From Terriglobales bacterium (GTDB taxonomy: Bacteria > Acidobacteriota > Terriglobia > Terriglobales > Acidobacteriaceae): a DNA stretch of 64,000 bases. Below the pieces are notes generated by a model, which was given only the letters and a program-made list of their open reading frames with translations, ran no database searches and was not told the DNA's origin. Location: assembly GCA_036392935.1 (NCBI GenBank), contig DASVWZ010000156.1:1433-65432 (forward strand), in the 5' to 3' direction. Below are positions 1 through 64,000 of the stretch, piece after piece; positions within the stretch are counted from its first letter, which is position 1, and each line of letters starts with the position of its first letter. The translations under genes were made by a program, and so were the position numbers.

Positions 1-1061
1 ATGCCATCGCCGTTGACGTCGGCGGCGGCCAGAGTGTCGCCAGGATAGCGCATATACGCGGTACTTGAAAGGCCGAAATGGCCGTTGCCCTCGCCCCGAT
101 ATATGTAAAGCAGACCCTTGCCTTTAGAGTCGTACCCCACGGTCGCATAGTCGATGTAACCGTCGCCATTGAAGTCGCCTATGGCAACAGGGACGAATTG
201 GTATGCATCGTCGAAGGCGGGCCGCTGAACCAAATCACAGCAAGGGCTCTGGAACGTTCCGTTTCCGTTGCCAAGGAGCACGCCATAGCTAGAGTCTCGA
301 CCATCCTCAAAGTAGACCAGCAGGTCTAACTTGCCATCATTATTGAAGTCGGCGGCGTACGCTAGTGGCCCGCCGCCTTGGGGAGGCAACTTCGTGAATG
401 TACCGTCCCCATTGCCCAAGAGCACAAACAGTCGAGTCGAGTGCTCGTGGCCGTACTGGGTATCTGCCGCAATATCCAGGTTGCCGTCGCCGTTGAAATC
501 TCCGACCACCATCGAATAGACGGCCTCGGTACCTAAGTCAACCGGGGGCTTGAACTCTCCGCTGCCCTTCCCAAGGAAAACCTCCGAGCCGCCTTTTGTG
601 CCGTTTTCGTAACCGACGACAAAATCGAGAATGCCGTCGTTGTTGAAGTCGCCGACGGCCACCACGCCAGGATTGGAGACATTGAACGGGATCGCCTGAA
701 AGCCGACTCCTTTGGCAGTGCCACCAATTTCGAGGTAGGCGACATTCGAAGAGGTTGCTCCGGTTCCTTGAGTCAGCACCGTCACCCAGCCGAAGCCGGC
801 CTTGGCGACGTCGGAGCCGTTAATTTGGGCCTGCAGCTGACTGCTCGACACGTAGGTTGTAGCGCGGACCGATCCGTTCCAATACACGACCGAATTCGTC
901 GTGAAGCCGCTTCCATTGATGGTGAGCGTGAAAGCACCTCTGCCGGGGGCAACGCGGGCGGGCACGAGCGGGTTGTTGATAAAGGGAACGGGGGCGGATT
1001 GGGCGAAGATTAGACCCGTCAGCATTAATGTAAATGTGCAGAGAAATAGCAGACGTTTCAT
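1..1061 (-). CDS. FG-GAP/VCBS-repeat secreted protein, N-terminal part (gene runs off the left edge)
   Basis: Absent from the ORF track because it has no stop inside the window. Reverse strand from ATG at 1061 reads MKRLLFLCTFTLMLTGLIFAQSAPVPF... (signal peptide). Repeated GDFNNDGILD / GDFNGDGNLD / ADFNNDGKLD / GDFNGDGYID loops typical of FG-GAP/VCBS repeats follow. The frame stays open to position 1. Confidence 0.7.
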   Translation of the reverse strand, partial: MKRLLFLCTFTLMLTGLIFAQSAPVPFINNPLVPARVAPGRGAFTLTINGSGFTTNSVVYWNGSVRATTYVSSSQLQAQINGSDVAKAGFGWVTVLTQGTGATSSNVAYLEIGGTAKGVGFQAIPFNVSNPGVVAVGDFNNDGILDFVVGYENGTKGGSEVFLGKGSGEFKPPVDLGTEAVYSMVVGDFNGDGNLDIAADTQYGHEHSTRLFVLLGNGDGTFTKLPPQGGGPLAYAADFNNDGKLDLLVYFEDGRDSSYGVLLGNGNGTFQSPCCDLVQRPAFDDAYQFVPVAIGDFNGDGYIDYATVGYDSKGKGLLYIYRGEGNGHFGLSSTAYMRYPGDTLAAADVNGDG

Positions 1062-1131
1062 GCGGCGCTCCTTGCCCGATCCTGATCGTTTCAGTTTTCC
1101 CAACCAATCACGCTATAACACCGGCGACGCA

Positions 1132-2385
1132 CTAGGGTGTAATTTCAAACACAGTACCGCAACCGGCGCCAGCGCAGGCTGAGCCGCCTTCGTAAGCGGT
1201 GCCATACAGATTGCCATTGCCATCAAAGATCAAGTTGGCGGAAGGGTAGGTTCCACCACTGTTATTAAAGGAATGCAGCACGGTTTCGGCCCAGAGGCCA
1301 TCCTGTTCCGGGCTCAACTCGAAGACGATGCCGAGATTGTACACTCCTCCGCCCTGGCAGGTGCCGTACAAGTTGCCTGATCCATCGAGGATCAAGCTGC
1401 CGGTCGGATCCTTCCAACTGCCGTCGAAGGAATGCAGAGTGGTTTCGGTCCAACCGGCAGCGCCCGGAGACAATTCGAAGACAGCGCCATCGCCATGGGC
1501 GCCGCCCGTTGAAGCAGTGCCATAGAGGTTTCCCGACGCATCAAGGATAAGGCCTGCAATCGGCCCAGAGCCGGCCAGTCCCTTAAAAGAGTAAATCACG
1601 TGCTCGGTATAGTGAGTGGATTTGGGACTCAATTCAAAAACTGTGCCGCAGCCGAGGCTTCCACAATTGGGACGCGATACGTCGCCACCGTGCGGCGTGG
1701 TGCCGTAGAGATTACCGGCGGAGTCGAAGACCAAACCGGATATGGGATTGTATCCATCCTTGCCAACGCCAAAGTTATGGAGCACGGTTTCGTGCCAGTC
1801 GCCATCCCGCGCCCGGGACAGCTTGAATGCCACCCCTCGATCGATGGAACCGCCACTGAAGGTTGTGCCGTACAGGCTACCCGATGAATCGAAGGTCAAG
1901 GTTGCCCAGGGCGTCGCGCCGTCGTCACAGGCGGCGACGGAACAGAAGCGGTAGAGGACGTGTTCCGTCCAGGAGCCATTGGAGCCAGGCGCAAGCTGAA
2001 AAACGACGCCATTATTGTCTTTTCCGCCGGCGGTGGTTGTGCCATAGAGGTTTCCAGCCGAATCAAAGACCAGGCCGGAGTATGGGTTTGCGCCATCGGC
2101 GCAGTTCGACTGCGCGCAGAAGCTATATAAGACGGTTTCGACCCATTTCCCCCCGGCGCCCGGGGAAAGTTCAAAGACTGTGCCCGATCCGCCGGCACCG
2201 CCCTCGACGGTAGTGCTGTAAAGGTTGCCAGAAGCATCGAAGATGAGGCCGGCCCCTGGAGACTGCCCAACCCCGCTATTGAAATAGCGAATGACCTTGT
2301 ACTCGGCAGCAAACGCAGGGGCGGCGGTGAATGCGAGACAAATGGCAATGCTGGTGGCTGAGATAAGGGTCTTTATCAGGCGCAT
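1132..2385 (-). CDS. GloVer (Gloeo_Verruco) tandem-repeat secreted protein
   Basis: About 9 repeats of the pattern G.GNLYGTT..GG....G(T/V)VFEL(S)P. Signal peptide MRLIKTLISATSIAICLAFTAAPAFA. ATG at 2385 has GGAGGA 5 nt upstream; the track start at 2397 is a GTG 4 codons further up. Confidence 0.8.
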   Translation of the reverse strand: MRLIKTLISATSIAICLAFTAAPAFAAEYKVIRYFNSGVGQSPGAGLIFDASGNLYSTTVEGGAGGSGTVFELSPGAGGKWVETVLYSFCAQSNCADGANPYSGLVFDSAGNLYGTTTAGGKDNNGVVFQLAPGSNGSWTEHVLYRFCSVAACDDGATPWATLTFDSSGSLYGTTFSGGSIDRGVAFKLSRARDGDWHETVLHNFGVGKDGYNPISGLVFDSAGNLYGTTPHGGDVSRPNCGSLGCGTVFELSPKSTHYTEHVIYSFKGLAGSGPIAGLILDASGNLYGTASTGGAHGDGAVFELSPGAAGWTETTLHSFDGSWKDPTGSLILDGSGNLYGTCQGGGVYNLGIVFELSPEQDGLWAETVLHSFNNSGGTYPSANLIFDGNGNLYGTAYEGGSACAGAGCGTVFEITP

Positions 2386-2851
2386 GGCGTCCTCCACAAA
2401 AAATTTGGACCTGGGCTGAGGATACGGAGGAAATCGTGGGGGCGAAAGGCGTTCCGTATCGATGGCAAGAAATTATCCGCCGGGAGGGGCGGGATGTCAA
2501 ATGGAGCAAGGCAGAAGTTAGAAGGCAGAAGGCAGAAGTTGAAAACCGCGGGCAGAAGTAAGAGGTTGGGATGCGGACGTCAGATGCCGGTTCCGTTTTG
2601 GGAGGGGATTTTTGTTGATTTGGTTGGAGCGCACAGACATGCAGCCCGGGGTGTTGATAAATATGCGTGTGTCTCCCGTCAGATGCTGGACTTGCCCGAT
2701 TTCTCAGGTCGAGGTGAAGTCCGATGGCATGCTGCGATAACAATTTTTCCCGCCACGGCACTCTTCTGCCGGTCCGCGACGGTGATGGTGGGGAGGGTCA
2801 AGGCAGAAGTCAGAGGGCAGAATGCAGAAATAGAAGCACGGGTCGGGTCTT

Positions 2852-2888
2852 GCCCACCCTCTCGCAAAAAACGCGAGAAGGGTGGGGC
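2852..2888. repeat. REP-like hairpin (GCCCACCCTCTCGC-A6-GCGAGAAGGGTGGGG)
   Basis: Near-perfect 13-14 bp inverted repeat with an A-rich loop. It lies inside the N-terminal extension of track ORF 2724..6059. Confidence 0.5.
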
Positions 2889-2897
2889 AACCGCTTC

Positions 2898-5800
2898 TTG
2901 ATTCTTTCCGCCATTCTCATAACGCTTCTTGCCAGTGCGGCCGAGGCGCAGGATGCGACGGGGGCGCTAAGGGGGACGGTGAGCGATCCGACGGGGGCAA
3001 GGATTGCCGATGCGACGGTGGTGGTGGTGAACGACGCGACGGGATTTCGCTATTCGATGGCGAGCGACGCGGAGGGGCGGTTTGCGTTTGAGCTGCTGCC
3101 GCCGGGGGACTATACGGCGCGGGCTGCGGCGCGGGGGATGTCTGCGCAGGAGACGCCGAAGCTGCATGTGGAGGTTGGCGGTGAGACCGCGATCGACTTC
3201 AAGCTGGAGGTTGCGGGCGGGAAGGAAACGGTCACGGTGACGGGCGAGCCACCGGTGGTGGATACGCAGCCGGCGGCGGTGTCATCGCTGATCGATGAGC
3301 GGGCGATTGGCGGGTTGCCGCTGGATGGGCGGCGGTACACGGACCTGGCGCTGCTGACGCCGGGAGTGACGCAGGATCCGCGCGGGTTGACGATGGGATC
3401 GAATGGCGATTTGGCGTTTGGCGGGATACGCGGATTCCAGACGAGTTACCTGGTAGACGGGGCCGACAACAACAACGCATTTTTCGCGCAGGCGACGGGA
3501 CGGTACCGGGCGCCGTATCAGTTTTCGAACGAGGTGGTGCAGGAGTTTCGGGTGTCGTCGAATACGTACGGAGCGGAGCTGGGGCGAGCGGGCGGCGCGG
3601 TGGTGAATGTGGTAACGAAGTCGGGATCGAATCAACTGCACGGGAGCGGATTTTATTTTTTGCGGGATGCGACGTTTGGGGCGACGCATCCGCTGCTGGA
3701 TTTTAAGCCTTACAGCCAGCAACAGCAGTTTGGTGCGACGGTGGGAGGGCCGATCAAGCGGAATAAGGTCTTCTTTTTTGCGGGGCTCGATCAGCACATC
3801 TTCCATGACACCAGCGTGGTGCGGTTTCTGGATGGCAGTTCCGAGGTGGTGCCGCAGCCGGGTGATCCGCCGCTGTATCCGGGGGATTATGAGGAGAGCG
3901 ACAAAGGGTTGGTGTTTGCGGCGGCGGGAAAGTTGAATGAGCTCGCGGGAAACCATCCGGCGCAGATGCTAGGCAACGCGGGATTTTTCAAGCTGGACGC
4001 GGAGTTGAGCCCGCACCAGACTTTGTCGGCGAGGCTGAGCACGTCGAGATATTGGGGATTGAATAATGTGTTTCTGGATCCGGGGAGCCCGCTGACGACG
4101 TTTGCCATCAGCGACAACGGGCAGGAGCAGGTGGCGACGGAGAGCGGATCGATTTCGCTGACCAGTGCGCTGTCGTGGAGGATGGTGAGCCATCTGCGGG
4201 CGCAGTTTACGCGGGACCTGGAACAGTCGTTTACGAATTCGACCGATCCGCTGAGCCGGATCAACAGCATTATCGATGCGTTTGGGCAATCGTCGATTTT
4301 GCCACGGCAGACGCGCGAACATCGGTTGCATTTAACGGAGACGCTGAGCCTGGAAGAAGGACGGAATTCGTTGAAGTTTGGCGGGGATGTGTTGCTGACG
4401 TGGATTTATAACTTTTTTCCGTCGGAGTTTGGCGGAGAGTATATTTTTGATCCGATCAAGGTGGATCCGTTTACCTTCGAGCCGATGGAGGATGGGCTGG
4501 AACTGACGCCGCTGAGGGCATACGCGCACGATGTTCCGAAATATTACACGCAGAATTTTGGGACGGCAGTGTCGCATCCGGATTCGAACGAGTATGCGGC
4601 GTTTGCGCAGGACACGGTGCGGGTGAACCGGCATCTGGCGCTGAGTTTGGGAGTGCGGTATGACTTGCAAACGTATACGACGAAGGGGTTGATTCAGAAT
4701 CCGCTGTGGCCGGGATCGGGGAAGGTTCCGTTTAATCCGGATAATTTTGCGCCGCGGGTGGGGATGGCGTATTCGGTGGGCGAGAAGAAGCCGCTGGTGG
4801 TGCGCGCGGGGTATGGGTGGTTTTATACGCGCATTCCGCAGATTTATAACTCGACGATTGCGACGGACAATGGGTATTCGTCGTTCAATCTGTTTCTGGA
4901 TAATTCGAATTACTACGATCATCAGGTGTTTCCGCAGTATCCGAATGCGCTGGTGGATTGTCCGCTGATGGCAGCTTCGTGCGCGCTGCCGGCGAACCTG
5001 GCGCAGTTTGCGCAGGCTTCGATTTCGGCGTTCGCGACGAATTTCAAAACGCCGAAGGTGGAGCAGGCGAGCGTGAGCCTGGAGCGCGAGATGGCGGCGC
5101 GGCTGGTGGTGGGCGTGTCTTATATGTATGTGCACGGGATCGATCTGATCCGCGCGCTGGACGGGAATCTGCCGGCGCCGGTGAATGTGGAGTATCCGGT
5201 TTACGACGCGCAGGGGATTAATTTTCTGGGGACGTTTTATAACGTACAGTCGTTTTCGACATTGCAGCAGACGCCGTCGTTCACCTGTCCTTTTCCGCCG
5301 TGCATCAATCCGCTGGCGCGGCCGATTCCACAGTTGGGCGCGGTTGATGTGTATCAAAGCGCGGCATCGAGTGTGTATAACGGCGGGACGTTGTCGATTC
5401 ACCGGCAGATGACGCACGGACTGTACTTCCGGATGGCGTACACATTCGCGAAAGCGATTGACGATGGCCAGGATGCGCTGGTGGCGGGCGATCCGGCGCT
5501 GGTGCAGAACTCGTACGCGCCGAATGCCGAGCGCGGACCGAGTGTGACTGACCAACGGCAGCGGCTGGTGGTGTCGTGGATTGCGGAGCCGCGCCCGTTT
5601 CATCGGGGGCAGGATGTGTTGGAGAAAATGTTCAACGACTGGAAGCTGGCCAGCGTGGCGACGGTGGGAAGCGGACGGCCGGTGACAGTGACGGTGGCGG
5701 GCGATCCTAATCAGGATGGAAACGACGACAATGACCGGTTGCCGGGAGCGGGCAGAAATTCGTTTCTTGGGCCGGACTATGCCACGGTTGATGCACGGCT

Positions 5801-6059
5801 GACGCGGCGAATTCATGCGGGAGACCGGCTGAAGATGGATTTTATTGTGGAATCGTTCAATCTGCTGAACCGCGACAATAAACAGGTGACCGTAACGGAG
5901 AATGGACTGGAGAGCAGCAGTGTCTACTTCGAAAAAATGTTCACGCAACTCGGAATCAACTATTACCCTGGCCACTTCCAGGTGCCGTCGAATCCGTTGC
6001 AAATCACGAACGCGTTTCCGCCGCGGCAGGTGCAACTGGCGCTCAAGATGATTTTCTGA
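2898..6059 (+). CDS. TonB-dependent receptor with N-terminal carboxypeptidase-regulatory-like domain
   Basis: Signal peptide ILSAILITLLASAAEAQ, then GTVSDPTGARIADATVVVVNDATGFRYSMASDAEGRFAFELLPPGDY (CarboxypepD_reg-like). A plug-like region and a long beta-barrel follow, ending in a C-terminal Phe (LALKMIF). Start is uncertain: the ATG at 2724 would translate through intergenic repeats, so TTG at 2898 is proposed. Confidence 0.8.
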   Translation: MILSAILITLLASAAEAQDATGALRGTVSDPTGARIADATVVVVNDATGFRYSMASDAEGRFAFELLPPGDYTARAAARGMSAQETPKLHVEVGGETAIDFKLEVAGGKETVTVTGEPPVVDTQPAAVSSLIDERAIGGLPLDGRRYTDLALLTPGVTQDPRGLTMGSNGDLAFGGIRGFQTSYLVDGADNNNAFFAQATGRYRAPYQFSNEVVQEFRVSSNTYGAELGRAGGAVVNVVTKSGSNQLHGSGFYFLRDATFGATHPLLDFKPYSQQQQFGATVGGPIKRNKVFFFAGLDQHIFHDTSVVRFLDGSSEVVPQPGDPPLYPGDYEESDKGLVFAAAGKLNELAGNHPAQMLGNAGFFKLDAELSPHQTLSARLSTSRYWGLNNVFLDPGSPLTTFAISDNGQEQVATESGSISLTSALSWRMVSHLRAQFTRDLEQSFTNSTDPLSRINSIIDAFGQSSILPRQTREHRLHLTETLSLEEGRNSLKFGGDVLLTWIYNFFPSEFGGEYIFDPIKVDPFTFEPMEDGLELTPLRAYAHDVPKYYTQNFGTAVSHPDSNEYAAFAQDTVRVNRHLALSLGVRYDLQTYTTKGLIQNPLWPGSGKVPFNPDNFAPRVGMAYSVGEKKPLVVRAGYGWFYTRIPQIYNSTIATDNGYSSFNLFLDNSNYYDHQVFPQYPNALVDCPLMAASCALPANLAQFAQASISAFATNFKTPKVEQASVSLEREMAARLVVGVSYMYVHGIDLIRALDGNLPAPVNVEYPVYDAQGINFLGTFYNVQSFSTLQQTPSFTCPFPPCINPLARPIPQLGAVDVYQSAASSVYNGGTLSIHRQMTHGLYFRMAYTFAKAIDDGQDALVAGDPALVQNSYAPNAERGPSVTDQRQRLVVSWIAEPRPFHRGQDVLEKMFNDWKLASVATVGSGRPVTVTVAGDPNQDGNDDNDRLPGAGRNSFLGPDYATVDARLTRRIHAGDRLKMDFIVESFNLLNRDNKQVTVTENGLESSSVYFEKMFTQLGINYYPGHFQVPSNPLQITNAFPPRQVQLALKMIF

Positions 6060-6074
6060 GCGACGGGGCGGTAA

Positions 6075-6923
6075 TTATTTCGCAGCCGAAGGTTTTTCGG
6101 TTGTCTCTGATTTGGGTTCAGTCTTAGTTTCGGTTTCGGCATTTGGGCCGGGCTTGGTTGCGTCGTTGGGTGTTTGATCGTCAGCGGGTGAACCGGCTGA
6201 TTTGTCCTTTTCGAGATATTGGACGATGACGGAGATGCGGCGGTTCGAGGCGTCCTCGGGATTGTCTTTCACGCGCGGCAACTGATCGGCGTATCCACGT
6301 ACCTGGGAGACCTGATCCTGCCTGAGGCCGTCGTGCTGCATGAGGCGACGAGCGGCGTTGGCGCGGTCGGCGGAGAGTTCCCAGTTGCTGTATTCGTTTT
6401 TGCCGGAATAAGGCTTGGCGTCGGTGTGACCCTCGATGGACACACGATTGGGAAGCTTGCCCAGTTCCTGCGCCAGCAGTGTAAGCAATTCCTGACCGTT
6501 GGTATTGGGGCTGGGACTTCCGGATTCGAAAAACGTGCCCTTTTCGCTTTCGAGCAGCTCGATGCGTAGGCCTTCAGAGGTGACGGTCATTTCGATCTGC
6601 TTCTTGAGTTTCTCGAAATCATTCATCTGGCGGATGCGACTTTGCAATTCATCTTTCAAGTGACCCATGTCGTCTTTGGTGAGCGCAATATTTTCCCCTG
6701 AGCCGGTCTCGCCGTTACCCACCAGCTTCGATGTTCCGGATGGGTCTTTGAAATAACCGCCGACGGCTTCCTGGATTTGTTTGCTGGTGTTCAGCAGCCA
6801 AAGCACGATGAACAGCGCCATCATGGCGGTGACGAAGTCAGCGTAGGCCACCTTCCAGGCGCCGCCATGGTGGCCGCCGTGACCACCTTTCTTAATGATG
6901 ATTATGGGGCGGGTTTTGTCCAT
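6075..6923 (-). CDS. motB: flagellar motor stator protein MotB (OmpA-like C-terminal domain)
   Basis: N-terminus GGHGGHHGGAWKVAYADFVTAMMALFIVLWLL (plug/TM with conserved Asp). OmpA-like region HTDAKPY...NWELSADRANAARRLM. Starts 9 nt after motA. Confidence 0.85.
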   Translation of the reverse strand: MDKTRPIIIIKKGGHGGHHGGAWKVAYADFVTAMMALFIVLWLLNTSKQIQEAVGGYFKDPSGTSKLVGNGETGSGENIALTKDDMGHLKDELQSRIRQMNDFEKLKKQIEMTVTSEGLRIELLESEKGTFFESGSPSPNTNGQELLTLLAQELGKLPNRVSIEGHTDAKPYSGKNEYSNWELSADRANAARRLMQHDGLRQDQVSQVRGYADQLPRVKDNPEDASNRRISVIVQYLEKDKSAGSPADDQTPNDATKPGPNAETETKTEPKSETTEKPSAAK

Positions 6924-6932
6924 GGGGATTTT

Positions 6933-7823
6933 TCAGGCAGATGCGCCGGCAGCGGCGGCGGCGGGAGCGTCGCCACCTCCACCACGACAGGTACTTTCAA
7001 CTTCTTTAAACGATGGACGAACGTGCGAGGGGATGGCGCGGCGGCCGAACTCGACCGCAAGGACCGGCGCGCTTCCTTTGAGAAACGCCACCATGGTCAC
7101 GCGCATGACGTAGAGAAAGGCGCGTTCTTCATCGGCAATTTTTGCCATGTTGGCTGCCACGGGGCCGATCAATCCATAGCAGAGCAATATGCCAAGGAAG
7201 GTTCCGACCAGCGCGGCGGCAACTTTTTCTCCGATCTGCTCGGGCGGGCCACCGAGTGCGCCCATGGTGATGACCACGCCGAGAACTGCGGCGACGATGC
7301 CGAGGCCAGGAAGCGAGTCTGCCATGGTGGAGAGCGAGGATACAGGCTGGGTGGTGTGATGGTGGTGGACTTCCATATCGAGATCGAGGAGCTGATCGAG
7401 ATCGAAGGCTTCGACGCCGGTGATGGCCATGCGCATGGTGTCGCAGAAAAAATCTCGCAGGTGGTGGTTCTTGATGAACTCGGGATATTTTGAAAGCAAA
7501 GGGCTCTTGTCGGGAGCTTCGATGTCGGCTTCGAGCGACATCAGGCCTTCTCGGCGAGCTTTGTTGAGCAGGTCAAAGATCATCTTCAGAGTTTCGAGAT
7601 AGCGTTTCTTGGTGAATTTCGATCCGCCGAAGGTGCCGCCGATGCCGCCGGCGATCTGCTTGAGAATGTGGAGCGGGTTGGCGATCAAGACGGTGCCGAT
7701 GCCGGCACCACCGATGATGATCAGTTCGGCGGGCTGGATCAGGACTTTGACGTGCCCGTGCTCCATAAGAAAGCCGCCAAGCACGGCACCGAATACAACG
7801 ACAATTCCGATGATGGTAAACAT
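6933..7823 (-). CDS. motA: flagellar motor stator protein MotA
   Basis: MFTIIGIVVVFGAVLGGFLMEHG..QPAELIIIGGAGIG...SLPGLGIVAAVLGVV...VGTFLGILLCYG...AVEFGRR is collinear with E. coli MotA. The internal ATG at 7823 is used; the track start at 7964 would overlap the upstream gene. Confidence 0.9.
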   Translation of the reverse strand: MFTIIGIVVVFGAVLGGFLMEHGHVKVLIQPAELIIIGGAGIGTVLIANPLHILKQIAGGIGGTFGGSKFTKKRYLETLKMIFDLLNKARREGLMSLEADIEAPDKSPLLSKYPEFIKNHHLRDFFCDTMRMAITGVEAFDLDQLLDLDMEVHHHHTTQPVSSLSTMADSLPGLGIVAAVLGVVITMGALGGPPEQIGEKVAAALVGTFLGILLCYGLIGPVAANMAKIADEERAFLYVMRVTMVAFLKGSAPVLAVEFGRRAIPSHVRPSFKEVESTCRGGGGDAPAAAAAGASA

Positions 7824-7827
7824 CCAA

Positions 7828-8886
7828 TTAACCTTTTGACGCGTTGGCCGCAACGGAACGCAACGTGTCCGGGTTTGGCCCTGACAAAGACTGCGTCGTG
7901 CCGGGTGAAATGTCGGAAACCGCCCGAGCGAGCAGTGACTCGAGTGAGTCGGCCTCTTGCACAAGAGTGCGACCCATGCGTGTGGTAACGGCGTGCTGAT
8001 CGCCCCACCACTGCAACCGGGCGGAATTCATTAACCGGGAGATGCGGTCCCCAGCGACCTGCACTCCATGGGCGCTACAGTTGGAAAGAATAAGCAGGAA
8101 CTGGTTTTCTTCCCATCGACCGAGAAAATCTCCTGAATGTATGGTGTTGCGGATGCTTTCTGCGACGACGTGCAGCATGGTATCCCCTGCGGCATGTCCG
8201 TGGGCGGCGCGGAAGTCCGCCAACTTTTCCACTTGAATCAGGAGAATGGCGAACGGCAGGTGGTACTCGAGAAATGCGTTCATGCTCTCGCGCAGCTGCA
8301 AGCGGGTGTATCCGCGGTTGGGCACGCCGGTGGCTTCGTCGAGGCAGCCGTAGCGCGAAAGACGATGGTGGTGGCGTTCGCTGTCGATGACCGAAACGTG
8401 CTGGTCGAAACTTTGCGCGACGGCCACGGTTGCACCTAACCGGTCCACAATGGGAGCGCAATGCATGAGCACCCTGAGGGTATGGCCATGCTTGTGGGCC
8501 AATTCGATGGGAAATTCCCTCGGCTGGCCATCGCGAAGGGTTGCGGCGAATGGACATTCGCCGCCGCATGCCACACAAGCGTGCGAGTCACAAGGCTGGA
8601 GGAGGTTGCTGTGACAGGTCGAGCCGATGACTTCATAATGCTTGAACCCGGTCATCCGTTCCGCACCCCGGTTCCAGAGTGTGATTCGGCCTTCGCGGTC
8701 GAGTACATAGACTCCAGTCTGCAGACTTTCAAGAACGGCACGGTACAGTTCGTGTTCCGGTATGGGGAGCATTGGCGGGCAAAGTATGCTTGCTCCTCTA
8801 TCATCGGCGGAGAGATGGTGGACTTCAGGAAGCTGAACTTCGCCGAGGTGCAGGCCGCATCCGGGTTCGGCAAGCTCACACGGCAA
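7828..8886 (-). CDS. PAS sensor with Cys-rich insert fused to a degenerate (EENQF) GGDEF domain
   Basis: PAS core: LESLQTGVYVLDREGRITLWNRGAERMTGF. Cys cluster: C-x7-C-x4-C-x2-C-x3-C (aa 91-111). GGDEF-fold landmarks: DEATGVPNRGY, HGHAAGDTML. The A-site reads GRWEENQF instead of RxGG(D/E)EF, and the metal-binding DxD region reads IQVE. Stop is 4 nt before the motA ATG. The start could instead be the internal Met (MLPIPEHE). Confidence 0.8.
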   Translation of the reverse strand: MPCELAEPGCGLHLGEVQLPEVHHLSADDRGASILCPPMLPIPEHELYRAVLESLQTGVYVLDREGRITLWNRGAERMTGFKHYEVIGSTCHSNLLQPCDSHACVACGGECPFAATLRDGQPREFPIELAHKHGHTLRVLMHCAPIVDRLGATVAVAQSFDQHVSVIDSERHHHRLSRYGCLDEATGVPNRGYTRLQLRESMNAFLEYHLPFAILLIQVEKLADFRAAHGHAAGDTMLHVVAESIRNTIHSGDFLGRWEENQFLLILSNCSAHGVQVAGDRISRLMNSARLQWWGDQHAVTTRMGRTLVQEADSLESLLARAVSDISPGTTQSLSGPNPDTLRSVAANASKG

Positions 8887-8979
8887 AATGGGAAGGCCTC
8901 GAGGATCGGAAAGGCGCCGGTTACTTTGGTCAGTATTACGCGGATGGTTTGAACGCTAGAATGGGCGCACGGGGAGGAA

Positions 8980-9972
8980 ATGCAAAACAGCACTGAGGAC
9001 GGAAGTCCCGTTCGCCCATCGGGTGCGCAGACGCGTCCCAGCACCATTCTGGTGGCGGAAGATGACCGCCTGTTCCGTTACATCTTGCAGACGTGTCTCG
9101 AAAAGTGGGGACACAAGGTCGTTCTGGTGAATGATGGGCTGGCTGCGTGGGAGGCTCTGCAGAGCGATGATGCTCCCCAGATGGTGATTTTTGGCTGGAT
9201 GATGCCGGGGCTGGATGGGCTGGAACTCTGCCGGAGGATTCGACAGAGTAGCCCGAAGCCATATCGGTATCTGTTGCTGCTCTCGGCGAAGGACAGCAAA
9301 CAGGATGTAGTAGCTGCGCTGGATTCCGGAGCTGACGATTATCTGAGCAAACCCTTCGATCCAGATGAACTCCGCGCGCGAATTCGTTCCGGCGAACGAA
9401 TTTTGCAACTGCAGGAAGCGCTGATGCAAGCGCACGATGAACTGCAATTTGAAGCCGCGCATGACCGGTTGACCGAACTGTGGAACCGCGGCGCGGTGTT
9501 GGATGCGTTGGAGCGTGAGAGCCGGCGGGCTTTCCGGAGCAAGGAGCCGCTGTCGGTGGTGATGCTGGATCTGGATTCTTTTAAGAAGATCAACGATACG
9601 CACGGACATTTGATTGGGGATGCAGTGCTGACAGAAGTGGGGCGCCGCCTGATAGCGGCGTTTCGGGGATATGACTACATTGGGCGCTACGGAGGCGAGG
9701 AATTTCTTGCGGTGGTCCCGGGGTGCGGACGGGAAGATCTGATCGTTCTGGCGGAGCGGGCGCGGCAGTCGGTTTCGAGCGCTGCGATTTCGACGGCCGT
9801 TGGGGAGATTCCTGTAACGGTCAGTCTGGGAGTGGCAGCTGCGCAGGTAAAGGATATTGAGAAGGATCCGGAAAATCTGCTGAAGCTGGCGGATGCGGCG
9901 CTGTACCGGGCGAAATCGAAGGGCCGGAACCGGGTTGAGGTTGCAGCGGCGGCCAAAGCGGCCACGGTGTAA
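8980..9972 (+). CDS. response-regulator receiver (phospho-acceptor Asp replaced by Gly) fused to a GGEEF diguanylate cyclase
   Basis: Receiver residues: ILVAEDD, MVIFGWMMPGLDG, LLLLSAKD, DDYLSKPF. GGDEF domain: DRLTELWNRG, LDLDSFKKINDTHGHLIGD, RGYDYIGRYGGEEF (RxxD I-site plus intact GGEEF). GGGGAGGAA lies just upstream of the ATG. Confidence 0.85.
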   Translation: MQNSTEDGSPVRPSGAQTRPSTILVAEDDRLFRYILQTCLEKWGHKVVLVNDGLAAWEALQSDDAPQMVIFGWMMPGLDGLELCRRIRQSSPKPYRYLLLLSAKDSKQDVVAALDSGADDYLSKPFDPDELRARIRSGERILQLQEALMQAHDELQFEAAHDRLTELWNRGAVLDALERESRRAFRSKEPLSVVMLDLDSFKKINDTHGHLIGDAVLTEVGRRLIAAFRGYDYIGRYGGEEFLAVVPGCGREDLIVLAERARQSVSSAAISTAVGEIPVTVSLGVAAAQVKDIEKDPENLLKLADAALYRAKSKGRNRVEVAAAAKAATV

Positions 9973-10116
9973 CGCCAGAGGCCATTCAAACACCTTGTCC
10001 AGCGAGGGTTTCAGGGGATAGCACATTCGGGGACGGTCTGGCACGGGCGTGCCATTTGCAGAATGAGGGGTGTGTTTTAACTTCCTAAGTGAGCAGTTCT
10101 GGGGGAGGGCTGCCAC

Positions 10117-10160
10117 GGGCGGTCTGGATTCGAAAGAATTCAGGCCGCCCGTTTAATTTT
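10117..10160 (+). terminator. hairpin plus T-tract between convergent genes
   Basis: GGGCGGTCTGGATTC-GAAA-GAATTCAGGCCGCCC followed by GTTTAATTTT. Lies between the diguanylate cyclase gene (end 9972, +) and the TonB-like gene (end 10212, -). Confidence 0.55.
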
Positions 10161-10211
10161 GCGTGAAAGCTCCTTGGCTTCGATTCTGCCGCGAGATCGA
10201 GTGATTTACCG

Positions 10212-11039
10212 CTAGTACGTCGAGATAGTGAAGTTGACTGTGATGCGAGCTTCGGTGTCGACCGGCCGGCCGGATTGCAGATGCGGTTTGAATCGCCATT
10301 GGCGGACGGCTTCGCGGGCAGCGGCGGAAAGAATGGCGGGTCCGCTCAGAACCTGTATTTCCTGAATGTCTCCGGTCTTGTCGATGAGCGCCTGCAAAAC
10401 CACGGCGCCCTGCACTTTCATCTGCTTGGCGAGCAAAGGATAGGTTGGTTCGACGGGACGGTCGAGCACCTCGACAGCATCGGGCGAGAGCTGCACGCGT
10501 TCCGTAGCTGTTGCTACGGGAGCGTCAGCCGTGGCGGGAGGCGGCGTTGCCGCGGGCAATGGAGCCACGCCATCCTGCATTTTGACGTTGACGGAGTTGG
10601 TTTTCGGATCGACTTCGTGGCGCTGATTTCCGGCGACGACTTCCACTTCCAGGGGCGGCAATACCGCGCGGCTGGTGGTTACGACCATCGGCGGAACAAC
10701 GGCTTTGGCCACTTCTTGCGGCGGGGAGGCTTTTTTCACGTGCACAGGCTCTTCGGGCGGGGCAAGCTGCGGTCCGAAGGGGATAGTTTTGGCGGCGGGT
10801 AGAGCGGCGCCGCTTGAGAACGCCGTGGGTTGCGGCGGCTCCGGCTCGGTTGTTTCTGAGGCAGCGGCGGCGCTGGGCGCCGGTGGCGACATCAGTCGCC
10901 AATCTTTTATGAGGACGAGGATGAGCGCGAGCGTCAGCACCAGAAGTGCCGTGATCATGCGGCGGCGCTGTTGATGTTCGAGAGCGCTTGGCTGGGGCGG
11001 CGTCAGCGCTTCAGGCGATTGGTTCTGCAAGGCTCCCAT
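10212..11039 (-). CDS. TonB-family energy transducer (N-terminal TM, Pro-rich linker, TonB_C domain)
   Basis: TM helix ITALLVLTLALILVLI, then a Pro/Ala-rich spacer. C-terminus YPLLAKQMKVQGAVVLQALIDKTGDIQEIQVLSGPAILSAAAREAVRQWRFKP. Confidence 0.8.
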   Translation of the reverse strand: MGALQNQSPEALTPPQPSALEHQQRRRMITALLVLTLALILVLIKDWRLMSPPAPSAAAASETTEPEPPQPTAFSSGAALPAAKTIPFGPQLAPPEEPVHVKKASPPQEVAKAVVPPMVVTTSRAVLPPLEVEVVAGNQRHEVDPKTNSVNVKMQDGVAPLPAATPPPATADAPVATATERVQLSPDAVEVLDRPVEPTYPLLAKQMKVQGAVVLQALIDKTGDIQEIQVLSGPAILSAAAREAVRQWRFKPHLQSGRPVDTEARITVNFTISTY

Positions 11040-11190
11040 AGAAAAAACGCACCCAGGAACGACCGTCCTGCGCTTAATAGTATGCCTTCAAACGAAGCAG
11101 AATGCCAGTGTTTCTACGCTGCTTTCGCGGGCTTCAGCGGTTGTGTAAAGTTGCGTTGTATCCGGCTGATTCTTAAATAGTTAGCCGAGT

Positions 11191-11206
11191 TGTGAGGCGC
11201 GTCACA
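11191..11206. promoter_or_regulatory. perfect CRP-consensus palindrome TGTGA-N6-TCACA
   Basis: TGTGAGGCGCGTCACA, 129 nt upstream of the Crp/Fnr-type gene start at 11335. It overlaps a second inverted repeat, CACAA-ACGC-TTGTG (11203..11216). Confidence 0.45.
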
Positions 11207-11334
11207 AACGCTTGTGCCTTCAATCACAGCCATGGCGAAGCCGCGAGCGCACACTAACTTCGTGATGCAGATCACAGGTGATTGTTTGAGCAGATGATCG
11301 CTTTCTGCCGAAAAAAGCATCACGGAGGTGGATT

Positions 11335-12057
11335 GTGATCTCACCCTATGGACTAGACATCGTCGAGAGCTGTTTAACCTGCAAAACCCGATCGGAACGG
11401 CTGTTTTGCGATCTGCCGGCGCCTGCGCTGCAGGCGTTTGAAGGCATTAAGTATGCGACCGCGTACCCGAAAGGCGCCGTACTGTTTGTGGAGGGGCAGG
11501 CGCCACGCGGAATTTTTGTGTTGTGCAAAGGAAGAGTAAAGCTTTCGATCTGCTCAACCGACGGAAAAACTTTGATCGTGAAGATCGCCGAACCTGGCGA
11601 GGTGCTGGGGTTGAGCGCGAGCGTTTCGGGAAAGCCGTATGAGTTGACGGCGGAGACGATCGATCCGTGCCAGGTGAACTTTGTGAAGCGCGAGGATTTT
11701 CTGCGCTTCCTGAGAGATCACGCCGATGCGTGTTTCCGCGTGGCGGAGCAGTTGAGCGAGAAATATAACGCCGCGTGCCATGAGGTTCGGTCGCTGGGGC
11801 TTTCGCACTCGGCGGGCGAGAAACTGGCGAAACTCCTGCTCGAGTGGAGCTCAAAAAATGGCGAGGCGACCAAAATGGAACCACGCCTGAAGCTGGCCCT
11901 TACACATGAGGAAATCGCGCAGATGATCGGCACATCGCGGGAGACAGTTACGCGTCTGTTCGCGGATTTGAAGAAGCGGCAAATTGTTCAGTCCAAGGGA
12001 TCTACGCTGATTATTCGGAATAAAACGGCGCTCAGAATGATCGCCACGAACAATTAG
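11335..12057 (+). CDS. Crp/Fnr-family transcription regulator with N-terminal C-x2-C-x8-C motif
   Basis: cNMP-binding fold (VLFVEGQAPRGIFVLCKGRVKLS, GEVLGL) plus C-terminal HTH (THEEIAQMIGTSRETVTRLFADLKK). N-terminus ESCLTCKTRSERLFCDLP. GTG start. Confidence 0.85.
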   Translation: MISPYGLDIVESCLTCKTRSERLFCDLPAPALQAFEGIKYATAYPKGAVLFVEGQAPRGIFVLCKGRVKLSICSTDGKTLIVKIAEPGEVLGLSASVSGKPYELTAETIDPCQVNFVKREDFLRFLRDHADACFRVAEQLSEKYNAACHEVRSLGLSHSAGEKLAKLLLEWSSKNGEATKMEPRLKLALTHEEIAQMIGTSRETVTRLFADLKKRQIVQSKGSTLIIRNKTALRMIATNN

Positions 12058-12137
12058 GAACCGAATGTACTTGAGTCACGTTCGCGCGTGATTCGAGTCA
12101 CTGCTCGCCCAGGTCGCATTGCATTAGGAGTAGGAGT

Positions 12138-12632
12138 ATGGAAAGTGCGACTCAAACCAGTTGCCTGCGTTGCATCGAACGGCCTGACCGGTTGTTTTGC
12201 CATTTGCCGGCCGAGGCGCTGAAAGCTTTCGATGCCCTCAAGTCCACTATCGAATGCACGAAGGGGGACGTGCTGTTTCGTGAAGGCTCTCCGTGCATAG
12301 GAGTTTTTGTCCTCTGCGAAGGCAGGGCGCGGCTGTCGGTGTGCTCGGAGTCGGGAAGCCGGCTGACGTTACGGATCGCGGCGCCGGGAGAGATGTTGGG
12401 CCTGAGCGCATGCCTGGCGGGAAGCCATTATGGGATGACCGCCGAACTCCTCGATAGCAGCCGTGTGGCCACGATGAAATACAACGACCTGATGACCTTT
12501 CTGCGCGAGCATGAGGACGCGTGCATGCAGGTGGTCAACCTGCTGAGCCAGGATCTGCATTATGCCTATGAGCGCGTCAGGGCAGTGGGGCTCGGCAAGC
12601 ATCGGCGGGCGCGATCGTTGACCGTGAATTGA
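12138..12632 (+). CDS. truncated Crp/Fnr paralogue (sensor domain only, no HTH)
   Basis: 164 aa, collinear with the first ~165 aa of the 240-aa neighbour. It shares the same motif, SCLRCIERPDRLFCHLP. The ORF stops before any HTH, and I found no HTH-like sequence in the other frames downstream. Confidence 0.7.
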   Translation: MESATQTSCLRCIERPDRLFCHLPAEALKAFDALKSTIECTKGDVLFREGSPCIGVFVLCEGRARLSVCSESGSRLTLRIAAPGEMLGLSACLAGSHYGMTAELLDSSRVATMKYNDLMTFLREHEDACMQVVNLLSQDLHYAYERVRAVGLGKHRRARSLTVN

Positions 12633-12759
12633 GCGGGAACCATTCTGCGGCACGGCTCATCATCAAATGAACCCAACCCATCCCTGGGTTGAAGTCGTGG
12701 TTCAACAAATTCCTCCCATCTTCCGACACACCTGCATGTGATATGCAGACATGGCGCCC

Positions 12760-12773
12760 GTGACTCATGTCAC
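12760..12773. promoter_or_regulatory. GTGA-N6-TCAC inverted repeat upstream of the multihaem cytochrome gene
   Basis: GTGACTCATGTCAC, 175 nt upstream of the ATG at 12948. A second palindrome, CTGCAT-GTGAT-ATGCAG, lies at 12732..12748. Confidence 0.35.
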
Positions 12774-12947
12774 CAAAACCAGTGAGTGGACTCATAGTCA
12801 TTTTTAACGCCGGACGAAAGAATGAAGATGCTGGCTGTGAAGTGTAACGAAACTCATCAGCGCGTGATGAGCATCTTGGCTGATGAAGATCGCAGCACGC
12901 GACGGCGCACAGACGCGGTCGGCAATCGCGGTGGGAAGGCAAAGGCT

Positions 12948-15101
12948 ATGAAACTCATCCCGGCATTAGCGCTCGGTCTCATACTAGCGGCGGTTCCTGC
13001 AAGCTCATCCTCCAAAGCTTCTACGAAAGCGGCGGGAAAAACTCCGGCGACTCCAGCCGCGGCGAATGAGACGTGTCTGGCCTGCCATGGCGACAAGACG
13101 ATGAAGTCGGAGTCCGGGAAGAGTCTGTTCGTCGATGCCGCGAAACATTCGGCCAGCGTACATGGCGAACTGGGATGCACGACCTGCCACGCGGACATAA
13201 AAGATTTTCCGCACCCCACGAAGGTAGCGAAGGTGACCTGCGCCACCTGTCACGACGACGAAGCGCACCAGGTGCCAACCAGCGTGCACGGATTGCTGGG
13301 TAAGACGTCATGCACGGCCTGCCACGGCGATCAGCACGAAATTCAATCGGCGGCGAAGGTCATTCCTGAGCGCTGCGCAACCTGCCATGAAGACGCGGTG
13401 AAGGAATATGCGGCGGGCGTGCATGCCGATGCGAGAAAAACGGGAAATACAGATGCGCCAAATTGCCTGTCCTGCCACGGCGGAGTGCACCAGATTCTGA
13501 GTGCGAGCGATGCCAAGTCACCGGTGAACCATCTGAATGTTCCAAAGACGTGCGCGACCTGCCACGACCAGAAACTGGTGATGGAAAAGACCGGCCACAG
13601 CACGCAGCCGTATGAGTCGTACGAGCAGAGCGTGCACGGGAAAGCGGTGGCATCGGGATCGGAAAAAGCCGCGGTTTGCACGGATTGTCACGGGGTGCAT
13701 GAGATTTTGTCGGCGGCGAATCCGAAATCGTCGATTTTCAAGTTCAATGTTCCAACCACGTGCGCGAAGTGCCACGGGCCAGTCGAACAGCAGTTTGTGG
13801 CCAGCATTCACGGGCAGGCGATCTCTCGTGGAAACTGGCAAGCCCCGGTTTGTACGGACTGCCACGGGATCCACACGATCAAGGCACCAAAGGATCCGAA
13901 TTCGTCGGTTTCACCTCAGAACGTGGCGCGGGTCACGTGCGCGAAGTGCCATGAGGGCGTGCAACTCTCGCAGGAATTTGGCGTGCCGACCGGCAGGGTG
14001 TCATCGTACATGGCGAGCTATCACGGGTTGGCGGCCTCGTTGGGATCACCCACGGTGGCCAATTGCGCCAGCTGCCACGGAGTGCACAACATCTTTCCGT
14101 CAAGTGATCCGCGGTCGACGATCAACCAGGCGAACCTGGTCCAGACGTGCGGACAATGCCACCCCGGAGTCACGGACAAGTTTGTGGCCGCGAAGGTGCA
14201 CGTGGATGCACCGCTGGCAGCCGATATGGGCAGCAAGGCTGTGAGCTGGGTGCGGCGAATTTACGTGCCGATGATCATTCTGGTGATCGGCGGTATGGTG
14301 CTGCACAACCTGATCATCTGGCGGTATAAAGCCGTCGCAAAGCGCAATTCGCATCCGCGAACCGTAACCCGCATGAGCGGCAACCAGCGGCTGCAGCACA
14401 TCCTGCTATTCACCAGCTTCATCGTGCTGGTGATCACGGGCTTTGCGCTGAAATATCCAACGTCATGGTTTTCCGGACTCTTGGGCCTCAGCGAGCACCT
14501 CCGCGGCATCATCCACCGTGTAGCAGGTGTCGTGCTGGTTGCGGTGAGCCTGTATCACCTCGCCTACGCGTTGCTGACACGGGATGGGCGCCGCTTGCTG
14601 CTTGACTTCCTGCCGAAGCCGAAAGACGCGACCGACGTAGTGGGCACCATGCTGCATTATCTCGGCCTGAAGCGCACGAAGCCTGAGTATGCGCGCTTTA
14701 CCTACGCCGAGAAAGCCGAGTACTGGGCGCTGGTGTGGGGCATGTTTGTAATGGCGGGCACTGGAATCATGCTGTGGGCGAAAGTGTTCTTCGGGAACCT
14801 GCTGCCACGGTGGTTCCTGGACATTGCGACCGCGATCCACTTCTACGAAGCTGTGCTTGCCACGCTGGCAATCGTGGTCTGGCACTTCTACCAGGTGTTC
14901 CTCGATCCTGACGCGTACCCGATGAATTGGGCCTGGTGGGACGGCAAGATGTCGGTTGAGCACTATCGCGAGGAGCACGGACTGGATGCGGCCACCCTGC
15001 TGGACGCGGCAAAGCGCGAAGCGAGCGAGCGGGCCTCAGCAGATACTGTGTCCGGCAACGCGAAGGACGAGGAAGCGGAAACCGTCGCCAGCTACAAATG
15101 A
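12948..15101 (+). CDS. 13-haem c-type cytochrome fused to a dihaem cytochrome b-like membrane domain (CbcL-like)
   Basis: Signal peptide MKLIPALALGLILAAVPASS. Thirteen CxxCH motifs counted (CLACH, CTTCH, CATCH x3, CTACH, CLSCH, CTDCH x2, CAKCH x2, CASCH, CGQCH). Then about 5 TM helices carrying conserved His (LQHILLF, IHRVAG...LYHLAY, AIHFYE...VWHFYQ), as in FdnI/HydC/PhsC-type cytochrome b. ATG at 12948 is preceded by GGGAAGG; the track start at 12822 adds a non-hydrophobic extension. Confidence 0.85.
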   Translation: MKLIPALALGLILAAVPASSSSKASTKAAGKTPATPAAANETCLACHGDKTMKSESGKSLFVDAAKHSASVHGELGCTTCHADIKDFPHPTKVAKVTCATCHDDEAHQVPTSVHGLLGKTSCTACHGDQHEIQSAAKVIPERCATCHEDAVKEYAAGVHADARKTGNTDAPNCLSCHGGVHQILSASDAKSPVNHLNVPKTCATCHDQKLVMEKTGHSTQPYESYEQSVHGKAVASGSEKAAVCTDCHGVHEILSAANPKSSIFKFNVPTTCAKCHGPVEQQFVASIHGQAISRGNWQAPVCTDCHGIHTIKAPKDPNSSVSPQNVARVTCAKCHEGVQLSQEFGVPTGRVSSYMASYHGLAASLGSPTVANCASCHGVHNIFPSSDPRSTINQANLVQTCGQCHPGVTDKFVAAKVHVDAPLAADMGSKAVSWVRRIYVPMIILVIGGMVLHNLIIWRYKAVAKRNSHPRTVTRMSGNQRLQHILLFTSFIVLVITGFALKYPTSWFSGLLGLSEHLRGIIHRVAGVVLVAVSLYHLAYALLTRDGRRLLLDFLPKPKDATDVVGTMLHYLGLKRTKPEYARFTYAEKAEYWALVWGMFVMAGTGIMLWAKVFFGNLLPRWFLDIATAIHFYEAVLATLAIVVWHFYQVFLDPDAYPMNWAWWDGKMSVEHYREEHGLDAATLLDAAKREASERASADTVSGNAKDEEAETVASYK

Positions 15102-15264
15102 GCTCTGGATGATTGGCAGAATGCGGCCAATGTCCCTGCAAAAGTTCTTGGATTTGGGGAAAACATGATAGAGAATCATATCTTCCTTCGTAATCAGTAG
15201 GGTGAGCGCGGGCAGACATGCTCGCGACGACAAAAATCCTTATGCGCAATCCGCGGGAGAACGA

Positions 15265-16803
15265 ATGAGCCCAGAAAGTCCAGTGCCCGAGTCGAACGTG
15301 GGCGTGGTGCGAACCACCCTAAGACGAATCATGCGGAACCCGATCAGCCTGGCAGGAATTGCGCTGGCCATCGTGGCGCTGGCGAATATTTTTTTCCTGT
15401 TCCTTATCGATCTGCTATCGGAGACCGCCAGCCCGTATGTCGGAATCCTTGGCTATATGGTCGCCCCGGGATTTCTGATTCTTGGGCTGCTGCTAATCTT
15501 AGCCGGACTGCTGTGGGAGAGAAAAAAGAAGGTCAAAGAGTCGCCGGATGCGCCGATTTATCCGCGGATCGATTTCAACGATCCAGGACAGCGCAGCGCG
15601 GCGGCATTTTTTTTGACCTTTATTGTGGTTTTCGTTCTGCTGAGCGCCGTAGGAAGCTATAAAGCATACGAATACACGGACTCCGTACAGTTTTGCGGTC
15701 AGTTGTGCCATTCGGTAATGAATCCGGAATTCACTGCGTACCAGCTTTCGCCGCATGCCCGCGTGGGGTGCGTAGAGTGCCACGTGGGGTCGGGTGCGTC
15801 GTGGTATGTGAAATCGAAGATGTCAGGCGTACGGCAGGTCTTCAAGACTGCGATTGGGACCTTTCCGCGGCCGATTCCAACACCGGTGCACGATCTGCGT
15901 CCGGCGGCGCAGACCTGCGAACAGTGCCATTGGCCGAAGCGTTTCTACGGGGCTCAGCTAAAAGTGTTCACGCATTATGCCAGCGACGAGAAAAACTCGC
16001 CACAGCAGATTCGCATGCTGCTCAAGACGGGTGGGGGCGATCCGAACACCGGCGCACCGGAGGGGATCCACTGGCACATGAATATCGCCAACGAGATCAC
16101 CTACATTTCGACTGACGACAAGCGCCAGGTGATTCCCTACATCCACGTGAAAGACATGCAAGGCAGGGTTACGGAATACATGACCAAAGATTCGCCACCA
16201 AGCAAGGAGCAACTGGCGAAGGGGACCCTGCGAAAGATGGATTGCATCGATTGCCACAACCGGCCGACGCATATCTACGTTCCTCCGGACCGGGCACTGG
16301 ATGAGTCATTGCTGGCGGGAAGGATCGATCCGAGTTTGCCGTTCATCAAGCAACAGGCATTGGCGACCCTGACCAAGAACTACGCAACCACCGATGCTGC
16401 GATGCAGGGGATCGCCACGGACCTGCACCAGTTCTACCAGAGCAAGTATCCGGATGTGGACCAGAACAAGCAAAAGGAACTGCACAATGCGATTGCTGAG
16501 GCGCAGCGCGTTTATTCGAGCACGACCTTTCCGGAGATGAAGCTGAACTGGCAGACCCATCCGAATAACATCGGCCACTTCTATTACGCCGGATGCTTCC
16601 GCTGCCACGACGGGCAGCACGTCAGCGCCGATGGGCGAGTGGTAAAGAAGGATTGCGACATTTGCCATACCATCCTGGAGCAGAATGAAGGCGCCACGCG
16701 GTTGATCGCGTCGCAGGGTGCAACGTTCAAACATCCTGTGGATATTGGCGACCTGTCGCAGGTGAGTTGCAGCGACTGCCACACCGGCGGAGTGAGCCCG
16801 TAG
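15265..16803 (+). CDS. membrane-anchored 7-haem NapC/NirT-like cytochrome (ImcH-like)
   Basis: Three N-terminal TM helices (ISLAGIALAIVALANIFFLFLI, ILGYMVAPGFLILGLLLILAGLL, AAFFLTFIVVFVLLSAV). One CX3CH motif (CGQLCH) plus six CxxCH (CVECH, CEQCH, CIDCH, CFRCH, CDICH, CSDCH). ATG at 15265 is preceded by GGGAGAA. Confidence 0.8.
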   Translation: MSPESPVPESNVGVVRTTLRRIMRNPISLAGIALAIVALANIFFLFLIDLLSETASPYVGILGYMVAPGFLILGLLLILAGLLWERKKKVKESPDAPIYPRIDFNDPGQRSAAAFFLTFIVVFVLLSAVGSYKAYEYTDSVQFCGQLCHSVMNPEFTAYQLSPHARVGCVECHVGSGASWYVKSKMSGVRQVFKTAIGTFPRPIPTPVHDLRPAAQTCEQCHWPKRFYGAQLKVFTHYASDEKNSPQQIRMLLKTGGGDPNTGAPEGIHWHMNIANEITYISTDDKRQVIPYIHVKDMQGRVTEYMTKDSPPSKEQLAKGTLRKMDCIDCHNRPTHIYVPPDRALDESLLAGRIDPSLPFIKQQALATLTKNYATTDAAMQGIATDLHQFYQSKYPDVDQNKQKELHNAIAEAQRVYSSTTFPEMKLNWQTHPNNIGHFYYAGCFRCHDGQHVSADGRVVKKDCDICHTILEQNEGATRLIASQGATFKHPVDIGDLSQVSCSDCHTGGVSP

Positions 16804-16848
16804 GCAGAAGTTAGAGTGCAGAAGTAACTGCCGAGGCCCACGGTACGA

Positions 16849-17367
16849 TCAGGCTCTCTGCTTGAAGCGATCCAGAAAAGCAAACAGCGCGACGGCGACC
16901 AAGGCATTAGCCAGCGCGGAGCCGAGTTCGTGCCACCAGGACCAGTGGAGGTCGAGGCGGACGAGTCCCCGGGCAATCAGGAAGTAAGTGAACTCGTGCA
17001 CCACGTAGAAGAAGAGCGTGACCAGAAAGCGGGAACCGGCATTTTCAACGTCGAGCTTGACGCCGAGCGATGATGCGCCGTATCCGACGACGGTGTTGGA
17101 GATGCCGTAAAGGCCAAGCGGGTAGTTGGTGAGCGAATCCTGAAGCAGGCCGATGGCTGCGCCAGTGAGCAGTCCAGTGATCTGGCTACGGCGAGCGAGG
17201 GCGAAAAAGACGACGACGAGGAATGGCAAGTCGACTATGTTAAAGAACGGCAACCATCGCGGGACGAATGCCTGAATGGCAAGCGCGAGCAGCGGGATGA
17301 TGATGGCCACGGGAAGGCTGAAGCGGTAGACCTCGATCTGCTCGTTCGATGTGTAGGTGATGGGCAC
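16849..17367 (-). CDS. mreD: rod shape-determining protein MreD
   Basis: 172-aa polytopic membrane protein immediately after mreC. Its GTG start overlaps the mreC stop by 1 nt. Confidence 0.8.
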   Translation of the reverse strand: MPITYTSNEQIEVYRFSLPVAIIIPLLALAIQAFVPRWLPFFNIVDLPFLVVVFFALARRSQITGLLTGAAIGLLQDSLTNYPLGLYGISNTVVGYGASSLGVKLDVENAGSRFLVTLFFYVVHEFTYFLIARGLVRLDLHWSWWHELGSALANALVAVALFAFLDRFKQRA

Positions 17368-18617
17368 TATTGCGGCGGTCCTTGCGGTTGTTCTTGCGCG
17401 GGTGCGGTTTGGGTTCCGGACGAGGATGACGCGGGCGATGGCGTGAGGTTTGCGGGTTTGGGCGATTTCAGGATAACGGCGGGGACAGATGCGTTGGGCT
17501 GTGCGACCGCTGGCTTCACGGGTTTCGGCTCAGCAGAGCCATTGGCCGACTTCAGTTGTGCCGTAGACGATACCGAGCTGGGCGCGGCGGAATTCTGAGC
17601 CCCAGGTGTAGCAGCGGTTCCGGTTGGGTGCGATGCCGGGGGGCTCGTTGGCTGTGCACCGGGTGTAGTCGGGGCTGCCGTCAGGGGTTTCGTAGGATCG
17701 GTTGCGGGTTTATCGGGGACGGTCGGCAGGCGCGCGGCGAGAATGTCGGCGGCGCGCATGGGCGGGCCACTGTCGGCGACTGACGGCTCACGGTCTTTGA
17801 CTTCTGTGACGACCAAAACTTCTTCGAGGCGGCTTAAATCAGCGGTGGGCTTGACGTCGATCTTATAAAAGAGCTCGGCGCCCGGTGCGACACGGGTGAC
17901 GCTGCCAACTGGCAGCCCCTTGGGAAAGATCTGATCGCCACCGCTGGTGAGGACTTTGTCGCCGGGCTGAACGGGCTCGTCCGACATTACTTTCTCGAGC
18001 ACGACATCGCCGTTCGCGGTCCCGCGCAGAACACCCTGCAGGCGCGACTTTTCAAGAATGGCTCCGACGCCGCTGGTCTGGTCGTTAATCAGGAGAACCT
18101 GAGATGTGCCAGAGAAAACGCGCAAGACTTTGCCGACGACGCCGTCACCAGTGATGACAGCCATATCCTGCTTGAGGCCGTCGCGCGAACCTTTGTCGAT
18201 GTAGACGGACCGAGACTGCTCACTGCCGCTAGTGCCGATGACCTGGGCAGCGACGGTTTGAGAGACGAATTGTTCTTTGAAACCGAGCAGAGCTTGCAGG
18301 CGATGCGCTTGGGTCGCGTCTTCGCTGAGGCGCGCTTGCTCGATGCGCAGCTGCTGAATCTGATCCTTGAGCTGCTTGTTCTCCTGGCGGACGCCGCGCA
18401 GATTAACGTAGTTGTTCCAGAGATCGCGCAGGCTCATGTGCACGAGCACGGTGCCTTTTTCGAGCGGCGAGATGGTGTCGTTGGTCCAGACGCGGATGAG
18501 GCGGGTGGATTCGTTTTCCGAAGTGCGCTTGACCTGAACGGCAAGCCCGAGCACCTGCGCAAACAGCACGGCCACCAGGATGGTGACGTTGCGGTAGCGG
18601 GTGATCAGGTTTTCCAT
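17367..18617 (-). CDS. mreC: rod shape-determining protein MreC with long Pro/Ala/Thr/Ser-rich C-terminal tail
   Basis: N-terminal TM, coiled coil (NKQLKDQIQQLRIEQARL) and beta-barrel domains (VITGDGVVGKV, VLTSGGDQIFPKGLPVG). A low-complexity tail of about 140 aa follows. Confidence 0.85.
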   Translation of the reverse strand: MENLITRYRNVTILVAVLFAQVLGLAVQVKRTSENESTRLIRVWTNDTISPLEKGTVLVHMSLRDLWNNYVNLRGVRQENKQLKDQIQQLRIEQARLSEDATQAHRLQALLGFKEQFVSQTVAAQVIGTSGSEQSRSVYIDKGSRDGLKQDMAVITGDGVVGKVLRVFSGTSQVLLINDQTSGVGAILEKSRLQGVLRGTANGDVVLEKVMSDEPVQPGDKVLTSGGDQIFPKGLPVGSVTRVAPGAELFYKIDVKPTADLSRLEEVLVVTEVKDREPSVADSGPPMRAADILAARLPTVPDKPATDPTKPLTAAPTTPGAQPTSPPASHPTGTAATPGAQNSAAPSSVSSTAQLKSANGSAEPKPVKPAVAQPNASVPAVILKSPKPANLTPSPASSSSGTQTAPAQEQPQGPPQ

Positions 18618-18620
18618 AAA

Positions 18621-18712
18621 TCAGCTATCAGCCGTCAGCTTTGAGCTATCAGCTGAGAATTTTGGACATGCATTTGTATATCCAGCTGAAAGCTGAGGGC
18701 TGACAGCCGAGA
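18621..18712. repeat. long imperfect inverted repeat built from AGCTGAN heptamers (mreB-mreC spacer)
   Basis: Left arm TCAGCTATCAGCCGTCAGCTTTGAGCTATCAGCTGA. Right arm CAGCTGAAAGCTGAGGGCTGACAGCCGA. The arms are roughly reverse complements around an AT-rich loop of about 25 nt. Confidence 0.6.
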
Positions 18713-18714
18713 GC

Positions 18715-19779
18715 TTATTCAATTGAAATCTTGCGGAGCAACTTGAAGTCGCTCAGCATTTTTCCGGTGCCGAGAACCACGCTGCACAAGGGATCGTCAG
18801 CGATGGAGACGGGCAGGCCGGTTTCTTCGCGGATGCGCTTATCGAGGTTCTTGAGCAGCGCGCCCCCGCCGGTGAGCACGATGCCGCGGTCGCTGATATC
18901 GGCGGAAAGTTCGGGCGGCGTACGTTCCAGGGCAACGCGAATGGCGTTCATGATCGTCGATACGCATTCGCTGAGGGCTTCGCGGATTTCGCTGTCATCA
19001 ACGGTGATGGTCTTGGGCACGCCCTCGATCAGGTTACGGCCTTTGATTTCCATGGTCAGCGGCTTATCGAGCGGGTAAGCGGAGCCGATGTCGATCTTGA
19101 TCTGCTCGGCGGTGCGTTCGCCGATGAGCAGGTTATATTTGCGCTTGAGGTAGTTCATGATGGCCTCATCCATCTGATTGCCGGCCATGCGTACGGAACG
19201 GGAGTAGACGATGCCGCTGAGAGAGATGACGGCGATGTCGGTGGTTCCGCCGCCGATGTCGACGACCATGTTGCCGCTGGGCTCGGTGATGGGCAAGCCG
19301 GCGCCGATGGCAGCGACCATTGCTTGTTCGACGAGATGCACCTCGCTGGCTTTGGCGCGGTAGGCGGAATCCATGACCGCACGCTTTTCCACTTGGGTGA
19401 TTTCGGAGGGCACGCCGATCACGATGCGAGGATGCACCAGCATCTTGCGGTTGTGCGCCTTCTGGATGAAGTAGTTCAGCATTTTCTCGGTGACTTTGAA
19501 GTCGGCGATGACGCCATCTTTCATGGGCTTAATGGCCACGATGTTGCCGGGAGTGCGGCCGAGCATTTCTTTCGCTTCTTTGCCGACAGCCTCGACTTCA
19601 CCGGTATTTTTGTTGATGGCCACGATGGAAGGCTCGTTCACGACGATGCCCTTGCCGCGCGCGTAGACGAGCGTGTTCGCGGTGCCCAGATCGATGGCGA
19701 GGTCGCTCGAGAAGACGCTGAAGAGCGACCTGACATTGTGCAGGTGGTTGCCGTTGGAATGAAATCCGTTAGATGACAT
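18715..19779 (-). CDS. mreB: rod shape-determining actin homologue MreB
   Basis: [38 protein letters not shown]. Full-length collinearity with MreB. Confidence 0.95.
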
Positions 19780-19902
19780 AACTACACTTTTCTCTCTCAG
19801 CTGGAATGCGGCTGTGGTTTTTCAAAATTCTCTTGTCCGTATCTTCATATTCTATTGGAGAAATGCCAGCAGGTGAAATTCGGCATTTTTCCATTTGGCG
19901 CG

Positions 19903-21276
19903 TCATTGGATGACCACCTTTTTCTGCAAAGTGTTGACTCCGCCTTTGGCGTTCTGCGCCGTGATGGTGATGGTGTTTTCGCCAGAAGGCAGCGGCGGGG
20001 TAAAGAAGTGGAAGCTGCCATCGGTGGTGACCATCGGCACTTCGTGGCCGTTAACCATGACACGCGCGCCGACCTCGGTCTTACCGGTGAGTTCAAGAAC
20101 ATGGCCGTGTTGAATCAGCGGGTCCAGATCCAGACCAATGGAGGTGGCATCGTTAGCTTTGGCGATTAAGGTAAAGCGGTTCTTTTCGCTTTCAATCGAG
20201 GCATTGCCTTTGCCGTCGACCGACTGCACCATCCAGTAATAGGCGCCATCTTCGAGGCCGGACACCATGACCGCAGCCGCTTTCACCTGACGATCGACAA
20301 TAGTCGACGAAAAATATGGATTGCGCGAGATGCGTAGACGATACGAGGCTGCGTTGGCCATTGACGTCCAGGAAAATTCGATTGGCTTGGAATCTTTCGA
20401 AACGAAGATTGGCGTCATGTTCGCCGGCGAGATGGGTGTGGGCGGGCCGATTTCCTTTTGCTTCTCCATGTGCGGAGCCGATTGCTGGAAGTTCACTTTT
20501 TCCCAATCGGCAAGATGGACAGTTTCGCCATTGCGGGTGACATCGCCGCTGCCTCGCTTGACCAAAATTTCATGATCGTCACCACTGGGATCGTTATGCA
20601 CCATGGCTGCGCTGTCAGGCGCCAGCGAAGCGGTCGCTCCGGCGACGGTCACCTGCGATCTTGAACCTTGAGAATATGTCGCGGTGGCTAAATCGACGGT
20701 TCCGGTACTCACGGCAACGGTGACGTTGGTCTGCGCATTGTCACCGGCGGAATTTTCCTCTACCACAATCAGCGAATCCTGCTTGACCGTATAGTTGGTG
20801 CCATCGCTGAAAACGATCTTTGCCATACCTTCGGAACTAGTCTGCACCACATCGCCTTTTTCCAGCGGCACGCTGTAATCGGCTGTCACCCAGCTATTGC
20901 CGTTGGCTTTCTTCACTCGTACTGTGCCATCGAGCGCGGTAAAGTGCGCCTGCTGCGAGTTGCTCGAGCCACTGGGCTTCGCCGCCGCTCCCGCCGCGCC
21001 GATGGTTTCGAGCATCCGCGAGCCGAAATTCTCAGCCGCTTTCACACCCTTGTCGGTGAATTGAGGGAAAGCCAGATGCAAGCCCACGGAAAAGATCGCA
21101 AGCCCTGCCAGCAGCATGAGCATCACGCTGCGGTAGGTGACCTGCTTCCATGCGACATGAATTCCCGGTTTGTCGTGAACAGACACCGCTCCGCCGAAGG
21201 ACCTATGAAACCGCAATAAATATGGAGTCAATCGGAGCGTAGCATATAGGAAAAGTGAGGAGAACAAGGTAATCAC
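19903..21276 (-). CDS. membrane-anchored FecR-domain protein with Ig/FN3-like C-terminal domains
   Basis: TM helix VMLMLLAGLAIFSVGL. FecR-like segment GTVRVKKANGNSWVTADYSVPLEKGDVVQTSSEGMAKIVFSDGTNYTVKQDSLI. Beta-rich repeats follow. Start uncertain. Confidence 0.6.
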   Translation of the reverse strand: MITLFSSLFLYATLRLTPYLLRFHRSFGGAVSVHDKPGIHVAWKQVTYRSVMLMLLAGLAIFSVGLHLAFPQFTDKGVKAAENFGSRMLETIGAAGAAAKPSGSSNSQQAHFTALDGTVRVKKANGNSWVTADYSVPLEKGDVVQTSSEGMAKIVFSDGTNYTVKQDSLIVVEENSAGDNAQTNVTVAVSTGTVDLATATYSQGSRSQVTVAGATASLAPDSAAMVHNDPSGDDHEILVKRGSGDVTRNGETVHLADWEKVNFQQSAPHMEKQKEIGPPTPISPANMTPIFVSKDSKPIEFSWTSMANAASYRLRISRNPYFSSTIVDRQVKAAAVMVSGLEDGAYYWMVQSVDGKGNASIESEKNRFTLIAKANDATSIGLDLDPLIQHGHVLELTGKTEVGARVMVNGHEVPMVTTDGSFHFFTPPLPSGENTITITAQNAKGGVNTLQKKVVIQ

Positions 21277-21526
21277 TGTGGGACATTACCTTGGTGTGCG
21301 GAAGTCAGGAGTGCCCAGCCTGAATGCAAAAGTGAAATCACGCGGTCTAACGCTGCATTCTGACTTCTAACTTCCTACTTTCTCGCCTTCTGGCATTGCC
21401 TTGCGGGTTATCGTCCGCGGGCGGTAGCATAGACCTTCGGGTAATCCCAGAGATTTGGCAGGGCAAAAACGCGCCATGGCGAATCTTCCAAAGCATCTTC
21501 ATTCATCCGAACTTCAGGAGGCATTT

Positions 21527-23065
21527 ATGGCTAGCAACACGATGATCGAGCCCAGCGTCGCCGGATCGAATACGCGGGCCAAAGTTTACAAGAACCTGAT
21601 TGGCGGCGAATGGGTCGAGTCCTCAACCGGCGAGACTTTTGAGAACCGAAATCCCGCTGATACTCGCGAGGTGGTCGGGATCTTTCAGAAATCGGCAAAA
21701 GCCGACATCGATGCCGCCGTCGAGGCAGCCAAGAAGGCGTTTGAAAAGTGGCGGCTGGTTCCGGCGCCGAGGCGCGCCGAGATCGTTTATCGTGCGGGCG
21801 AAATGCTATTTGGCCGCAAGGAAGATTACGCGCGCGACATGACGCGCGAAATGGGCAAGGTCATCAAAGAGACCCGCGGCGACACGCAGGAAGCCATCGA
21901 CACCGCTTATTACATGGCCGGCGAAGGCCGCCGCATGTTCGGTCCGACCACGCCGTCCGAGTTGCCGAACAAATTTGCCATGGCTGTGCGCCAGCCGATC
22001 GGCGTTTGCGGGATGATCACGCCGTGGAATTTTCCCATGGCAATTCCTTCGTGGAAGCTGCTGCCGGCGATTGTGTGCGGCAACACCTGTGTGATCAAGC
22101 CATCGCAGGACACGCCGCTCTCGACGTTTCATCTGGTAAACACGCTGGTGGATGCGGGCTTGCCGAAGGGCGTGATCAACATCGTCACCGGATTCGGCCC
22201 GGAAGTAGGCGGGCCGCTGACCGAGCATCCGGATGTGAAGGCGATCTCGCTGACGGGATCGAGTGCGGTCGGACGCATTGTCGGTCAGGAGGCGGCGAAG
22301 AGCTTCAAGCACTGTTCGCTCGAGTTGGGCGGAAAAAATCCCATGATCGTGCTCGACGATGCCAACCTCGAACTTGCCGTCGAAGGCGGTTTGTGGGGCG
22401 CGTTTGGCACCACCGGCCAGCGCTGCACGGCGACCAGCCGGATCATTGTGCAGAAAGGTGTATATGGGGAATTTATTGCGCGGCTGGTGGAGCGGGCGAA
22501 GAAGCTGAAAGTCGGCAACGGGCTTGACGAAACCGTCGATATGGGCCCGGCGGTAAATGAGAAGCAGTTGGATACGGACCTGAAGTACATCGAAATCGGC
22601 AAGCAGGAAGGCGCGGAGCTGAAATGCGGCGGTCACCGCTTGGAGGGCGGCGATTACGCCCACGGATATTTCGTCGAGCCGACCGTGTTTGCTGATGTCA
22701 ATCCCAAGATGCGGATTGCGCAGGAAGAGATTTTCGGGCCGGTGGTTTCGGTGATTCCCTGCGATGATCTAGACGACGCGATCGAAATTGCGAACGGCAT
22801 TCAGTATGGGCTGTCGTCGGCACTGTATACGAAAGATGTGAACCAGGCATTTAGGGCGATACGCGACCTCGATGCCGGGATCACCTATGTCAACGCTCCG
22901 ACGATCGGGGCCGAAGTGCATTTGCCGTTCGGCGGCAACAAGGCGACGGGCAATGGCCATCGCGAGGGTGGAATTGGCGCCATCGACTTCTACACTGAGT
23001 GGAAGGCGGTGTACGTCGATTATTCCGACAAGCTGCAGAAAGCGCAGATCGACAGGGGAGAGTAG
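21527..23065 (+). CDS. NAD(P)-dependent aldehyde dehydrogenase
   Basis: [31 protein letters not shown] (catalytic Cys), EEIFGPV. ATG at 21527 is preceded by AGGAGG. Confidence 0.9.
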
Positions 23066-23159
23066 GGTACGAAACACGGAGCGCCAAGATTTTGCCACCC
23101 AATCGGTCCGGCGCAATTGGCGTCCTCTGCTGTATCCTTGTCTGGCTGGAGCCTGAACC

Positions 23160-24368
23160 ATGCCCCTGACCCAAACCCGTGAAATTACCTGCGCTAGGCG
23201 CCTTGAAAACGTCCGCTACGCCATTCGTGACCTGGCTTGCTACGCCGACGAAGTCGCCCGCCAGGGACACAAGATTCTGCCGCTGAACATTGGCGATCCC
23301 AACATTTTCGATTTCGAAACACCGCGCCACATGGTCGAGGCCGTCTATAAAGCCATGCGCGAAAACAAGAATGGCTATGCGCCATCACAGGGCCTCGGCG
23401 AGGCACTCGAAGCCATTCGCGGCGAAGCTGCGCGCAAGGGAATTACCACGGTACAGGATATTTTCGTCACCACCGGCGTCAGCGAAACCGTCGACCTCTG
23501 CCTGACCGCACTTTTGAATCCCGGAGAAGACCTGCTCACTCCGGCGCCCGATTATCCGCTGTATTCGGCAGTGCTGGCGAAGCTCGGCATCGACCTGAAC
23601 GCCTATTACCTGAATGAAGAAGACGGCTGGCAGCCTGAACTCAACGACGTGAAGCGAAAGATCACGCCGCGTACGCGTGGCATTGTTCTGATCAATCCCA
23701 ACAATCCAACCGGCTCGGTATGCACGCGCAAAATGCTGGAGCAGATCGCCGAACTGGCGCGGCGGCACAATCTGATCGTCTTCGCCGACGAAATCTACGA
23801 CAAGCAGATGCTCGACGATGACGAGCACATTGCCTTCGCCAAAGTTGCTCCCGACGTCCCCTGCGTGACCTTCGGTGGGTTATCGAAGAATTATCTGGCG
23901 CCGGGATGGCGCATCGGTTGGGGCATCGTCAGCGGCGAAGCTGCTGCGGTCAAACAATATGATGAAGGCATCCAGAAGCTGCTGCGGGCACGCTTGTGCG
24001 CTAATCATCCCGAGCAGTACGCGATCAAAGCCGCGCTCGAAGGACCGCAAGATCACATTGCGGAAGTGCGAAGGAAGCTGCGCAGCCGTCGCGATCTGAC
24101 CGTGAAGTGGGCCAATTCAACCCCACGCCTAAGCTGTGTTTCTCCGCGAGCCGCTTTTTACGCTTTCCCGAAAATCGACATTCCCGAGGGCGACGAGGTT
24201 TTTGTCCGCGAACTGATTTTGAAAAAGCACGTGATGGTCGTGCACGGATCGGGATTTGGGCAGAAGCCGGGAACCAAGCACTTTCGCATTGTTTACCTGC
24301 CCGATGAAGCCACGCTTACGAAGGCGTATGCAGCGATTGCCGATTTGTTGAAGGAACGATACAGCTAG
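23160..24368 (+). CDS. class I/II PLP-dependent aminotransferase (alanine/aspartate aminotransferase-like)
   Basis: LNIGDPN, INPNNPTG, GGLSKNYLAPGWRIGW (PLP lysine context). Confidence 0.85.
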   Translation: MPLTQTREITCARRLENVRYAIRDLACYADEVARQGHKILPLNIGDPNIFDFETPRHMVEAVYKAMRENKNGYAPSQGLGEALEAIRGEAARKGITTVQDIFVTTGVSETVDLCLTALLNPGEDLLTPAPDYPLYSAVLAKLGIDLNAYYLNEEDGWQPELNDVKRKITPRTRGIVLINPNNPTGSVCTRKMLEQIAELARRHNLIVFADEIYDKQMLDDDEHIAFAKVAPDVPCVTFGGLSKNYLAPGWRIGWGIVSGEAAAVKQYDEGIQKLLRARLCANHPEQYAIKAALEGPQDHIAEVRRKLRSRRDLTVKWANSTPRLSCVSPRAAFYAFPKIDIPEGDEVFVRELILKKHVMVVHGSGFGQKPGTKHFRIVYLPDEATLTKAYAAIADLLKERYS

Positions 24369-24418
24369 CGTGGACGCGCAAGGCTGCGCAATCTTACTCT
24401 GCTAGAAAACGTGTGCGG

Positions 24419-25201
24419 CTAATCTGACGCCGCGGCCGTTGGGAACCGAGTCGCGCCTGATTCAAGGCGGCCATTCAGTGGTTTTCCCGATCTCCGGTCG
24501 GTGGACTTGGCGGCATCAAAACCGGCGCGGCTGTATGCGAACAGCACCACCTCCACGCGCTTGGAAACCCCCAACTTGTCGAAAATGCGGAAGAGATAAT
24601 TCTTCACCGTATGCTCGGTGAGGCTGAGCCGTTGCGCGATTTCGCGGTTCGAAAGGCCCTCGGCCACACAGTGCACCACCTCCTGCTCGCGACGGGAAAG
24701 CAGAACTGCACCACGATTGTCCAGAGTGCGCATCGGCAGTGCGTCACCCAGCGCTTCCAACAGAAATCGAAGCTGCGCGCTGTTGGCCCAAACCTGTCCC
24801 TGGCTGACGCAAAAAATGCACTTGGCCAGCGACTTCACCGATTCGCTGCGGCAGAACACGCCTCGCGCCCCCGCGCGAAAAGCCTCTACCACCAGATTGC
24901 GCTCCGACCCATCGAGCAAAACCACCACCCGCGCCTCGGGCTCGGCAGCCAGAATTTCGCGCACCACTTGAAATCCGCGCCGGTTGTCGCCGTTGATTTC
25001 CGCGCTCACCAGCGTGACCGTCGGTTTTTCTTTCACCACGCTGGTCACAATGGTCTCGCCGTCGGATGCGGGCTCGATTACTGAGAAGCGTCCATCGCGC
25101 TCCAGTGCGGACGCCAAAAGCTGGCTCGCCATGCGTGTGTTGTCCGCGGCGAGAACTCTGATGGGTTCGACAACTTGAGGAATTGTGCTAGCCAACGCCA
25201 T
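24419..25201 (-). CDS. LuxR/NarL-type regulator with atypical receiver domain
   Basis: C-terminal HTH LSRREQEVVHCVAEGLSNREIAQRLSLTEHTVKNYLFRIFDKLGV. The receiver-like N-terminus has AADN for the acidic pair, and TLVSAEINGD where LLD.(M)PG is expected. Confidence 0.75.
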   Translation of the reverse strand: MALASTIPQVVEPIRVLAADNTRMASQLLASALERDGRFSVIEPASDGETIVTSVVKEKPTVTLVSAEINGDNRRGFQVVREILAAEPEARVVVLLDGSERNLVVEAFRAGARGVFCRSESVKSLAKCIFCVSQGQVWANSAQLRFLLEALGDALPMRTLDNRGAVLLSRREQEVVHCVAEGLSNREIAQRLSLTEHTVKNYLFRIFDKLGVSKRVEVVLFAYSRAGFDAAKSTDRRSGKPLNGRLESGATRFPTAAASD

Positions 25202-25518
25202 AAGATTATGGAAACCCCTGAAAGAATTTCGTCAAAACTATGTCAATTCTTGCTACATCTTCTGGGGACGGGGCTGCCCCAAAGGCAAGTCTAAAGATCC
25301 GAAATGTCCGGCGTTACATTAAAAGGCTTAACCAACGGCCCTTCTCAAGACTTCGAAGGCAACGCTAACTACTAAGAGACTTTAGTCTCATCCCGAAAGA
25401 ATGTAAATGGCACCCCCGTGCACTTTCTTGATGACTGAAGTGGCTCCGAGGGATCAGTTTTATTTTCTTATAGATGCGGCTATGTATTAAAAGGAGTCCC
25501 GAAATTCGTCTTCCGTGG

Positions 25519-26739
25519 CTAATTTACCCCCAGGCCAAGTTCCCGCTCGGCCATGGCTACAATCTCCCGACCGATGGCCAGCGATGCGGTAGCAGCCGGC
25601 GAAGGGACGTTCCACACATGCAGCATACGCTCGCTAGCTCGGAACTGGAAGTCATCGACCAGAGAGCCGTCTCGACGAAGCGCCTGGGCGCGAACGCCGG
25701 ACCCGTCGGAAACCAAATCAGATTCCTGCAGGCTCGGCATCAGCCGTTGCAACGCGCGCACGAATGCGGATTTGCTGATAGAGCGATAAAACTCTTCGGC
25801 TCCACTTTGCCAGTACTTGGCCGCCATCCGCCAGAATCCGGGATACGCGAAGGTTGTGGCAGTGTCGCGCAGGCTGATGTCGGAGTGCGTGTATCCTTCG
25901 CGCTTAAACGCAAGCACTGCGTTCGGTCCGGCATCCACGCCGCCGCGCACCCGGCGCGTGAAGTGCACCCCCAGAAATGGAAAGCGCAAATCGGGCACGG
26001 GGTAAATCAGGTTCTTCACCAGATTCTCCCGCCCCGGCGCCAGGTCGTAGTATTCGCCCCGAAACGGTACGATGCGCACTTCGGGCGTCTGTCCCGCCAT
26101 TTCGGTGACGTAATCGCTTTGCAATCCGGCGCAGTTTATTACGAACCGCGTCAGAAAACTGCCTCGATTGGTTTCGACCGCGAGATCGCTATTGCTTTGG
26201 GCAATTCTTGTGACCGTCGTTGAAAGATTAACCGTTCCACCGTGCCCGCCGATCAGTTCTGCATATTTTTCGCAAACGGTTTTGTAGTCTGTGATTCCAG
26301 TGGCAGGAACCAGAAGCCACGCCACGCCACCCACGTTGGGTTCAATCGCTCGGGCTTCGCTGGCATCGAGCATTCGCAGGCCCGTCAACCCGTTGGCCTG
26401 ACCACGCTCCTTTAGCATTTCCAGCCGCGGTTTTTCCTCTTCCGTCACGGCCACAATCAGTTTGCCGCAGACTTCATAAGGAACATTGTGTTCTGCGCAG
26501 AAGGCGACCATCGCTTCCCTGCCCTCCACGCACAGCTTCGCCTTCAGCGATCCCGGTTTGTAATAGATGCCGGAATGGATGACCCCGCTGTTGTGGCCGC
26601 TCTGGTGGCGCGCCACTTCGGCCTCTTTTTCGGCCAGCAACAAGCGGAGCTTCGGAAAAACCCGCAGCGCGTTCAGCGCGGTCGAAAGGCCAACCACGCC
26701 TCCACCGATGATGACGACATCATACAACTGGTCAGGCAT
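25519..26739 (-). CDS. lhgO: L-2-hydroxyglutarate oxidase (FAD-dependent)
   Basis: YDVVIIGGGVVG, GHNSGVIHSGIYYKPGSLKAKLC, PFRGEYYDLAP, LIYPVPDLRFPFLGVHFT, GPNAVLAFKREGY, NVPSPAATASL. Collinear with E. coli LhgO as I recall it. Confidence 0.85.
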   Translation of the reverse strand: MPDQLYDVVIIGGGVVGLSTALNALRVFPKLRLLLAEKEAEVARHQSGHNSGVIHSGIYYKPGSLKAKLCVEGREAMVAFCAEHNVPYEVCGKLIVAVTEEEKPRLEMLKERGQANGLTGLRMLDASEARAIEPNVGGVAWLLVPATGITDYKTVCEKYAELIGGHGGTVNLSTTVTRIAQSNSDLAVETNRGSFLTRFVINCAGLQSDYVTEMAGQTPEVRIVPFRGEYYDLAPGRENLVKNLIYPVPDLRFPFLGVHFTRRVRGGVDAGPNAVLAFKREGYTHSDISLRDTATTFAYPGFWRMAAKYWQSGAEEFYRSISKSAFVRALQRLMPSLQESDLVSDGSGVRAQALRRDGSLVDDFQFRASERMLHVWNVPSPAATASLAIGREIVAMAERELGLGVN

Positions 26740-26853
26740 AGGATTGCAGTCCGCATCCCGTTCCACGGCGCGAGATTAACGGTGCGACATTACAAGATAC
26801 ACGGAATGCGCGCTGGCTGCGCAAGTAACGGATGGTTCTCGGAAACGGGCTGA

Positions 26854-27831
26854 TCACTCCGTGCCGTTGCTGGCATTCGACGCCCAAAGTGTCGGAAGTT
26901 CCGTGGGCGTGATCTCGGTTTCGGCGTAGTGCTTCACATTGAAGCGGTCCGTAGTGAAGTAAGCAGCCACCATTCCCGCAGCGCCGAAAGGATGCAGGAC
27001 GGTAAACGGAACCATGTATTTCTTCGATTTGATAAATGCTTCGCACACTCCGCGCAACGTGTGGCTTCGCGGCTGGCTGCCCTCTACCTGCGGAATATAG
27101 TACGCAGTCTCCACCACATGCGGGTGATGTTTGCCGTATTTCACCATGGAACTCGCAAGTTGCTTGGGAGTCATAATGCCCGCGTCGGCAATGAAGCTAC
27201 GCCTCTCCGAATGCGGATAGTAATATCGGTCCAGAATTTTTCTCGAGAAGTCAGCGCAGTTGTTCAGAAAAAGATTAAAGTGGCTGTGATTCTTCCGCCG
27301 GTTCAAGTCCTCAATCAGATGATCGTCTTGCTCTTCGCTGCTTTCGATCTCAATACCGTAGATCTTCCGGTTGTAAGAGGCGCCGATCAGTTGCACCCAC
27401 GTTCCACCTGGCGTTTTCCCGTTGGGGCCGTCAGGAATCAGGTCTTCCAAATGACGCCGCCGATAGCTGTCTCGCAGAGCATCAACCGTTTCACCATTGG
27501 CAGATGACAGCACATTTTCCAGATCATCGACCGCGTAGAGATATGGAATGAGTGGAATGGCCAACCAGTCGTATCCGTCGATTCCCGAATAACGGCTGAT
27601 CACCACTCCGGTTTCGCCCGGCATGCATCGTCGCAGATGGGTCGGTGTGGTTGCGCACACGCGCGAAAAATACAGCGCAGCGTGGCCGGTGGGATTGACC
27701 GCGCCGAAAGGCCCAAACGGTTCTTCCACAAACAAGGTCACGTCGGCGCGCACCGCCAGCGTGCACGCCAACACGAACAGCGCCACGCCAATTCCCCTAC
27801 ACGACCTCACGATTTGATAAACCCTTCCCAT
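26854..27831 (-). CDS. secreted hypothetical protein
   Basis: Signal peptide MGRVYQIVRSCRGIGVALFVLACTLAVRA. Sensible composition against an Arg/His-rich antisense frame. No family recognised with confidence. Confidence 0.55.
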   Translation of the reverse strand: MGRVYQIVRSCRGIGVALFVLACTLAVRADVTLFVEEPFGPFGAVNPTGHAALYFSRVCATTPTHLRRCMPGETGVVISRYSGIDGYDWLAIPLIPYLYAVDDLENVLSSANGETVDALRDSYRRRHLEDLIPDGPNGKTPGGTWVQLIGASYNRKIYGIEIESSEEQDDHLIEDLNRRKNHSHFNLFLNNCADFSRKILDRYYYPHSERRSFIADAGIMTPKQLASSMVKYGKHHPHVVETAYYIPQVEGSQPRSHTLRGVCEAFIKSKKYMVPFTVLHPFGAAGMVAAYFTTDRFNVKHYAETEITPTELPTLWASNASNGTE

Positions 27832-28078
27832 GCCTTTTAGTTTTTGCCTGGATTGCCCTACACGACTTCCACAACCGTCGTGCATTTAGTTGCCCGGGGA
27901 TTGGATGCCATTATAAATCCCTTCATACACTGTAGGTAAAAAAGTCTGTGAATTCTGACAGTTACCAAAGATAGAACACAGGTATGCACCCTGGGAGTAT
28001 CCCTGATCTGCGACGTCCGGCATGTGTCGTAGATCACTGAACTGCGCCCAATGCCGGTGCTAGAATCTGATCGCAATT

Positions 28079-28552
28079 TTGGATAATTTCAAAAGAAACG
28101 AGGTGGTTCCTGTGTCAAGACTTGCACTGGTTCTTCCTATAGCACTCTTACTTTTTCTCCCTGCGGCGCTTCCCGCGCAGCAGACTTCTGTTCCCAGAAA
28201 CCCCTACGCAACAGTTCCCGCGGCCGACGCTTCCAAGGCAAACCCCACCAAAAACACGACTGAATCCTTGGCGAAAGGCAAAAAATGGTGGGCGATCGAT
28301 TGCTCCATGTGTCACGGGGCAACAGGCAATGGCAAGGGTGACGTCGCGCAAGACATGAAGCTGCAGATCGTCGACTTCACCGACCCCGCGACGTTGAAAA
28401 ACCGAACCGACGGCCAGATCTTCTGGGTCGTCAAAAACGGCCATCAGGATATGCCCGCTGAAGGCCCGCGGTTGCAGGACGACGGCATCTGGGACCTGGT
28501 CAACTATGTACGCTCGCTGAGTAAGAACCCTGAAGCTGGCACGAAGCAGTAA
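28079..28552 (+). CDS. monohaem class I c-type cytochrome
   Basis: Signal/TM segment LALVLPIALLLFLPAALPA, a single CSMCHG haem motif, and a distal Met candidate (GHQDMPA). Non-ATG start in the track; exact start uncertain. Confidence 0.7.
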   Translation: MDNFKRNEVVPVSRLALVLPIALLLFLPAALPAQQTSVPRNPYATVPAADASKANPTKNTTESLAKGKKWWAIDCSMCHGATGNGKGDVAQDMKLQIVDFTDPATLKNRTDGQIFWVVKNGHQDMPAEGPRLQDDGIWDLVNYVRSLSKNPEAGTKQ

Positions 28553-28733
28553 CTTTTGTCGGAACTTGACCGCGGCCTCGACTCAGGGAAATGCCTGTTT
28601 CCAGTCCAACTCCGCGGGCCCGCGCCGCCGACCTGCGCACTTTGCGACTCCCCCACCCCAATCGCATCTAATGTGCTAGGCTTTTTGTACGAGCTTCGGG
28701 TTGTGTTGCGCCCGCCCTGCAAGGTATCTCAAT

Positions 28734-31700
<2,967 letters not shown>

Positions 31701-31714
31701 GCCTCGGCCGCCCG

Positions 31715-32074
31715 CTAAACACGCTCCAGTTCGTGGTGCGTCCGCTCATTCACCACGTTGCCGGTATTCAGCGTTGACGCTGGCTCAAACAGCAGCAGCC
31801 AGCATTCTTCATCGGCCACCGGCTTATGTTCCACGCCCCGCGGCACCACGACGAACTCGCCTTCCTCAATCCATTCATGATGATCGAGAAACTCCATGCG
31901 GAAGCGGCCTTTCACCACCAGAAACAGCTCGTCTTCATTATCGTGATGATGAAACACAAACTCGCCCTTCAGTTTGTCGAGCTTGAGTTGCTGCCCGTTC
32001 AGTTCCGCCCCAATGTATGGCTTCCAGTATTCATGTATCTGAGCAAATTTCTGCGCCAGGTTGACCTTCGGCAT
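31715..32074 (-). CDS. cupin-domain protein
   Basis: 119 aa. GEFVFHHHDNEDELFLVVKG...GEFVVVPRGVEHKP matches the two cupin motifs. Confidence 0.75.
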   Translation of the reverse strand: MPKVNLAQKFAQIHEYWKPYIGAELNGQQLKLDKLKGEFVFHHHDNEDELFLVVKGRFRMEFLDHHEWIEEGEFVVVPRGVEHKPVADEECWLLLFEPASTLNTGNVVNERTHHELERV

Positions 32075-32193
32075 GACCGACCCTCCGGCTAAGTTGGATT
32101 CCGCGAGTTTAGCAAAGGTCGCGGAAAGAGTGCAGGCCTCGTTGTCGTTCCTCTCAATAACCTAAGCGGTTGGGAATAATGATATACTGAGTC

Positions 32194-32442
32194 ATGCCGA
32201 CGGTCCTAAGGTTTGACGGGCTGCGGGTGGTCGTCTACCCAAACGACCATCGTCCAGCGCATGTGCATGTGATCGGGGCGGGTCGGGAGGCAGTCTTCAA
32301 CTTGAATTGCCCGCATGGACCTTTGGAACTTTGAGAAAACTACGGGTGTTCGATGCGAGAGCTAACACGGATTGCGCAAAAAATGACTAAGGGAATCTCG
32401 ATTTTGTGCGCAGCATGGGAGGAAATTCATGGCAGCAAATAG
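32194..32442 (+). pseudogene. DUF4160-family gene interrupted by an in-frame TGA at 32332
   Basis: MPTVLRFDGLRVVVYPNDHRPAHVHVIGAGREAVFNLNCPHGPLEL*ENYGCSMRELTRIAQKMTKGISILCAAWEEIHGSK. Both halves are in one frame. They match the DUF4160 pattern (H.P.HVHV ... W.E.H). Not in the ORF track. Confidence 0.6.
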
Positions 32443-32845
32443 CAATTTTGATTTGGCCAATCAGCGGGCCAGCGAACTCCATAAGATCTTTCCGCGCGCC
32501 GTTTCGGCTCGCTATGACCGTGTCAGCGGTCGCATCATTGTCGACCTGAGCTCAAAGCTGAGCCTGAGTTTCTCGCCGCGCGATGCCGAAGGACTGGAAC
32601 ATGCTAAGCCATCGCAGTTGGAGGGCATTGAAGTCAGCCCGTCTGGTTTTGGACTTTACTTTCCCAAACTCGATGCCGACATTTATGTCCCGGGGTTGCT
32701 GGAGAGATTATTAGGCTCGAAGAAGTGGATGGCCGCCAGATTGGGACAAACTGGGGGCCAATCCCGCAGCCGCGCCAAGAAAGCCGCGTCGCGGGCGAAT
32801 GGGAGACTCGGTGGCAGGCCACCGAAAGCGGCGAAAGCTAGATAG
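32429..32845 (+). CDS. DUF2442-domain protein with basic C-terminal tail
   Basis: AVSARYDRVSGRIIVDLSSKLSLSFSPRDAEGLEHAKPSQLEGIEVSPSGFGLYFPKLDADIYVPGLL. Tail: SRSRAKKAASRANGRLGGRPPKAAKAR. The ATG overlaps the DUF4160 reading frame by 14 nt. Confidence 0.7.
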   Translation: MAANSNFDLANQRASELHKIFPRAVSARYDRVSGRIIVDLSSKLSLSFSPRDAEGLEHAKPSQLEGIEVSPSGFGLYFPKLDADIYVPGLLERLLGSKKWMAARLGQTGGQSRSRAKKAASRANGRLGGRPPKAAKAR

Positions 32846-32858
32846 ATAGACATCAAAA

Positions 32859-32881
32859 GCCGCCAGCGTTTCGCTGGCGGC
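32859..32881 (-). terminator. hairpin terminator after clpC (possibly bidirectional)
   Basis: GCCGCCAGCG-TTTC-GCTGGCGGC. On the minus strand it is followed by TTTTGATG. A second hairpin, GAGACGT-N8-ACGTCTC, lies at 32898..32919. Confidence 0.55.
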
Positions 32882-32928
32882 CTCGCAAAAAACCCCGTAG
32901 AGACGTAGCTAGCCACGTCTCCACGCCA

Positions 32929-35373
32929 TCAATTCTCGTACAACAAAACGCCCTCAGTCTCTTTCGAGTCCACCGGACGGTAGTACAACTTGTTGCCTTC
33001 CAGGAAGACCTCGATGAACGCCGGCCGCGTGGTGATCGTGCCCTGAATCAGCGCTTCCGACAGCGGGTCTTCAATATATTTCTGCAGCGCGCGCCGCAGT
33101 GGACGTGCGCCGTAGCTACGATCGGTTAGCGTCTGGTTCAGAATCCACTTCTTGGCTTCGTCAGCCACGGTAACCGTGATCGACTTCTGCGCCAAATTGG
33201 TGTTCAACTGCGTGACCATCAGCTCGAGAATCTGGATCAGGTCAGCTTCGCCCAGAGCGTTGAACAGAATCACTTCATCCAACCGGTTCAAAAACTCCGG
33301 ATTGAACGTGCGCTTCACTTCACCCTTGACCAGGTCTTCGACTTTGCCGGAGATCATGTCTTCCTGACTCGACTGAAAGCCCAGCCCCTCGCGCTTTTGC
33401 AGGTGCCGCGCCCCAATGTTCGAGGTCATGATGATTATCGTGTTCTTGAAGTCGACGGTATTGCCCAGGCCGTCGGTCAACTGGCCGTCTTCAAATACCT
33501 GCAGCAAGATGTTGAAAACGTCCGGATGCGCTTTTTCGATCTCATCGAGCAGCACCACCGAATAGGGCGCGCGCTTTACACGCTCGGTAAGCTGTCCGCC
33601 TTCCTCGTAGCCCACGTATCCCGGGGGCGAGCCAATCAGCTTCGAAACCGAATGCTTCTCCATGAACTCCGACATATCGAAGCGGATCAGAGATTTTTCC
33701 GTGCCGAACATGAACTGCGCCAGGGTACGCGCAACTTCGGTCTTGCCCACGCCAGTCGGGCCGAGGAACAGGAACGAACCGATCGGCCGATTCGGATTCT
33801 TCAAGCCTGCTCTGCTGCGGCGAATCGCGCGTGCCAGCGCGCTGATCGATTTATCCTGCGAGATCACACGCTTGTGCAGCTCTTCTTCAATGCGCAGCAG
33901 CTTCTGCGTCTCTTCTTCTTTAATCGACGTAATCGGCACGCCGGTCCAGCGCGAGACCACGTCTTCAATGTCTTCGCGCCCCACCACGCCGCCTGATGAT
34001 TCGTCGATATGATATTTTTCGCGAAGAGCGCGCAGGTTCTCGCGCTCTTTGCGTTCCTCGTCAGAGTAAAAGCGCGCCTTCTCGAACTCATGGTTCGCGA
34101 TGGCGTTCTCCATACGGTGAACGATGAACTTGATGCGCTTCTGCACCTCGGTGACTTCCTCCGGCAGCGAAGTCTGGCGCAGCTTTACGCGCGCTCCGGC
34201 TTCATCCACCAGGTCGATGGCCTTATCCGGCAGAAAGCGGTCGGGAATGTAACGGTTCGAATGCGACACCGCAAAGTTGATGGCTTCGTCCGTGTACGTG
34301 ACCGCGTGAAACTTCTCGTATCGGTCTTTGATCCCGAACAAAATCTTGGTCGCGTCAGCTTCATTCGGCGGCGGAACTTTCACCGCCTGAAACCGCCGTT
34401 CCAGCGACCGGTCTTTTTCAATCGACTTCCGATATTCGCCCGGAGTCGTCGCCCCAATGCACTGAATCTCGCCGCGTGAAAGTGCCGGCTTCAAAATATT
34501 GGCCGCGTCGAGCGAACCCTCCGCCGAACCCGCGCCCACCAGCGTATGCAGCTCATCGATAAAGATGATGGAATTCTGCGACTCCATCAGCTCTTTCATG
34601 ATCGTCTTCAACCGCTCTTCAAACTGGCCGCGATACTTGGTTCCAGCCACGATCAGCGAAAGATCCAACGCCAGAATCCGCTTGTCCGCCAAAAACGTCG
34701 GAACCTCGCCGTCGGAAATCCGCTGCGCCAGTCCTTCCACGATGGCAGTCTTGCCCACGCCCGGCTCGCCAATCAACACCGGATTATTCTTCGTGCGGCG
34801 GCAGAGTATCTGAATGACTCGCTCCAGTTCGCCTTCGCGGCCCACCAGCGGATCAAGCTGAGAATCCATGGCGCACTGCGTCAGGTCGCGGGAAAATTCG
34901 CTCAATAAAGAAGATTCGCGCTGCCGCTGCGGCTGGGCTTTTTCCTGGCTGGTCCGTGCCAATTCCTCCCGAATCGTCGAAAGCCGCAATCCGCGCTCAT
35001 GCAAAATTTCCGCCGCGAAGCATTTTTCTTCTCGCAGCAAACCTAATAGAAGATGCTCGGTCCCAATGTGTTTGTGCGAGAGCCGCTCCGCTTCTTCCGC
35101 CGCATAAGCCAGCACCCGCTTGCACTCATTGCTTAAAGGAAGGTCGACCGAAGTCGAAACTTTTTCGCGAATCGTGGTGTGCCCTTCGATCTGCTTGCGG
35201 ATTGATTCCACCGACGCGTGCGAACGCAGAAAACGATTGGTCAGGGCCTTATCTTCGCGCAATAATCCTAAAAGGAGATGCTCGGTTTCAATATACGGCG
35301 AACCGAATTGGCTGGCTTCGTAGCGCGCAAAAAAGATTACGCGCCGCGCTTTCTCCGTGTAACGCTCAAACAT
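32929..35373 (-). CDS. clpC: ATP-dependent Clp protease ATP-binding subunit ClpC
   Basis: Doubled Clp_N repeat ([20 protein letters not shown]..., [13 protein letters not shown]...). Walker A motifs GEPGVGKT and [12 protein letters not shown]-like linker lies between the AAA+ modules. Confidence 0.9.
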
Positions 35374-35471
35374 ATACCCCTACCCCCTCAAGTTCACGCC
35401 CGGAACCTTCATTCCTCTGAACTCTGGCCCAAACCGAACAAAAGCAATCGTCGTGCCATTCCTTACTATTA

Positions 35472-35499
35472 TGAACCGTGAAATGGCGGTCACGGTTCA
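35472..35499. promoter_or_regulatory. perfect 10-8-10 palindrome TGAACCGTGA-N8-TCACGGTTCA
   Basis: Lies in the lolD-clpC spacer, about 100-125 nt upstream of the clpC start at 35373. No U-tract follows on either strand. Confidence 0.35.
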
Positions 35500-35623
35500 A
35501 CAATTCATGCCCACCGCTTGCAGCTTGCATGCCAAGAACTGCAAATCCTTGCAACTCCGGTCCTCAAGCCGCGCTTCCATCATTCCTTCATGTCCACGAC
35601 CAAAAGTCAATCACCGTAATGTG

Positions 35624-36313
35624 CTACACCGTGAGCGACTCTGGTTCCACCTGCTCCATGCGCCCGTTCTGCAATCGCATCACCCGATCACAGCGCCGCG
35701 CAAAACCAATATTGTGGGTGGCAATCAGTGAGGTCAGCTGGCAGTCGCGATGCAACCGCGCAATCAATTCAAATACCGCCTCCGCAGTATTCCCGTCCAA
35801 ATCTCCCGTCGGCTCATCCGCCAACAGAAGCTGAGGCTTGGTGATCAGCGCTCGTGCCAAAGCGACTCGTTGCTGTTCCCCTCCGGAAAGCTCGCCCGAC
35901 CGATGATGCGCCCGGCGTTCCAATCCAACCAGCCCAAGCCACCGCATCGCTTCCGTCTCGGCATCGCCTGGCCGGTCGCCGCGCAACAACAGCGGCATCG
36001 CCACATTCTCCGCCGCCGTAAACTCCGGCAACAGATAGTGAAACTGCCAGACAAAACCGATCTTCCGGTTGCGGAAATCCGCCGCAGCCGTTTCCGGCAG
36101 CGCCGTCACCTCCACATCCTCGCAGTACACGCTTCCGGCAGAAACCCGATCCAGTGCACCCAGGATGTGCAATAAAGTGCTCTTTCCCGCACCGGATTCG
36201 CCCACAATGGCGAGCATTTCTCCCTTCGCCACCTGCAACGATAAATTTTCAAAGAGCACCAAGTCCGCTTCGCCGGACCGGAAAACCTTTTTCAGCCCTT
36301 CGGCACTCAGCAT
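35624..36313 (-). CDS. lolD: lipoprotein-releasing ABC transporter ATP-binding protein LolD
   Basis: Walker A GESGAGKST, signature LSGGEQQRVALARAL, Walker B LLLADEPTGDLD. Lies downstream of a LolC/E-type permease. ATG at 36313 has GGAG 5 nt upstream. Confidence 0.8.
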   Translation of the reverse strand: MLSAEGLKKVFRSGEADLVLFENLSLQVAKGEMLAIVGESGAGKSTLLHILGALDRVSAGSVYCEDVEVTALPETAAADFRNRKIGFVWQFHYLLPEFTAAENVAMPLLLRGDRPGDAETEAMRWLGLVGLERRAHHRSGELSGGEQQRVALARALITKPQLLLADEPTGDLDGNTAEAVFELIARLHRDCQLTSLIATHNIGFARRCDRVMRLQNGRMEQVEPESLTV

Positions 36314-36463
36314 CGCTCCTGTCTTAGATGCAGACCTCATGCCTCACGCTTCAATCCGGGCCAAATCCGCGCGCCCGAGTCTCCTAACTTCTCATTAAAA
36401 CACGCCTGGGAAACTTGGGTTTCGCGTATCTCAGAACTGTACTTCACTCCGCAACAATCTGGA

Positions 36464-36479
36464 TGTGACCTCGGTCACT
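36464..36479. promoter_or_regulatory. TGTGA-N6-TCAC(T) CRP-type inverted repeat
   Basis: TGTGACCTCGGTCACT in the 207-nt spacer between the permease gene and lolD. Same GTGAC-N4-GTCAC core as 12760..12773. Confidence 0.3.
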
Positions 36480-36520
36480 GAGGGCATGTCATTGGTCTCT
36501 ATATGGATAGACACCGCCGG

Positions 36521-37837
36521 TCACTCGTAGCGCAGCGCTTCGGCAGGCAAAATGCGCGCTGCCGACCAGGAAGGATAAACCGTCGCTATCAGCGAAATTC
36601 CAATCGAAACCACCGCCACCAGAAGCCCGTCTACGGCACGGGGAGCAAACGGAACGTAGTCAATCGAATAAACTTCCGGCGCCAGCGCCAGCAAGTGATA
36701 CTGCCCGCCAACCCATGACAAAGCGTAGCCGACGATCAGCCCAATCACCGTTCCAATCACCCCAATCAGCGCACCCTGCGCAATAAAGATTCTCCGCACC
36801 TGCGATTTCTTCGTCCCCATCGACATCAGCACCGCAATGTCTCTCGTTTTTTCCATCACCATCATGGTCAGCGAGATCAGAATATTCAGCGCCGCTACAA
36901 AAACAATCAGCCCAATCGTAATAAACGTCACTAGCTTCTCCAGCCGCAACGCACGAAAGATGGCTTTGTTCTGCTCCATCCAGTTCGTCGCCATAAATCC
37001 CTTGCCGGCTGCGTCTTCCAGTTCGCGCGACACCTCACCAGCGCGATAGATATCGTCGATCTTGAACTCAATCACCGAAATCACATCTCCGATCCCAAAC
37101 AATTGCTGCGAATCCCTCAACCGCGTAAACGCCCATGCGCTGTCGTAGTCATAAAAGCCCGAACTGAAAATCCCCGCCACGTGAAACCGTATATACTTCG
37201 GAACCATCCCGAACGGCGTCAACTCGCCCTGCGGGCTCGTCACTAGCACCACCGACCCGACCGTCGCGCCCAGTTCATCCGCCATATCTTTCCCCAGGAT
37301 GATCGGCGGCATCGCCGCAACCCGCTCCTGCACCCCAGCCAGATCGTCCGGCGACTGCGTGGCGCGGGCGCCCTCGCCCGCGGCTTTTGATGTGACGTCA
37401 ACGCCTGTGGTAGGTTCCAGCGCCTCCACCGACCCGCTCTTCACCGTGCTCAGCAGATCGCTGACTCTTCGCTCTTCGCTCGAAATCATCCCCTTCAACA
37501 CCGCACCCCGCGCCCGCGGCCCGCGCGATATCAGCACCTGCTCATATATCGCCGGAGCCGCCGCCACCACGTGCGGCTCTTTCGCCAGCCGTTCCATCAA
37601 CTGGCGCCAATCCTTGATCCCGTCGCTTTGCGTGCGCAGCAGATTGACGTGTGAAGTCGACCCCAGCAGCCGGTCCTGAAGGTCTTGTCGGAATCCATTA
37701 TTGATCGCTAGCGCGATCACCAGCGACGCCACGCCCGCCGCCACTCCCACAATCGAAATGACCGTGATGATCCCGACGAACGCCTGCCGTCGTTTGGCTC
37801 GCAGATATCTCGACGCAACAAATAACTCAAATCGCAT
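36521..37837 (-). CDS. LolC/LolE-family lipoprotein-releasing system permease (FtsX-like)
   Basis: MRFELFVASRYLRAKRRQAFV, a large periplasmic loop, and a C-terminal FtsX domain (MEKTRDIAVLMSMGTKKSQVRRIF). Confidence 0.8.
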   Translation of the reverse strand: MRFELFVASRYLRAKRRQAFVGIITVISIVGVAAGVASLVIALAINNGFRQDLQDRLLGSTSHVNLLRTQSDGIKDWRQLMERLAKEPHVVAAAPAIYEQVLISRGPRARGAVLKGMISSEERRVSDLLSTVKSGSVEALEPTTGVDVTSKAAGEGARATQSPDDLAGVQERVAAMPPIILGKDMADELGATVGSVVLVTSPQGELTPFGMVPKYIRFHVAGIFSSGFYDYDSAWAFTRLRDSQQLFGIGDVISVIEFKIDDIYRAGEVSRELEDAAGKGFMATNWMEQNKAIFRALRLEKLVTFITIGLIVFVAALNILISLTMMVMEKTRDIAVLMSMGTKKSQVRRIFIAQGALIGVIGTVIGLIVGYALSWVGGQYHLLALAPEVYSIDYVPFAPRAVDGLLVAVVSIGISLIATVYPSWSAARILPAEALRYE

Positions 37838-37855
37838 GAGACATGAGAAAAGATG

Positions 37856-40444
37856 CTACTTCAATCCCGTCACCACGTACGCCTGCGCGGTGTCGTACTG
37901 GTACCCGTAGGCATACCCGTTGCCGTCGTCGAAGATCAATGGCCAGAATATCGCAGTCACGTCCGCCCCGGCGTCAGCCCCGATGGTCTTCCATAATTCC
38001 ATCTTGCCGCTGGAAACATCGACCTTATAAATCTTCCCGACCTTTTCGTTCCCATGCGACGCCACATAAACCGAGTTCCCTTCCGAGGTCCACGCTCTTA
38101 CCGAGTAAGTTGACTCCAGTCCGGGGATCGGTCGCAGGCTCGCGGCATCGCCATTCAGCGGCCACACATTCCACTTTCCATCCGGACCCAAAACCGCCGC
38201 GGATTTCCCGTCAGGCGAGAGCGCTGTGCCGTAAATTCCCTCCGGTGAGATCGGCTTTGAACCCCCGGTCGCAATGTCGACTAAATAGTTCCGTGCCCCG
38301 TGCCCGGCCTCAATTCCAGCTGCCAGCAGACTTTTGCCGTCAGGCAGGTAACTGGCAAACGTATAGCTCACCGAATCGTGCGTCAACGCTCTCGCCTGGC
38401 CTGCCCCGGTCGGCACCAGATTCAGTGACCCTCCCTGCGCCGGTTGCGTCACCACCCATTTTCCATCCGGAGAAATGCACTCCGCTTTTCCCGTTCCCAG
38501 CGTCAGCGGCGGAGAACCGTCCACATCCCGTAAAAACACAATGTAGTCCGAACCGCCCGCCTCGCCCACATCGAACGACAAGATCTTTTTGCCGTCGCGG
38601 CTCACGTCGGCCAGAATCGCCCAACCGAACCACCCCATCTCCCGCTCCTGCGTCGAACCCGGAGTCAGCGCGCGAATGCCACGCCCGCTAATGTGCGAAA
38701 CCACCAGCATCCTGTCCTTCTGCACATCCTGCAACATCATTCCGCTGGGCGCGTTGGTCAGCCTGCGCACCTTGCCCGACAAAGTGACCGCTCGCGGATC
38801 GGTCGCGAACCCGGCCATCGTTGACGCAAACCACACCTCATCGCCCGACGGTCCCCACGCCAACCCTTCAATCGCTTCCCATCCTGTCGAAAGTTTCTTT
38901 TCCTGCCCCGAACCATCCGCCGGAATTACCGCGATCGAGCCCTGATCGTCGCCCGAGTTGTTTTCATGATCGGCAAATGCAATCCATTTTCCGTCCGGTG
39001 AAATCCGCGGCGAACTCAGCCAGTTGATGCTGTCCACCAGTACCTTTCCAATCGGATACTCGATGTGCCAGTGGTCGTTTTCTGCCATATGGCGCGCTAC
39101 CGCCATGTGTTCGCCGTCCGCGGCCCAGTCCGCGTCCATCACGTCGTCGAGCACCTCCCGCGGCGTTCCCCCGCTCAGAGAGACTCGCGCCAGCGTGCCG
39201 ATCACATCCAGACCGCGCGTATGCTTGCTGTTCAATCGCACTGCCAGTTCTCCATTGCGCGAGACGGCAAGAATCTCGGCATCCTTGATTCCTACCTCCC
39301 GGGCATTCGGATCATCGACGCGCGCGACGTAAAGCTGCGCGTCCCCGCCATCCCACGCGGCGTTGTAAACAATGCTTCCATCCGGCGTGAATCGAGCGTT
39401 CCCCATCGTTCCCTTACGGAACGTCACCCGCGCATATTCCGGGGGAGGCGTGTACGCCCGTATTTCGCCCGTCTTCCATCCAGCGATGAACGCAATCGCC
39501 GCTAGCGCAAAACCGATCGCAACACCGACCATCGTTTTGCGGCCTGGCCTACCCGCAGAAGCCCCGACCGGCGCGACCTTCGCCGAACCTGCCGAAATCT
39601 CCGAAAGATGCTCCAGATCGAACCCAATGTCGCTGGCCGAATGAAACCGCGACTCCGGGTTTTTCTCCAGGCAGTGATGCACAATCCGTTCCAGCGCCGG
39701 AGGAACATTCTGGTTCGTAGTCGAAAGCTCGGCCGGTTCCTCTTTAAGAATCGAGCTCATCGTGTCCGCCGGCGTCTCGCCGTGAAAAGCCCGTTTGCCC
39801 GAAAGCATCTCGTACAGAATCGCGCCGAAGCTGAAAATGTCCGACCTCGCATCCAGCGCCTGTCCCCGCACCTGCTCCGGGGACATATATCCCGCCGTCC
39901 CCAGCACCACGCCCGCTTCCGTCCCGTGGCTCATCGTGGCCAGCGTTGCCTCCGCGCCCGACCCCGTCTGCGTCAGCTTCGCCAGTCCAAAATCCAAAAT
40001 CTTCACCCGCCCATCTTTGGTGACGAAAAGATTCTCCGGCTTCAAATCCCGATGAATGATTCCCTTTTCATGTGCCGCCGCCAATCCATGCGCAATCTGC
40101 AACGCAAAATCAAGCGCCCTGCGCATCGGAATCGCTCCCGCCTTCAATCGGTCGCGCAGCGTTTCACCTTCAAGCAGTTCAGAAACCACATAAGGCGAAC
40201 CATCCTGGGCGCCAATATCAAACACCGCCAGAATATTCGGATGATTCAGCGCCGCCGTCGCCAGCGCCTCTTGCTCAAAACGCCGTAACCGATCGGGATC
40301 AGAAGAAATTGCCTTGGGAAGAATTTTGACCGCGACCTCACGCCTGAGCCGCGAATCCCGCGCCCGATACACTTCGCCCATCCCGCCCGCGCCCAGCGGC
40401 GAAACAATCTCGTATGGCCCTAACTTAGTCCCCGGATTCAGCAT
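37856..40444 (-). CDS. Ser/Thr protein kinase fused to TolB-like beta-propeller repeats
   Basis: [32 protein letters not shown]. One TM helix, then repeated PDG(K/S) propeller blades ([20 protein letters not shown]). Confidence 0.85.
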
Positions 40445-40588
40445 TGTTCGCGCCCATTATACAGTTGCAACCAGAACATCCCGACACATCCACGCTGTAA
40501 TGGTCTGTGCTCCTCTGTGCCCTCTGTCGTTAATGCCTTCGACCTTTTTTCTTTGCGCCCTTTGCGCGAACTTCGCGCTCTTTGCGAT

Positions 40589-42025
40589 TTAAGATTTTGC
40601 CGCACCATTCACCAGAGCCCCCTCACTCCGTCGTCCCCTCACCATAAAAACCACCGTCAGCACCGCCAGGAACGGCAATCCATACGCCAGAGTCATCCGA
40701 AACTCCCGTGTGAACGCCGTCGTCACCAGCAAAGCCACAATCGACGCCGCACCCGTCACCGTGAGCCACGGATACCCCCACATGCGAAAACTCAACGCGC
40801 TGTCTCCATGCGCCCGCCGAAAGAAAATATGCGTCACAAAAATCATCAGCCAGGTAAACAGCGCGCCAAACATCGAAATCGCCATCATCATCAAGAACGC
40901 GCTCTCCGGATACAACACAAATATCCCCGCTGCCACCGCAATCCCTACGGTAGAAACCATCAGCGCTGCCATTGGAATTCCGCGCGCATTCAGCACCCCA
41001 AACCGCCTTGCCGCATATCCCGCTCGCGACAAGCTGAACATCATCCTCGTCGTGATATATAGCTGGCTGTTCATCGCCGAAAGCGCCGCAATCAGAATTA
41101 CAAAATTCACCACCCCCGCCGCGCCCGGCAAGCCTGTTCCCGCCATCACTCGCACAAACGGACTCTGCCCGCTGTTCGCCTCCGTCCACGGCACAATCGC
41201 CACAATCAGCGCAACGCTCGCCAGGTAGAAAAATGCCAGCCGCACCATCGTCGCCCGAAATGCCTTGCGTATCGCCCGCTGCGGATCTTTTGCCTCGCCC
41301 GCCGCTACCGCAATCATCTCAATCGAGAAGTAGCTGAAGATCGCCACCAGCGATGCCACCCACACACCCCACGCGCCCTTCGGCGCAAATCCTCCATGCG
41401 ACGTCAGATTCCCCAATCCGATCCCGCCCAACACCATCCGCGCGCCGAGCAAAATGAACACCACAATGGCAAAGATCTTCAGCGCCGAAAAAACATACTC
41501 CACCGACCCAAACAATTCGACGTTGAATGCATTCACTCCCACCAGCACCGCGGCAAAAACCAGAATCCACACCCACCCCGGCACCGCCGGATACCAATAC
41601 CGCATATAAACCGCGATCGCCGTCACCTCCGTGCCCACCCCCAGCACCAGGCACGACCAGTACGCGTACCGCACCAGAAACCCTGCCAGCGGCCCGACAT
41701 AAAATTCCGCCCACGCCCCAAACGACCCCGATGTCGGATGCGCCACCGTCATCTCCGCCAGGCAACCCATAAGGAGCAACGCAATCACCGCGCCTACCGC
41801 ATAACTCACCAGCACCGCCGGGCCGGCAAACCCAATCGCCGCCCCGCTTCCAAGAAACAATCCCGTCCCGATCGCTCCCCCGATCGCGATCATCGAAAGC
41901 TGCCCCGTGGTCAGCCCGCGATGCAGCCCTTTTTCCCGCTCCGCAATGGCATCGAAACCTGGCTTATCCCCGCTCATACGGTCGCCCGATTCTAGCGCAC
42001 CCAACTCCCTACGGGTGCCCCACAC
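40589..42025 (-). CDS. APC-family amino acid permease
   Basis: About 12 TM helices. N-terminal LHRGLTTGQLSMIAIGGAIGTGLFLGSG. The start may be the internal Met at 41977. Confidence 0.85.
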   Translation of the reverse strand: MWGTRRELGALESGDRMSGDKPGFDAIAEREKGLHRGLTTGQLSMIAIGGAIGTGLFLGSGAAIGFAGPAVLVSYAVGAVIALLLMGCLAEMTVAHPTSGSFGAWAEFYVGPLAGFLVRYAYWSCLVLGVGTEVTAIAVYMRYWYPAVPGWVWILVFAAVLVGVNAFNVELFGSVEYVFSALKIFAIVVFILLGARMVLGGIGLGNLTSHGGFAPKGAWGVWVASLVAIFSYFSIEMIAVAAGEAKDPQRAIRKAFRATMVRLAFFYLASVALIVAIVPWTEANSGQSPFVRVMAGTGLPGAAGVVNFVILIAALSAMNSQLYITTRMMFSLSRAGYAARRFGVLNARGIPMAALMVSTVGIAVAAGIFVLYPESAFLMMMAISMFGALFTWLMIFVTHIFFRRAHGDSALSFRMWGYPWLTVTGAASIVALLVTTAFTREFRMTLAYGLPFLAVLTVVFMVRGRRSEGALVNGAAKS

Positions 42026-42133
42026 ATTCGCGTTCTTTGCGGATGTGTGGGAATGACGGGCCCGAAATCACGACGGGAATTAACCAACCAACCTCAATCG
42101 CTGTTTGCTGAATGCCGACCGACGCCTGCCGAC

Positions 42134-42161
42134 CGACGACCGACGACCGACGACCGACGAC
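42134..42161 (+). repeat. four perfect tandem CGACGAC heptamers
   Basis: CGACGAC x4, preceded by CCGACCGACGCCTGCCGAC. Lies in the divergent spacer between the permease gene and the beta-propeller gene. Confidence 0.8.
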
Positions 42162-42204
42162 GAATGCTATACTTCGCCCGAACTACACAACCGGAGACAA
42201 AACC

Positions 42205-43494
42205 TTGCGCTTCGCCATCCTCATCGCCATCTTGCTGCCCCTGGCCATCGCCGCAGCCTTTTATCTCGACTACTCTCACGCCGCCGCGATCACCCCGCCC
42301 GGCTCTCCATATCTGTTTATCTGGTCCGGCAACGCCGCCCATCAAGGCACCGATTTCCTCTCCGTCATCGACGCCAATCCCGCCTCGCCCACCTACGCTC
42401 AGGTCGTCGCCACCCTCCCGGTCGGCGTCGGAGGCACCATGCCTCACCACACGGAATACGAATTCCCTCCCGACAACCTTCTCTTTGCCAACGGATGGGT
42501 CGCCGGTCGTACCTTCATCTTCGATCTTCACGATCCCGCGCATCCCCAAATCGCCGCCCAATTCACCGACCGCGCCGGGTACAGCTTTCCTCACAGTTTC
42601 GTTCGGCTGGCCAATGGCGATCGCCTGGGAACCTTCCAGTCGTACGGCACGGGCTACGCCCCCGGCGGCGGACTCGTCGAACTCGATCCAACCGGCGCCG
42701 TCGTCCGTTCCTCGTCCGCTCTCGATCCGACTGTCAAAAAAGATCTCATCTGGCCCTACAGCCTCGCCGTCTGGCCCGAACGCGATCTCGTCATCGTCAC
42801 CGACACCCCCATGGGCTGGCCCGACTGGGCCAAACTGCCGCCCGGTTCCTGGACCCTCGACAAAATCAATAAGCAGCAAACTTCTCAGGTGCAGATCTTT
42901 CGCCTCTCCGATCTCCATTTGCTCCATACCATAACCCTCCCCGCCGACGCCGCCCGCCACGATCTTTATCCCTCCGAAGCGCACGTCATGCCCGATGGCT
43001 CGATCTACCTGGGGACATTCCGCTGTGGCCTGTACCGCATGACCAACCCAGTCGGCCCGCAGCCCACCGTCGACCTCGTGCAAACCTTCCCCGGCGGCGA
43101 AAGCATGTCTACCAACTGTGCCGTACCAACTGTCGTGGGGCATTACTGGGTCCAGACCGCTGCCGCGCTGCCCGGCGTGATCGTTCTTGACATTACCAAT
43201 CCCGCAAAACCCGTCGAAGTCTCTCGCCTCGTCCTCGACCACCGCTACATGATGCCGCACTGGCTCGCCGCCGACCGCAAGAGCGACAGCAAGAACGCCC
43301 GACTGATTCTCACCGGAGACGACCTGGACTGGGCGCTCGTCCTGCGCCTCGACGAGAAAGGCCAGCTGACCATCGACCGATCCTTCCGCGATTCCGGCTC
43401 CGCCATACCCGGACTCAACTTCACCCGCGACAACTGGCCGCATGGCAACGCCGGCCCCGCCGTCGTCCACGCCGCCCTCTTCGGCCCCGCATAA
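42205..43494 (+). CDS. secreted/anchored beta-propeller protein, tentatively selenium-binding-protein (SBP56)-like
   Basis: TTG start preceded by GGAGA. N-terminal hydrophobic helix RFAILIAILLPLAIAAAF. DFLSVIDANPASPTYAQVVATLPVG..TMPHHTEY resembles the SBP56/methanethiol-oxidase N-terminus as I recall it. The family call is weak. Confidence 0.5.
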   Translation: MRFAILIAILLPLAIAAAFYLDYSHAAAITPPGSPYLFIWSGNAAHQGTDFLSVIDANPASPTYAQVVATLPVGVGGTMPHHTEYEFPPDNLLFANGWVAGRTFIFDLHDPAHPQIAAQFTDRAGYSFPHSFVRLANGDRLGTFQSYGTGYAPGGGLVELDPTGAVVRSSSALDPTVKKDLIWPYSLAVWPERDLVIVTDTPMGWPDWAKLPPGSWTLDKINKQQTSQVQIFRLSDLHLLHTITLPADAARHDLYPSEAHVMPDGSIYLGTFRCGLYRMTNPVGPQPTVDLVQTFPGGESMSTNCAVPTVVGHYWVQTAAALPGVIVLDITNPAKPVEVSRLVLDHRYMMPHWLAADRKSDSKNARLILTGDDLDWALVLRLDEKGQLTIDRSFRDSGSAIPGLNFTRDNWPHGNAGPAVVHAALFGPA

Positions 43495-43557
43495 ACACGT
43501 GGCGCAGGCCGCCCTAAAACATTGGTTTTTGCCGCCTCAAGAGTTACATTCTCTGTC

Positions 43558-45243
43558 ATGCACCCGCGCAGGGCAGTCATCGCGTTTCTCACCGCCGCAT
43601 TCTGCTCAACTCTTCTTTATGGTGATAACCTTGCCGACACCTTTCGCAAAGCCGCCGAGCGCAGCACACTCGACCAACCGGGCACCAAGCCGTTTCATCT
43701 CAAGGCTTCCGTCGCACCCAGCCATGAACGCGACAAAGACTCAGGCAGGACAGCCGATATTGAAATCTGGTGGGCGTCGCCGACGCAGTGGAAGCGGGAG
43801 CTCAGAACCCCTGGATTTCACCAGGTCCAGATCGTCAACGGCAATACCACTTGGCAGAAAAACGAAGGTGAATATTTTCCGCAGTGGCTGCAGCAAACCG
43901 CCGTGGAACTCGTCAAACCAGTACCCCCCTTGGACGACATACTCAAGCAGGCGAAAAACGCACAGGCGCGCCACATGGGCCCGATGACGATCTTGAATCT
44001 CGAAACCGTCAGCGGAACTTCTCAAACGCCAAACATCCTTCGAACCTATCTCGCGCTGTCGAACAGCACCGGCCTGCTGCTCTACGGAGGCGGTCAGGGA
44101 TGGGGCGCCGAATTCAAAAACTATCAGGATTTTCACGGACTCATGGTTGCTCGTACCGTAAATGTTGGCGATCCGCAGGTCACCGCGACCGTGACTACGC
44201 TCGATGACCTTGCCTCCGTGCAACCCGACTTCTTTGACCCATCAGCGCTCGGCCCCAGTTCACCGCCCACGCAGACCATAATATTGAACGAGGTCGCGCT
44301 GAGAAAAAATCTCTTGACCGCCGACCCCACATCATGGCCTACGGTGCAAGACGGTCCGTTTGAAGGCAAAATCTCCTGCGACATCGTCGTCGACCGCGAG
44401 GGAAAGATTCGCGAGATGAGCACCATCGTCACTGAGAACCCCGCCCTGCGAGACGCCGGCAAGCAAGCCGTCGCCGCCATGCGCTTCAAACCCTTTGTTG
44501 TCGACGGCGCACCGGCGCAGGTCATGTCCCAGGTCACAATTCCCTTCAAAACCAGCCGACCGGCAGGCTCCGAAGCGTTTGGCAGTGCCCGCAGCTACTT
44601 CGAACGCGGGCTACATGCCGGCTTCCCGGCATTCGGCAACGGCGCACCCTATACATTGCATGCTGAGTTTCAGGTCAAATCGACCGACGGCACCAACGTG
44701 GCTGGGAACTACGAAGACATCTGGGTTTCCGATACACAATGGCGCCGCAACGCCAGCTTGGTGAATGGCGTCTACGCCCGCTCCCGCAACGGCGATAAAA
44801 CCTACCAGCTTGCTGAAGGTGAAAACACCCCAATGCTTCAATTTGTGATGCGCGAGATGGAGCCAATCCCCGCCTTGGACACCTTTACCGAGTCCGACTG
44901 GAAAATCAGACGCGACACCGTGAACGGCGTTTCCACCATACGCCTCCTCGCCGGATACGAAGACCCACAGGGAAACTTCGACCGCGAAACCGCTATAGCA
45001 TACTGGTTCGACGATAAAGGTTTATTGCTCAAGACTTATCGCCATGGAATCGAAACCGAGCGCTCAGATTTTCAGGACTTCGCTGGCGTGAAGGTCGCCC
45101 GCCATATCGACGTGCTACAGAACGGCAACATCGGACTCCAAATTAAGGTCACCGGCATTTCCCCGGCTGGAAAAATCTCCAACGGCACCTTTGAGATCAA
45201 AGGCCACGAATATACCCGCCAGTTCACCAGTGAAGCCAGGTAG
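43558..45243 (+). CDS. secreted hypothetical protein with an internal TonB_C-like segment
   Basis: Signal peptide MHPRRAVIAFLTAAFCSTLLYG. The segment ISCDIVVDREGKIREMSTIVTENPALRDAGKQAVAAMRFKPF resembles a TonB C-terminal domain. Confidence 0.55.
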   Translation: MHPRRAVIAFLTAAFCSTLLYGDNLADTFRKAAERSTLDQPGTKPFHLKASVAPSHERDKDSGRTADIEIWWASPTQWKRELRTPGFHQVQIVNGNTTWQKNEGEYFPQWLQQTAVELVKPVPPLDDILKQAKNAQARHMGPMTILNLETVSGTSQTPNILRTYLALSNSTGLLLYGGGQGWGAEFKNYQDFHGLMVARTVNVGDPQVTATVTTLDDLASVQPDFFDPSALGPSSPPTQTIILNEVALRKNLLTADPTSWPTVQDGPFEGKISCDIVVDREGKIREMSTIVTENPALRDAGKQAVAAMRFKPFVVDGAPAQVMSQVTIPFKTSRPAGSEAFGSARSYFERGLHAGFPAFGNGAPYTLHAEFQVKSTDGTNVAGNYEDIWVSDTQWRRNASLVNGVYARSRNGDKTYQLAEGENTPMLQFVMREMEPIPALDTFTESDWKIRRDTVNGVSTIRLLAGYEDPQGNFDRETAIAYWFDDKGLLLKTYRHGIETERSDFQDFAGVKVARHIDVLQNGNIGLQIKVTGISPAGKISNGTFEIKGHEYTRQFTSEAR

Positions 45244-45245
45244 CA

Positions 45246-46106
45246 CTACTCCCTCACCAACTCGCCCCGTCTTCTCCAAAAATAAATCGCAAACGCAATC
45301 GTCACTAGCGGCAGCACCGCGCCAAACTCATCGATAAACCACTTCGTCCTTCCCGTGTCTCGCGTCAGCGGCGAAAAAATCAGTTGTATATAAAGGTTGT
45401 GACTCCCGTGCAGAATCGCGCCCGTCCACAAACTCCCCGACTTCAGCCGCAGCCACGCCAGTATGAACGAATCCGCCACCACCATCACCGTAAAGCACGT
45501 CAACCCGTACCACGTCGGAGTGCCCGCATTGTAGTCCGCCCAAATCAGCCCCGGGTAATGCCAGCACGCCCAAACAATCCCGCTGATGAAAGCCGTCGCC
45601 GTAAACCCGCAAGTCTTGAACAACTCTGGCACCAGAAATCCGCGCCAGCCAATCTCCTCGCCCAGCCCCGAAGACATTCCACGCACCATCCCCACCGTTC
45701 CGTACAGCAGCACATACACCACGCCCGAAGCCGCCGGCGAAATCCGCAGCCCCATCTTGTCCACCAGCCCGTTCAAAAACTCCTGGTTCGGAAACCCGCC
45801 CAGCCCGCTCGCCCACACAATTAAATACGCGATCGTCGCGTACATCAGGGGAACATACCAACTCATCGCCGCATACTTTGCCTGCGGCCACTTCCATCCC
45901 AGATCGCTCAGGCTGCGGTCGTAAAACTTCACTGTCGCCATCGCCGCGAGGCCGGGACACCACATGATCCCCAGCACATACATCCCGTTGCCCGCCGTCA
46001 GCCGGTGCGACCGCAAAATCAAAAAATAAAACACCGAACTGAACGCCGCCACCAGCAGCAGATACGTCACCACCTGCCTGCGTGAATTAGAAGTGTCAGT
46101 CATCAT
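45246..46106 (-). CDS. CPBP-family intramembrane glutamic endopeptidase (CAAX protease/Abi-like)
   Basis: Motifs EEIGWRGFL, FISGIVWACWH and ILHGSHN in a polytopic membrane protein. Confidence 0.8.
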   Translation of the reverse strand: MMTDTSNSRRQVVTYLLLVAAFSSVFYFLILRSHRLTAGNGMYVLGIMWCPGLAAMATVKFYDRSLSDLGWKWPQAKYAAMSWYVPLMYATIAYLIVWASGLGGFPNQEFLNGLVDKMGLRISPAASGVVYVLLYGTVGMVRGMSSGLGEEIGWRGFLVPELFKTCGFTATAFISGIVWACWHYPGLIWADYNAGTPTWYGLTCFTVMVVADSFILAWLRLKSGSLWTGAILHGSHNLYIQLIFSPLTRDTGRTKWFIDEFGAVLPLVTIAFAIYFWRRRGELVRE

Positions 46107-46205
46107 GGTGCACTCACGACCTCATTCTGCCCGCAGTATACCCGACTCGCCAAGAACCAGGCGCTCACGAATCGCTTCCTGCCCTTTGTGGTAACCAGGT
46201 TTTAC

Positions 46206-46298
46206 TGATGACTGAAAACTGACGACTGACGACCGTTCTCTGCGCGCCCTGCGCCCTTTGCGCCTCAAAGTTTACCTGACAGTTGATAGCTGACAGCC
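46206..46298 (+). repeat. composite element: 4 TGAYGAC-type heptamers + GC-rich core + 3 (C/T)TGA(C/T)AG heptamers
   Basis: TGATGAC TGAAAAC TGACGAC TGACGAC, then CGTTCTCTGCGCGCCCTGCGCCCTTTGCGCCTCAAAGTTTA, then CCTGACA GTTGATA GCTGACA. Confidence 0.75.
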
Positions 46299-46338
46299 GT
46301 TTTTGACATAGCTATCTCAAATAGCTATTCTATAAAAC

Positions 46339-46599
46339 ATGCAAGTCAGTGTCGCCGACGCCAAAAACAAGCTGCCAAAGCTCATCAAAGTCGTCGAAAG
46401 CGGCCAGCCCATCACCATCTGCCGCCGCGGCGTCCCTATCGTCGATATCGTTCGCACCGCCAAACCCACCTCCAAGAAGCGGGCCCTCGGCACCCTCGCA
46501 GGCAAAATCGCTATCGCTGATCCGAACTGGTGGAAGCCCATGACCCGCCCGCAAGCTGAAGCTTTTGTCGGCAGCGACGACTTCATCGGGGAACGCTGA
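46339..46599 (+). CDS. Phd/YefM-type antitoxin
   Basis: MQVSVADAKNKLPKLIKVVESGQPITICRRGVPIVDIV. 86 aa. Stop is 2 nt before the PIN gene. Confidence 0.8.
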   Translation: MQVSVADAKNKLPKLIKVVESGQPITICRRGVPIVDIVRTAKPTSKKRALGTLAGKIAIADPNWWKPMTRPQAEAFVGSDDFIGER

Positions 46600-46601
46600 C
46601 C

Positions 46602-46982
46602 TTGCGCCTGCTTCTCGATACCGCCGTCCTCATCTACGCCGTCAATTCGCCCAGGCGCCTTTCTCGCCGCGCCGCCCGCGCGCTCGAAAACCCGCGCAAT
46701 CTTCTCGAGATCAGCTCCATCTCGCTCGCTGAGATTGCCATCAAATCCTCGCTCGGCAAGCTTTCCATGACCGCTGCTCTCGCCCGCCAGGCCATCCGTG
46801 ACCTTGATCTCCGCATACTTTCCTATACTGGCGAGCACGCCCTCGAGCTGTTCGATCTGCCCCGCCAGCACTCCGATCCCTTCGACCGCCAAATCATCGC
46901 CCAGGCCATCTCCGAACACATCCCCATCATCACCCCCGACGAGTCCTTCCGCCTCTACAAAAACCTCAACCTCATCTGGTGA
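46602..46982 (+). CDS. vapC: PIN-domain toxin VapC
   Basis: LLLDTAVLIY, SLAEIAIK, DPFDRQIIAQA and ITPD supply the conserved acidic PIN residues. TTG start. Confidence 0.85.
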   Translation: MRLLLDTAVLIYAVNSPRRLSRRAARALENPRNLLEISSISLAEIAIKSSLGKLSMTAALARQAIRDLDLRILSYTGEHALELFDLPRQHSDPFDRQIIAQAISEHIPIITPDESFRLYKNLNLIW

Positions 46983-47061
46983 TGTCTACCAAACTGAAGG
47001 AACACGCGCCCATCTCATACCTCTTTGCACCTCCGCATCCTTTGTAGTAAAGGGGTTTCAC

Positions 47062-47166
47062 TGATGACTGATCACTGATGACTGACGACCGTTCTTTTTG
47101 CGTCCCTTCGCGCCCTTTGCGGTTAAAGGTTTTAGCCGAAGGCTGATAGCTGACAGCTGAAAGCTC
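47062..47166 (+). repeat. second copy of the composite heptamer/GC-core element
   Basis: TGATGAC TGATCAC TGATGAC TGACGAC, then CGTTCTTTTTGCGTCCCTTCGCGCCCTTTGCGGTTAAAGGTTTT, then AGCCGAA GGCTGAT AGCTGAC AGCTGAA AGCTCC. Same order and orientation as 46206..46298. Confidence 0.75.
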
Positions 47167-47292
47167 CCCCAAACTTTCGTACCCAACCCCTCACTTTCCC
47201 GCCTGCCCGTCCGCATTACAATAGATCCATCCCCTGAAAGCACCCGGGATACCCGCTCCGTCGCGCCCTGCGCGCCCGGCGCACAGACTCCG

Positions 47293-49341
47293 ATGTTCGG
47301 CCGCGACGAAAAAATTTCCGGGTTCCGCCTCACCGCGGTGCAGTACATCATCCTCGCCATCTTTCTCGTCCTCGCCTACGGACTCTGGCGTCTGCAAGTC
47401 ACCCAAAGCGATCTCTATTCTTCGCTCGCCGAAAAAAATCGCATCCGCAACGTGCCCATTCTCGCGCCCCGTGGCAAGCTGCTCGATCGCGAAGGCCGCA
47501 TCATCGTCGATAACTATCCGTCTTTCTCCGCGCTGCTTCTTCGCGACTCCAATCACGACTTGCTCGCCGACTCCGACATGATCGCGCAGGGTCTGCATCT
47601 CGACCCCAAAGAAGTTCGGGCCCGCATCCGCCACGTCATGGGAGAGCCGCAGTATCAGCCCATCTTCCTCAAAGACGACATCACTCCCGACGAAGTGGCC
47701 TTCATCGAATCTCATCGCAACGAACTCCCCGAGCTCGACACCATCATGGCCCACCGCCGCCTCTATCCTCGCAACGGATTCATGGCGCACCTCATTGGCT
47801 ACGTCGGCGAAGTCAGCGAAGACATGCTCAATCAGCCCGAATGGGAGCTCTACAATCCCGGCGATGTCGTCGGCAAATCCGGCGTCGAACTTGAGTACAA
47901 CCAGCTCCTCATGGGCAAGAACGGCTCCCGCCAGGTCCTCGTCAACAGCCGCGGACGCGAAGTCGGCCAGCTCCAGGAAAAACCCGCCGAGCCCGGGAAA
48001 ATTCTCAAGCTCACCGTCGATATCGACCTCCAGATCGCCGCCGAAGAAGCTCTCGCCGGACGCAACGGTGCCATCGTCGCCATGGATCCGCGCAACGGCG
48101 AAATCCTCGCCATGGCCAGCCGTCCCACGTTCGATCCCAACGATTTTGCCGTCCGCGTCTCGCGCGACGAATGGAACAAGCTCGTCACCGACGATGACCA
48201 CCCCCTGCTCAACAAAGCCATCCAGGCCCAGCTCGCGCCCGGTTCGACTTTCAAAATCATCATGGCCACTGCCGGTCTGCAGGAAGGCATCGCTGAAGAC
48301 ATGCACGTCAACTGCTCCGGCGGCGCCAACTTTTACGGACGCTACTTCAAATGCTGGGTCGTCGCCGAGCATCGCGTGCACGGCTCCGTCGATATCGCCA
48401 AAGCCATCTACCAATCTTGCGACGTCTTTTTCTATACCCTCGCCGAGCGTCTCGGCATCGGCAAAATCGCCCAGTACGCCACCGAATTCGGACTCGGCCA
48501 GAAAACCGGCATCGACCTCCCGCAGGAAGTCACCGGCGTCATGCCGTCGGAGGAATGGAAGATTCGCAACTTCAAGCAAAAATGGTACGCCGGTGAAACC
48601 ATCTCCGTGGGCATTGGACAGGGTGCAGTCGCCGCCACTCCTATTCAGATGGCTCGCGCCATCGGCGCCATCGCCAGCGGCGGCCTCATCGTTCGCCCCC
48701 ACGTCACCAATCCCACCGATCTCCCGCCCGGCATCGTGCCCGCATCGAACGTCCCCGACAAAGTCCAACTCGCGCTCGACCCCAAAAACTGGGAGATCAT
48801 CACCGACGCCATGTCCCAGGTTGTCAGCCCCGGAGGCACCGCGCCTAGCGCCCATTTGCAGGGCATCGACTTCGCCGGAAAAACCGGCAGCGCCCAAACC
48901 ATATCCAATGCCCTCAAGGCCAAGCTCGGCGCCGAAGGCAAAGCCAAATTTAAAGATAACGGCTGGTTCGTCGGCGTCACCCCGCGCCGCAATCCGGAAA
49001 TCGTCGTCTGCGCTCTGCTCGAAGAAGGCGAGCACGGATATCTCGCCGCTCGCACCGTCGCGCAGGTCATCAAGGCTTACGTCCAGAAAGAGCAGCACCA
49101 GCCCAGCAAGGTCGCGCAGGGCAATCAGAAAGTTGAAATCGGCGCCATCTGGAGCGAGCCCGGCGATCACGATCGCGTAAACGATCAAGATAAAGATTCA
49201 TCAAAGACGAACGCGAATCGCGAAAGCAACGCGAATGCCGAAGTAAACGAAGCCAACGACGACTTCCATGCCGGCAACTTCGAAATCATAATCCCCCGCG
49301 GCCGCATGCCCCTCGCCACCGCCGCCCCCGGAGTGCACTAG
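47293..49341 (+). CDS. mrdA: penicillin-binding protein 2 (elongasome transpeptidase)
   Basis: N-terminal TM helix. Motifs STFK (PGSTFKII) and KTGS (FAGKTGSAQ). Followed by rodA. The C-terminal ~60 aa are low complexity. Confidence 0.9.
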   Translation: MFGRDEKISGFRLTAVQYIILAIFLVLAYGLWRLQVTQSDLYSSLAEKNRIRNVPILAPRGKLLDREGRIIVDNYPSFSALLLRDSNHDLLADSDMIAQGLHLDPKEVRARIRHVMGEPQYQPIFLKDDITPDEVAFIESHRNELPELDTIMAHRRLYPRNGFMAHLIGYVGEVSEDMLNQPEWELYNPGDVVGKSGVELEYNQLLMGKNGSRQVLVNSRGREVGQLQEKPAEPGKILKLTVDIDLQIAAEEALAGRNGAIVAMDPRNGEILAMASRPTFDPNDFAVRVSRDEWNKLVTDDDHPLLNKAIQAQLAPGSTFKIIMATAGLQEGIAEDMHVNCSGGANFYGRYFKCWVVAEHRVHGSVDIAKAIYQSCDVFFYTLAERLGIGKIAQYATEFGLGQKTGIDLPQEVTGVMPSEEWKIRNFKQKWYAGETISVGIGQGAVAATPIQMARAIGAIASGGLIVRPHVTNPTDLPPGIVPASNVPDKVQLALDPKNWEIITDAMSQVVSPGGTAPSAHLQGIDFAGKTGSAQTISNALKAKLGAEGKAKFKDNGWFVGVTPRRNPEIVVCALLEEGEHGYLAARTVAQVIKAYVQKEQHQPSKVAQGNQKVEIGAIWSEPGDHDRVNDQDKDSSKTNANRESNANAEVNEANDDFHAGNFEIIIPRGRMPLATAAPGVH

Positions 49342-49429
49342 TGAGACGCGACCCCAGCTCTTGCCGAGAACCGACGACCGCCGACCGACGACGCTCTTGC
49401 GTACGACGTAGGACGTGCGACGCTTCTAC

Positions 49430-49471
49430 TGACGACTGATAACTGACGACTGATGACTGACAACTGACGAC
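49430..49471 (+). repeat. six tandem TGAYRAC heptamers ending 4 nt before the rodA ATG
   Basis: TGACGAC TGATAAC TGACGAC TGATGAC TGACAAC TGACGAC TAAT ATG. Preceded by a CCGACGA-type tract at 49369..49393. Confidence 0.85.
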
Positions 49472-49475
49472 TAAT

Positions 49476-50561
49476 ATGTCCCGCTACATCTCATTCCGCG
49501 ACTTCGATTGGCTCCTGCTGATCTTCGTTCTCCTCGTCTGCGCTCTCGGTGTCTGGGAGATTCGCAGCGCCACCGCTCACACCAAATTTGCCGGCGCCCA
49601 TCTCAAGCAGATCTACTGGGTCCTCGGCGGCCTCGCCGCCATGTTCGCTATGAGCCTGCTCAACTATCAGGCCCTGCTCGAGCGCGTCCACTGGATGTAC
49701 ATCATCGCCCTCGCCTCGCTCGTCGCCGTCCGCGTCTTCGGCGAAAAATATCTCGGCGCACGCCGCTGGGTCAAAATGCCAGGAGGAGGCCACTTCCAAC
49801 CCTCCGAATGGGTCAAGCTCATCCTTATCCTCGCCGTCGCCAAATACTTTGCCGACCTTCAGCAGCGCGAGCTCTCCTGGCCCGACTTCGCCAAAGCCGG
49901 GGCCATTGTCGGCATCCCCATGCTGCTCGTCCTCGCCCAGCCCGATCTCGGCACCGCCCTCACCTACCTGCCCATCGCCATCATGGGACTTTTTCTCGGC
50001 GGACTGCGCTGGAAGCAAGCCATGGCCGTCCTCATCCTCGCCGGCCTCATGATGCCGCTCGCCTGGCACGTCCTCAAGCCTTACCAGCGTGAGCGCCTCA
50101 CCAGCTTTATGGAGCCTCAGGCCGACTCCGAAGGCTCCGGATATCAGGTCATCCAGTCCAAAATCGCCGTCGGCGCAGGAGGCATCTGGGGTAGCGCCGA
50201 AGGCTCCCAAACTCATCTATCTTTCTTACCGGTTCCCCAAACTGACTTCATTTTCGCCGCCTTCGCCGAGGAACATGGTTTTGTAGGCGCTTTAACCGTA
50301 TTGCTGTTATACTTCATTGTGTTGATGCGTTTGACTCAGAACGCGCAGACAGCGCCCGACCGCGCTGGCACGTTTCTGGTAATGGGTGTGGTGGCCGTAC
50401 TGGCCTTCCACATCTTAGTCAACGTCGGCATGGTCGTCGGCTTTATGCCGGTTACCGGAATCCCTTTGCCTTTAATGAGTTATGGCGGGTCTTCCGTCCT
50501 GTTCATGTTTTTGGCGCTAGGCATCGTTATGAATGTCCGTATGCGCCGCTTTGTGAACTGA
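49476..50561 (+). CDS. rodA: peptidoglycan glycosyltransferase RodA (SEDS family)
   Basis: Ten-TM FtsW/RodA/SpoVE pattern (QPSEWVKL, TDFIFAAFAEEHGF, GIPLPLMSYGGSS). Confidence 0.9.
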   Translation: MSRYISFRDFDWLLLIFVLLVCALGVWEIRSATAHTKFAGAHLKQIYWVLGGLAAMFAMSLLNYQALLERVHWMYIIALASLVAVRVFGEKYLGARRWVKMPGGGHFQPSEWVKLILILAVAKYFADLQQRELSWPDFAKAGAIVGIPMLLVLAQPDLGTALTYLPIAIMGLFLGGLRWKQAMAVLILAGLMMPLAWHVLKPYQRERLTSFMEPQADSEGSGYQVIQSKIAVGAGGIWGSAEGSQTHLSFLPVPQTDFIFAAFAEEHGFVGALTVLLLYFIVLMRLTQNAQTAPDRAGTFLVMGVVAVLAFHILVNVGMVVGFMPVTGIPLPLMSYGGSSVLFMFLALGIVMNVRMRRFVN

Positions 50562-50920
50562 TAGGAAGAAGGCAATAAGCCGCCGCGCTTGCCATTCGCG
50601 GCCTTGAAAAAGATCAAGATTACGTTCGCCCTCGCGTTAAGGGGGCAAATCACCGGCAGGAATAGGAAGTCCGCCGGACAGGATTGAAGCGAAGCGTTAC
50701 CGGGCAGGAAACGGCCCCCTCGGGTGAGAGAGCGGCCACAACCCCGCAAAACGCATGCGATCCGTGAACAAGAGATTCCAGCTTGTACATCGAAATCAGC
50801 TCCTGGGTTCGCCCGGGGGTCAGGCGCCGTTTTTCGGCGCCCTTCGCACTGCTCTATCCTCCCGCTGTCTTCCTTGTCTGATCCGGTGATCTGCGCTGAA
50901 GGGCGCAGACCGGAGTTAGT

Positions 50921-53776
50921 ATGAACCGAGAATTATTTGTGTCCTCTACCCCGCATGAAACCCATGTGGGCTTGGTGGAAGACGATCAGTTGGCTGAGGT
51001 TTACCTCGAACGTGAAAACGAGTACACCCTCGCCGGCTCCATTTACAAGGGCAAAGTCACCCGCGTCCTCCCCGGCATGCAATCGGCTTTCGTCGATATC
51101 GGCCTCGAGCGCGACGCCTTCCTCTACGTCTCCGATTTCATGGAGCTTCAGGATGAAGACGAAGTCGACGACATCCCCACCCAGCAACGCACCTTTCAAC
51201 CCACCCCTGACGCCCAGCCGGTAAACGAATCGGCCGCCGGCGACCAAGAAGGCGACGAAGGCGCCCCATCTTCTGAAGCCGACGGCAACCGCCAGAATGG
51301 CCAGCGCGATCGCGAAGGCCGGGGTAGTTGGCGCGGCCGTCGCCGCCGCGGACGCCGTGGCGAGCGCATGCCCGAAGCCAAGTACGCCTCCACTGGCGAA
51401 TCCCGCGAGTCTTCCTCCGAAAATCGTGAACCCCGTGAAGACAGCCGCGACAGCCGTGGCAATCGAGAGGACCGTGAGACTCGTGGTAACCGTGACGATG
51501 CACGCGAAACCCGCGGCAATCGCCAGGATCGTGAAGACTCCCGCGACAGTCGTGACTCCCGAGGCTCCCGTGGCGGCCGTGACCGTGATCGCGGTTCCCG
51601 TGATCGCGATCGCTCCAGCCGTGACAGCTACGGCCCACCCCCCGGATACCAGCCCATCCTGCTACCCGGCGAGTCCATCTCCAAGTATCAGCGTCAGGCC
51701 CAGGCCGCCGCAGTCGGATCCAGTTCCACCTCCACTCGCGAAGCCCAACCAGCCAAGTCCTTCCCCGACGACGAGCCTCTTTTTGCCGCCGCCGAAGTCG
51801 ACCAGCTTCTCCAGGCCTCACCAGCTGCTTCCACGGTTCAGGAAAACGAGACGGCCGCTCCCGAAGTCGGCACTGACGATTGGGACCGTGAGCAACAACG
51901 TCTTCATCGCATGAACGTTGCCCGCGTCTTCGGCGAAGAAGCGGAAGACAGAGCCATCGCCAACCGCCGCGCCGCCCAGGAAGAAGTCGAGAAAGAGGAA
52001 GACGAAGACGAAGACGCGGTCGATTTTCGAAAAAACGAAATCGGCGAAGCCGAACTCGTCGAGGAGCAGGCAGAAGCCAACGCTGCTCCGGTCATCCACG
52101 AAGAAGTCATTGAAGGCGAAGAAGCCGATCTCGCCGACTACGTCGAAGAACTCGATCAGGACGCCGCTTTCGAAGAACTGGAAGAAGAAACCCAATCCGC
52201 CGACGGCTCCCGCTCCACCGCCGTCACCGAACTCGCTGCCTCCGGCGAACCACCGGTAGATCTCGCCCCAACTGGTTCCGAGGGTATTGGAGAAGACACC
52301 GACGAATTCTTCTCTTCCGAACTTCAGGCCGCCTCCGGCGACTCCGAAGAAGACGACGAAGAGGCCGAGCTCGATGAAGCCCAGGCCGAAGCCGAAGCCC
52401 TGCTCGCCGCCGAAGCCGGCGGCAATGGCAACGTCGACCGCGCCGAAGTTCGCGCTCCCGCTGCCACCGCTGGCTACACCCAGCGCGCCCAGCGCGCCGG
52501 ATACGAGCGCCGTGGCGGCTTCCGCGGACGCCGTGGCCCACGCGGCCGCTTCCGCCGTCAGGAATCGCGCCCGCTCCCGCAGATCACCGATCTGCTCAAG
52601 GAAGGCCAGGAAGTCCTCATCCAGATCGCCAAAGAACCGATCGGTAAAAAAGGCGCCCGCATCACCAGCCACATCGCTCTGCCTGGACGCTTCCTCGTCT
52701 ACATGCCCACCGTCAATCACACCGGCGTCTCGCGCAAAATCAACTCTGAGGAAGAGCGCCAGCGCCTCAAGCGCATCATCCTCAGCGAGCGCGAAAACGG
52801 CCACGGTGGCTTCATCGTTCGCACCGCCGCCCAGGGCGCCAATGAAGAAGAGCTCCGCGCCGATATCCGCTTCCTGAAGAATCTCTGGAACGAGATCCGC
52901 AACCGCTCCGAATCGAGCAAGGCTCCCGCGCTCATCTATCACGATCTCAACATCGTCGAGCGCGTCCTCCGCGACCAGGTCAACTCCGATTTCTCCGCCA
53001 TCTGGGTCGACACCGAGGCGGAATACGAGCGCATCCTTCGTTTCGCCACCCGCTTCCAGCCCGGCCTGGTCAAGCGCGTCAAGCTGTATACGAAAGAGAC
53101 TCCGCTCTACGAGCAGTTCGGCCTCAACGAAGAAATCAACAAGGCGCTCAAATCCAAAGTCTGGCTCAAAAGCGGCGGATACATCGTCATCAACCAGACC
53201 GAAGCCCTCGTCGCCATCGACGTCAACACCGGCAAATATGTCGGCAAGACCACCCGCCTCGAGGACACCATCGTCAAGACCAACGTCGACGCCATCAAGG
53301 AAATCGTCCGCCAGATTCGCCTGCGCGACCTCGGCGGCATCATCGTCATCGACTTCATCGACATGGACGAGCGCCGCAATCGCCAGAAAGTCATGCAGGC
53401 CCTCGAAGAGGCCCTGCGCGCCGATCGCGCCCCGTCCAAGGTCCTTCAGTTCAACGATTTCGGACTGGTCGCCATCACTCGCAAACGCGTCAAGCAGTCG
53501 CTCGAACGTACCATAGGCACTCCCTGCCCGTACTGCCAGGCCACCGGATACGTCAAGTCCGTGCCCACCGTCTGCGACGAAATCTACATCGAGATGCGCA
53601 AGCTCGCCAAGCACCTCGAGCATCCCGACGTCATGCTGCGCGTGAACCCCGAAGTCGCCAAGGCCCTCAAAGCCAACGGCGCGCGCCTGTTGAACGAACT
53701 CGAAGAATTAACCCACAAAACCGTCATCGTGAAGAGCGATCCCGCCCTCCACCAGGAACAATTCGACGTCAACTAA
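50921..53776 (+). CDS. rne: ribonuclease E/G with a large disordered insertion inside the S1 domain
   Basis: First half of S1: SIYKGKVTRVLPGMQSAFVDIGLERDAFLYVSDF. About 480 aa of Arg-rich and acidic low complexity follow. S1 then resumes (ITDLLKEGQEVLIQIAKEPIGKKGARITSHIALPGRFLVYMP), followed by the catalytic core (IVINQTEALVAIDVNTG, GGIIVIDFIDM) and a Zn-link-like CPYCQATG. Confidence 0.9.
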   Translation: MNRELFVSSTPHETHVGLVEDDQLAEVYLERENEYTLAGSIYKGKVTRVLPGMQSAFVDIGLERDAFLYVSDFMELQDEDEVDDIPTQQRTFQPTPDAQPVNESAAGDQEGDEGAPSSEADGNRQNGQRDREGRGSWRGRRRRGRRGERMPEAKYASTGESRESSSENREPREDSRDSRGNREDRETRGNRDDARETRGNRQDREDSRDSRDSRGSRGGRDRDRGSRDRDRSSRDSYGPPPGYQPILLPGESISKYQRQAQAAAVGSSSTSTREAQPAKSFPDDEPLFAAAEVDQLLQASPAASTVQENETAAPEVGTDDWDREQQRLHRMNVARVFGEEAEDRAIANRRAAQEEVEKEEDEDEDAVDFRKNEIGEAELVEEQAEANAAPVIHEEVIEGEEADLADYVEELDQDAAFEELEEETQSADGSRSTAVTELAASGEPPVDLAPTGSEGIGEDTDEFFSSELQAASGDSEEDDEEAELDEAQAEAEALLAAEAGGNGNVDRAEVRAPAATAGYTQRAQRAGYERRGGFRGRRGPRGRFRRQESRPLPQITDLLKEGQEVLIQIAKEPIGKKGARITSHIALPGRFLVYMPTVNHTGVSRKINSEEERQRLKRIILSERENGHGGFIVRTAAQGANEEELRADIRFLKNLWNEIRNRSESSKAPALIYHDLNIVERVLRDQVNSDFSAIWVDTEAEYERILRFATRFQPGLVKRVKLYTKETPLYEQFGLNEEINKALKSKVWLKSGGYIVINQTEALVAIDVNTGKYVGKTTRLEDTIVKTNVDAIKEIVRQIRLRDLGGIIVIDFIDMDERRNRQKVMQALEEALRADRAPSKVLQFNDFGLVAITRKRVKQSLERTIGTPCPYCQATGYVKSVPTVCDEIYIEMRKLAKHLEHPDVMLRVNPEVAKALKANGARLLNELEELTHKTVIVKSDPALHQEQFDVN

Positions 53777-53793
53777 CCGCTTTTGCTTGTGTA

Positions 53794-53827
53794 GGGCGGA
53801 CACTCCTGTCCGCCCCTCTTTTGTTTT
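53794..53827 (+). terminator. rho-independent terminator of rne
   Basis: GGGCGGACA-CTCC-TGTCCGCCC followed by CTCTTTTGTTTT, 18 nt after the stop codon. Confidence 0.75.
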
Positions 53828-53885
53828 CACTTCCGCATGCTGACTTCTTACTTCTGCACTGCGGCCGGATTTTGCTCTTGGGTGG

Positions 53886-53945
53886 CGCAGCGCTTCAGCG
53901 CTGCGATTCGAACCCGGATAAGCGACGGCTTTAGCCGCTGAGGTA
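53886..53945 (+). repeat. two-hairpin REP-like element (divergent member)
   Basis: GCAGCGC-TTCA-GCGCTGC, then a spacer, then GACGGC-TTTA-GCCGCT. Same architecture as the elements at 57649 and 59113. Confidence 0.55.
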
Positions 53946-53980
53946 AGAAGCGCTGTCGCGTTCTTTGCGATTGAGTGGAA

Positions 53981-54016
53981 AAAGAAAAGATTGGGGCGGA
54001 CACTCCTGTCCGCCCC
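53981..54016 (-). terminator. second copy of the same hairpin, oriented as terminator of the 54036..54311 gene
   Basis: GGGGCGGACACTCCTGTCCGCCCC at 53993..54016. On the minus strand it is followed by TCTTTTCTTTTT. Confidence 0.6.
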
Positions 54017-54035
54017 TTTCTTGCATTCTGACTGC

Positions 54036-54311
54036 TTACTTCTGCACTGCCGCCTGACTCTTCGCCCAGATCGACGCGTTCAAACACTCCACCGTCCCAT
54101 CCACCACCTTGCCCAACCCTTCTTTGAACTTCGCTTCATCCACCACATCTTTCGCCAGCACCGCATCGCTCAGCGACAGCGCCGTCTGCAGAAACGACAT
54201 CACCGCATCCTTCTTCTGCGCCCCCGTGTTTCTGTTAAACAACCCCTCAATGCCATTCACAATCGTCGGCACAAACCCCATGATCTGCAACAACCTCGTC
54301 ACAAACACCAT
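54036..54311 (-). CDS. small protein, N-terminal hydrophobic helix; tentatively LL-H-type phage holin-like
   Basis: MVFVTRLLQIMGFVPTIVNGIEGLF...GAQKKDAVMSFLQTAL...VVDEAKFKEGLGKVVDGTVECLNAS (91 aa). AAGGAG lies 9 nt upstream of the ATG at 54311. The family call is from remembered pattern only. Confidence 0.45.
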   Translation of the reverse strand: MVFVTRLLQIMGFVPTIVNGIEGLFNRNTGAQKKDAVMSFLQTALSLSDAVLAKDVVDEAKFKEGLGKVVDGTVECLNASIWAKSQAAVQK

Positions 54312-54453
54312 CTCATCTCTCCTTTTCTGATTTGACTTCTGCCTTCTCACTTCTAACTTCCGCCTTGCCACTTCCCATTCCTGCACACCCAAACATCGCG
54401 CCCGTGATCTACGTCACAGCCAGGCGACGAGACGAACCCGCACCATAACTCCG

Positions 54454-54819
54454 GTGAACCAAAAGACCGACCTCGACCTCAGATCCCGAACAAAGACATT
54501 CGCCCTGAGCACTCTCTGTCTCTGTCGTGATCTGCCCGCAAAAGACGAAGCCCGCACCATCGGTCGGCAACTGCTGCGCTCTTCCACTTCAGTTGGCGCC
54601 AACTACCGGGCGGCTTGCCGCGCTCGAACCAAGACCGAATTCATCGCCAAGCTCGGTATCGTCCTCGAGGAAGCTGACGAGTCTGCATTCTGGCTCGAAC
54701 TTCTTTCCGAGGGCGGCATCGCGAACTCCGATAACGTAAAAGCTTTGCTCGGCGAGGCCAACCAACTGATCTCTATCTTCGTGACCTCCATCCGAACAGC
54801 CAAGGGAATGCAAGAGTGA
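54454..54819 (+). CDS. four-helix-bundle protein (TIGR02436 / 23S rRNA intervening-sequence protein family)
   Basis: TIGRQLLRSSTSVGANYRAACRARTKTEFIAKLGIVLEEADESAFWLELL is the hallmark of this family. GTG start. Lies on the opposite strand to its neighbours. Confidence 0.8.
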   Translation: MNQKTDLDLRSRTKTFALSTLCLCRDLPAKDEARTIGRQLLRSSTSVGANYRAACRARTKTEFIAKLGIVLEEADESAFWLELLSEGGIANSDNVKALLGEANQLISIFVTSIRTAKGMQE

Positions 54820-54840
54820 CAAGTTAGAGAGCCCCGCCTT

Positions 54841-54967
54841 GTTCCTAACCTCTGCCCTCTGCCCTCTCACTTCTAACTTCTGCCTTCGTTCCTGACTTCT
54901 GCCTTCTCACTTCTAACTTCTGCCTTTGTTCCTGACTTCTGCCTTCTCACTTCTAACTTCTGCCTTC
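54841..54967. repeat. three tandem copies of a ~40-nt unit made of NNAGAAG-type heptamers
   Basis: The unit GTTCCTGACTTCTGCCTTCTCACTTCTAACTTCTGCCTT(T/C) occurs at 54888..54927 and 54928..54967. A 47-nt variant lies at 54841..54887, and a further partial copy at 54333..54366. Confidence 0.85.
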
Positions 54968-54969
54968 CC

Positions 54970-55272
54970 CTACTTCCACCACCTGTCTTTCGTCGTAAAC
55001 ACCGCGCTGATCACGAATGCGATCGCCGCATTCAGCAGCCGGTCATACACGCTGCGCCGCACATCGTTTTTCTCGAGCACCATGATCCGGTCTTCCATAA
55101 TCTTCACCAGCCCCGGCTGCTGTCCTCCCGCCAGCATGTCCATCTTGGCTTCGAGGCGCGCCAGTTTTTCCAGCACCTCGTGCTCAAATACTTCGCTCTC
55201 CACCCGCACCACCAGCGGCTTTCCCGCCATCGACCCGGCCGCCAGATTTCTCAAAACATCGTCTTGGCTCAT
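54970..55272 (-). CDS. small coiled-coil protein with C-terminal TM helix (XhlA-like architecture)
   Basis: MSQDDVLRNL...FEHEVLEKLARLEAKMDMLAGG...RLLNAAIAFVISAVFTTKDRWWK (100 aa). Its ATG overlaps the upstream stop as ATGA (55269..55272). Confidence 0.55.
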   Translation of the reverse strand: MSQDDVLRNLAAGSMAGKPLVVRVESEVFEHEVLEKLARLEAKMDMLAGGQQPGLVKIMEDRIMVLEKNDVRRSVYDRLLNAAIAFVISAVFTTKDRWWK

Positions 55273-57602
55273 AATGGATAGTCCACGTGTAACGCCGCCG
55301 AATACCGCGAATACTTCGCCGGCGTCGAATTGTCGTATTGCTGCAGATAGCAATCCTGTATCTGCGACAGCCGCGGAATCGTGAACGTCTGCGTCGTAAA
55401 CCGCCCGATCAGGTTCTGATTATTTCCCGCGCCCCACCCCTCATCGCTCCATCTCACTTCAATTCCTCCTCCTGCCGGCGGCGCATTCCCGGCATCGATG
55501 CTCATGGTCGTCGATGTCGCCTCCGTGATCTGCGCCGCCGTCAAATCCGCAATGTACGAACTCCCAATCTCCGAGTTCGCAAACTGCGTCACATCCACCG
55601 GCATCGAAACCTTAGCTGCCTCAAACTCGAAGCCCAGCGCCGGATTCGCCGCCTGCCCAAACGCAATCTGATACATGCTGTTTTCTCCCGCCAGGTCCTG
55701 CACCTCGATCTGCACCTCTTTCACAATCGCCGAAAACGAAGCGCCGCATCCCGCCACGCCCACATTCAACCCATCGCCCGGAAAAATATCCGCTGCTCCG
55801 CCCGGCAGGTAGTTGCTCCACGTTGTGTACTCTCCGCTCCACGCCGCATTCGCCGCATCGTCCAGAATCGCCAGTGCCGCGTTCTCGCAATCCGCCGCCG
55901 TCCGCGCCAGCGGCAGTTTCACGTGCCGTACGGCTGCCCGCCCGCCATCGTCGATCCCGTACCGTTGCTCCGCGATGCTCGCCGGATTTGTGACCCATGC
56001 CACTGCCCGCCCCCGCCCGCGGTAATGCACTTCAATCTGCTCGTCGGCCGCCGGAACATACTCCGTATAAAACTCCAGCGTGTCGCTCGACGTGATCGTG
56101 CACTGCGCGCCATCCTTCAAATCGCCCGCCAGCAGCGTGCTGAACGCCTGCCCCGGCAGCGCGCCACGCACGCACGCGTTCGGCACATCCAGAATCCGCG
56201 TGAATGCCACCGTGCACTCCAGGTTCGCCGCATTGATCAGGGCGTACGTGCAGAATCCCGGCGGCGCCGTCATCAGGTTGTCATACAGGACCGTCGATGG
56301 AGCCACTTCTGTCGCCGGGTTCAGCGGATCGATGTCATGCACCTCCAGCACCACCTGGACCTGCGCCGGAATCGCCGCTCCGCCATACCCCGCGCCCGCC
56401 GGATGGTCCGCCGAATGGAACGTCTGCTCTTGCCGGAAAATCTCCTGCGAATACAGCCGCGTCGTCATCACGTAGTGATGTCCGCTCGCCGTCGTCATTA
56501 CCACTCCCGTCGCTACCCCGTTGATCACCGCCTGAATATTCGACTGGCTCCCGTTCGGCGTAATCAGGAATCCCGCCAGACATCCCCCAATCGACACCGC
56601 TCCCGGATACAATCCTCCAATCACCGCGCTCGACGCTGCGCTGAACTGCACATCCCCATGCTGAATCACCACTGCCCCGCCCAGTTGCACCTGCTCCACC
56701 AGCTGCACCGTAGTGGCTCCATCCACTCCCGTTCCGCCCGCAATATGCAGCTTCGCCGCCTGGATCGACACTGCGCTCGCCGGGTCCGTTACCGTCCAAA
56801 GCGCCGGGCTGAGCGCCGTCTCCGTGTACTCTTCATCCAGAATGATTTCGCTGGTCTTCTGAAACGGCGTCTGCGAGAGATAAAACTTGTACGTCAACCC
56901 ATCGCCAACGAAATAATCCTTCACATACGGCTGCGGCTCCATGTCTCCGATCACCGTCACGTTGTTGGCTACATCGTTCGCGACCGCCAGCTTCAACCCT
57001 TGCGGCACGAAGGTCGGGTCCGCATCACCCAGCGCGTATGCGCTCGCGCCCAGTGGAGCAAAACTCAACGAGCCGTTCTGCAGCCGGTAGCATGCCCGCG
57101 CCTGCGCCGCCAGTTCTGCCGCGTGTTGCGACCACGTCTTCTGCGGATCGGCTGCATACCCCGCCACATAATCCAGGCTTTGCACCGCGCTCACGTCAAT
57201 CGACGCGCCCATCAAATCCTGCGTCAGTTGCCGCAACGCCGCGCCCGCTGTCCGCTCCACAAACGGCACCACCACCGGTACCTGTTTCAGGTCGAGCAGC
57301 GCTTCATCGCCCTCCGCCACCACGTCATACCGGTACAGCGGTCCCTGCTCGCCGCGTCCCAAATATTCGAACGCCGGCGCCTGCGTCAGATATCCCGTAA
57401 ACACCAGTTGCCCGCCCGCCAGCGTCAGCACGACGCGCGCCCCCGCCACCGGAACCACGAATCCCGCCCCGCCCACCAAACTTGCCGACATCTCCGCCGG
57501 CTGATTCAGCTTCCTGACCACCTTCGGCAGTCGTTCCGCAGCGATTGCCGACGTATAATCCCGCAGCCCCGCCCCATTCAAATTGTCTATTTGCAATGTC
57601 AT
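55269..57602 (-). CDS. large beta-rich protein with phage tail-tip/baseplate-hub-like N-terminus
   Basis: 777 aa. N-terminal ~220 aa (QLVFTGYLTQAPAFEYLGRGEQGPLYRYDVVAEGDEALLDLK...TWSQHAAELAAQARACYRLQNGSLSFAPLG) follows the gp27/gpD/Tal-type hub pattern as I recall it. The remainder is Gly/Ala/Val/Thr-rich beta-type sequence. The equally long + strand ORF is Arg-rich nonsense. Confidence 0.6.
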   Translation of the reverse strand: MTLQIDNLNGAGLRDYTSAIAAERLPKVVRKLNQPAEMSASLVGGAGFVVPVAGARVVLTLAGGQLVFTGYLTQAPAFEYLGRGEQGPLYRYDVVAEGDEALLDLKQVPVVVPFVERTAGAALRQLTQDLMGASIDVSAVQSLDYVAGYAADPQKTWSQHAAELAAQARACYRLQNGSLSFAPLGASAYALGDADPTFVPQGLKLAVANDVANNVTVIGDMEPQPYVKDYFVGDGLTYKFYLSQTPFQKTSEIILDEEYTETALSPALWTVTDPASAVSIQAAKLHIAGGTGVDGATTVQLVEQVQLGGAVVIQHGDVQFSAASSAVIGGLYPGAVSIGGCLAGFLITPNGSQSNIQAVINGVATGVVMTTASGHHYVMTTRLYSQEIFRQEQTFHSADHPAGAGYGGAAIPAQVQVVLEVHDIDPLNPATEVAPSTVLYDNLMTAPPGFCTYALINAANLECTVAFTRILDVPNACVRGALPGQAFSTLLAGDLKDGAQCTITSSDTLEFYTEYVPAADEQIEVHYRGRGRAVAWVTNPASIAEQRYGIDDGGRAAVRHVKLPLARTAADCENAALAILDDAANAAWSGEYTTWSNYLPGGAADIFPGDGLNVGVAGCGASFSAIVKEVQIEVQDLAGENSMYQIAFGQAANPALGFEFEAAKVSMPVDVTQFANSEIGSSYIADLTAAQITEATSTTMSIDAGNAPPAGGGIEVRWSDEGWGAGNNQNLIGRFTTQTFTIPRLSQIQDCYLQQYDNSTPAKYSRYSAALHVDYPL

Positions 57603-57648
57603 ATATGTGTCTCTGTCTAGTTCGCCAAACCGGAAACTGTTCGGGAGG

Positions 57649-57730
57649 GCACGGCTTCAGCCGTGCCGCCCAATGCACCCTAACCCATGTCATTCCGAAC
57701 GGCTCTAGCCGTGAGGAATCTGCTGTTTGC
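57649..57730 (+). repeat. two-hairpin REP-like element, copy A
   Basis: GCACGGC-TTCA-GCCGTGC ... CATTCCGAACGGCTCTAGCCGTGAGGAATCTGCTG. Roughly 85 percent identical, by eye, to copy B at 59113. Confidence 0.7.
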
Positions 57731-57790
57731 TTTCAGTTCTGCATTCCGACTTCCTGGCCACTTCTGCCTTCTACCTTCTGACTTCTGCAT

Positions 57791-58384
57791 TCATTTCACC
57801 CCGCACACCCCCACAGCCCCGTCCAGCCCAGCATCCCCGCTCGCCCCGCAGATCTGCTCGTTCCACTGCTTCTTCAATTCCGCCGCTCGGGGCAGCGCAG
57901 TCTTCTGCGCGCTCACCTGCGCAGCAGCCGCTCCGGAACTCTGCGGAATCAGCTGCGCAAAGCTGTCTACTGTGGTCACAATCAGATTGACTGCTGCCGC
58001 AATCCTCGCCGACAAAGCCGCATTCTCAATGTGTGCCGCCTGTAGCAGCGCCGGCAGATTCTGATTGATGTCCGCAATCGCCGCCTGTATCTGTTCCAGC
58101 AGCGTCGCGCTCGGCGCAGCTTTGTACTGGTTGTAAAGTGACGCCAGCAGATTCAGATCCGCGCTCGCCTGCGCCGAAATCTTCTGAATCGCCGCCGCAT
58201 CCGCCGCGCTGATCTGCTGCCCTGACTCGAGCGTGCTTACCACCGTCCCAATGTTCAGCGCCATCTGTGTCAGCACCGGCAAATCCGCCAGCGCCACGCT
58301 GATCCACTCCGCGCTGCAGCCCGTCGCGGCCAGCGCCACCGCCAAAACCACCACCAACCCCACCTTCGCTCCATTCACTTTCAT
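57791..58384 (-). CDS. all-helical lipoprotein, unknown function
   Basis: Signal peptide with lipobox: MKVNGAKVGLVVVLAVALAATGC. The rest is Ala/Leu/Gln-rich and predicted helical. C-terminus: CGASGDAGLDGAVGVCGVK. Confidence 0.6.
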   Translation of the reverse strand: MKVNGAKVGLVVVLAVALAATGCSAEWISVALADLPVLTQMALNIGTVVSTLESGQQISAADAAAIQKISAQASADLNLLASLYNQYKAAPSATLLEQIQAAIADINQNLPALLQAAHIENAALSARIAAAVNLIVTTVDSFAQLIPQSSGAAAAQVSAQKTALPRAAELKKQWNEQICGASGDAGLDGAVGVCGVK

Positions 58385-58420
58385 TTTTTCTCCTTTTCAT
58401 TTTTCTGTTAGCTTGAAAAC

Positions 58421-58493
58421 TAGCCGTGAGCCAAAAGCCGAGAGCTAATAGCCATAAGCCTTAGCTGACGACTGATGACTGACGACTGACGAC
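58421..58493 (+). repeat. AGCCNNN heptamers followed by four TGAYGAC heptamers, ending 6 nt before the fmdE-like ATG
   Basis: TAGCCGT GAGCCAA AAGCCGA GAGCTAA TAGCCAT AAGCCTT AGC TGACGAC TGATGAC TGACGAC TGACGAC TAGCAA ATG. Confidence 0.8.
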
Positions 58494-58499
58494 TAGCAA

Positions 58500-59081
58500 A
58501 TGAAATCCCTCGACGACTACCTCCACGACGCCGAACTCGCACACGGACACCTCTGCGCCGGCCAGGTCCTCGGAGTCCGCCTCGCCATGCTTGGCCTGAA
58601 TCAGTTGGGAATCGAGGACCCGCGCGGCAAAGACCGCAAGCGCCTCGTCACCTTCGTCGAAATCGACCGCTGCGCCACCGACGCCGTCGCCGTCGTCACC
58701 GGATGCCGCCTCGGCAAACGCGCCCTCAAATTCCGCGACTGGGGCAAAATGGCCGCCACCTTCGTCGACGTCTCCACCGGCAAAGCCATTCGCATCGCCG
58801 CCAAAGAATCCTCCAAGCAACGCGCCCGCGAACTCCACCCCGAAATCGAAAATAAAAATCAGCAGCAGATGCTCGCCTACCGCGAAATGGCAGACGACGA
58901 CCTCTTCACCCTGCAATGGGTAAAGGTCGACCTCCCGCCGGAAGAATTTCCCGGCTACAAAGGCGAACGCATTGTCTGTGATTTATGCGGCGAAGGCATC
59001 AACTTTCGCCGCGAAGTCCGCCGCGGCGCCCAGACTCTCTGCCGCTCCTGCTCCGGCGAACAATACTACCAACCCCTCTGA
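58500..59081 (+). CDS. FmdE-family protein with C-terminal zinc ribbon
   Basis: HGHLCAGQVLGVRLA, VEIDRCATDAVAVVTGC, and C-terminal CDLCGE...CRSC. Confidence 0.8.
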   Translation: MKSLDDYLHDAELAHGHLCAGQVLGVRLAMLGLNQLGIEDPRGKDRKRLVTFVEIDRCATDAVAVVTGCRLGKRALKFRDWGKMAATFVDVSTGKAIRIAAKESSKQRARELHPEIENKNQQQMLAYREMADDDLFTLQWVKVDLPPEEFPGYKGERIVCDLCGEGINFRREVRRGAQTLCRSCSGEQYYQPL

Positions 59082-59112
59082 TCGCCGCTGTCGCGCACCT
59101 ACAAACAAAAAA

Positions 59113-59194
59113 GCACGGCCTCAGCCGTGCCGCCATCACACCCTATCCATTGTCATTCCGAACGCTTTAGCCGTTAGGAATCTGCTGTTCTTGC
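59113..59194 (+). repeat. two-hairpin REP-like element, copy B
   Basis: GCACGGC-CTCA-GCCGTGC ... CATTCCGAACGCTTTAGCCGTTAGGAATCTGCTG. Same orientation as copy A. Confidence 0.7.
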
Positions 59195-59269
59195 CTGAAT
59201 GGGAGGGCGTTTTTCTGTTTTTGATTCACTTCTGCATTCAAACTTCTGCCTTTTGACTTTCGGTTCTAC

Positions 59270-59297
59270 TAATGACTAATGACTAACGACTAATGAC
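59270..59297 (+). repeat. four TAAYGAC heptamers overlapping the gatA stop
   Basis: TAATGAC TAATGAC TAACGAC TAATGAC. The gatA stop (59290..59292, minus strand) and its last two codons lie inside the tract. Confidence 0.8.
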
Positions 59298-60726
59298 TGG
59301 TGTTCTGCTCCACCGCCCCCGCCACCCTCAGCACTGTCGCCTCATCGAAATGCTTGCCCAGAATTTGCAGCCCGATCGGCAGCTTGTCTTTCGTCTCGCC
59401 GCACGGCACCGAAATCCCCGGAATCCCCGCCAAATCCGCCGTCACCGTGTAAATATCCGCCAGATACATCGCCAGCGGATCGTCAACTTTTTCGCCCAGC
59501 TTGAACGCCGCCGTCGGCGAAGTGGGTGTCACAATCACATCCACTTGCTTGAACGCCTCGGCGAAATCCCGCGCCAGAAGCGCCCTTACTTTTTGCGCTT
59601 TCAGATAATACGCGTCGTAATAACCCGCGCTCAAAACATACGTTCCCAGCATGATCCGCCGCTTCACTTCCGCCCCAAATCCCTCGTCGCGCGTCCGCCG
59701 GTACATCTCACTCAGCGTCTTCGCATTCTTCGCTCGATACCCATACCGCACGCCGTCATATCGCGCCAGGTTCGACGAAGCCTCCGCCGTCGCAATGATG
59801 TAATACACCGGGATCGCATATTTCGTATGCGGCAACGACACCGGCACAATCTCGCATCCCTGCTGCGCCAGTTTCTGTATTGCAGCCTCTACGGCACCCT
59901 TGACCTCCGCATCCAGACCTTCGGCGAAATACTCTTTCGCCACGCCAATCTTCAATCCACGAACCGGCTTTTCCATCTCCGCTACATAATCCGGCACCGG
60001 CACATCCGCCGAAGTCGCATCCATCGGATCGCGCCCCGCAATCACGCCCAGTACGATCGCCGCATCTTTCACCGTCTTCGTCAACGGCCCAATGTGATCG
60101 AGCGACGACGCAAACGCAATCAGCCCATACCGCGAAACTCGCCCATACGTCGGCATCAACCCAACCACGCCGCAAAATGACGCCGGCTGCCGGATCGATC
60201 CTCCCGTATCCGATCCCAACGCTGCCACCGCCATATCCGCCGCTACCGCTGCCGCCGACCCGCCCGACGAACCTCCCGGCACTCGGCTCAAATCCCGCGG
60301 ATTGTGCACTGGCTTCCACGCCGAATTTTCATTTGACGACCCCATGGCAAACTCATCGCAATTCGCTTTTCCCAGCATGATCGCACCCGCCGCTTCCATC
60401 TTGGCGACGGCCGTGCAGTCGTACGGCGGAATAAAATTTCCCAGAATCTTCGACCCCGCCGTTGTGCGCACGTCTTTTGTGACCATCACATCCTTGATCG
60501 CAACCGGCACTCCAGCGAGCGGCAGCAACGCCTCGCCGCGCGCCGCCAACCCATCGATCTCATTCGCTTTTTCGACCGCGCGCTCTCTGCACAACGTCAG
60601 GTACGCCCCAATCGCCGGATCTTCCCTTTCGATCCGCGCGTAGTACTGCTCCACCAGGGCAAACGCAGTTGTCCTGCGCTCCCGAATCGCGCCGCGGACG
60701 GTATCAATCGTCAAAGAATTCGCCAT
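59290..60726 (-). CDS. gatA: Asp-tRNA(Asn)/Glu-tRNA(Gln) amidotransferase subunit A
   Basis: Amidase signature [12 protein letters not shown]...[12 protein letters not shown]. Full-length collinearity with GatA. Lies downstream of gatC. Confidence 0.95.
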
Positions 60727-60742
60727 CGTTTCAGATTCAAAA

Positions 60743-60810
60743 GACAGAAGTCAGAATGCAGAAGTAAAATCGCGCTCCCTTCTGCACTCTGACTTCTAAC
60801 TTCTGCCTTA
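60743..60810. repeat. imperfect inverted repeat of NNAGAAG heptamers filling the gatC-gatA spacer
   Basis: Left arm ACAGAAGTCAGAATGCAGAAG. Loop TAAAATCGCGCTCC. Right arm CTTCTGCACTCTGACTTCTAACTTCTG. The right arm abuts the gatC stop codon. Confidence 0.6.
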
Positions 60811-61113
60811 TCTTTCAATCACCTTCGGGACTTTGAAGTACGTCCCGTCGCTCACAGGCGCATTCGCCATCGCCACATCGTGCGGCAGCGATTTTCTCAG
60901 TCCCTCAAGCACATCCTCCCGCGGGGTCGAGCTTTTTTTCCCGCTTGTCACCTGCGCCATGGGCCCAACCGACGCCGTATCAACCTCATTCAGCCGGCCC
61001 ATGTAGTCCAAAATCGAGTTCAGGTCGCGCTGCATCCGCACGCGTTCCTCCCCTGTGAGTTCAAGATTGGCAAGCCCGGTGATATAGGAAACGTCTTTTT
61101 CGCTGACCTTCAT
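60808..61113 (-). CDS. gatC: Asp-tRNA(Asn)/Glu-tRNA(Gln) amidotransferase subunit C
   Basis: MKVSEKDVSYITGLANLELTGEERVRMQRDLNSILDYMGRLNEVDT (101 aa). The internal Met at 61113 is used; the track ORF extends upstream implausibly. Confidence 0.85.
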   Translation of the reverse strand: MKVSEKDVSYITGLANLELTGEERVRMQRDLNSILDYMGRLNEVDTASVGPMAQVTSGKKSSTPREDVLEGLRKSLPHDVAMANAPVSDGTYFKVPKVIER

Positions 61114-61288
61114 GCTATGAACTGCGGACCCGAAGAAGCTAGAAAATCTTTTTTTTCTACCCTCTAATTTCAGAATATCAGTTTTGACAGGGTAAACCTG
61201 ACACGATTGGGAACAATATTTTTCCCATGGAATCAGTGTTTTGCGCGAATGTTGGCAGATTTGGGGGCTTGACAAGAATTTCTGTAAT

Positions 61289-62632
61289 TCACGCACCAGG
61301 CGGGAATTCACGCAAAACGTACCCCAAAGCGTCATTTTTGTCCTGGAAACGCCCCTCCAGCTGGCCATCCTCGACGGCTGAGAGAATTTTTTTGAAACGC
61401 GGTCCCGGCGGGTATCCGGCGGCGATCAGATCATCGCCCGTGACCAGCGGCCGAGGGCGGAGCGCGGCTTCCGGCAGGTGAGCCATTTTTTCACGCGTAA
61501 ACTCATAAGCCCCAAGATTACAATGACTTGAGAGGCAATCGATGCGGTGTAATTCCAGATGTTCGTCAAAATTTGGCATGCGAACAAATTTTTTAAACGT
61601 CGACTCGCTCATCCGCTGCGCGTGGCCAAAACGCATGTGATTGTCAACCAAAGCAAGAATCTGCCGGGTTTCGTCTCCCGAAAATCGCAAGCGTTCGCAG
61701 ATCGCCTCGGCCATTTTCACGCCGACGTCGACATGTCCATCAAAACGAATGCGATCGGGCGCCACACGAAAAGTCGGCGGCTTGCCCACATCGTGCAATA
61801 AAGCTCCCCACGCCAGCGTGGGCGGGCATGGCTGTGGCAGCTTGCTCAGTAAAAGCAGCGTGTGAACAAAAACATCGCCCTCGGGATGAAACTCCGGTGG
61901 TTGTGCAATCCCTTTCATTGCTTCGATTTCCGGCAAAACCTCATGCTGCAGGCCAGTCTGATCGAGCAATAAAAATGCTTCGCGAGCATGACCTTCCGTC
62001 AGCATTTTTGTGAGTTCATCACGCACTCGCTCGCGGGAAACCTGACGAATTTCCGGCGCCAGTTGTTTAATTGCCGCGAACGTCTTCGATTCGATTTCAT
62101 AGCCGAAACGAGCCGCGAACCGAACCGCTCGCAGCATTCGGAGTTTGTCTTCGGTAAATCTTAGTTCGGGTTCGCCGATGGTTCGAATGATCTTGCGTTT
62201 TAAATCCTCCTGCCCGCCGACATAATCCAGCACTTTGTTGGTGATGGGATCAAGCAGCAATCCGTTGATAGTAAAGTCCCGCCGCTGCACGTCTTGGCGC
62301 GCATCATGTGTGAATCGGACTTCATCCGGATGGCGGCCGTCGGAATATCCGATGTCGCTGCGAAATGTGGCAACCTCGACATCCTTCGGCTGACTCTCGA
62401 CTCGCGCGTCGTCTGGTATTGGCACCAGCACCACGCCGAACTGCGCGCCGACCGCATAGGTCTGAGGGAAAATTCGCATGACTTCTTCCGGCGTGGCCTC
62501 TGTCGCAACGTCATAGTCAGCAGGCTCGCGTTTGAGCAGAAGATCGCGTACGCAACCGCCCGCCAGATAGGCCTGATGGCCTTTCTCACGCAGGGTGCGA
62601 ATGATCGAAATGGCAAAGTCTCTCGCGTCCAT
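61289..62632 (-). CDS. cca: CCA tRNA nucleotidyltransferase (poly(A) polymerase head plus HD domain)
   Basis: AYLAGGCVRDLLL, DYDVAT, RRDFTINGLL, and HD motif LLHDVGK. Confidence 0.85.
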   Translation of the reverse strand: MDARDFAISIIRTLREKGHQAYLAGGCVRDLLLKREPADYDVATEATPEEVMRIFPQTYAVGAQFGVVLVPIPDDARVESQPKDVEVATFRSDIGYSDGRHPDEVRFTHDARQDVQRRDFTINGLLLDPITNKVLDYVGGQEDLKRKIIRTIGEPELRFTEDKLRMLRAVRFAARFGYEIESKTFAAIKQLAPEIRQVSRERVRDELTKMLTEGHAREAFLLLDQTGLQHEVLPEIEAMKGIAQPPEFHPEGDVFVHTLLLLSKLPQPCPPTLAWGALLHDVGKPPTFRVAPDRIRFDGHVDVGVKMAEAICERLRFSGDETRQILALVDNHMRFGHAQRMSESTFKKFVRMPNFDEHLELHRIDCLSSHCNLGAYEFTREKMAHLPEAALRPRPLVTGDDLIAAGYPPGPRFKKILSAVEDGQLEGRFQDKNDALGYVLREFPPGA

Positions 62633-62655
62633 ACCGAGTCTTTACCAGATAGTAT

Positions 62656-63804
62656 ATGGACATGCCCGGCGCTAAAATTCTCGGCATTGAAAGCTCGTGT
62701 GACGAGACGGCTGCATCCGTGGTGCGATCAGGCGAGAAAGTTATCTCAAATGTCGTCTTCTCGCAGATTGCGACGCACCAGCCGTATGGCGGAGTTGTGC
62801 CGGAACTGGCTTCCCGCGAGCATCTGCGGGCAATCGTTCCGGTAGTACGAAAAGCGTTGGCGGATGCTGGTCAAAGCTTTCAGTCCATCGATGCGCTGGC
62901 CGTCACCCAGGGCCCCGGGCTGGCGGGAGCTTTGCTTGTCGGAATCAGCTACGCGAAAGCACTGGCTTTTGCTCTCGAAAAGCCGTTGATTGCCGTAAAT
63001 CATCTCGAAGGCCATATCCACGCGGTGTTGCTCGAGGAGCGGCAAAAAGGAAATCGCGAATTAAATTTTCCAGTGCTGGCGCTGGTGGTCTCCGGTGGGC
63101 ACACGCACTTATACCTTGCAGCCAAAAAAAGTGATAGCTGGTCCTACCAGAATGTCGGGCACACGCGAGACGACGCGGCTGGCGAGGCTTTCGACAAAGT
63201 TGCCAAACTGCTCGCGCTGGGATATCCCGGCGGGCCGATTATAGACAAGCTTGCACCGCACGGTAATCCTGAAGCCGTAAAATTCCCGCCGGCGCAACTG
63301 AAGCACCGCGACCGCAATGACCGAGGTAATCCCGCAGACGCCCTGCGCTTCGATTTTTCCTACAGCGGAATTAAAACAGCTGTGTTGCGATACGTCGAGA
63401 CCAACGATTTGCACCAATCGATTGATGCCCGGAGGCGAGCACTGGCCACGCCGAACAAGCCAACAGTCGAAGACTATCTGCGGCTTTGCGATCGGCAGTC
63501 TCTGGATCTGATCGCGTCATTTCAACATGCGATGATCGAGGACCTCGTCGGCAAAACTCTGGCCGCAGCGCGGGCTTTCGATGTGGCAACTTTGTTCGTC
63601 ACCGGGGGAGTGGCGGCGAACCAGGCACTGCGCCGGCGATTCGAAGATGTGTCAGCGCAGGAAGGGTTACCGGTATTTTTTCCTTCTCGCCCGCTTTCCA
63701 CCGACAACGCGGCCATGATCGCGGCCGCAGCTTATCCGAAATTTCTGGTAAACGATTTCGCGCCAATGGATTTTTCCGCCGAAGCCGGCATGGCGCTGAA
63801 ATAA
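62656..63804 (+). CDS. tsaD: tRNA N6-adenosine threonylcarbamoyltransferase TsaD
   Basis: ILGIESSCDETAASVV, NHLEGHI, VSGGHTHL, GGVAANQALR. Confidence 0.95.
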   Translation: MDMPGAKILGIESSCDETAASVVRSGEKVISNVVFSQIATHQPYGGVVPELASREHLRAIVPVVRKALADAGQSFQSIDALAVTQGPGLAGALLVGISYAKALAFALEKPLIAVNHLEGHIHAVLLEERQKGNRELNFPVLALVVSGGHTHLYLAAKKSDSWSYQNVGHTRDDAAGEAFDKVAKLLALGYPGGPIIDKLAPHGNPEAVKFPPAQLKHRDRNDRGNPADALRFDFSYSGIKTAVLRYVETNDLHQSIDARRRALATPNKPTVEDYLRLCDRQSLDLIASFQHAMIEDLVGKTLAAARAFDVATLFVTGGVAANQALRRRFEDVSAQEGLPVFFPSRPLSTDNAAMIAAAAYPKFLVNDFAPMDFSAEAGMALK

Positions 63805-63838
63805 GCGGAGTACCATTCGTTTTTCGCGTGCGCGGCGT

Positions 63839-64000
63839 TCACTGGATGTTCTGGGAATAATAGCCGTCGCGGGCCTCTATGCTCATATCTTTCTTGTTAG
63901 TCGAAACTTGAATCTTGTGGTAGTCCCCGGAGACTTGCGGAGCAACCGGGGTGTAACCGAGGCTGTATTGCGTGCGGAGTTCCTGTTCGATCTGAGCATA
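63839..64000 (-). CDS. C-terminal end of a VWFA-related acidobacterial-type protein (gene runs off the right edge)
   Basis: Not in the ORF track. The reverse strand reads ...YAQIEQELRTQYSLGYTPVAPQVSGDYHKIQVSTNKKDMSIEARDGYYSQNIQ* with the stop at 63839..63841. This matches the typical C-terminus of that family as I recall it. Confidence 0.5.
   Translation of the reverse strand, partial: YAQIEQELRTQYSLGYTPVAPQVSGDYHKIQVSTNKKDMSIEARDGYYSQNIQ

Follow-up and report, generated by a model that had tools for sequence, protein, structure and literature searches.

The DNA analyzed here, a 64-kb stretch that we refer to as the window, comes from an acidobacterium of the Terriglobales, as judged from homologue searches. 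It carries two Crp/Fnr-type genes (crp1 and crp2) followed on the same strand by two multihaem cytochrome genes, which we call A and B (Table 1). Motif and hydropathy scans agree with the preliminary description of both cytochromes, in which A has a signal peptide, 13 CxxCH motifs, and a five-helix dihaem-b domain and B has three transmembrane (TM) helices, one CX3CH motif, and six CxxCH motifs, with 163 nt between the stop codon of A and the start of B. Pfam and motif scans likewise recovered a full-length and an HTH-less Crp/Fnr paralogue upstream of A, each bearing the C-x2-C-x8-C motif ascribed to it. Apart from A and B, no open reading frame in the 64-kb window contains at least two CxxCH motifs; thus, there is no other cytochrome or conduit in this stretch, as had been noted for porin-cytochrome conduits. 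Specifically, the window lacks an MtrAB/MtoAB conduit (a decahaem gene adjoining an MtrB/PioB beta-barrel gene) and any periplasmic cytochrome gene besides A and B, monohaem cytochromes included. No sigma-70-like promoter was detected at the locus. Upstream starts at 12822 for A and at 15202 for B lack support, as the orthologues (~700-717 aa and 511-513 aa, respectively) begin at the downstream ATG.

Table 1. Positions of genes, protein segments, and CRP-type boxes at the locus, in window coordinates
Feature	Position	Strand	Evidence or remark
Divergent gene for a TonB C-terminal-domain protein, 275 aa	10212..11039	-	Pfam PF03544
CRP-type box TGTGAGGCGCGTCACA	11191-11206		Perfect; tonB-like/crp1 spacer
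CRP-type box	11213-11228		1 mismatch; tonB-like/crp1 spacer
CRP-type box containing GTGATGCAGATCAC	11261-11276		tonB-like/crp1 spacer
crp1, full-length Crp/Fnr-family regulator, 240 aa	11335..12057	+	Pfam PF00027, PF13545, PF00325
Crp-type box GTGATTCGAGTCAC	12088..12101		Centred 43.5 nt before crp2 ATG
crp2, HTH-less Crp/Fnr paralogue, 164 aa	12138..12632	+	Pfam PF00027 only
Crp-type box GTGACTCATGTCAC	12760..12773		Upstream of gene A
Gene A, 13-haem periplasmic c domain and 5-TM FdnI/HydC-type dihaem cytochrome b, 717 aa	12948..15101	+	
45-residue insertion in A (residues 99-143) with two extra CxxCH	13242..13376	+	Absent from >80% of 69 orthologues
Two tandem tetrahaem modules of A (residues 151-276 and 281-405)	13398..14162	+	Spacing 30, 29, 42, 28 each
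Membrane domain of A, TM0 (~434-460) and four-helix FdnI-type core	14247..14903	+	
Gene B, ImcH-family inner-membrane heptahaem cytochrome, 512 aa	15265..16803	+	Alignment to Geobacter-type ImcH

The product of gene A begins with a hydrophobic signal sequence and carries CxxCH motifs at residues 43, 77, 98, 122, 143, 173, 202, 244, 272, 302, 331, 373, and 401 (spacing 34, 21, 24, 21, 30, 29, 42, 28, 30, 29, 42, 28), followed by five hydrophobic helices between residues ~434 and 652. The haem domain contains 14 invariant histidines outside the motifs for 13 bis-His haems, and a CxxCK motif is found in neither A nor B. Much of the domain is repetitive: the two tetrahaem modules are 40% identical to each other over 124 aa (alignment score 248, compared with 33 +/- 6 for shuffled sequences), and the same module occurs two to four times in family members with 11, 15, and 19 haems. 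The 45-residue insertion is a tandem copy of the neighboring dihaem unit (residues 77-121 against 122-166; score 92, compared with 26 +/- 5.7 for shuffles). Among 70 A-family sequences, 63 have 11 haems and six have 13. Judging from this self-alignment and these counts, the 13 haems of A are the outcome of a 45-residue dihaem duplication confined to a small clade.

In its membrane domain, A matches Pfam PF01292 (Ni_hydr_CYTB; residues 479-652, E 1.2e-12) and also TIGR01583. The best solved relative is FdnI, the gamma subunit of E. coli formate dehydrogenase-N (1KQF chain C), a HydC-type protein that is both the best PDB sequence match (E 3e-4) and the top Foldseek match of the modeled domain (1kqf_C, probability 1.0); the AF2 models of A and B are poor. 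FdnI is a separate subunit that is fed by an Fe-S subunit and reduces menaquinone, whereas the corresponding domain of A forms one polypeptide with a multihaem c wire and carries an additional TM helix at its N terminus. Four histidines, H484, H523, H631, and H646, are invariant in 70/70 sequences and align with H18, H57, H155, and H169 of FdnI, which we take to be its haem ligands (identity per Jormakka et al. 2002). Neither hydropathy nor the model gives a sixth TM helix in A, and the domain is followed by a 66-residue hydrophilic tail that, by the predicted topology, should be cytoplasmic.

The 13 CxxCH motifs of A fall within the range of 3-23 seen in the CbcL/MtoC/MtrH class, and its C-terminal HydC/FdnI-type dihaem-b domain retains the histidine ligands. 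Its helix number departs from the six TM helices of most members, although five have been described in four published members and four in one. On these architectural grounds, A is a member of the CbcL/MtoC/MtrH class of multihaem-c/FdnI-type-b fusions, but of a separate subfamily, which is very large and usually takes the form of 11 haems with five TM helices (six in CbcL). Geobacter CbcL (GSU0274) resembles A in its signal peptide, periplasmic bis-His multihaem domain, linking TM helix, and FdnI-type four-helix dihaem-b core, and the spacing of the C-terminal four haems is similar (30, 29, 42, 28 in A versus 29, 28, 43, 28 in CbcL). In contrast, CbcL has nine haems (spacing 23, 25, 23, 24, 29, 28, 43, 28) and a sixth helix, in place of which A has its hydrophilic tail. 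The haem spacing of Geobacter CbcL occurs in none of the best 150 of 6540 relatives of A (50%-cluster representatives), and the majority of these 150 have 11 haems. Assignment of A to CbcL sensu stricto (the Geobacter/Desulfuromonadales clade) was rejected on haem number and motif spacing. Thus, of the earlier label "haem-expanded CbcL," the CbcL-type architecture holds, but A represents a different 11-haem, five-TM subfamily and not an expanded Geobacter CbcL. Variation in haem number among CbcL relatives is already published, as the family was known to span 3-23 haems (Zacharoff 2016; Zhong & Shi 2018); A-type proteins of Terriglobales are absent from the 2018 list of CbcL homologues.

Gene B can be placed more narrowly. 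ImcH proteins are recognized by an atypical CX3CH motif by TM3 followed by 5-9 CxxCH motifs (six in the Geobacter type). B has three N-terminal TM segments (~22-55, 57-86, and 108-135 by hydropathy; 13-35, 45-67, and 100-122 in GSU3259), the CX3CH motif CGQLCH at residue 144 (C144...H149), and CxxCH motifs at residues 169, 218, 327, 444, 464, and 502. The motif spacing (25, 49, 109, 117, 20, 38) is within three residues of that in GSU3259 (24, 49, 106, 117, 20, 38), and the two proteins share a NapC/NirT-like region (PF03264, E 4e-12 in B); B also shows similarity to NrfH, NapC, and TorC. As a reference we used the 507-aa Geobacter-type protein on L089, which was recovered with the published GSU3259 primer and carries E127, H137, K173, Q179, and Y188 at the published positions. 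B aligns with it from end to end at 46% identity (497 aa, E 8e-174, 9 gaps); the published range for non-Geobacter ImcH homologues is 31.5-49% (PMC6295460). At the quinol site, H149, K185, and Q191 of B correspond to H137, K173, and Q179, and the motif residues, K185, and Q191 are all invariant in 82/82 orthologues. Four residues have been proposed to take part in the quinol chemistry of Geobacter ImcH, and B departs at two of them, with D139 in place of E127 (59/82 orthologues) and F200 in place of Y188 (36/82). By this full-length comparison B is a true member of the ImcH family, which upholds the earlier identification; ImcH homologues have been noted in Acidobacteria before (PMC4251993, PMC6295460). 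The heptahaem ImcH of Geobacter sulfurreducens (GSU3259) is the menaquinol oxidase of the inner membrane that serves acceptors with potentials above about -100 mV. Unlike its monocistronic, isolated gene, B lies directly downstream of a b-c fusion gene and behind Crp-type genes, in a soil acidobacterium.

This pairing turned out to be the rule in Terriglobales and is not peculiar to this genome. In 69/76 species loci the two genes are immediate neighbors on one strand, with A ahead of B (median gap about 160 nt), and in 74/76 A is found on the same strand no more than 8 kb from B. Five loci have a 3.4-kb Rieske/cytochrome b/9-haem insert between the two genes, and at two loci B has no A within 8 kb. 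Published tables already contain adjacent locus tags for cbcL and imcH in several Desulfuromonadales/Syntrophus MAGs. Conservation of the pair in many soil acidobacteria makes it a genuine member of a known system, though a largely expected one. Both crp1 and crp2 precede the pair in 29/75 loci.

Crp1 combines a cNMP-like beta-roll (cNMP_binding) with an HTH_Crp_2 domain. It is 82-90% identical across 29 species, and its cysteines, C13-x2-C16-x8-C25 and five others, are all kept in 28-29 of the 29. Because Crp2 matches PF00027 only, it is an HTH-less paralogue consisting of the sensor and dimerisation part. It is 49% identical to Crp1 and has its own motif at C9-x2-C12-x8-C21; its short length is kept in 30 species (54-68% identity), and C9, C12, C21, C60, and C129 are invariant in 31/31. 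Matches to TGTGA-N6-TCACA with at most one mismatch number five in the window (1.3 expected), and GTGAY-N4-RTCAC also has five (0.16 expected), three of them within spacers of the module. In all 29 loci that carry crp1 and crp2, both the crp1-crp2 spacer and the crp2-A spacer contain a GTGAY-N4-RTCAC box, and the centre of the one in the crp1-crp2 spacer is 40.5-45.5 nt ahead of the crp2 start at every locus. Between A and B there is neither a box nor a + strand terminator-like site. Taking the recurrent gene order and these sites together, crp1-crp2-A-B is a conserved unit with conserved, putative Crp-type operators. The four genes are thus conserved together, as the idea of a single module implied; that they are co-transcribed and respond to redox state we infer.

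As to what Crp1 might sense, its N-terminal cysteine triad together with C112 is reminiscent of the [4Fe-4S] ligands of FNR. However, the spacing in FNR is C-x2-C-x5-C plus a central cysteine, and the closest solved relatives of Crp1 are CRP/CAP (E 5e-15). With E. coli CRP it shares the Crp/Fnr fold, an RE--R recognition helix (SRETVTR), and boxes matching TGTGA-N6-TCACA. No FNR box (TTGAT-N4-ATCAA) is present near the module, and the NCBIfam Fnr/FnrL scores of the regulators are all far below the cut-offs. By sequence, recognition helix, and DNA box, Crp1 is closer to CRP than to FNR, and we rejected its assignment to the O2-sensing [4Fe-4S] subgroup of FNR on the basis of the C-x2-C-x8-C spacing, the boxes, and the nearest solved relatives. 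It follows that the proposal of redox regulation depends only on the conserved, invariant cysteines. Neither CRP nor FNR is known to have a conserved HTH-less paralogue as a partner.

Some relatives link the pair to transport across the outer membrane, as an MtrB/PioB porin gene lies beside A and B in 3/80 of them: L085 (on the same contig as L033), L008, and L020. In L085 the porin is preceded by a decahaem MtrA-like gene; in L008 and L020 the upstream side falls outside the loci covered. The L085 cluster follows a perfect TGTGA-N6-TCACA site and encodes, in order, a cytochrome c, the MtrA-like protein (10 CxxCH), the porin, a cytochrome c, the b-c fusion, a cytochrome c, a Rieske protein, a cytochrome b, a 9-haem cytochrome, and an ImcH-like protein, followed by a Crp gene on the opposite strand. 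The three single cytochromes are of the monohaem class-I type, and the cluster has no MtrC-type outer cytochrome. L084 has the same conduit, but there a CymA-like NapC/NirT protein stands in for A and B, so the quinone-pool modules are interchangeable. Its decahaem, porin, and monohaem cytochromes liken L085 to the mtoA-mtoB-mtoD-mtoC/cymA clusters of Fe(II) oxidisers and mtrAB-cymA/mtrH of Rhodoferax, to which the acidobacterial clusters add ImcH and the Rieske/cytochrome b/9-haem complex. Acidobacteriia dominate the MtrA/B/C gene pools of acid soils (PMC7980381).

On balance, we lean toward the view that the four-gene module forms the inner-membrane end of a path between the quinone pool and periplasmic or outer-membrane cytochromes, serving respiration of extracellular or periplasmic acceptors. 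B would probably oxidise menaquinol at an NrfH-like site by haem 1 on the periplasmic face and pass electrons along its seven haems to periplasmic carriers, whereas A would take them from a quinol site in the FdnI-type dihaem-b bundle across the membrane to its 13-haem wire. In Geobacter, ImcH, CbcL, and CbcBA are potential-specific quinol oxidases (PMC13591261, PMC5322298), and by analogy with CbcL and ImcH, A and B may be alternative, energetically different exits. Crp1 is predicted to bind the boxes before crp1, crp2, and gene A, and its activity is probably modulated by Crp2, which might act as a partner with a sensing role only. The acceptors would most likely be Fe(III), Mn(IV), or humics at low oxygen, reached through an outer-membrane conduit encoded elsewhere in the genome. 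The "export" proposed earlier is a putative direction of flow, and the relatives' clusters resemble mtoAB-mtoD-mtoC as much as those of reducers. Other points against this reading are that an FdnI-type domain is naturally a quinone reductase, that B has replaced E127 and Y188, that A, unlike CbcL, has no sixth TM helix, and that a conduit is absent from the window and adjoins the pair in only 3/80 relatives. The undetected sigma-70-like promoter, the non-FNR cysteine spacing, and the CRP-type boxes also count against it.

More tentatively, the module could be a dedicated, self-regulated "electron gateway" of Terriglobales in which a Cys-rich regulator of the CRP type and its sensor-only paralogue are joined by an 11/13-haem b-c fusion and ImcH. 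If so, one operon would hold two energetically different exits from the quinone pool that are scattered and separately regulated in Geobacter, and the HTH-less Crp2 would partner a CRP-like activator as a redox sensor of a new kind. Terriglobales rank with the most abundant bacteria of soil, and such a gateway would underlie widespread, overlooked Fe(III)/humic respiration, or electron uptake from Fe(II)/humics, in acid soils and peat.

We also considered whether electrons run inward, which we judge unlikely. Extracellular Fe(II), reduced humics, or a periplasmic donor would then feed a PioAB/MtoAB-type conduit and A would reduce quinone, with B as a second or reverse link and energy conserved as a redox loop, by analogy with the proposal for MtoC in Fe(II) oxidisers. 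FdnI reduces menaquinone in formate dehydrogenase-N, so the domain with which A aligns is a menaquinone reductase, and Methylomirabilis oxyfera has a relative of A. With its decahaem and MtrB/PioB proteins, lack of an MtrC-type cytochrome, monohaem cytochromes, Rieske/cytochrome b, and b-c fusion, L085 also matches the published arrangement of mtoA-mtoB-mtoD-mtoC in Gallionella and Dechloromonas (PMC6295460). This mto-like context, however, is found at only 3/80 loci, and the module in the window has no conduit or monohaem cytochrome. Moreover, ImcH has so far been implicated solely in quinol oxidation (PMC6295460), and reports on cultured Acidobacteriaceae describe reduction of Fe(III), not oxidation of Fe(II) (PMC6295460, PMC7980381).

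The resemblance of B to NrfH, NapC, and TorC raises another reading, in which A and B are FdnI-type and NapC/NrfH-type anchors feeding a periplasmic reductase encoded elsewhere; its substrate would be soluble (nitrite, hydroxylamine, sulfite, tetrathionate, and the like), and extracellular acceptors would not be involved. The source names "nitrate/TMAO reductase-like tetraheme cytochrome c subunit" and "cytochrome b subunit of formate dehydrogenase" agree with it, and dsr genes occur in the Ca. Sulfotelmatobacter MAGs that make up several of the carriers (PMC6018796). We nevertheless regard it as improbable. For NrfH, NapC, TorC, and FdnI, every NCBIfam match scores far short of its curated cut-off (e.g., 48 bits versus 134), and B aligns with ImcH end to end, including the ImcH-specific three TM helices, CX3CH, and Gln ligand. 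Both proteins lack CxxCK, no catalytic-subunit gene recurs as a conserved neighbor across the 76 loci, and the sole recurring accessory genes encode cytochromes, the Rieske/cytochrome b complex, and the MtrAB-type conduit. Slightly less credible still is a single complex of A and B, such as a supercomplex of 20 haems whose two quinone sites, one on each membrane face, form a Q-loop. It would account for genes that are almost never separated, which keep the same order and strand and have neither box nor terminator-like site between them. The Rieske/cytochrome b/9-haem insert and the two loci with B but no nearby A speak against it, as do Geobacter ImcH and CbcL, which are independent and genetically separable (PMC4251993, PMC5322298).

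The tonB-like gene that diverges from crp1 has the same position and orientation in L002, L010, L011, L015, L016, L019, L032, and L078. It is a conserved neighbor whose membership in the module is uncertain, and the box-rich spacer is common to it and crp1.

Re-reading the locus for ORFs, motifs and Pfam domains, we found four genes as laid out in the preliminary description: two multihaem cytochrome genes, here gene A (a fusion of a multihaem c domain to an FdnI-type b domain, or b-c fusion) and gene B (ImcH family), preceded by a full-length and a truncated Crp/Fnr-type gene, crp1 and crp2. Gene A opens with a hydrophobic signal sequence at the N terminus and carries exactly 13 CxxCH motifs, with 26 cysteines in total, and five hydrophobic helices after the haem domain; a motif scan of it returned no CX3CH or CxxCK. 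Both Crp1 and Crp2 contain C-x2-C-x8-C near the N terminus. Longer ORF starts for A and B, at 12822 and 15202, were ruled out by orthologue lengths. A six-frame scan of the 64-kb window recovered A and B as the sole ORFs with two or more CxxCH motifs, bearing out the remark that no further multihaem cytochrome or conduit lies within it.

Genes of the module
Gene	Coordinates	Strand	Product
crp1	11335..12057		240 aa; Pfam domains cNMP_binding, HTH_Crp_2 and Crp
crp2	12138..12632	+	164 aa; sole Pfam domain cNMP_binding
Gene A	12948..15101	+	717 aa, from the ATG at 12948
Gene B	15265..16803	+	512 aa; three TM segments; CGQLCH at residue 144; six CxxCH

The four genes form a conserved unit. Scanning one genome per species, we found a relative of gene B in at least 586 genomes, and we analyzed synteny in the best 80 of these, all Terriglobales MAGs, plus the homologous contig L002. 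B is directly preceded by an orthologue of A on the same strand at 69 of the 76 loci with enough flank (median gap about 160 nt), and the two lie within 8 kb at 74 of the 76. crp1 and crp2 stand upstream of the A-B pair at 29 of 75 loci, and at several others the opposite strand carries, close by, a Crp gene that is a more distant relative (54-61% identical). Across species, Crp1 (82-90% identical) is more conserved than the cytochromes (54-72%). Close homologues all come from Terriglobales/Acidobacteriia MAGs. Adjacency of imcH and cbcL is not unique to Acidobacteria, since published tables list adjacent locus tags for the two genes in Syntrophus/Desulfuromonadales MAGs (A2X92_08560/08565, A2X96_02395/02390 and A2X79_01185/01190); in G. 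sulfurreducens, imcH is monocistronic and distant from cbcL. Terriglobales-like imcH genes 61-67% identical to B also occur in MAGs labeled Chlamydiota (L057) and Ca. Binatia (L068 and L069), where binning contamination, not gene transfer, is the most likely explanation. The window itself derives from a soil metagenome, and the sequencing runs that match the locus are soil-metagenome DNA runs; a search of sequencing runs yielded no match in RNA runs.

By its sequence, gene B is an ImcH. It matches Pfam NapC/NirT (E 4e-12), its sole solved relative is NrfH (E 1.8e-6), and its NCBIfam scores for NrfH, NapC and TorC fall far under the curated cut-offs. The ImcH of G. sulfurreducens, GSU3259, is a 507-aa protein with haem motifs at 132, 156, 205, 311, 428, 448 and 486 and TM helices at 13-35, 45-67 and 100-122 (Zhong & Shi Table S3). 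Gene B shares this plan, with motif spacing of 25, 49, 109, 117, 20 and 38 compared with 24, 49, 106, 117, 20 and 38. As a Geobacter-type reference, we searched metagenome contigs with the GSU3259 primer of Levar et al. 2014 as an exact 20-mer; the matching contig, L089, encodes a 507-aa protein with E127, H137, K173, Q179 and Y188, the residues that G. sulfurreducens ImcH has at those same positions (Pimenta et al.). Gene B aligns with this protein end to end at 46% identity over 497 residues (E 8e-174, 9 gaps), and the published identity range for ImcH homologues beyond the Geobacter clade is 31.5-49%. The haem 1 proximal His (H149), the unusual distal Gln (Q191) and K185 are conserved in gene B and invariant in 82 orthologues, whereas Asp takes the place of ImcH E127 and Phe that of Y188. 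The proposed likeness to ImcH thus holds on full-length identity, motif spacing, and retention of the haem-1 His/Gln pair and the Lys. Among the hits to B, none matched exactly the motif coordinates of published acidobacterial ImcH homologues (Koribacter Acid345_2712 and others). The AlphaFold2 model of gene B was poor (mean pLDDT 40).

The membrane domain of gene A matches PF01292 (E 1.2e-12) and formate dehydrogenase gamma models, and its best solved relative by sequence is E. coli FdnI. FdnI was also the sole Foldseek match of probability 1.0, although the underlying AlphaFold2 model is weak: mean pLDDT was 46.6, reaching 60-79 in the membrane part alone, and five long helices were placed at 426-468, 478-502, 516-543, 586-615 and 621-652. 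In a HMMER alignment, FdnI His18, His57, His155 and His169, which reportedly ligate two b haems, pair with gene A H484, H523, H631 and H646, all four of which are invariant in 70 sequences.

The haem domain of gene A is built in modules. Residues 151-276 and 281-405 are tandem tetrahaem modules, 40% identical to each other (score 248 versus 33 +/- 6 for shuffled sequences), and residues 99-143 are a dihaem insertion that copies the adjacent unit (score 92 versus 26 +/- 5.7 shuffled). This insertion is missing in more than 80% of orthologues, so the CxxCH count in Terriglobales is 11 in 63 of 70 orthologues and 13 in six alone: those of the window, L002, L021, L022, L040 and L045 (Ca. Sulfotelmatobacter SbA1). 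A split b-c cytochrome, consisting of a 703-aa cytochrome with 19 CxxCH and then a separate 315-aa PF01292 cytochrome b, is encoded just upstream of the fused gene in the five relatives with a 13-haem fusion (L002, at 4706-7709, L021, L022, L040 and L045). L074, noted alongside them, does not belong to the 13-haem sequences, and the window has no such extra pair. The sole solved structure related to the gene A haem domain is a recent PDB entry, 28pb, whose chain A ('Cytochrome c', 278 aa) matches residues 41-181 (13068-13490; E 1.2e-11). The match spans the first six haem motifs, with comparable spacing (33, 23, 22, 24 and 29).

Gene A had been described as CbcL-like, and this stands for its multihaem-c/FdnI-type-b architecture but not for identity with the Geobacter-type CbcL, from which it differs in haem spacing and TM number. 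G. sulfurreducens CbcL (GSU0274) has 9 haems with spacing of 23, 25, 23, 24, 29, 28, 43 and 28. Gene A has the last tetrahaem module in common with it, and its parts come in the same overall sequence, but it has five helices and a 66-residue hydrophilic tail where CbcL has six TM helices. An exhaustive HMMER search of 1.84 billion representatives found 6540 relatives of gene A, of which 1209 reach E <= 1e-30. In the best 150 of the 6540, 61 have 11 haems and none has the CbcL haem spacing. Named relatives include proteins of Eisenbacteria and Methylomirabilis oxyfera, annotated merely as 'cytochrome b/b6 domain-containing'. The published CbcL/MtoC/MtrH family ranges from 3 to 23 haems and includes some 5-TM members; its list contains none of these Terriglobales proteins and just two acidobacterial entries, with 9 and 19 haems. 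Based on the lack of CbcL spacing in the best 150, the five helices and the absence of these Terriglobales proteins from that list, we file gene A as a distinct subfamily in the broad CbcL/MtoC/MtrH class, a placement that compares it with GSU0274 by published haem spacing and TM count rather than by alignment.

Geobacter ImcH carries out electroneutral menaquinol oxidation at the periplasmic face and serves acceptors above -100 mV, and CbcL serves those from -100 to -210 mV. The best reading of genes A and B is as two oxidoreductases linking the quinone pool and the periplasm. Judging from homology, gene B should work like ImcH, and gene A should pass electrons between a quinone site in the b-bundle and a 13-haem periplasmic wire. 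Electrons might flow out, in Fe(III)/humic respiration, or in, as proposed for MtoC of Fe(II) oxidisers. The two enzymes might act as alternatives or as one complex.

We considered which operators the regulators might recognize. Upstream of crp1, the spacer contains one perfect TGTGAGGCGCGTCACA plus two near-matches. The window has five copies of the core GTGAY-N4-RTCAC versus 0.16 expected, and three of the five boxes lie in the spacers preceding crp1, crp2 and gene A. Both the crp1-crp2 and the crp2-A spacers carry a box at 29 of 29 loci, and at all 29 the crp1-crp2 box is centered 40.5-45.5 nt ahead of the crp2 start codon. An FNR-type operator (TTGAT-N4-ATCAA) was sought and rejected, with none near the module and four matches in the window at up to one mismatch versus 1.65 expected. 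The module boxes have the CRP consensus, and the Crp1 recognition helix, SRETVTR, is one that we take to fit the RE--R pattern of E. coli CRP; Crp1 thus fits these predicted sites. Among solved proteins, CRPs are closest to Crp1 (E ~1e-15), and FNR-type proteins match far more weakly. All eight Crp1 cysteines are conserved in 28-29 of 29 orthologues and C112 presumably matches FNR Cys122, which makes a metal or Fe-S redox sensor plausible but unproven. The truncated length of Crp2, which has no DNA-binding domain, is kept in at least 30 species, which marks it as a functional HTH-less paralogue and not a decaying gene; a sensor-only partner for a CRP-like regulator would be unusual. Crp2 keeps the N-terminal Cys triad, C60 and C129 and has no counterpart of Crp1 C112.

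The box is very frequent elsewhere in Terriglobales genomes (289 in 1.33 Mb of the fetched loci L004-L083, versus about 0.16 per 64 kb in shuffles), so Crp1 may govern a large regulon as a global, not a dedicated, regulator. The other window boxes, at 36465-36478 in an ABC-transporter operon, between FtsX-type permease and ABC ATPase genes, and at 54404-54417, downstream of an RNase E/G gene, have no obvious link to the module. A scan for sigma-70 promoters between 10900 and 17000 gave no sites; terminator-like sites did not exceed the shuffle level; an inverted-repeat finder run on the spacers gave no match, the boxes being too short for its seed; and Rfam and tRNA scans of the window gave no match.

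The module is flanked by genes for MotA/MotB-like proteins, two GGDEF proteins, a divergent TonB C-terminal-domain protein, MreD and MreC; a third ORF beside the last two, at 18715..19779, is a candidate MreB by its position. The proline-rich TonB-domain gene (10212-11039, minus strand) diverges from crp1 and shares with it the spacer with three CRP-type boxes. Because at least eight other species share this layout, the TonB-domain gene may belong to the same regulon. The stretch immediately 5' of the module (6075-9972) contains MotA/MotB-like stator genes plus one PAS-GGDEF and one response-regulator-GGDEF gene, and the same MotA/MotB-like and GGDEF genes are present in an independent assembly (L001). 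This c-di-GMP signalling neighbourhood may be linked to the module or simply adjacent to it.

Relatives of the window do place an outer-membrane conduit beside the pair. In L008, L020 and L033, the A orthologue is immediately preceded by an MtrB/PioB porin gene (PF11854, E 1e-77); these three, together with L007 and L023, have a Rieske/cytochrome b/9-haem cytochrome set between A and B. A fuller view of the L033 contig, L085, reads cytochrome c; a 334-aa cytochrome with exactly 10 CxxCH; MtrB/PioB porin; cytochrome c; the 11-haem b-c fusion; cytochrome c; Rieske; cytochrome b; 9-haem cytochrome; and ImcH-like, followed on the opposite strand by a Cys-motif Crp gene, with a perfect TGTGA-N6-TCACA upstream. 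Another contig, L084, has this same decahaem-porin pair and then a 208-aa NapC/NirT (CymA-like) protein instead. Porins of this MtrB/PioB type are common among Terriglobales, and Acidobacteriia reportedly dominate the MtrA/B/C gene pools of acid tropical soils (PMC7980381). The Rieske protein, bc1/b6f-type cytochrome b and 420-aa nine-haem cytochrome make up one unit (L085 15358-18144; L008 5106-7892), a putative third kind of quinol oxidase in one cluster. In five species it sits between the cbcL-like and imcH-like genes, and in two more it adjoins them; in L004 and L006 it is on the opposite strand.

No genomic markers of extracellular electron transfer are considered more reliable than ImcH and CbcL-type quinol oxidases (bioRxiv 10.1101/2025.11.06.686851). 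The advance here is incremental, as the protein families and their acidobacterial presence are already known: ImcH homologues in Acidobacteria were published by Levar 2014, the list of Zhong & Shi 2018 has 19 of them, and variable haem numbers in CbcL relatives, cytochrome genes adjoining imcH and acidobacterial Mtr genes are also on record. Some comparative detail is new. In the literature searched, we did not find the near-universal pairing of b-c fusion and ImcH in Terriglobales, the Crp1/Crp2 pair with conserved CRP-type operators, the definition of a 5-TM, 11/13-haem subfamily or the occasional merger of the pair with an MtrAB-type cluster. An ImcH orthologue and a b-c fusion are a near-universal gene pair of soil and peat Terriglobales. 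The pair is sometimes joined to an MtrAB-type conduit, and ahead of it stand two conserved regulator genes whose predicted operators are conserved too. The module offers a testable handle on whether abundant acidobacteria, mostly regarded as 'aerobic heterotrophs', respire iron or humics. Ca. Sulfotelmatobacter SbA1 was stated to have no iron-metabolism genes (Hausmann et al. 2018; PMC6018796), but it carries the module (L045), which corrects that earlier interpretation of its genome.

What the first reader, a model, noticed from the sequence alone, without database searches (positions are those of the whole stretch)
54036..58384. Orphan phage-tail-tip-like gene with lysis-like small membrane proteins and a lipoprotein, wedged between rne and gatCA
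Seen in sequence, the minus-strand series is:
- a lipoprotein (57791..58384);
- a 777-aa beta-rich protein (55269..57602);
- a 100-aa coiled-coil protein with a C-terminal TM helix, coupled by an ATGA overlap (54970..55272);
- a 91-aa protein with an N-terminal hydrophobic helix (54036..54311).
The series is interrupted by an antisense four-helix-bundle gene and surrounded by the densest repeat clusters in the window. There is no capsid, portal, terminase, sheath, tube, integrase or endolysin gene, and both flanks are core housekeeping genes.
From remembered patterns only: the 777-aa N-terminus looks like a gp27/gpD/Tal-type tail hub, the 100-aa protein has XhlA-like architecture, and the 91-aa protein resembles LL-H-family holins (G..KK.A...FL......V.DE..F......VD..V..LN).
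Inference: this is either a heavily eroded prophage tail/lysis remnant or a domesticated minimal module, for example a surface-exposed tail-tip-like adhesin or toxin with its own membrane-release proteins. I cannot match the combination to a described system.
Basis: partly seen in the sequence, partly recalled or inferred. Interest (0 to 1): 0.65.

Follow-up and report, generated by a model that had tools for sequence, protein, structure and literature searches.

The report
Orphaned phage tail-tip gene remnant
The three genes are the leftover tail-tip end of a phage-derived particle gene cluster found in most relatives of this soil acidobacterium; this genome has lost the head genes, so the set is a stranded remnant, not a new system.

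Summary
All ORFs exist as described. A confident AlphaFold model of the 777-aa protein (pLDDT 90.5) has a Mu gp44 / T4 gp27 / VgrG / siphophage Tal hub fold at its N-terminus plus a lectin-like domain.

The set is not a free-standing module. In relatives, p777, p100 and p91 are the last three genes of one colinear cluster: TerL, HipA-like, DUF3037, portal, capsid-like, adaptor, f7, f9, f10, p777, p100, p91. p777 occurs in 215 of 282 high-quality genomes of the family and the portal in 200 of 282. The cluster usually abuts a 2-oxoacid dehydrogenase operon and co-diverges with it.

This genome has no terminase, portal or capsid gene. f9' and f10 sit at a contig end elsewhere, and the trio lies at a synteny breakpoint between rne and gatCA.

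The lipoprotein is a native neighbour of FmdE-gatCA. The four-helix-bundle gene is a lineage-specific insertion. Neither belongs to the module. The holin and XhlA assignments got no profile support; p91 matches PHROG 36560, of unknown function.

The trio is intact (dN/dS 0.17 for p777), with hints of relaxed selection. The family-wide cluster is a candidate gene-transfer-agent-like element. The scan noted similar clusters in other phyla, not here.

The parts
55269..57602 (-). p777: tail-tip hub (Tal / baseplate-hub type) protein with an N-terminal gp27/gp44-like hub and a ConA-like lectin domain. Intact, single copy.
   Evidence: AF2 pLDDT 90.5, pTM 0.86. Foldseek PDB: Mu gp44 1wru E 5e-9, MuSo2 3cdd, VgrG, T4 gp27, T5 pb3, lambda J, 80alpha baseplate. 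BFVD: full-length sipho/myovirus tail proteins to E 1e-22. 28% identical over 84% of its length to gp15 of Tunturiibacter phage Tunturi_4, which lies just after the tape measure. More than 1000 homologues of 777-782 aa.
54970..55272 (-). p100: conserved small protein coupled to p777 by a 4-nt ATGA overlap. It has a coiled coil, a QPGR motif and a C-terminal moderately hydrophobic helix. Function unknown.
   Evidence: Alignment A5 of 31 orthologues, 64% mean column identity. The same 4-nt overlap occurs in L032. No Pfam or PHROG family. KD(19) maximum 1.46 at residues 75-93. The window copy has L where 90% or more of orthologues have R55.
54036..54311 (-). p91: conserved small protein of phage family PHROG 36560 (function unknown), with an N-terminal moderately hydrophobic helix. 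The last ~8 codons are replaced by local repeat sequence.
   Evidence: Alignment A4. 28 of 29 orthologues hit phrog_36560, best E 4e-6. No holin profile. DNA homology to L032 stops at 54060. Repeat D3 at 54023-54057 is 89% identical to 53835-53869.
54312..54969 (.). Lineage-specific insertion between p100 and p91: heptamer arrays flanking an antisense PF05635 four-helix-bundle gene (54454-54819, + strand). Not part of the ancestral module.
   Evidence: The p100-p91 spacer is about 60 bp in the nearest relatives L032 and L033 but 658 bp here. PF05635 E 3e-15. Repeats D1 and D2.
57603..57790 (.). Upstream breakpoint spacer: a REP-like two-hairpin element plus a heptamer array. Homology to the ancestral cluster starts exactly at the p777 start codon.
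   Evidence: blastn to L032 and L033 starts at 57602. REP copy at 57649-57727 matches 59113-59189. A 23-nt identical REP hairpin also lies in the f10-p777 spacer of G003. No sigma-70-like promoter was found on the minus strand.
53777..54035 (.). Downstream breakpoint spacer between rne and p91: a duplicated terminator hairpin plus heptamer tail, 200 nt apart, 89% identical.
   Evidence: Repeats D3 and D10, inverted repeat I1. Terminator-like hairpins on both strands at 53993-54016 and 53794-53815.
57791..58384 (-). 197-aa signal-peptide / probable lipoprotein gene: a native neighbour of FmdE-gatA-gatC-cca, not part of the phage-derived module.
   Evidence: The divergent lipoprotein-FmdE pair next to gatA, gatC and cca is conserved in all four other genomes of the genus, far from their phage-like cluster. 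Distant homologues do follow p777 in two other genera (L020, L023), so a loose association cannot be fully excluded.

Best explanation
p777-p100-p91 is the tail-distal end of an ancient phage-derived head-tail gene cluster. The ancestral cluster runs TerL, HipA-like kinase, DUF3037, portal, two small proteins, capsid-like f3c, head-tail adaptor f6, f7, f9, tube/Dit-like f10, p777, p100, p91. It is inherited vertically in most members of this Terriglobales family.

In the intact cluster, p777 would form the hub that closes the tail tip and, through its lectin-like domain, contacts the target cell surface (inferred from fold, by analogy with trimeric hubs). p100 and p91 are conserved accessory proteins. 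They may be membrane-active and involved in release or tail assembly, but this is weakly supported.

In this genome a deletion removed everything from inside the upstream giant secreted fibre-like gene to the middle of f9. That removed terminase, portal and capsid. The trio now sits apart from f9'-f10, at a repeat-rich synteny breakpoint between rne and the lipoprotein-FmdE-gatCA block, and a four-helix-bundle gene has been inserted between p100 and p91. Without head and packaging genes the trio cannot build a particle. It is most likely a still-intact remnant in early decay.
For: Fold: high-confidence model and hub-fold matches. A homologue sits in the tail-tip position of an isolated acidobacterial siphophage.

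Cluster membership: colinear cluster in 15 same-family genomes and about 75 of the 80 species loci fetched. Portal is PF04860 at 1e-46, TerL is phrog_2 at 2.5e-27 and the adaptor is phrog_442.

Distribution: p777 in 215/282 genomes, portal in 200/282, and 0/18 in the sister family.

Co-divergence with the adjacent core gene E1b: Spearman 0.56-0.74, Mantel p 0.001, 42 loci.

Loss in this genome: no TerL, HipA, DUF3037, portal, f3a-c, f6 or f7. A 1259-aa ORF on C292 fuses the giant protein's N-part to f9 residues 70-197 and is followed by f10 at the contig end.

Relocation: rne (3.58 Mb), gatCA (4.21 Mb) and the cluster (5.02 Mb) are separate loci in the complete genome G003. Contigs C84 and C170 of this assembly run through the ancestral neighbour positions without the trio.

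Selection: dN/dS versus the nearest relatives is 0.17 for p777, 0.14-0.26 for p91 and 0.47-0.63 for p100. Between those relatives the values are 0.10, 0.05 and 0.41. The nonsynonymous branch to this genome is about 1.5-1.9 times the sister path.

Other head-less genomes mostly carry truncated or fused p777.
Against: - All three genes are intact, and every invariant column of p777 is kept. Ongoing function cannot be excluded.
- The assembly is a 331-contig MAG. Absence of head genes rests on an assembly 97.7% complete.
- dS to outgroups is saturated, so relaxation on this branch is suggestive only.
- The roles of p100 and p91 are inferred from architecture alone.
Confidence: 0.75

Rival explanations
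1. Domesticated minimal module. After head loss, p777 with p100 and p91 is kept by selection in this genome as a cell-surface or released tail-tip-like adhesin or toxin, with its own membrane-release proteins.
For: The three genes are intact, with dN/dS well below 1. Head-less genomes with full-length p777, p100 and p91 exist in other genera (L127, L080, L092). Most deletion junctions are in-frame fusions to a signal-peptide N-terminus.
Against: Pairwise dN/dS mostly measures the time before head loss. Most head-less genomes keep only fragments of p777 (E about 1e-30 to 1e-68 partial matches; L126 is frameshifted). p777 has no signal peptide. The trio has been cut off from its operon and no promoter-like site was found upstream (weak evidence). 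p100 has lost a nearly invariant Arg.
Confidence: 0.1
2. Assembly artefact. Contig C156 is chimeric at the REP and heptamer repeats. In the real chromosome p777 follows f10, as in locus L092, and the rne / gatCA neighbourhood is not real.
For: f10 ends 11 bp before the end of contig C292. Both junctions of the trio lie in repeat-rich spacers. L092 shows a contiguous giant::f9'-f10-p777 arrangement. A REP hairpin lies in the same spacer in G003.
Against: The repeats are short (under 90 nt) and only 85-90% identical, so exact runs are below usual assembly k-mers. The rne-side junction carries two diverged copies of the same 60-nt element with unique sequence between them, and one copy forms the last codons of p91. 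That is hard to produce by mis-joining. Two independent chimeric joins would be needed. Contigs C84 and C170 independently show that this genome's synteny differs from G003 at the ancestral positions. No contig end overlaps the end of C292.
Confidence: 0.13
3. Remnant of a recent, strain-specific prophage infection unrelated to host history.
For: Phage-type fold. IMG/VR contigs and one isolated phage carry relatives.
Against: Orthologues occur in 43 of 60 genera, as a single copy in most genomes searched, in the same gene order and mostly at the same chromosomal site, and they co-diverge with a core gene. No integrase or replication genes flank the cluster in G003.
Confidence: 0.02

Closest known systems
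Tail-tip hub proteins of long-tailed phages and related injection systems (Mu gp44, T4 gp27, siphophage Tal such as the 80alpha hub, T5 pb3, lambda gpJ, T6SS VgrG)
   Same: The N-terminal ~240 residues adopt the same hub fold (Foldseek probability 1.0, E 5e-9 to 1e-4). Full-length matches are to phage 'tail protein' and 'minor tail protein' models. p777 is the last large structural gene of a tail module.
   Different: No sequence-level match to any Pfam, PHROG or PDB entry. A ConA-like lectin domain follows the hub. No tape-measure gene precedes it in the ancestral cluster.
gp15 'virion structural protein' of Tunturiibacter phage Tunturi_4 (PP885687; Demina et al. 2025, PMC11924767)
   Same: The only match among 50,697 phage records: 28% identity over 84% of p777. 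The host belongs to Acidobacteriaceae. The gene lies just after the tape measure, the position expected of a tail-tip hub.
   Different: gp15 is 1319 aa and belongs to an 88-kb lytic siphophage with a 204-nm tail. p777 is 777 aa and belongs to a cluster of about 14 kb without a tape measure.
RcGTA-type gene transfer agents of Alphaproteobacteria
   Same: For the ancestral cluster, not this window: a compact head-tail cluster with terminase, portal, capsid, adaptor and hub. No integrase or replication genes were seen nearby. It is clade-wide, syntenic, co-diverges with the host and is under purifying selection.
   Different: No sequence relationship was shown. There is no tape measure. A HipA-like kinase and DUF3037 lie between terminase and portal. 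DNA packaging and transfer are untested. This genome lacks the head genes altogether.
PBSX XhlA-XhlB-XlyA lysis cassette of Bacillus subtilis
   Same: Two small proteins follow the tail genes. p100 has a coiled coil plus a C-terminal hydrophobic helix, like XhlA (sequence inspection).
   Different: No profile match to XhlA or any holin family. No endolysin gene is adjacent. Hydrophobicity is borderline for a transmembrane helix.
'Group (ii)' Terriglobales proviruses (Demina et al. 2025, PMC11924767) and acidobacterial prophage clusters (Eichorst et al. 2018, PMC5900883)
   Same: The papers describe provirus-like regions with shared gene order across SbA1, Koribacteraceae and Acidobacteriaceae genomes from distant sites. 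These are probably the same or an overlapping element.
   Different: Identity with the cluster described here was not checked, because the figures are not held. The papers treat them as proviruses, not as vertically inherited domesticated elements.

Membership tests
Phage tail-tip hub (gp27 / Mu gp44 / Tal / VgrG superfamily) | gp27-like hub fold in the N-terminal region | tested here: met
   AF2 pLDDT 90.5. 1wru E 5e-9, TM-score on target 0.45. 3cdd, 2p5z, 1k28, 6v8i, 7zhj and 8k35 all at probability 0.94-1.0.
Phage tail-tip hub (gp27 / Mu gp44 / Tal / VgrG superfamily) | Encoded at the distal end of a tail module, after the tube / tape measure / Dit genes | tested here: inconclusive
   In relatives p777 follows f10. 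The f10 model is low-confidence (pLDDT 57.9) and best matches siphophage tail-tube proteins (9n71 E 1e-6, 6xgr E 2e-4). No tape measure is present. In phage Tunturi_4 the homologue follows the tape measure. In this window the upstream tail genes are absent.
Phage tail-tip hub (gp27 / Mu gp44 / Tal / VgrG superfamily) | Trimer that plugs the tail tube in a particle | not testable with these tools
   Needs a multimer model or cryo-EM of particles from a relative with the intact cluster.
Gene transfer agent (functional class) | Head-tail structural cluster without replication, integration or lysogeny genes | tested here: inconclusive
   In G003 no integrase or replication gene lies within about 7 kb upstream or in the downstream E2 operon. 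An S24-peptidase (LexA/CI-like) gene lies 2.3 kb upstream of the giant gene. Only one genome was checked in this detail.
Gene transfer agent (functional class) | Clade-wide vertical inheritance under purifying selection | tested here: met
   p777 in 215/282 and portal in 200/282 genomes, 41-43 of 60 genera. Same order and site in most of 80 loci. Mantel r 0.56-0.74 with E1b. dN/dS 0.05-0.41 between relatives.
Gene transfer agent (functional class) | Particles package random host DNA and transfer it | not testable with these tools
   Requires culture supernatant DNA sequencing and transfer assays.
Gene transfer agent (functional class) | The genome under study encodes capsid, portal and terminase | tested here: not met
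   No hit in the whole assembly. This genome cannot be filed as GTA-bearing.
LL-H-type holins (Pfam Phage_holin_6_1) for p91 | Match to the family profile | tested here: not met
   0 of 29 orthologues at E <= 0.05. One weak Holin_SPP1 hit at E 0.026. 28 of 29 hit phrog_36560, of unknown function.
LL-H-type holins (Pfam Phage_holin_6_1) for p91 | N-terminal transmembrane helix | tested here: inconclusive
   KD(19) maximum 1.47 at residues 1-19, below the usual ~1.6 cut-off.
XhlA (Pfam PF10779) for p100 | Match to the family profile | tested here: not met
   0 of 31 orthologues in Pfam and none in PHROGs.
XhlA (Pfam PF10779) for p100 | Coiled coil followed by a C-terminal membrane anchor | tested here: inconclusive
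   The conserved helical segment and C-terminal hydrophobic stretch are visible in A5. KD(19) maximum is only 1.46.
One four-gene module including the lipoprotein | Lipoprotein gene co-occurs with p777 across genomes | tested here: not met
   In the genus it is always paired with FmdE-gatA-gatC-cca, away from the cluster. It was absent from the 80 cluster loci. Distant homologues lie next to p777 in only 2 of the 15 same-family loci.

The most novel reading that the evidence does not exclude
The ancestral cluster of which this trio is the stump is a previously unrecognised family of gene-transfer-agent-like (or otherwise domesticated) phage particles in Acidobacteriaceae-type Terriglobales. 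It would have a stub tail capped by the p777 lectin-bearing hub and would have been kept by selection for the whole history of the family. Within that frame, the recurrent head-less derivatives, including this genome, may retain p777-p100-p91 for a secondary, particle-independent role.
Probability: 0.35. Interest if true: 0.75.

Novelty: new member of a known kind. Interest (0 to 1): 0.45.

Why it matters
For this window the result is mostly a clarification.

The wider value is the lead it gives. One compact terminase-to-tail-tip cluster is present in about three quarters of the genomes of a dominant soil bacterial family, at a fixed chromosomal site, and co-diverges with a neighbouring core gene. 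If that cluster makes particles, it would be a route of gene exchange, or a tailocin-like weapon, in Acidobacteriota, a phylum with almost no genetic tools and very little known phage biology. Cultured relatives with intact clusters would allow a direct test.

Tried and rejected
- Pfam, PHROGs and PDB sequence searches with p777 gave nothing. Only structure prediction resolved it.
- The search for related loci with the broad alignment A1 failed in genome contigs because no stretch was conserved enough. The narrower A2 worked.
- The AF2 model of f10 was low confidence (pLDDT 57.9). Its tail-tube matches are only a hint.
- tblastn of p91 and p100 against 50,697 phage records found no match.
- I looked for a contig whose end overlaps the end of C292, to join f10 to something. 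There was none.
- I tried to use the DUF3443 right-flank gene of the nearest relatives to locate an empty site in this genome. Only 45-52% identical possible paralogues turned up in mid-contig, which is uninformative.
- Branch-specific dN/dS failed because dS to outgroups is saturated.
- The sigma-70 promoter scan found nothing upstream of p777 or p91. This is weak evidence for an acidobacterium.
- An active prophage was considered and rejected.
- A podovirus nozzle (T7 gp12-like) identity for p777 was considered and rejected, because the fold matches are hub proteins.
Full report
OBSERVATION

- p777 at 55269-57602 (-)
- p100 at 54970-55272 (-), whose ATG overlaps the p777 stop
- p91 at 54036-54311 (-)
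- a 197-aa signal-peptide protein at 57791-58384 (-)
- an antisense ORF at 54454-54819 (+), which is a PF05635 23S-rRNA-IVS four-helix-bundle protein (E 3e-15)

The spacers are full of 7-nt-periodic arrays and REP-like hairpins. These belong to genome-wide families: about 240 REP cores and 23-31 heptamer arrays in the assembly.

Sequence searches with p777 found no Pfam, PHROG or PDB relative.

WHAT P777 IS

p777 has more than 1000 homologues, almost all 777-782 aa long, in Terriglobales genomes and soil metagenomes. There are 959 clusters at 50% identity, and some form the N-terminal part of proteins of 1200-3800 aa.

An AlphaFold2 model built on 37 sequences is confident (pLDDT 90.5, pTM 0.86). 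Foldseek against the PDB aligns about 240 columns with central hub proteins of tails and injection systems. The matches include:
- Mu gp44 (1wru, E 5e-9)
- the MuSo2 43-kDa tail protein
- VgrG spikes
- T4 gp27
- the T5 pb3 and DT57C tail tips
- lambda gpJ
- the 80alpha and Bxb1 tail tips

Lectin / ConA-like sandwiches also match, which indicates a carbohydrate-binding-type domain. Against predicted viral structures, the whole protein matches 'tail protein' and 'minor tail protein' models of sipho- and myoviruses down to E 1e-22.

The only hit among 50,697 phage records is gp15, annotated 'virion structural protein', of Tunturiibacter phage Tunturi_4. This is an isolated siphophage of an Acidobacteriaceae host. 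The match is 28% identity over 84% of p777, and gp15 lies just after the tape-measure gene (phage described in PMC11924767).

WHAT THE TRIO BELONGS TO

In 15 genomes of the same family, p777 is followed by p100 and/or p91 homologues in most, but never by rne or gatCA. Upstream lies a conserved, co-oriented series:
- large terminase (phrog_2, 2.5e-27)
- a HipA-like kinase
- DUF3037
- portal (PF04860, 1e-46)
- a 181-aa protein
- a 142-aa coiled-coil protein
- a 350-aa, very conserved capsid-like protein (no family match)
- a head-tail adaptor (phrog_442, 5.6e-10)
- a 139-aa protein (f7)
- a 197-aa protein (f9)
- a 344-aa protein (f10)
- then p777, p100 and p91

Further upstream are a 752-aa beta-helix / polysaccharide-deacetylase protein and a giant (2210-aa) signal-peptide protein with fibre-like repeats.

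The two nearest homologues of the window's p777 (76-77% identity) lie in the same cluster on metagenome contigs.

Among the 80 best of 326 species genomes that encode a relative, nearly every locus with enough flank shows the same order. A convergent 2-oxoacid dehydrogenase operon lies downstream in 66 of them.

In a sample of 282 high-quality genomes of the family, p777 occurs in 215 (43 of 60 genera across the 301 genomes of the order searched) and its portal orthologue in 200. Neither was found in 18 genomes of the sister family.

Pairwise distances of portal, capsid-like protein and p777 correlate with those of the neighbouring core gene E1b (Spearman 0.74, 0.56 and 0.72; Mantel p 0.001; 42 loci). 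The caveat is that E1b is physically linked to the cluster.

I found no integrase or replication gene within about 7 kb of the cluster in the complete genome G003. An S24-peptidase (LexA/CI-like) gene lies nearby.

This is the signature of an old, vertically inherited, phage-derived element. It could be a candidate gene-transfer-agent-like particle or a very old cryptic prophage under selection.

The low-confidence model of f10 (pLDDT 57.9) best matches siphophage tail-tube proteins. No tape-measure gene is present. If particles are made, the tail would be a stub capped by p777. That step is inference.

Two papers describe widely shared Terriglobales 'proviruses' with common gene order (PMC5900883, PMC11924767). 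These are probably this element, though I could not verify it. I found no paper that calls it a GTA.

WHAT HAPPENED IN THIS GENOME

The assembly has 331 contigs and is 97.7% complete. It has no homologue of TerL, HipA-like, DUF3037, portal, the three head proteins, the adaptor, f7 or the 752-aa protein.

On contig C292 a 1259-aa ORF joins the N-terminal parts of the giant protein (residues 24-260 and 1031-1420 of the G003 protein) to residues 70-197 of f9. It is followed by f10, which ends 11 bp before the contig end. A deletion therefore removed the head and packaging genes.

DNA homology between the window and the nearest intact cluster starts exactly at the p777 start codon (57602). It runs to the end of p100, skips 658 bp, and resumes for p91 until 54060. 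The skipped 658 bp are about 60 bp in relatives. Here they hold heptamer arrays and the antisense four-helix-bundle gene.

The last eight codons of p91 come from a copy of a repeat that also lies 200 nt away, downstream of rne.

The lipoprotein is not part of the module. In all four other genomes of the genus it forms a divergent pair with FmdE next to gatA-gatC-cca. In the complete genome G003, rne (3.58 Mb), gatCA (4.21 Mb) and the cluster (5.02 Mb) are far apart. The trio therefore sits at a synteny breakpoint.

Contigs C84 and C170 of this assembly pass through the positions that neighbour the lipoprotein and p91 in G003, and they do so without the trio. This argues for real rearrangement. 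The diverged tandem copies at the rne-side junction point the same way. I give a chimeric contig about 13%.

IS THE REMNANT STILL USED?

The three genes are intact. NG86 dN/dS values are as follows:

| Gene | Window vs nearest relatives | Between those relatives |
|---|---|---|
| p777 | 0.17 | 0.10 |
| p91 | 0.14-0.26 | 0.05 |
| p100 | 0.47-0.63 | 0.41 |

The nonsynonymous branch leading to this genome is 1.5-1.9 times the sister path. p100 has lost a nearly invariant Arg. These are hints of relaxation, not proof.

Other genomes that lost the head genes mostly hold only fragments of p777:
- C-terminal 225-300 residues fused to foreign N-termini in G019, G020 and G011
- a frameshifted copy in L126
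- several partial matches at E 1e-30 to 1e-68

A few keep full-length p777 with p100 and p91 (L127, L080, L092). I therefore favour 'recent remnant' (0.75) over 'retained minimal module' (0.10).

THE SMALL PROTEINS

Both are strongly conserved (A4 and A5).
- p91: orthologues match PHROG 36560, of unknown function, in 28 of 29 cases. None matches a holin profile convincingly.
- p100: matches nothing.

Neither has a relative in the phage record collection by tblastn. Their hydrophobic helices are borderline.

An XhlA/holin-like release role is compatible with their position after the tail genes and with the p100 architecture. It remains an untested inference, which I put at about one in three.

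VERDICT

- For this window the feature is a new member of a known kind, a decaying phage-derived tail remnant.
- The lead worth following is the family-wide cluster itself.
- Earlier notes of this scan describe similar GTA-like clusters in Clostridia and Opitutales. The look-ups made returned none for Acidobacteriota.

Noticed in passing
L013:1-12034 with L028:7484-19104 (G003); 80 loci L049-L128: A family-wide, colinear terminase-to-tail-tip cluster of about 14 kb, usually next to a 2-oxoacid dehydrogenase operon. It occurs in about 71-76% of 282 high-quality genomes of the family and co-diverges with the adjacent core gene. It is a candidate GTA-like element not described as such in the papers searched.
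   Followed up: partly
G000 contig C292:108516-112295; L092:2077-5316; L127:9134-9877; L080:3415-4149; L025:9622-10512; L026:9694-11196: Independent deletions that removed the head genes left in-frame fusions. The signal-peptide N-terminus of the upstream giant (or beta-helix) protein is joined to the C-terminal part of f9, the last ~10 residues of f10, or the C-terminal 225-260 residues of p777. About 5 of 6 events are in frame, against 1 in 3 expected by chance. The assignment of the L025 (G019) and L026 (G020) N-termini was made by eye.
   Followed up: partly
genus g33 genomes (e.g. G067:C1:4139335-4142909, G236:C5:128939-132546); IMG/VR loci L043, L044: A second conserved gene order. The portal is followed directly by p777, while the f7-f9-f10 block lies upstream, before the giant gene (seen in L044). 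p777 and the portal are each present in 50 of 55 genomes of that genus. The gene set evidently persists after rearrangement.
   Followed up: no
L028:16630-19104 and L013:646-1473: A HipA-like kinase (PF20613) and a DUF3037 protein are conserved between terminase and portal in nearly all loci. Both also match PHROGs of unknown function (phrog_3162, phrog_5137). A toxin-like kinase is an odd insert inside a head module.
   Followed up: no
G003:C1:5015245-5017578 (L013:8746-11082); G275:C8:161457-163820; L072:10001-12364: p777 carries a single in-frame stop in a few genomes whose cluster is otherwise intact: TAG in the complete genome G003, TGA in G275, and one stop in L072. This could be a pseudogene, a sequencing error or read-through.
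   Followed up: no
L028:4427-5161 (-): A 244-aa S24-peptidase (LexA/CI-like) gene lies about 2.3 kb upstream of the giant gene in G003. It could be an SOS-linked regulator of the element or simply the host LexA.
   Followed up: no
window 54023-54057 versus 53835-53869: The last eight codons of p91 (…SQAAVQK) are made from a copy of a repeat unit that also follows the rne terminator 200 nt away. Relatives end …WAKAQ.
   Followed up: partly
window 57649-57727 and 59113-59189; whole assembly: REP-like two-hairpin elements (about 240 cores genome-wide) and 7-nt-periodic CTTC arrays (23-31 arrays) occupy every spacer around the trio. An identical 23-nt REP hairpin lies in the f10-p777 spacer of G003.
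   Followed up: partly
f3c orthologues, e.g. L053:6169-7218: The 350-aa capsid-like protein is far more conserved than p777 (73-90% versus 52-64% identity to the respective query across the same loci), yet has no Pfam or PHROG match. Its fold was not predicted here.
   Followed up: no
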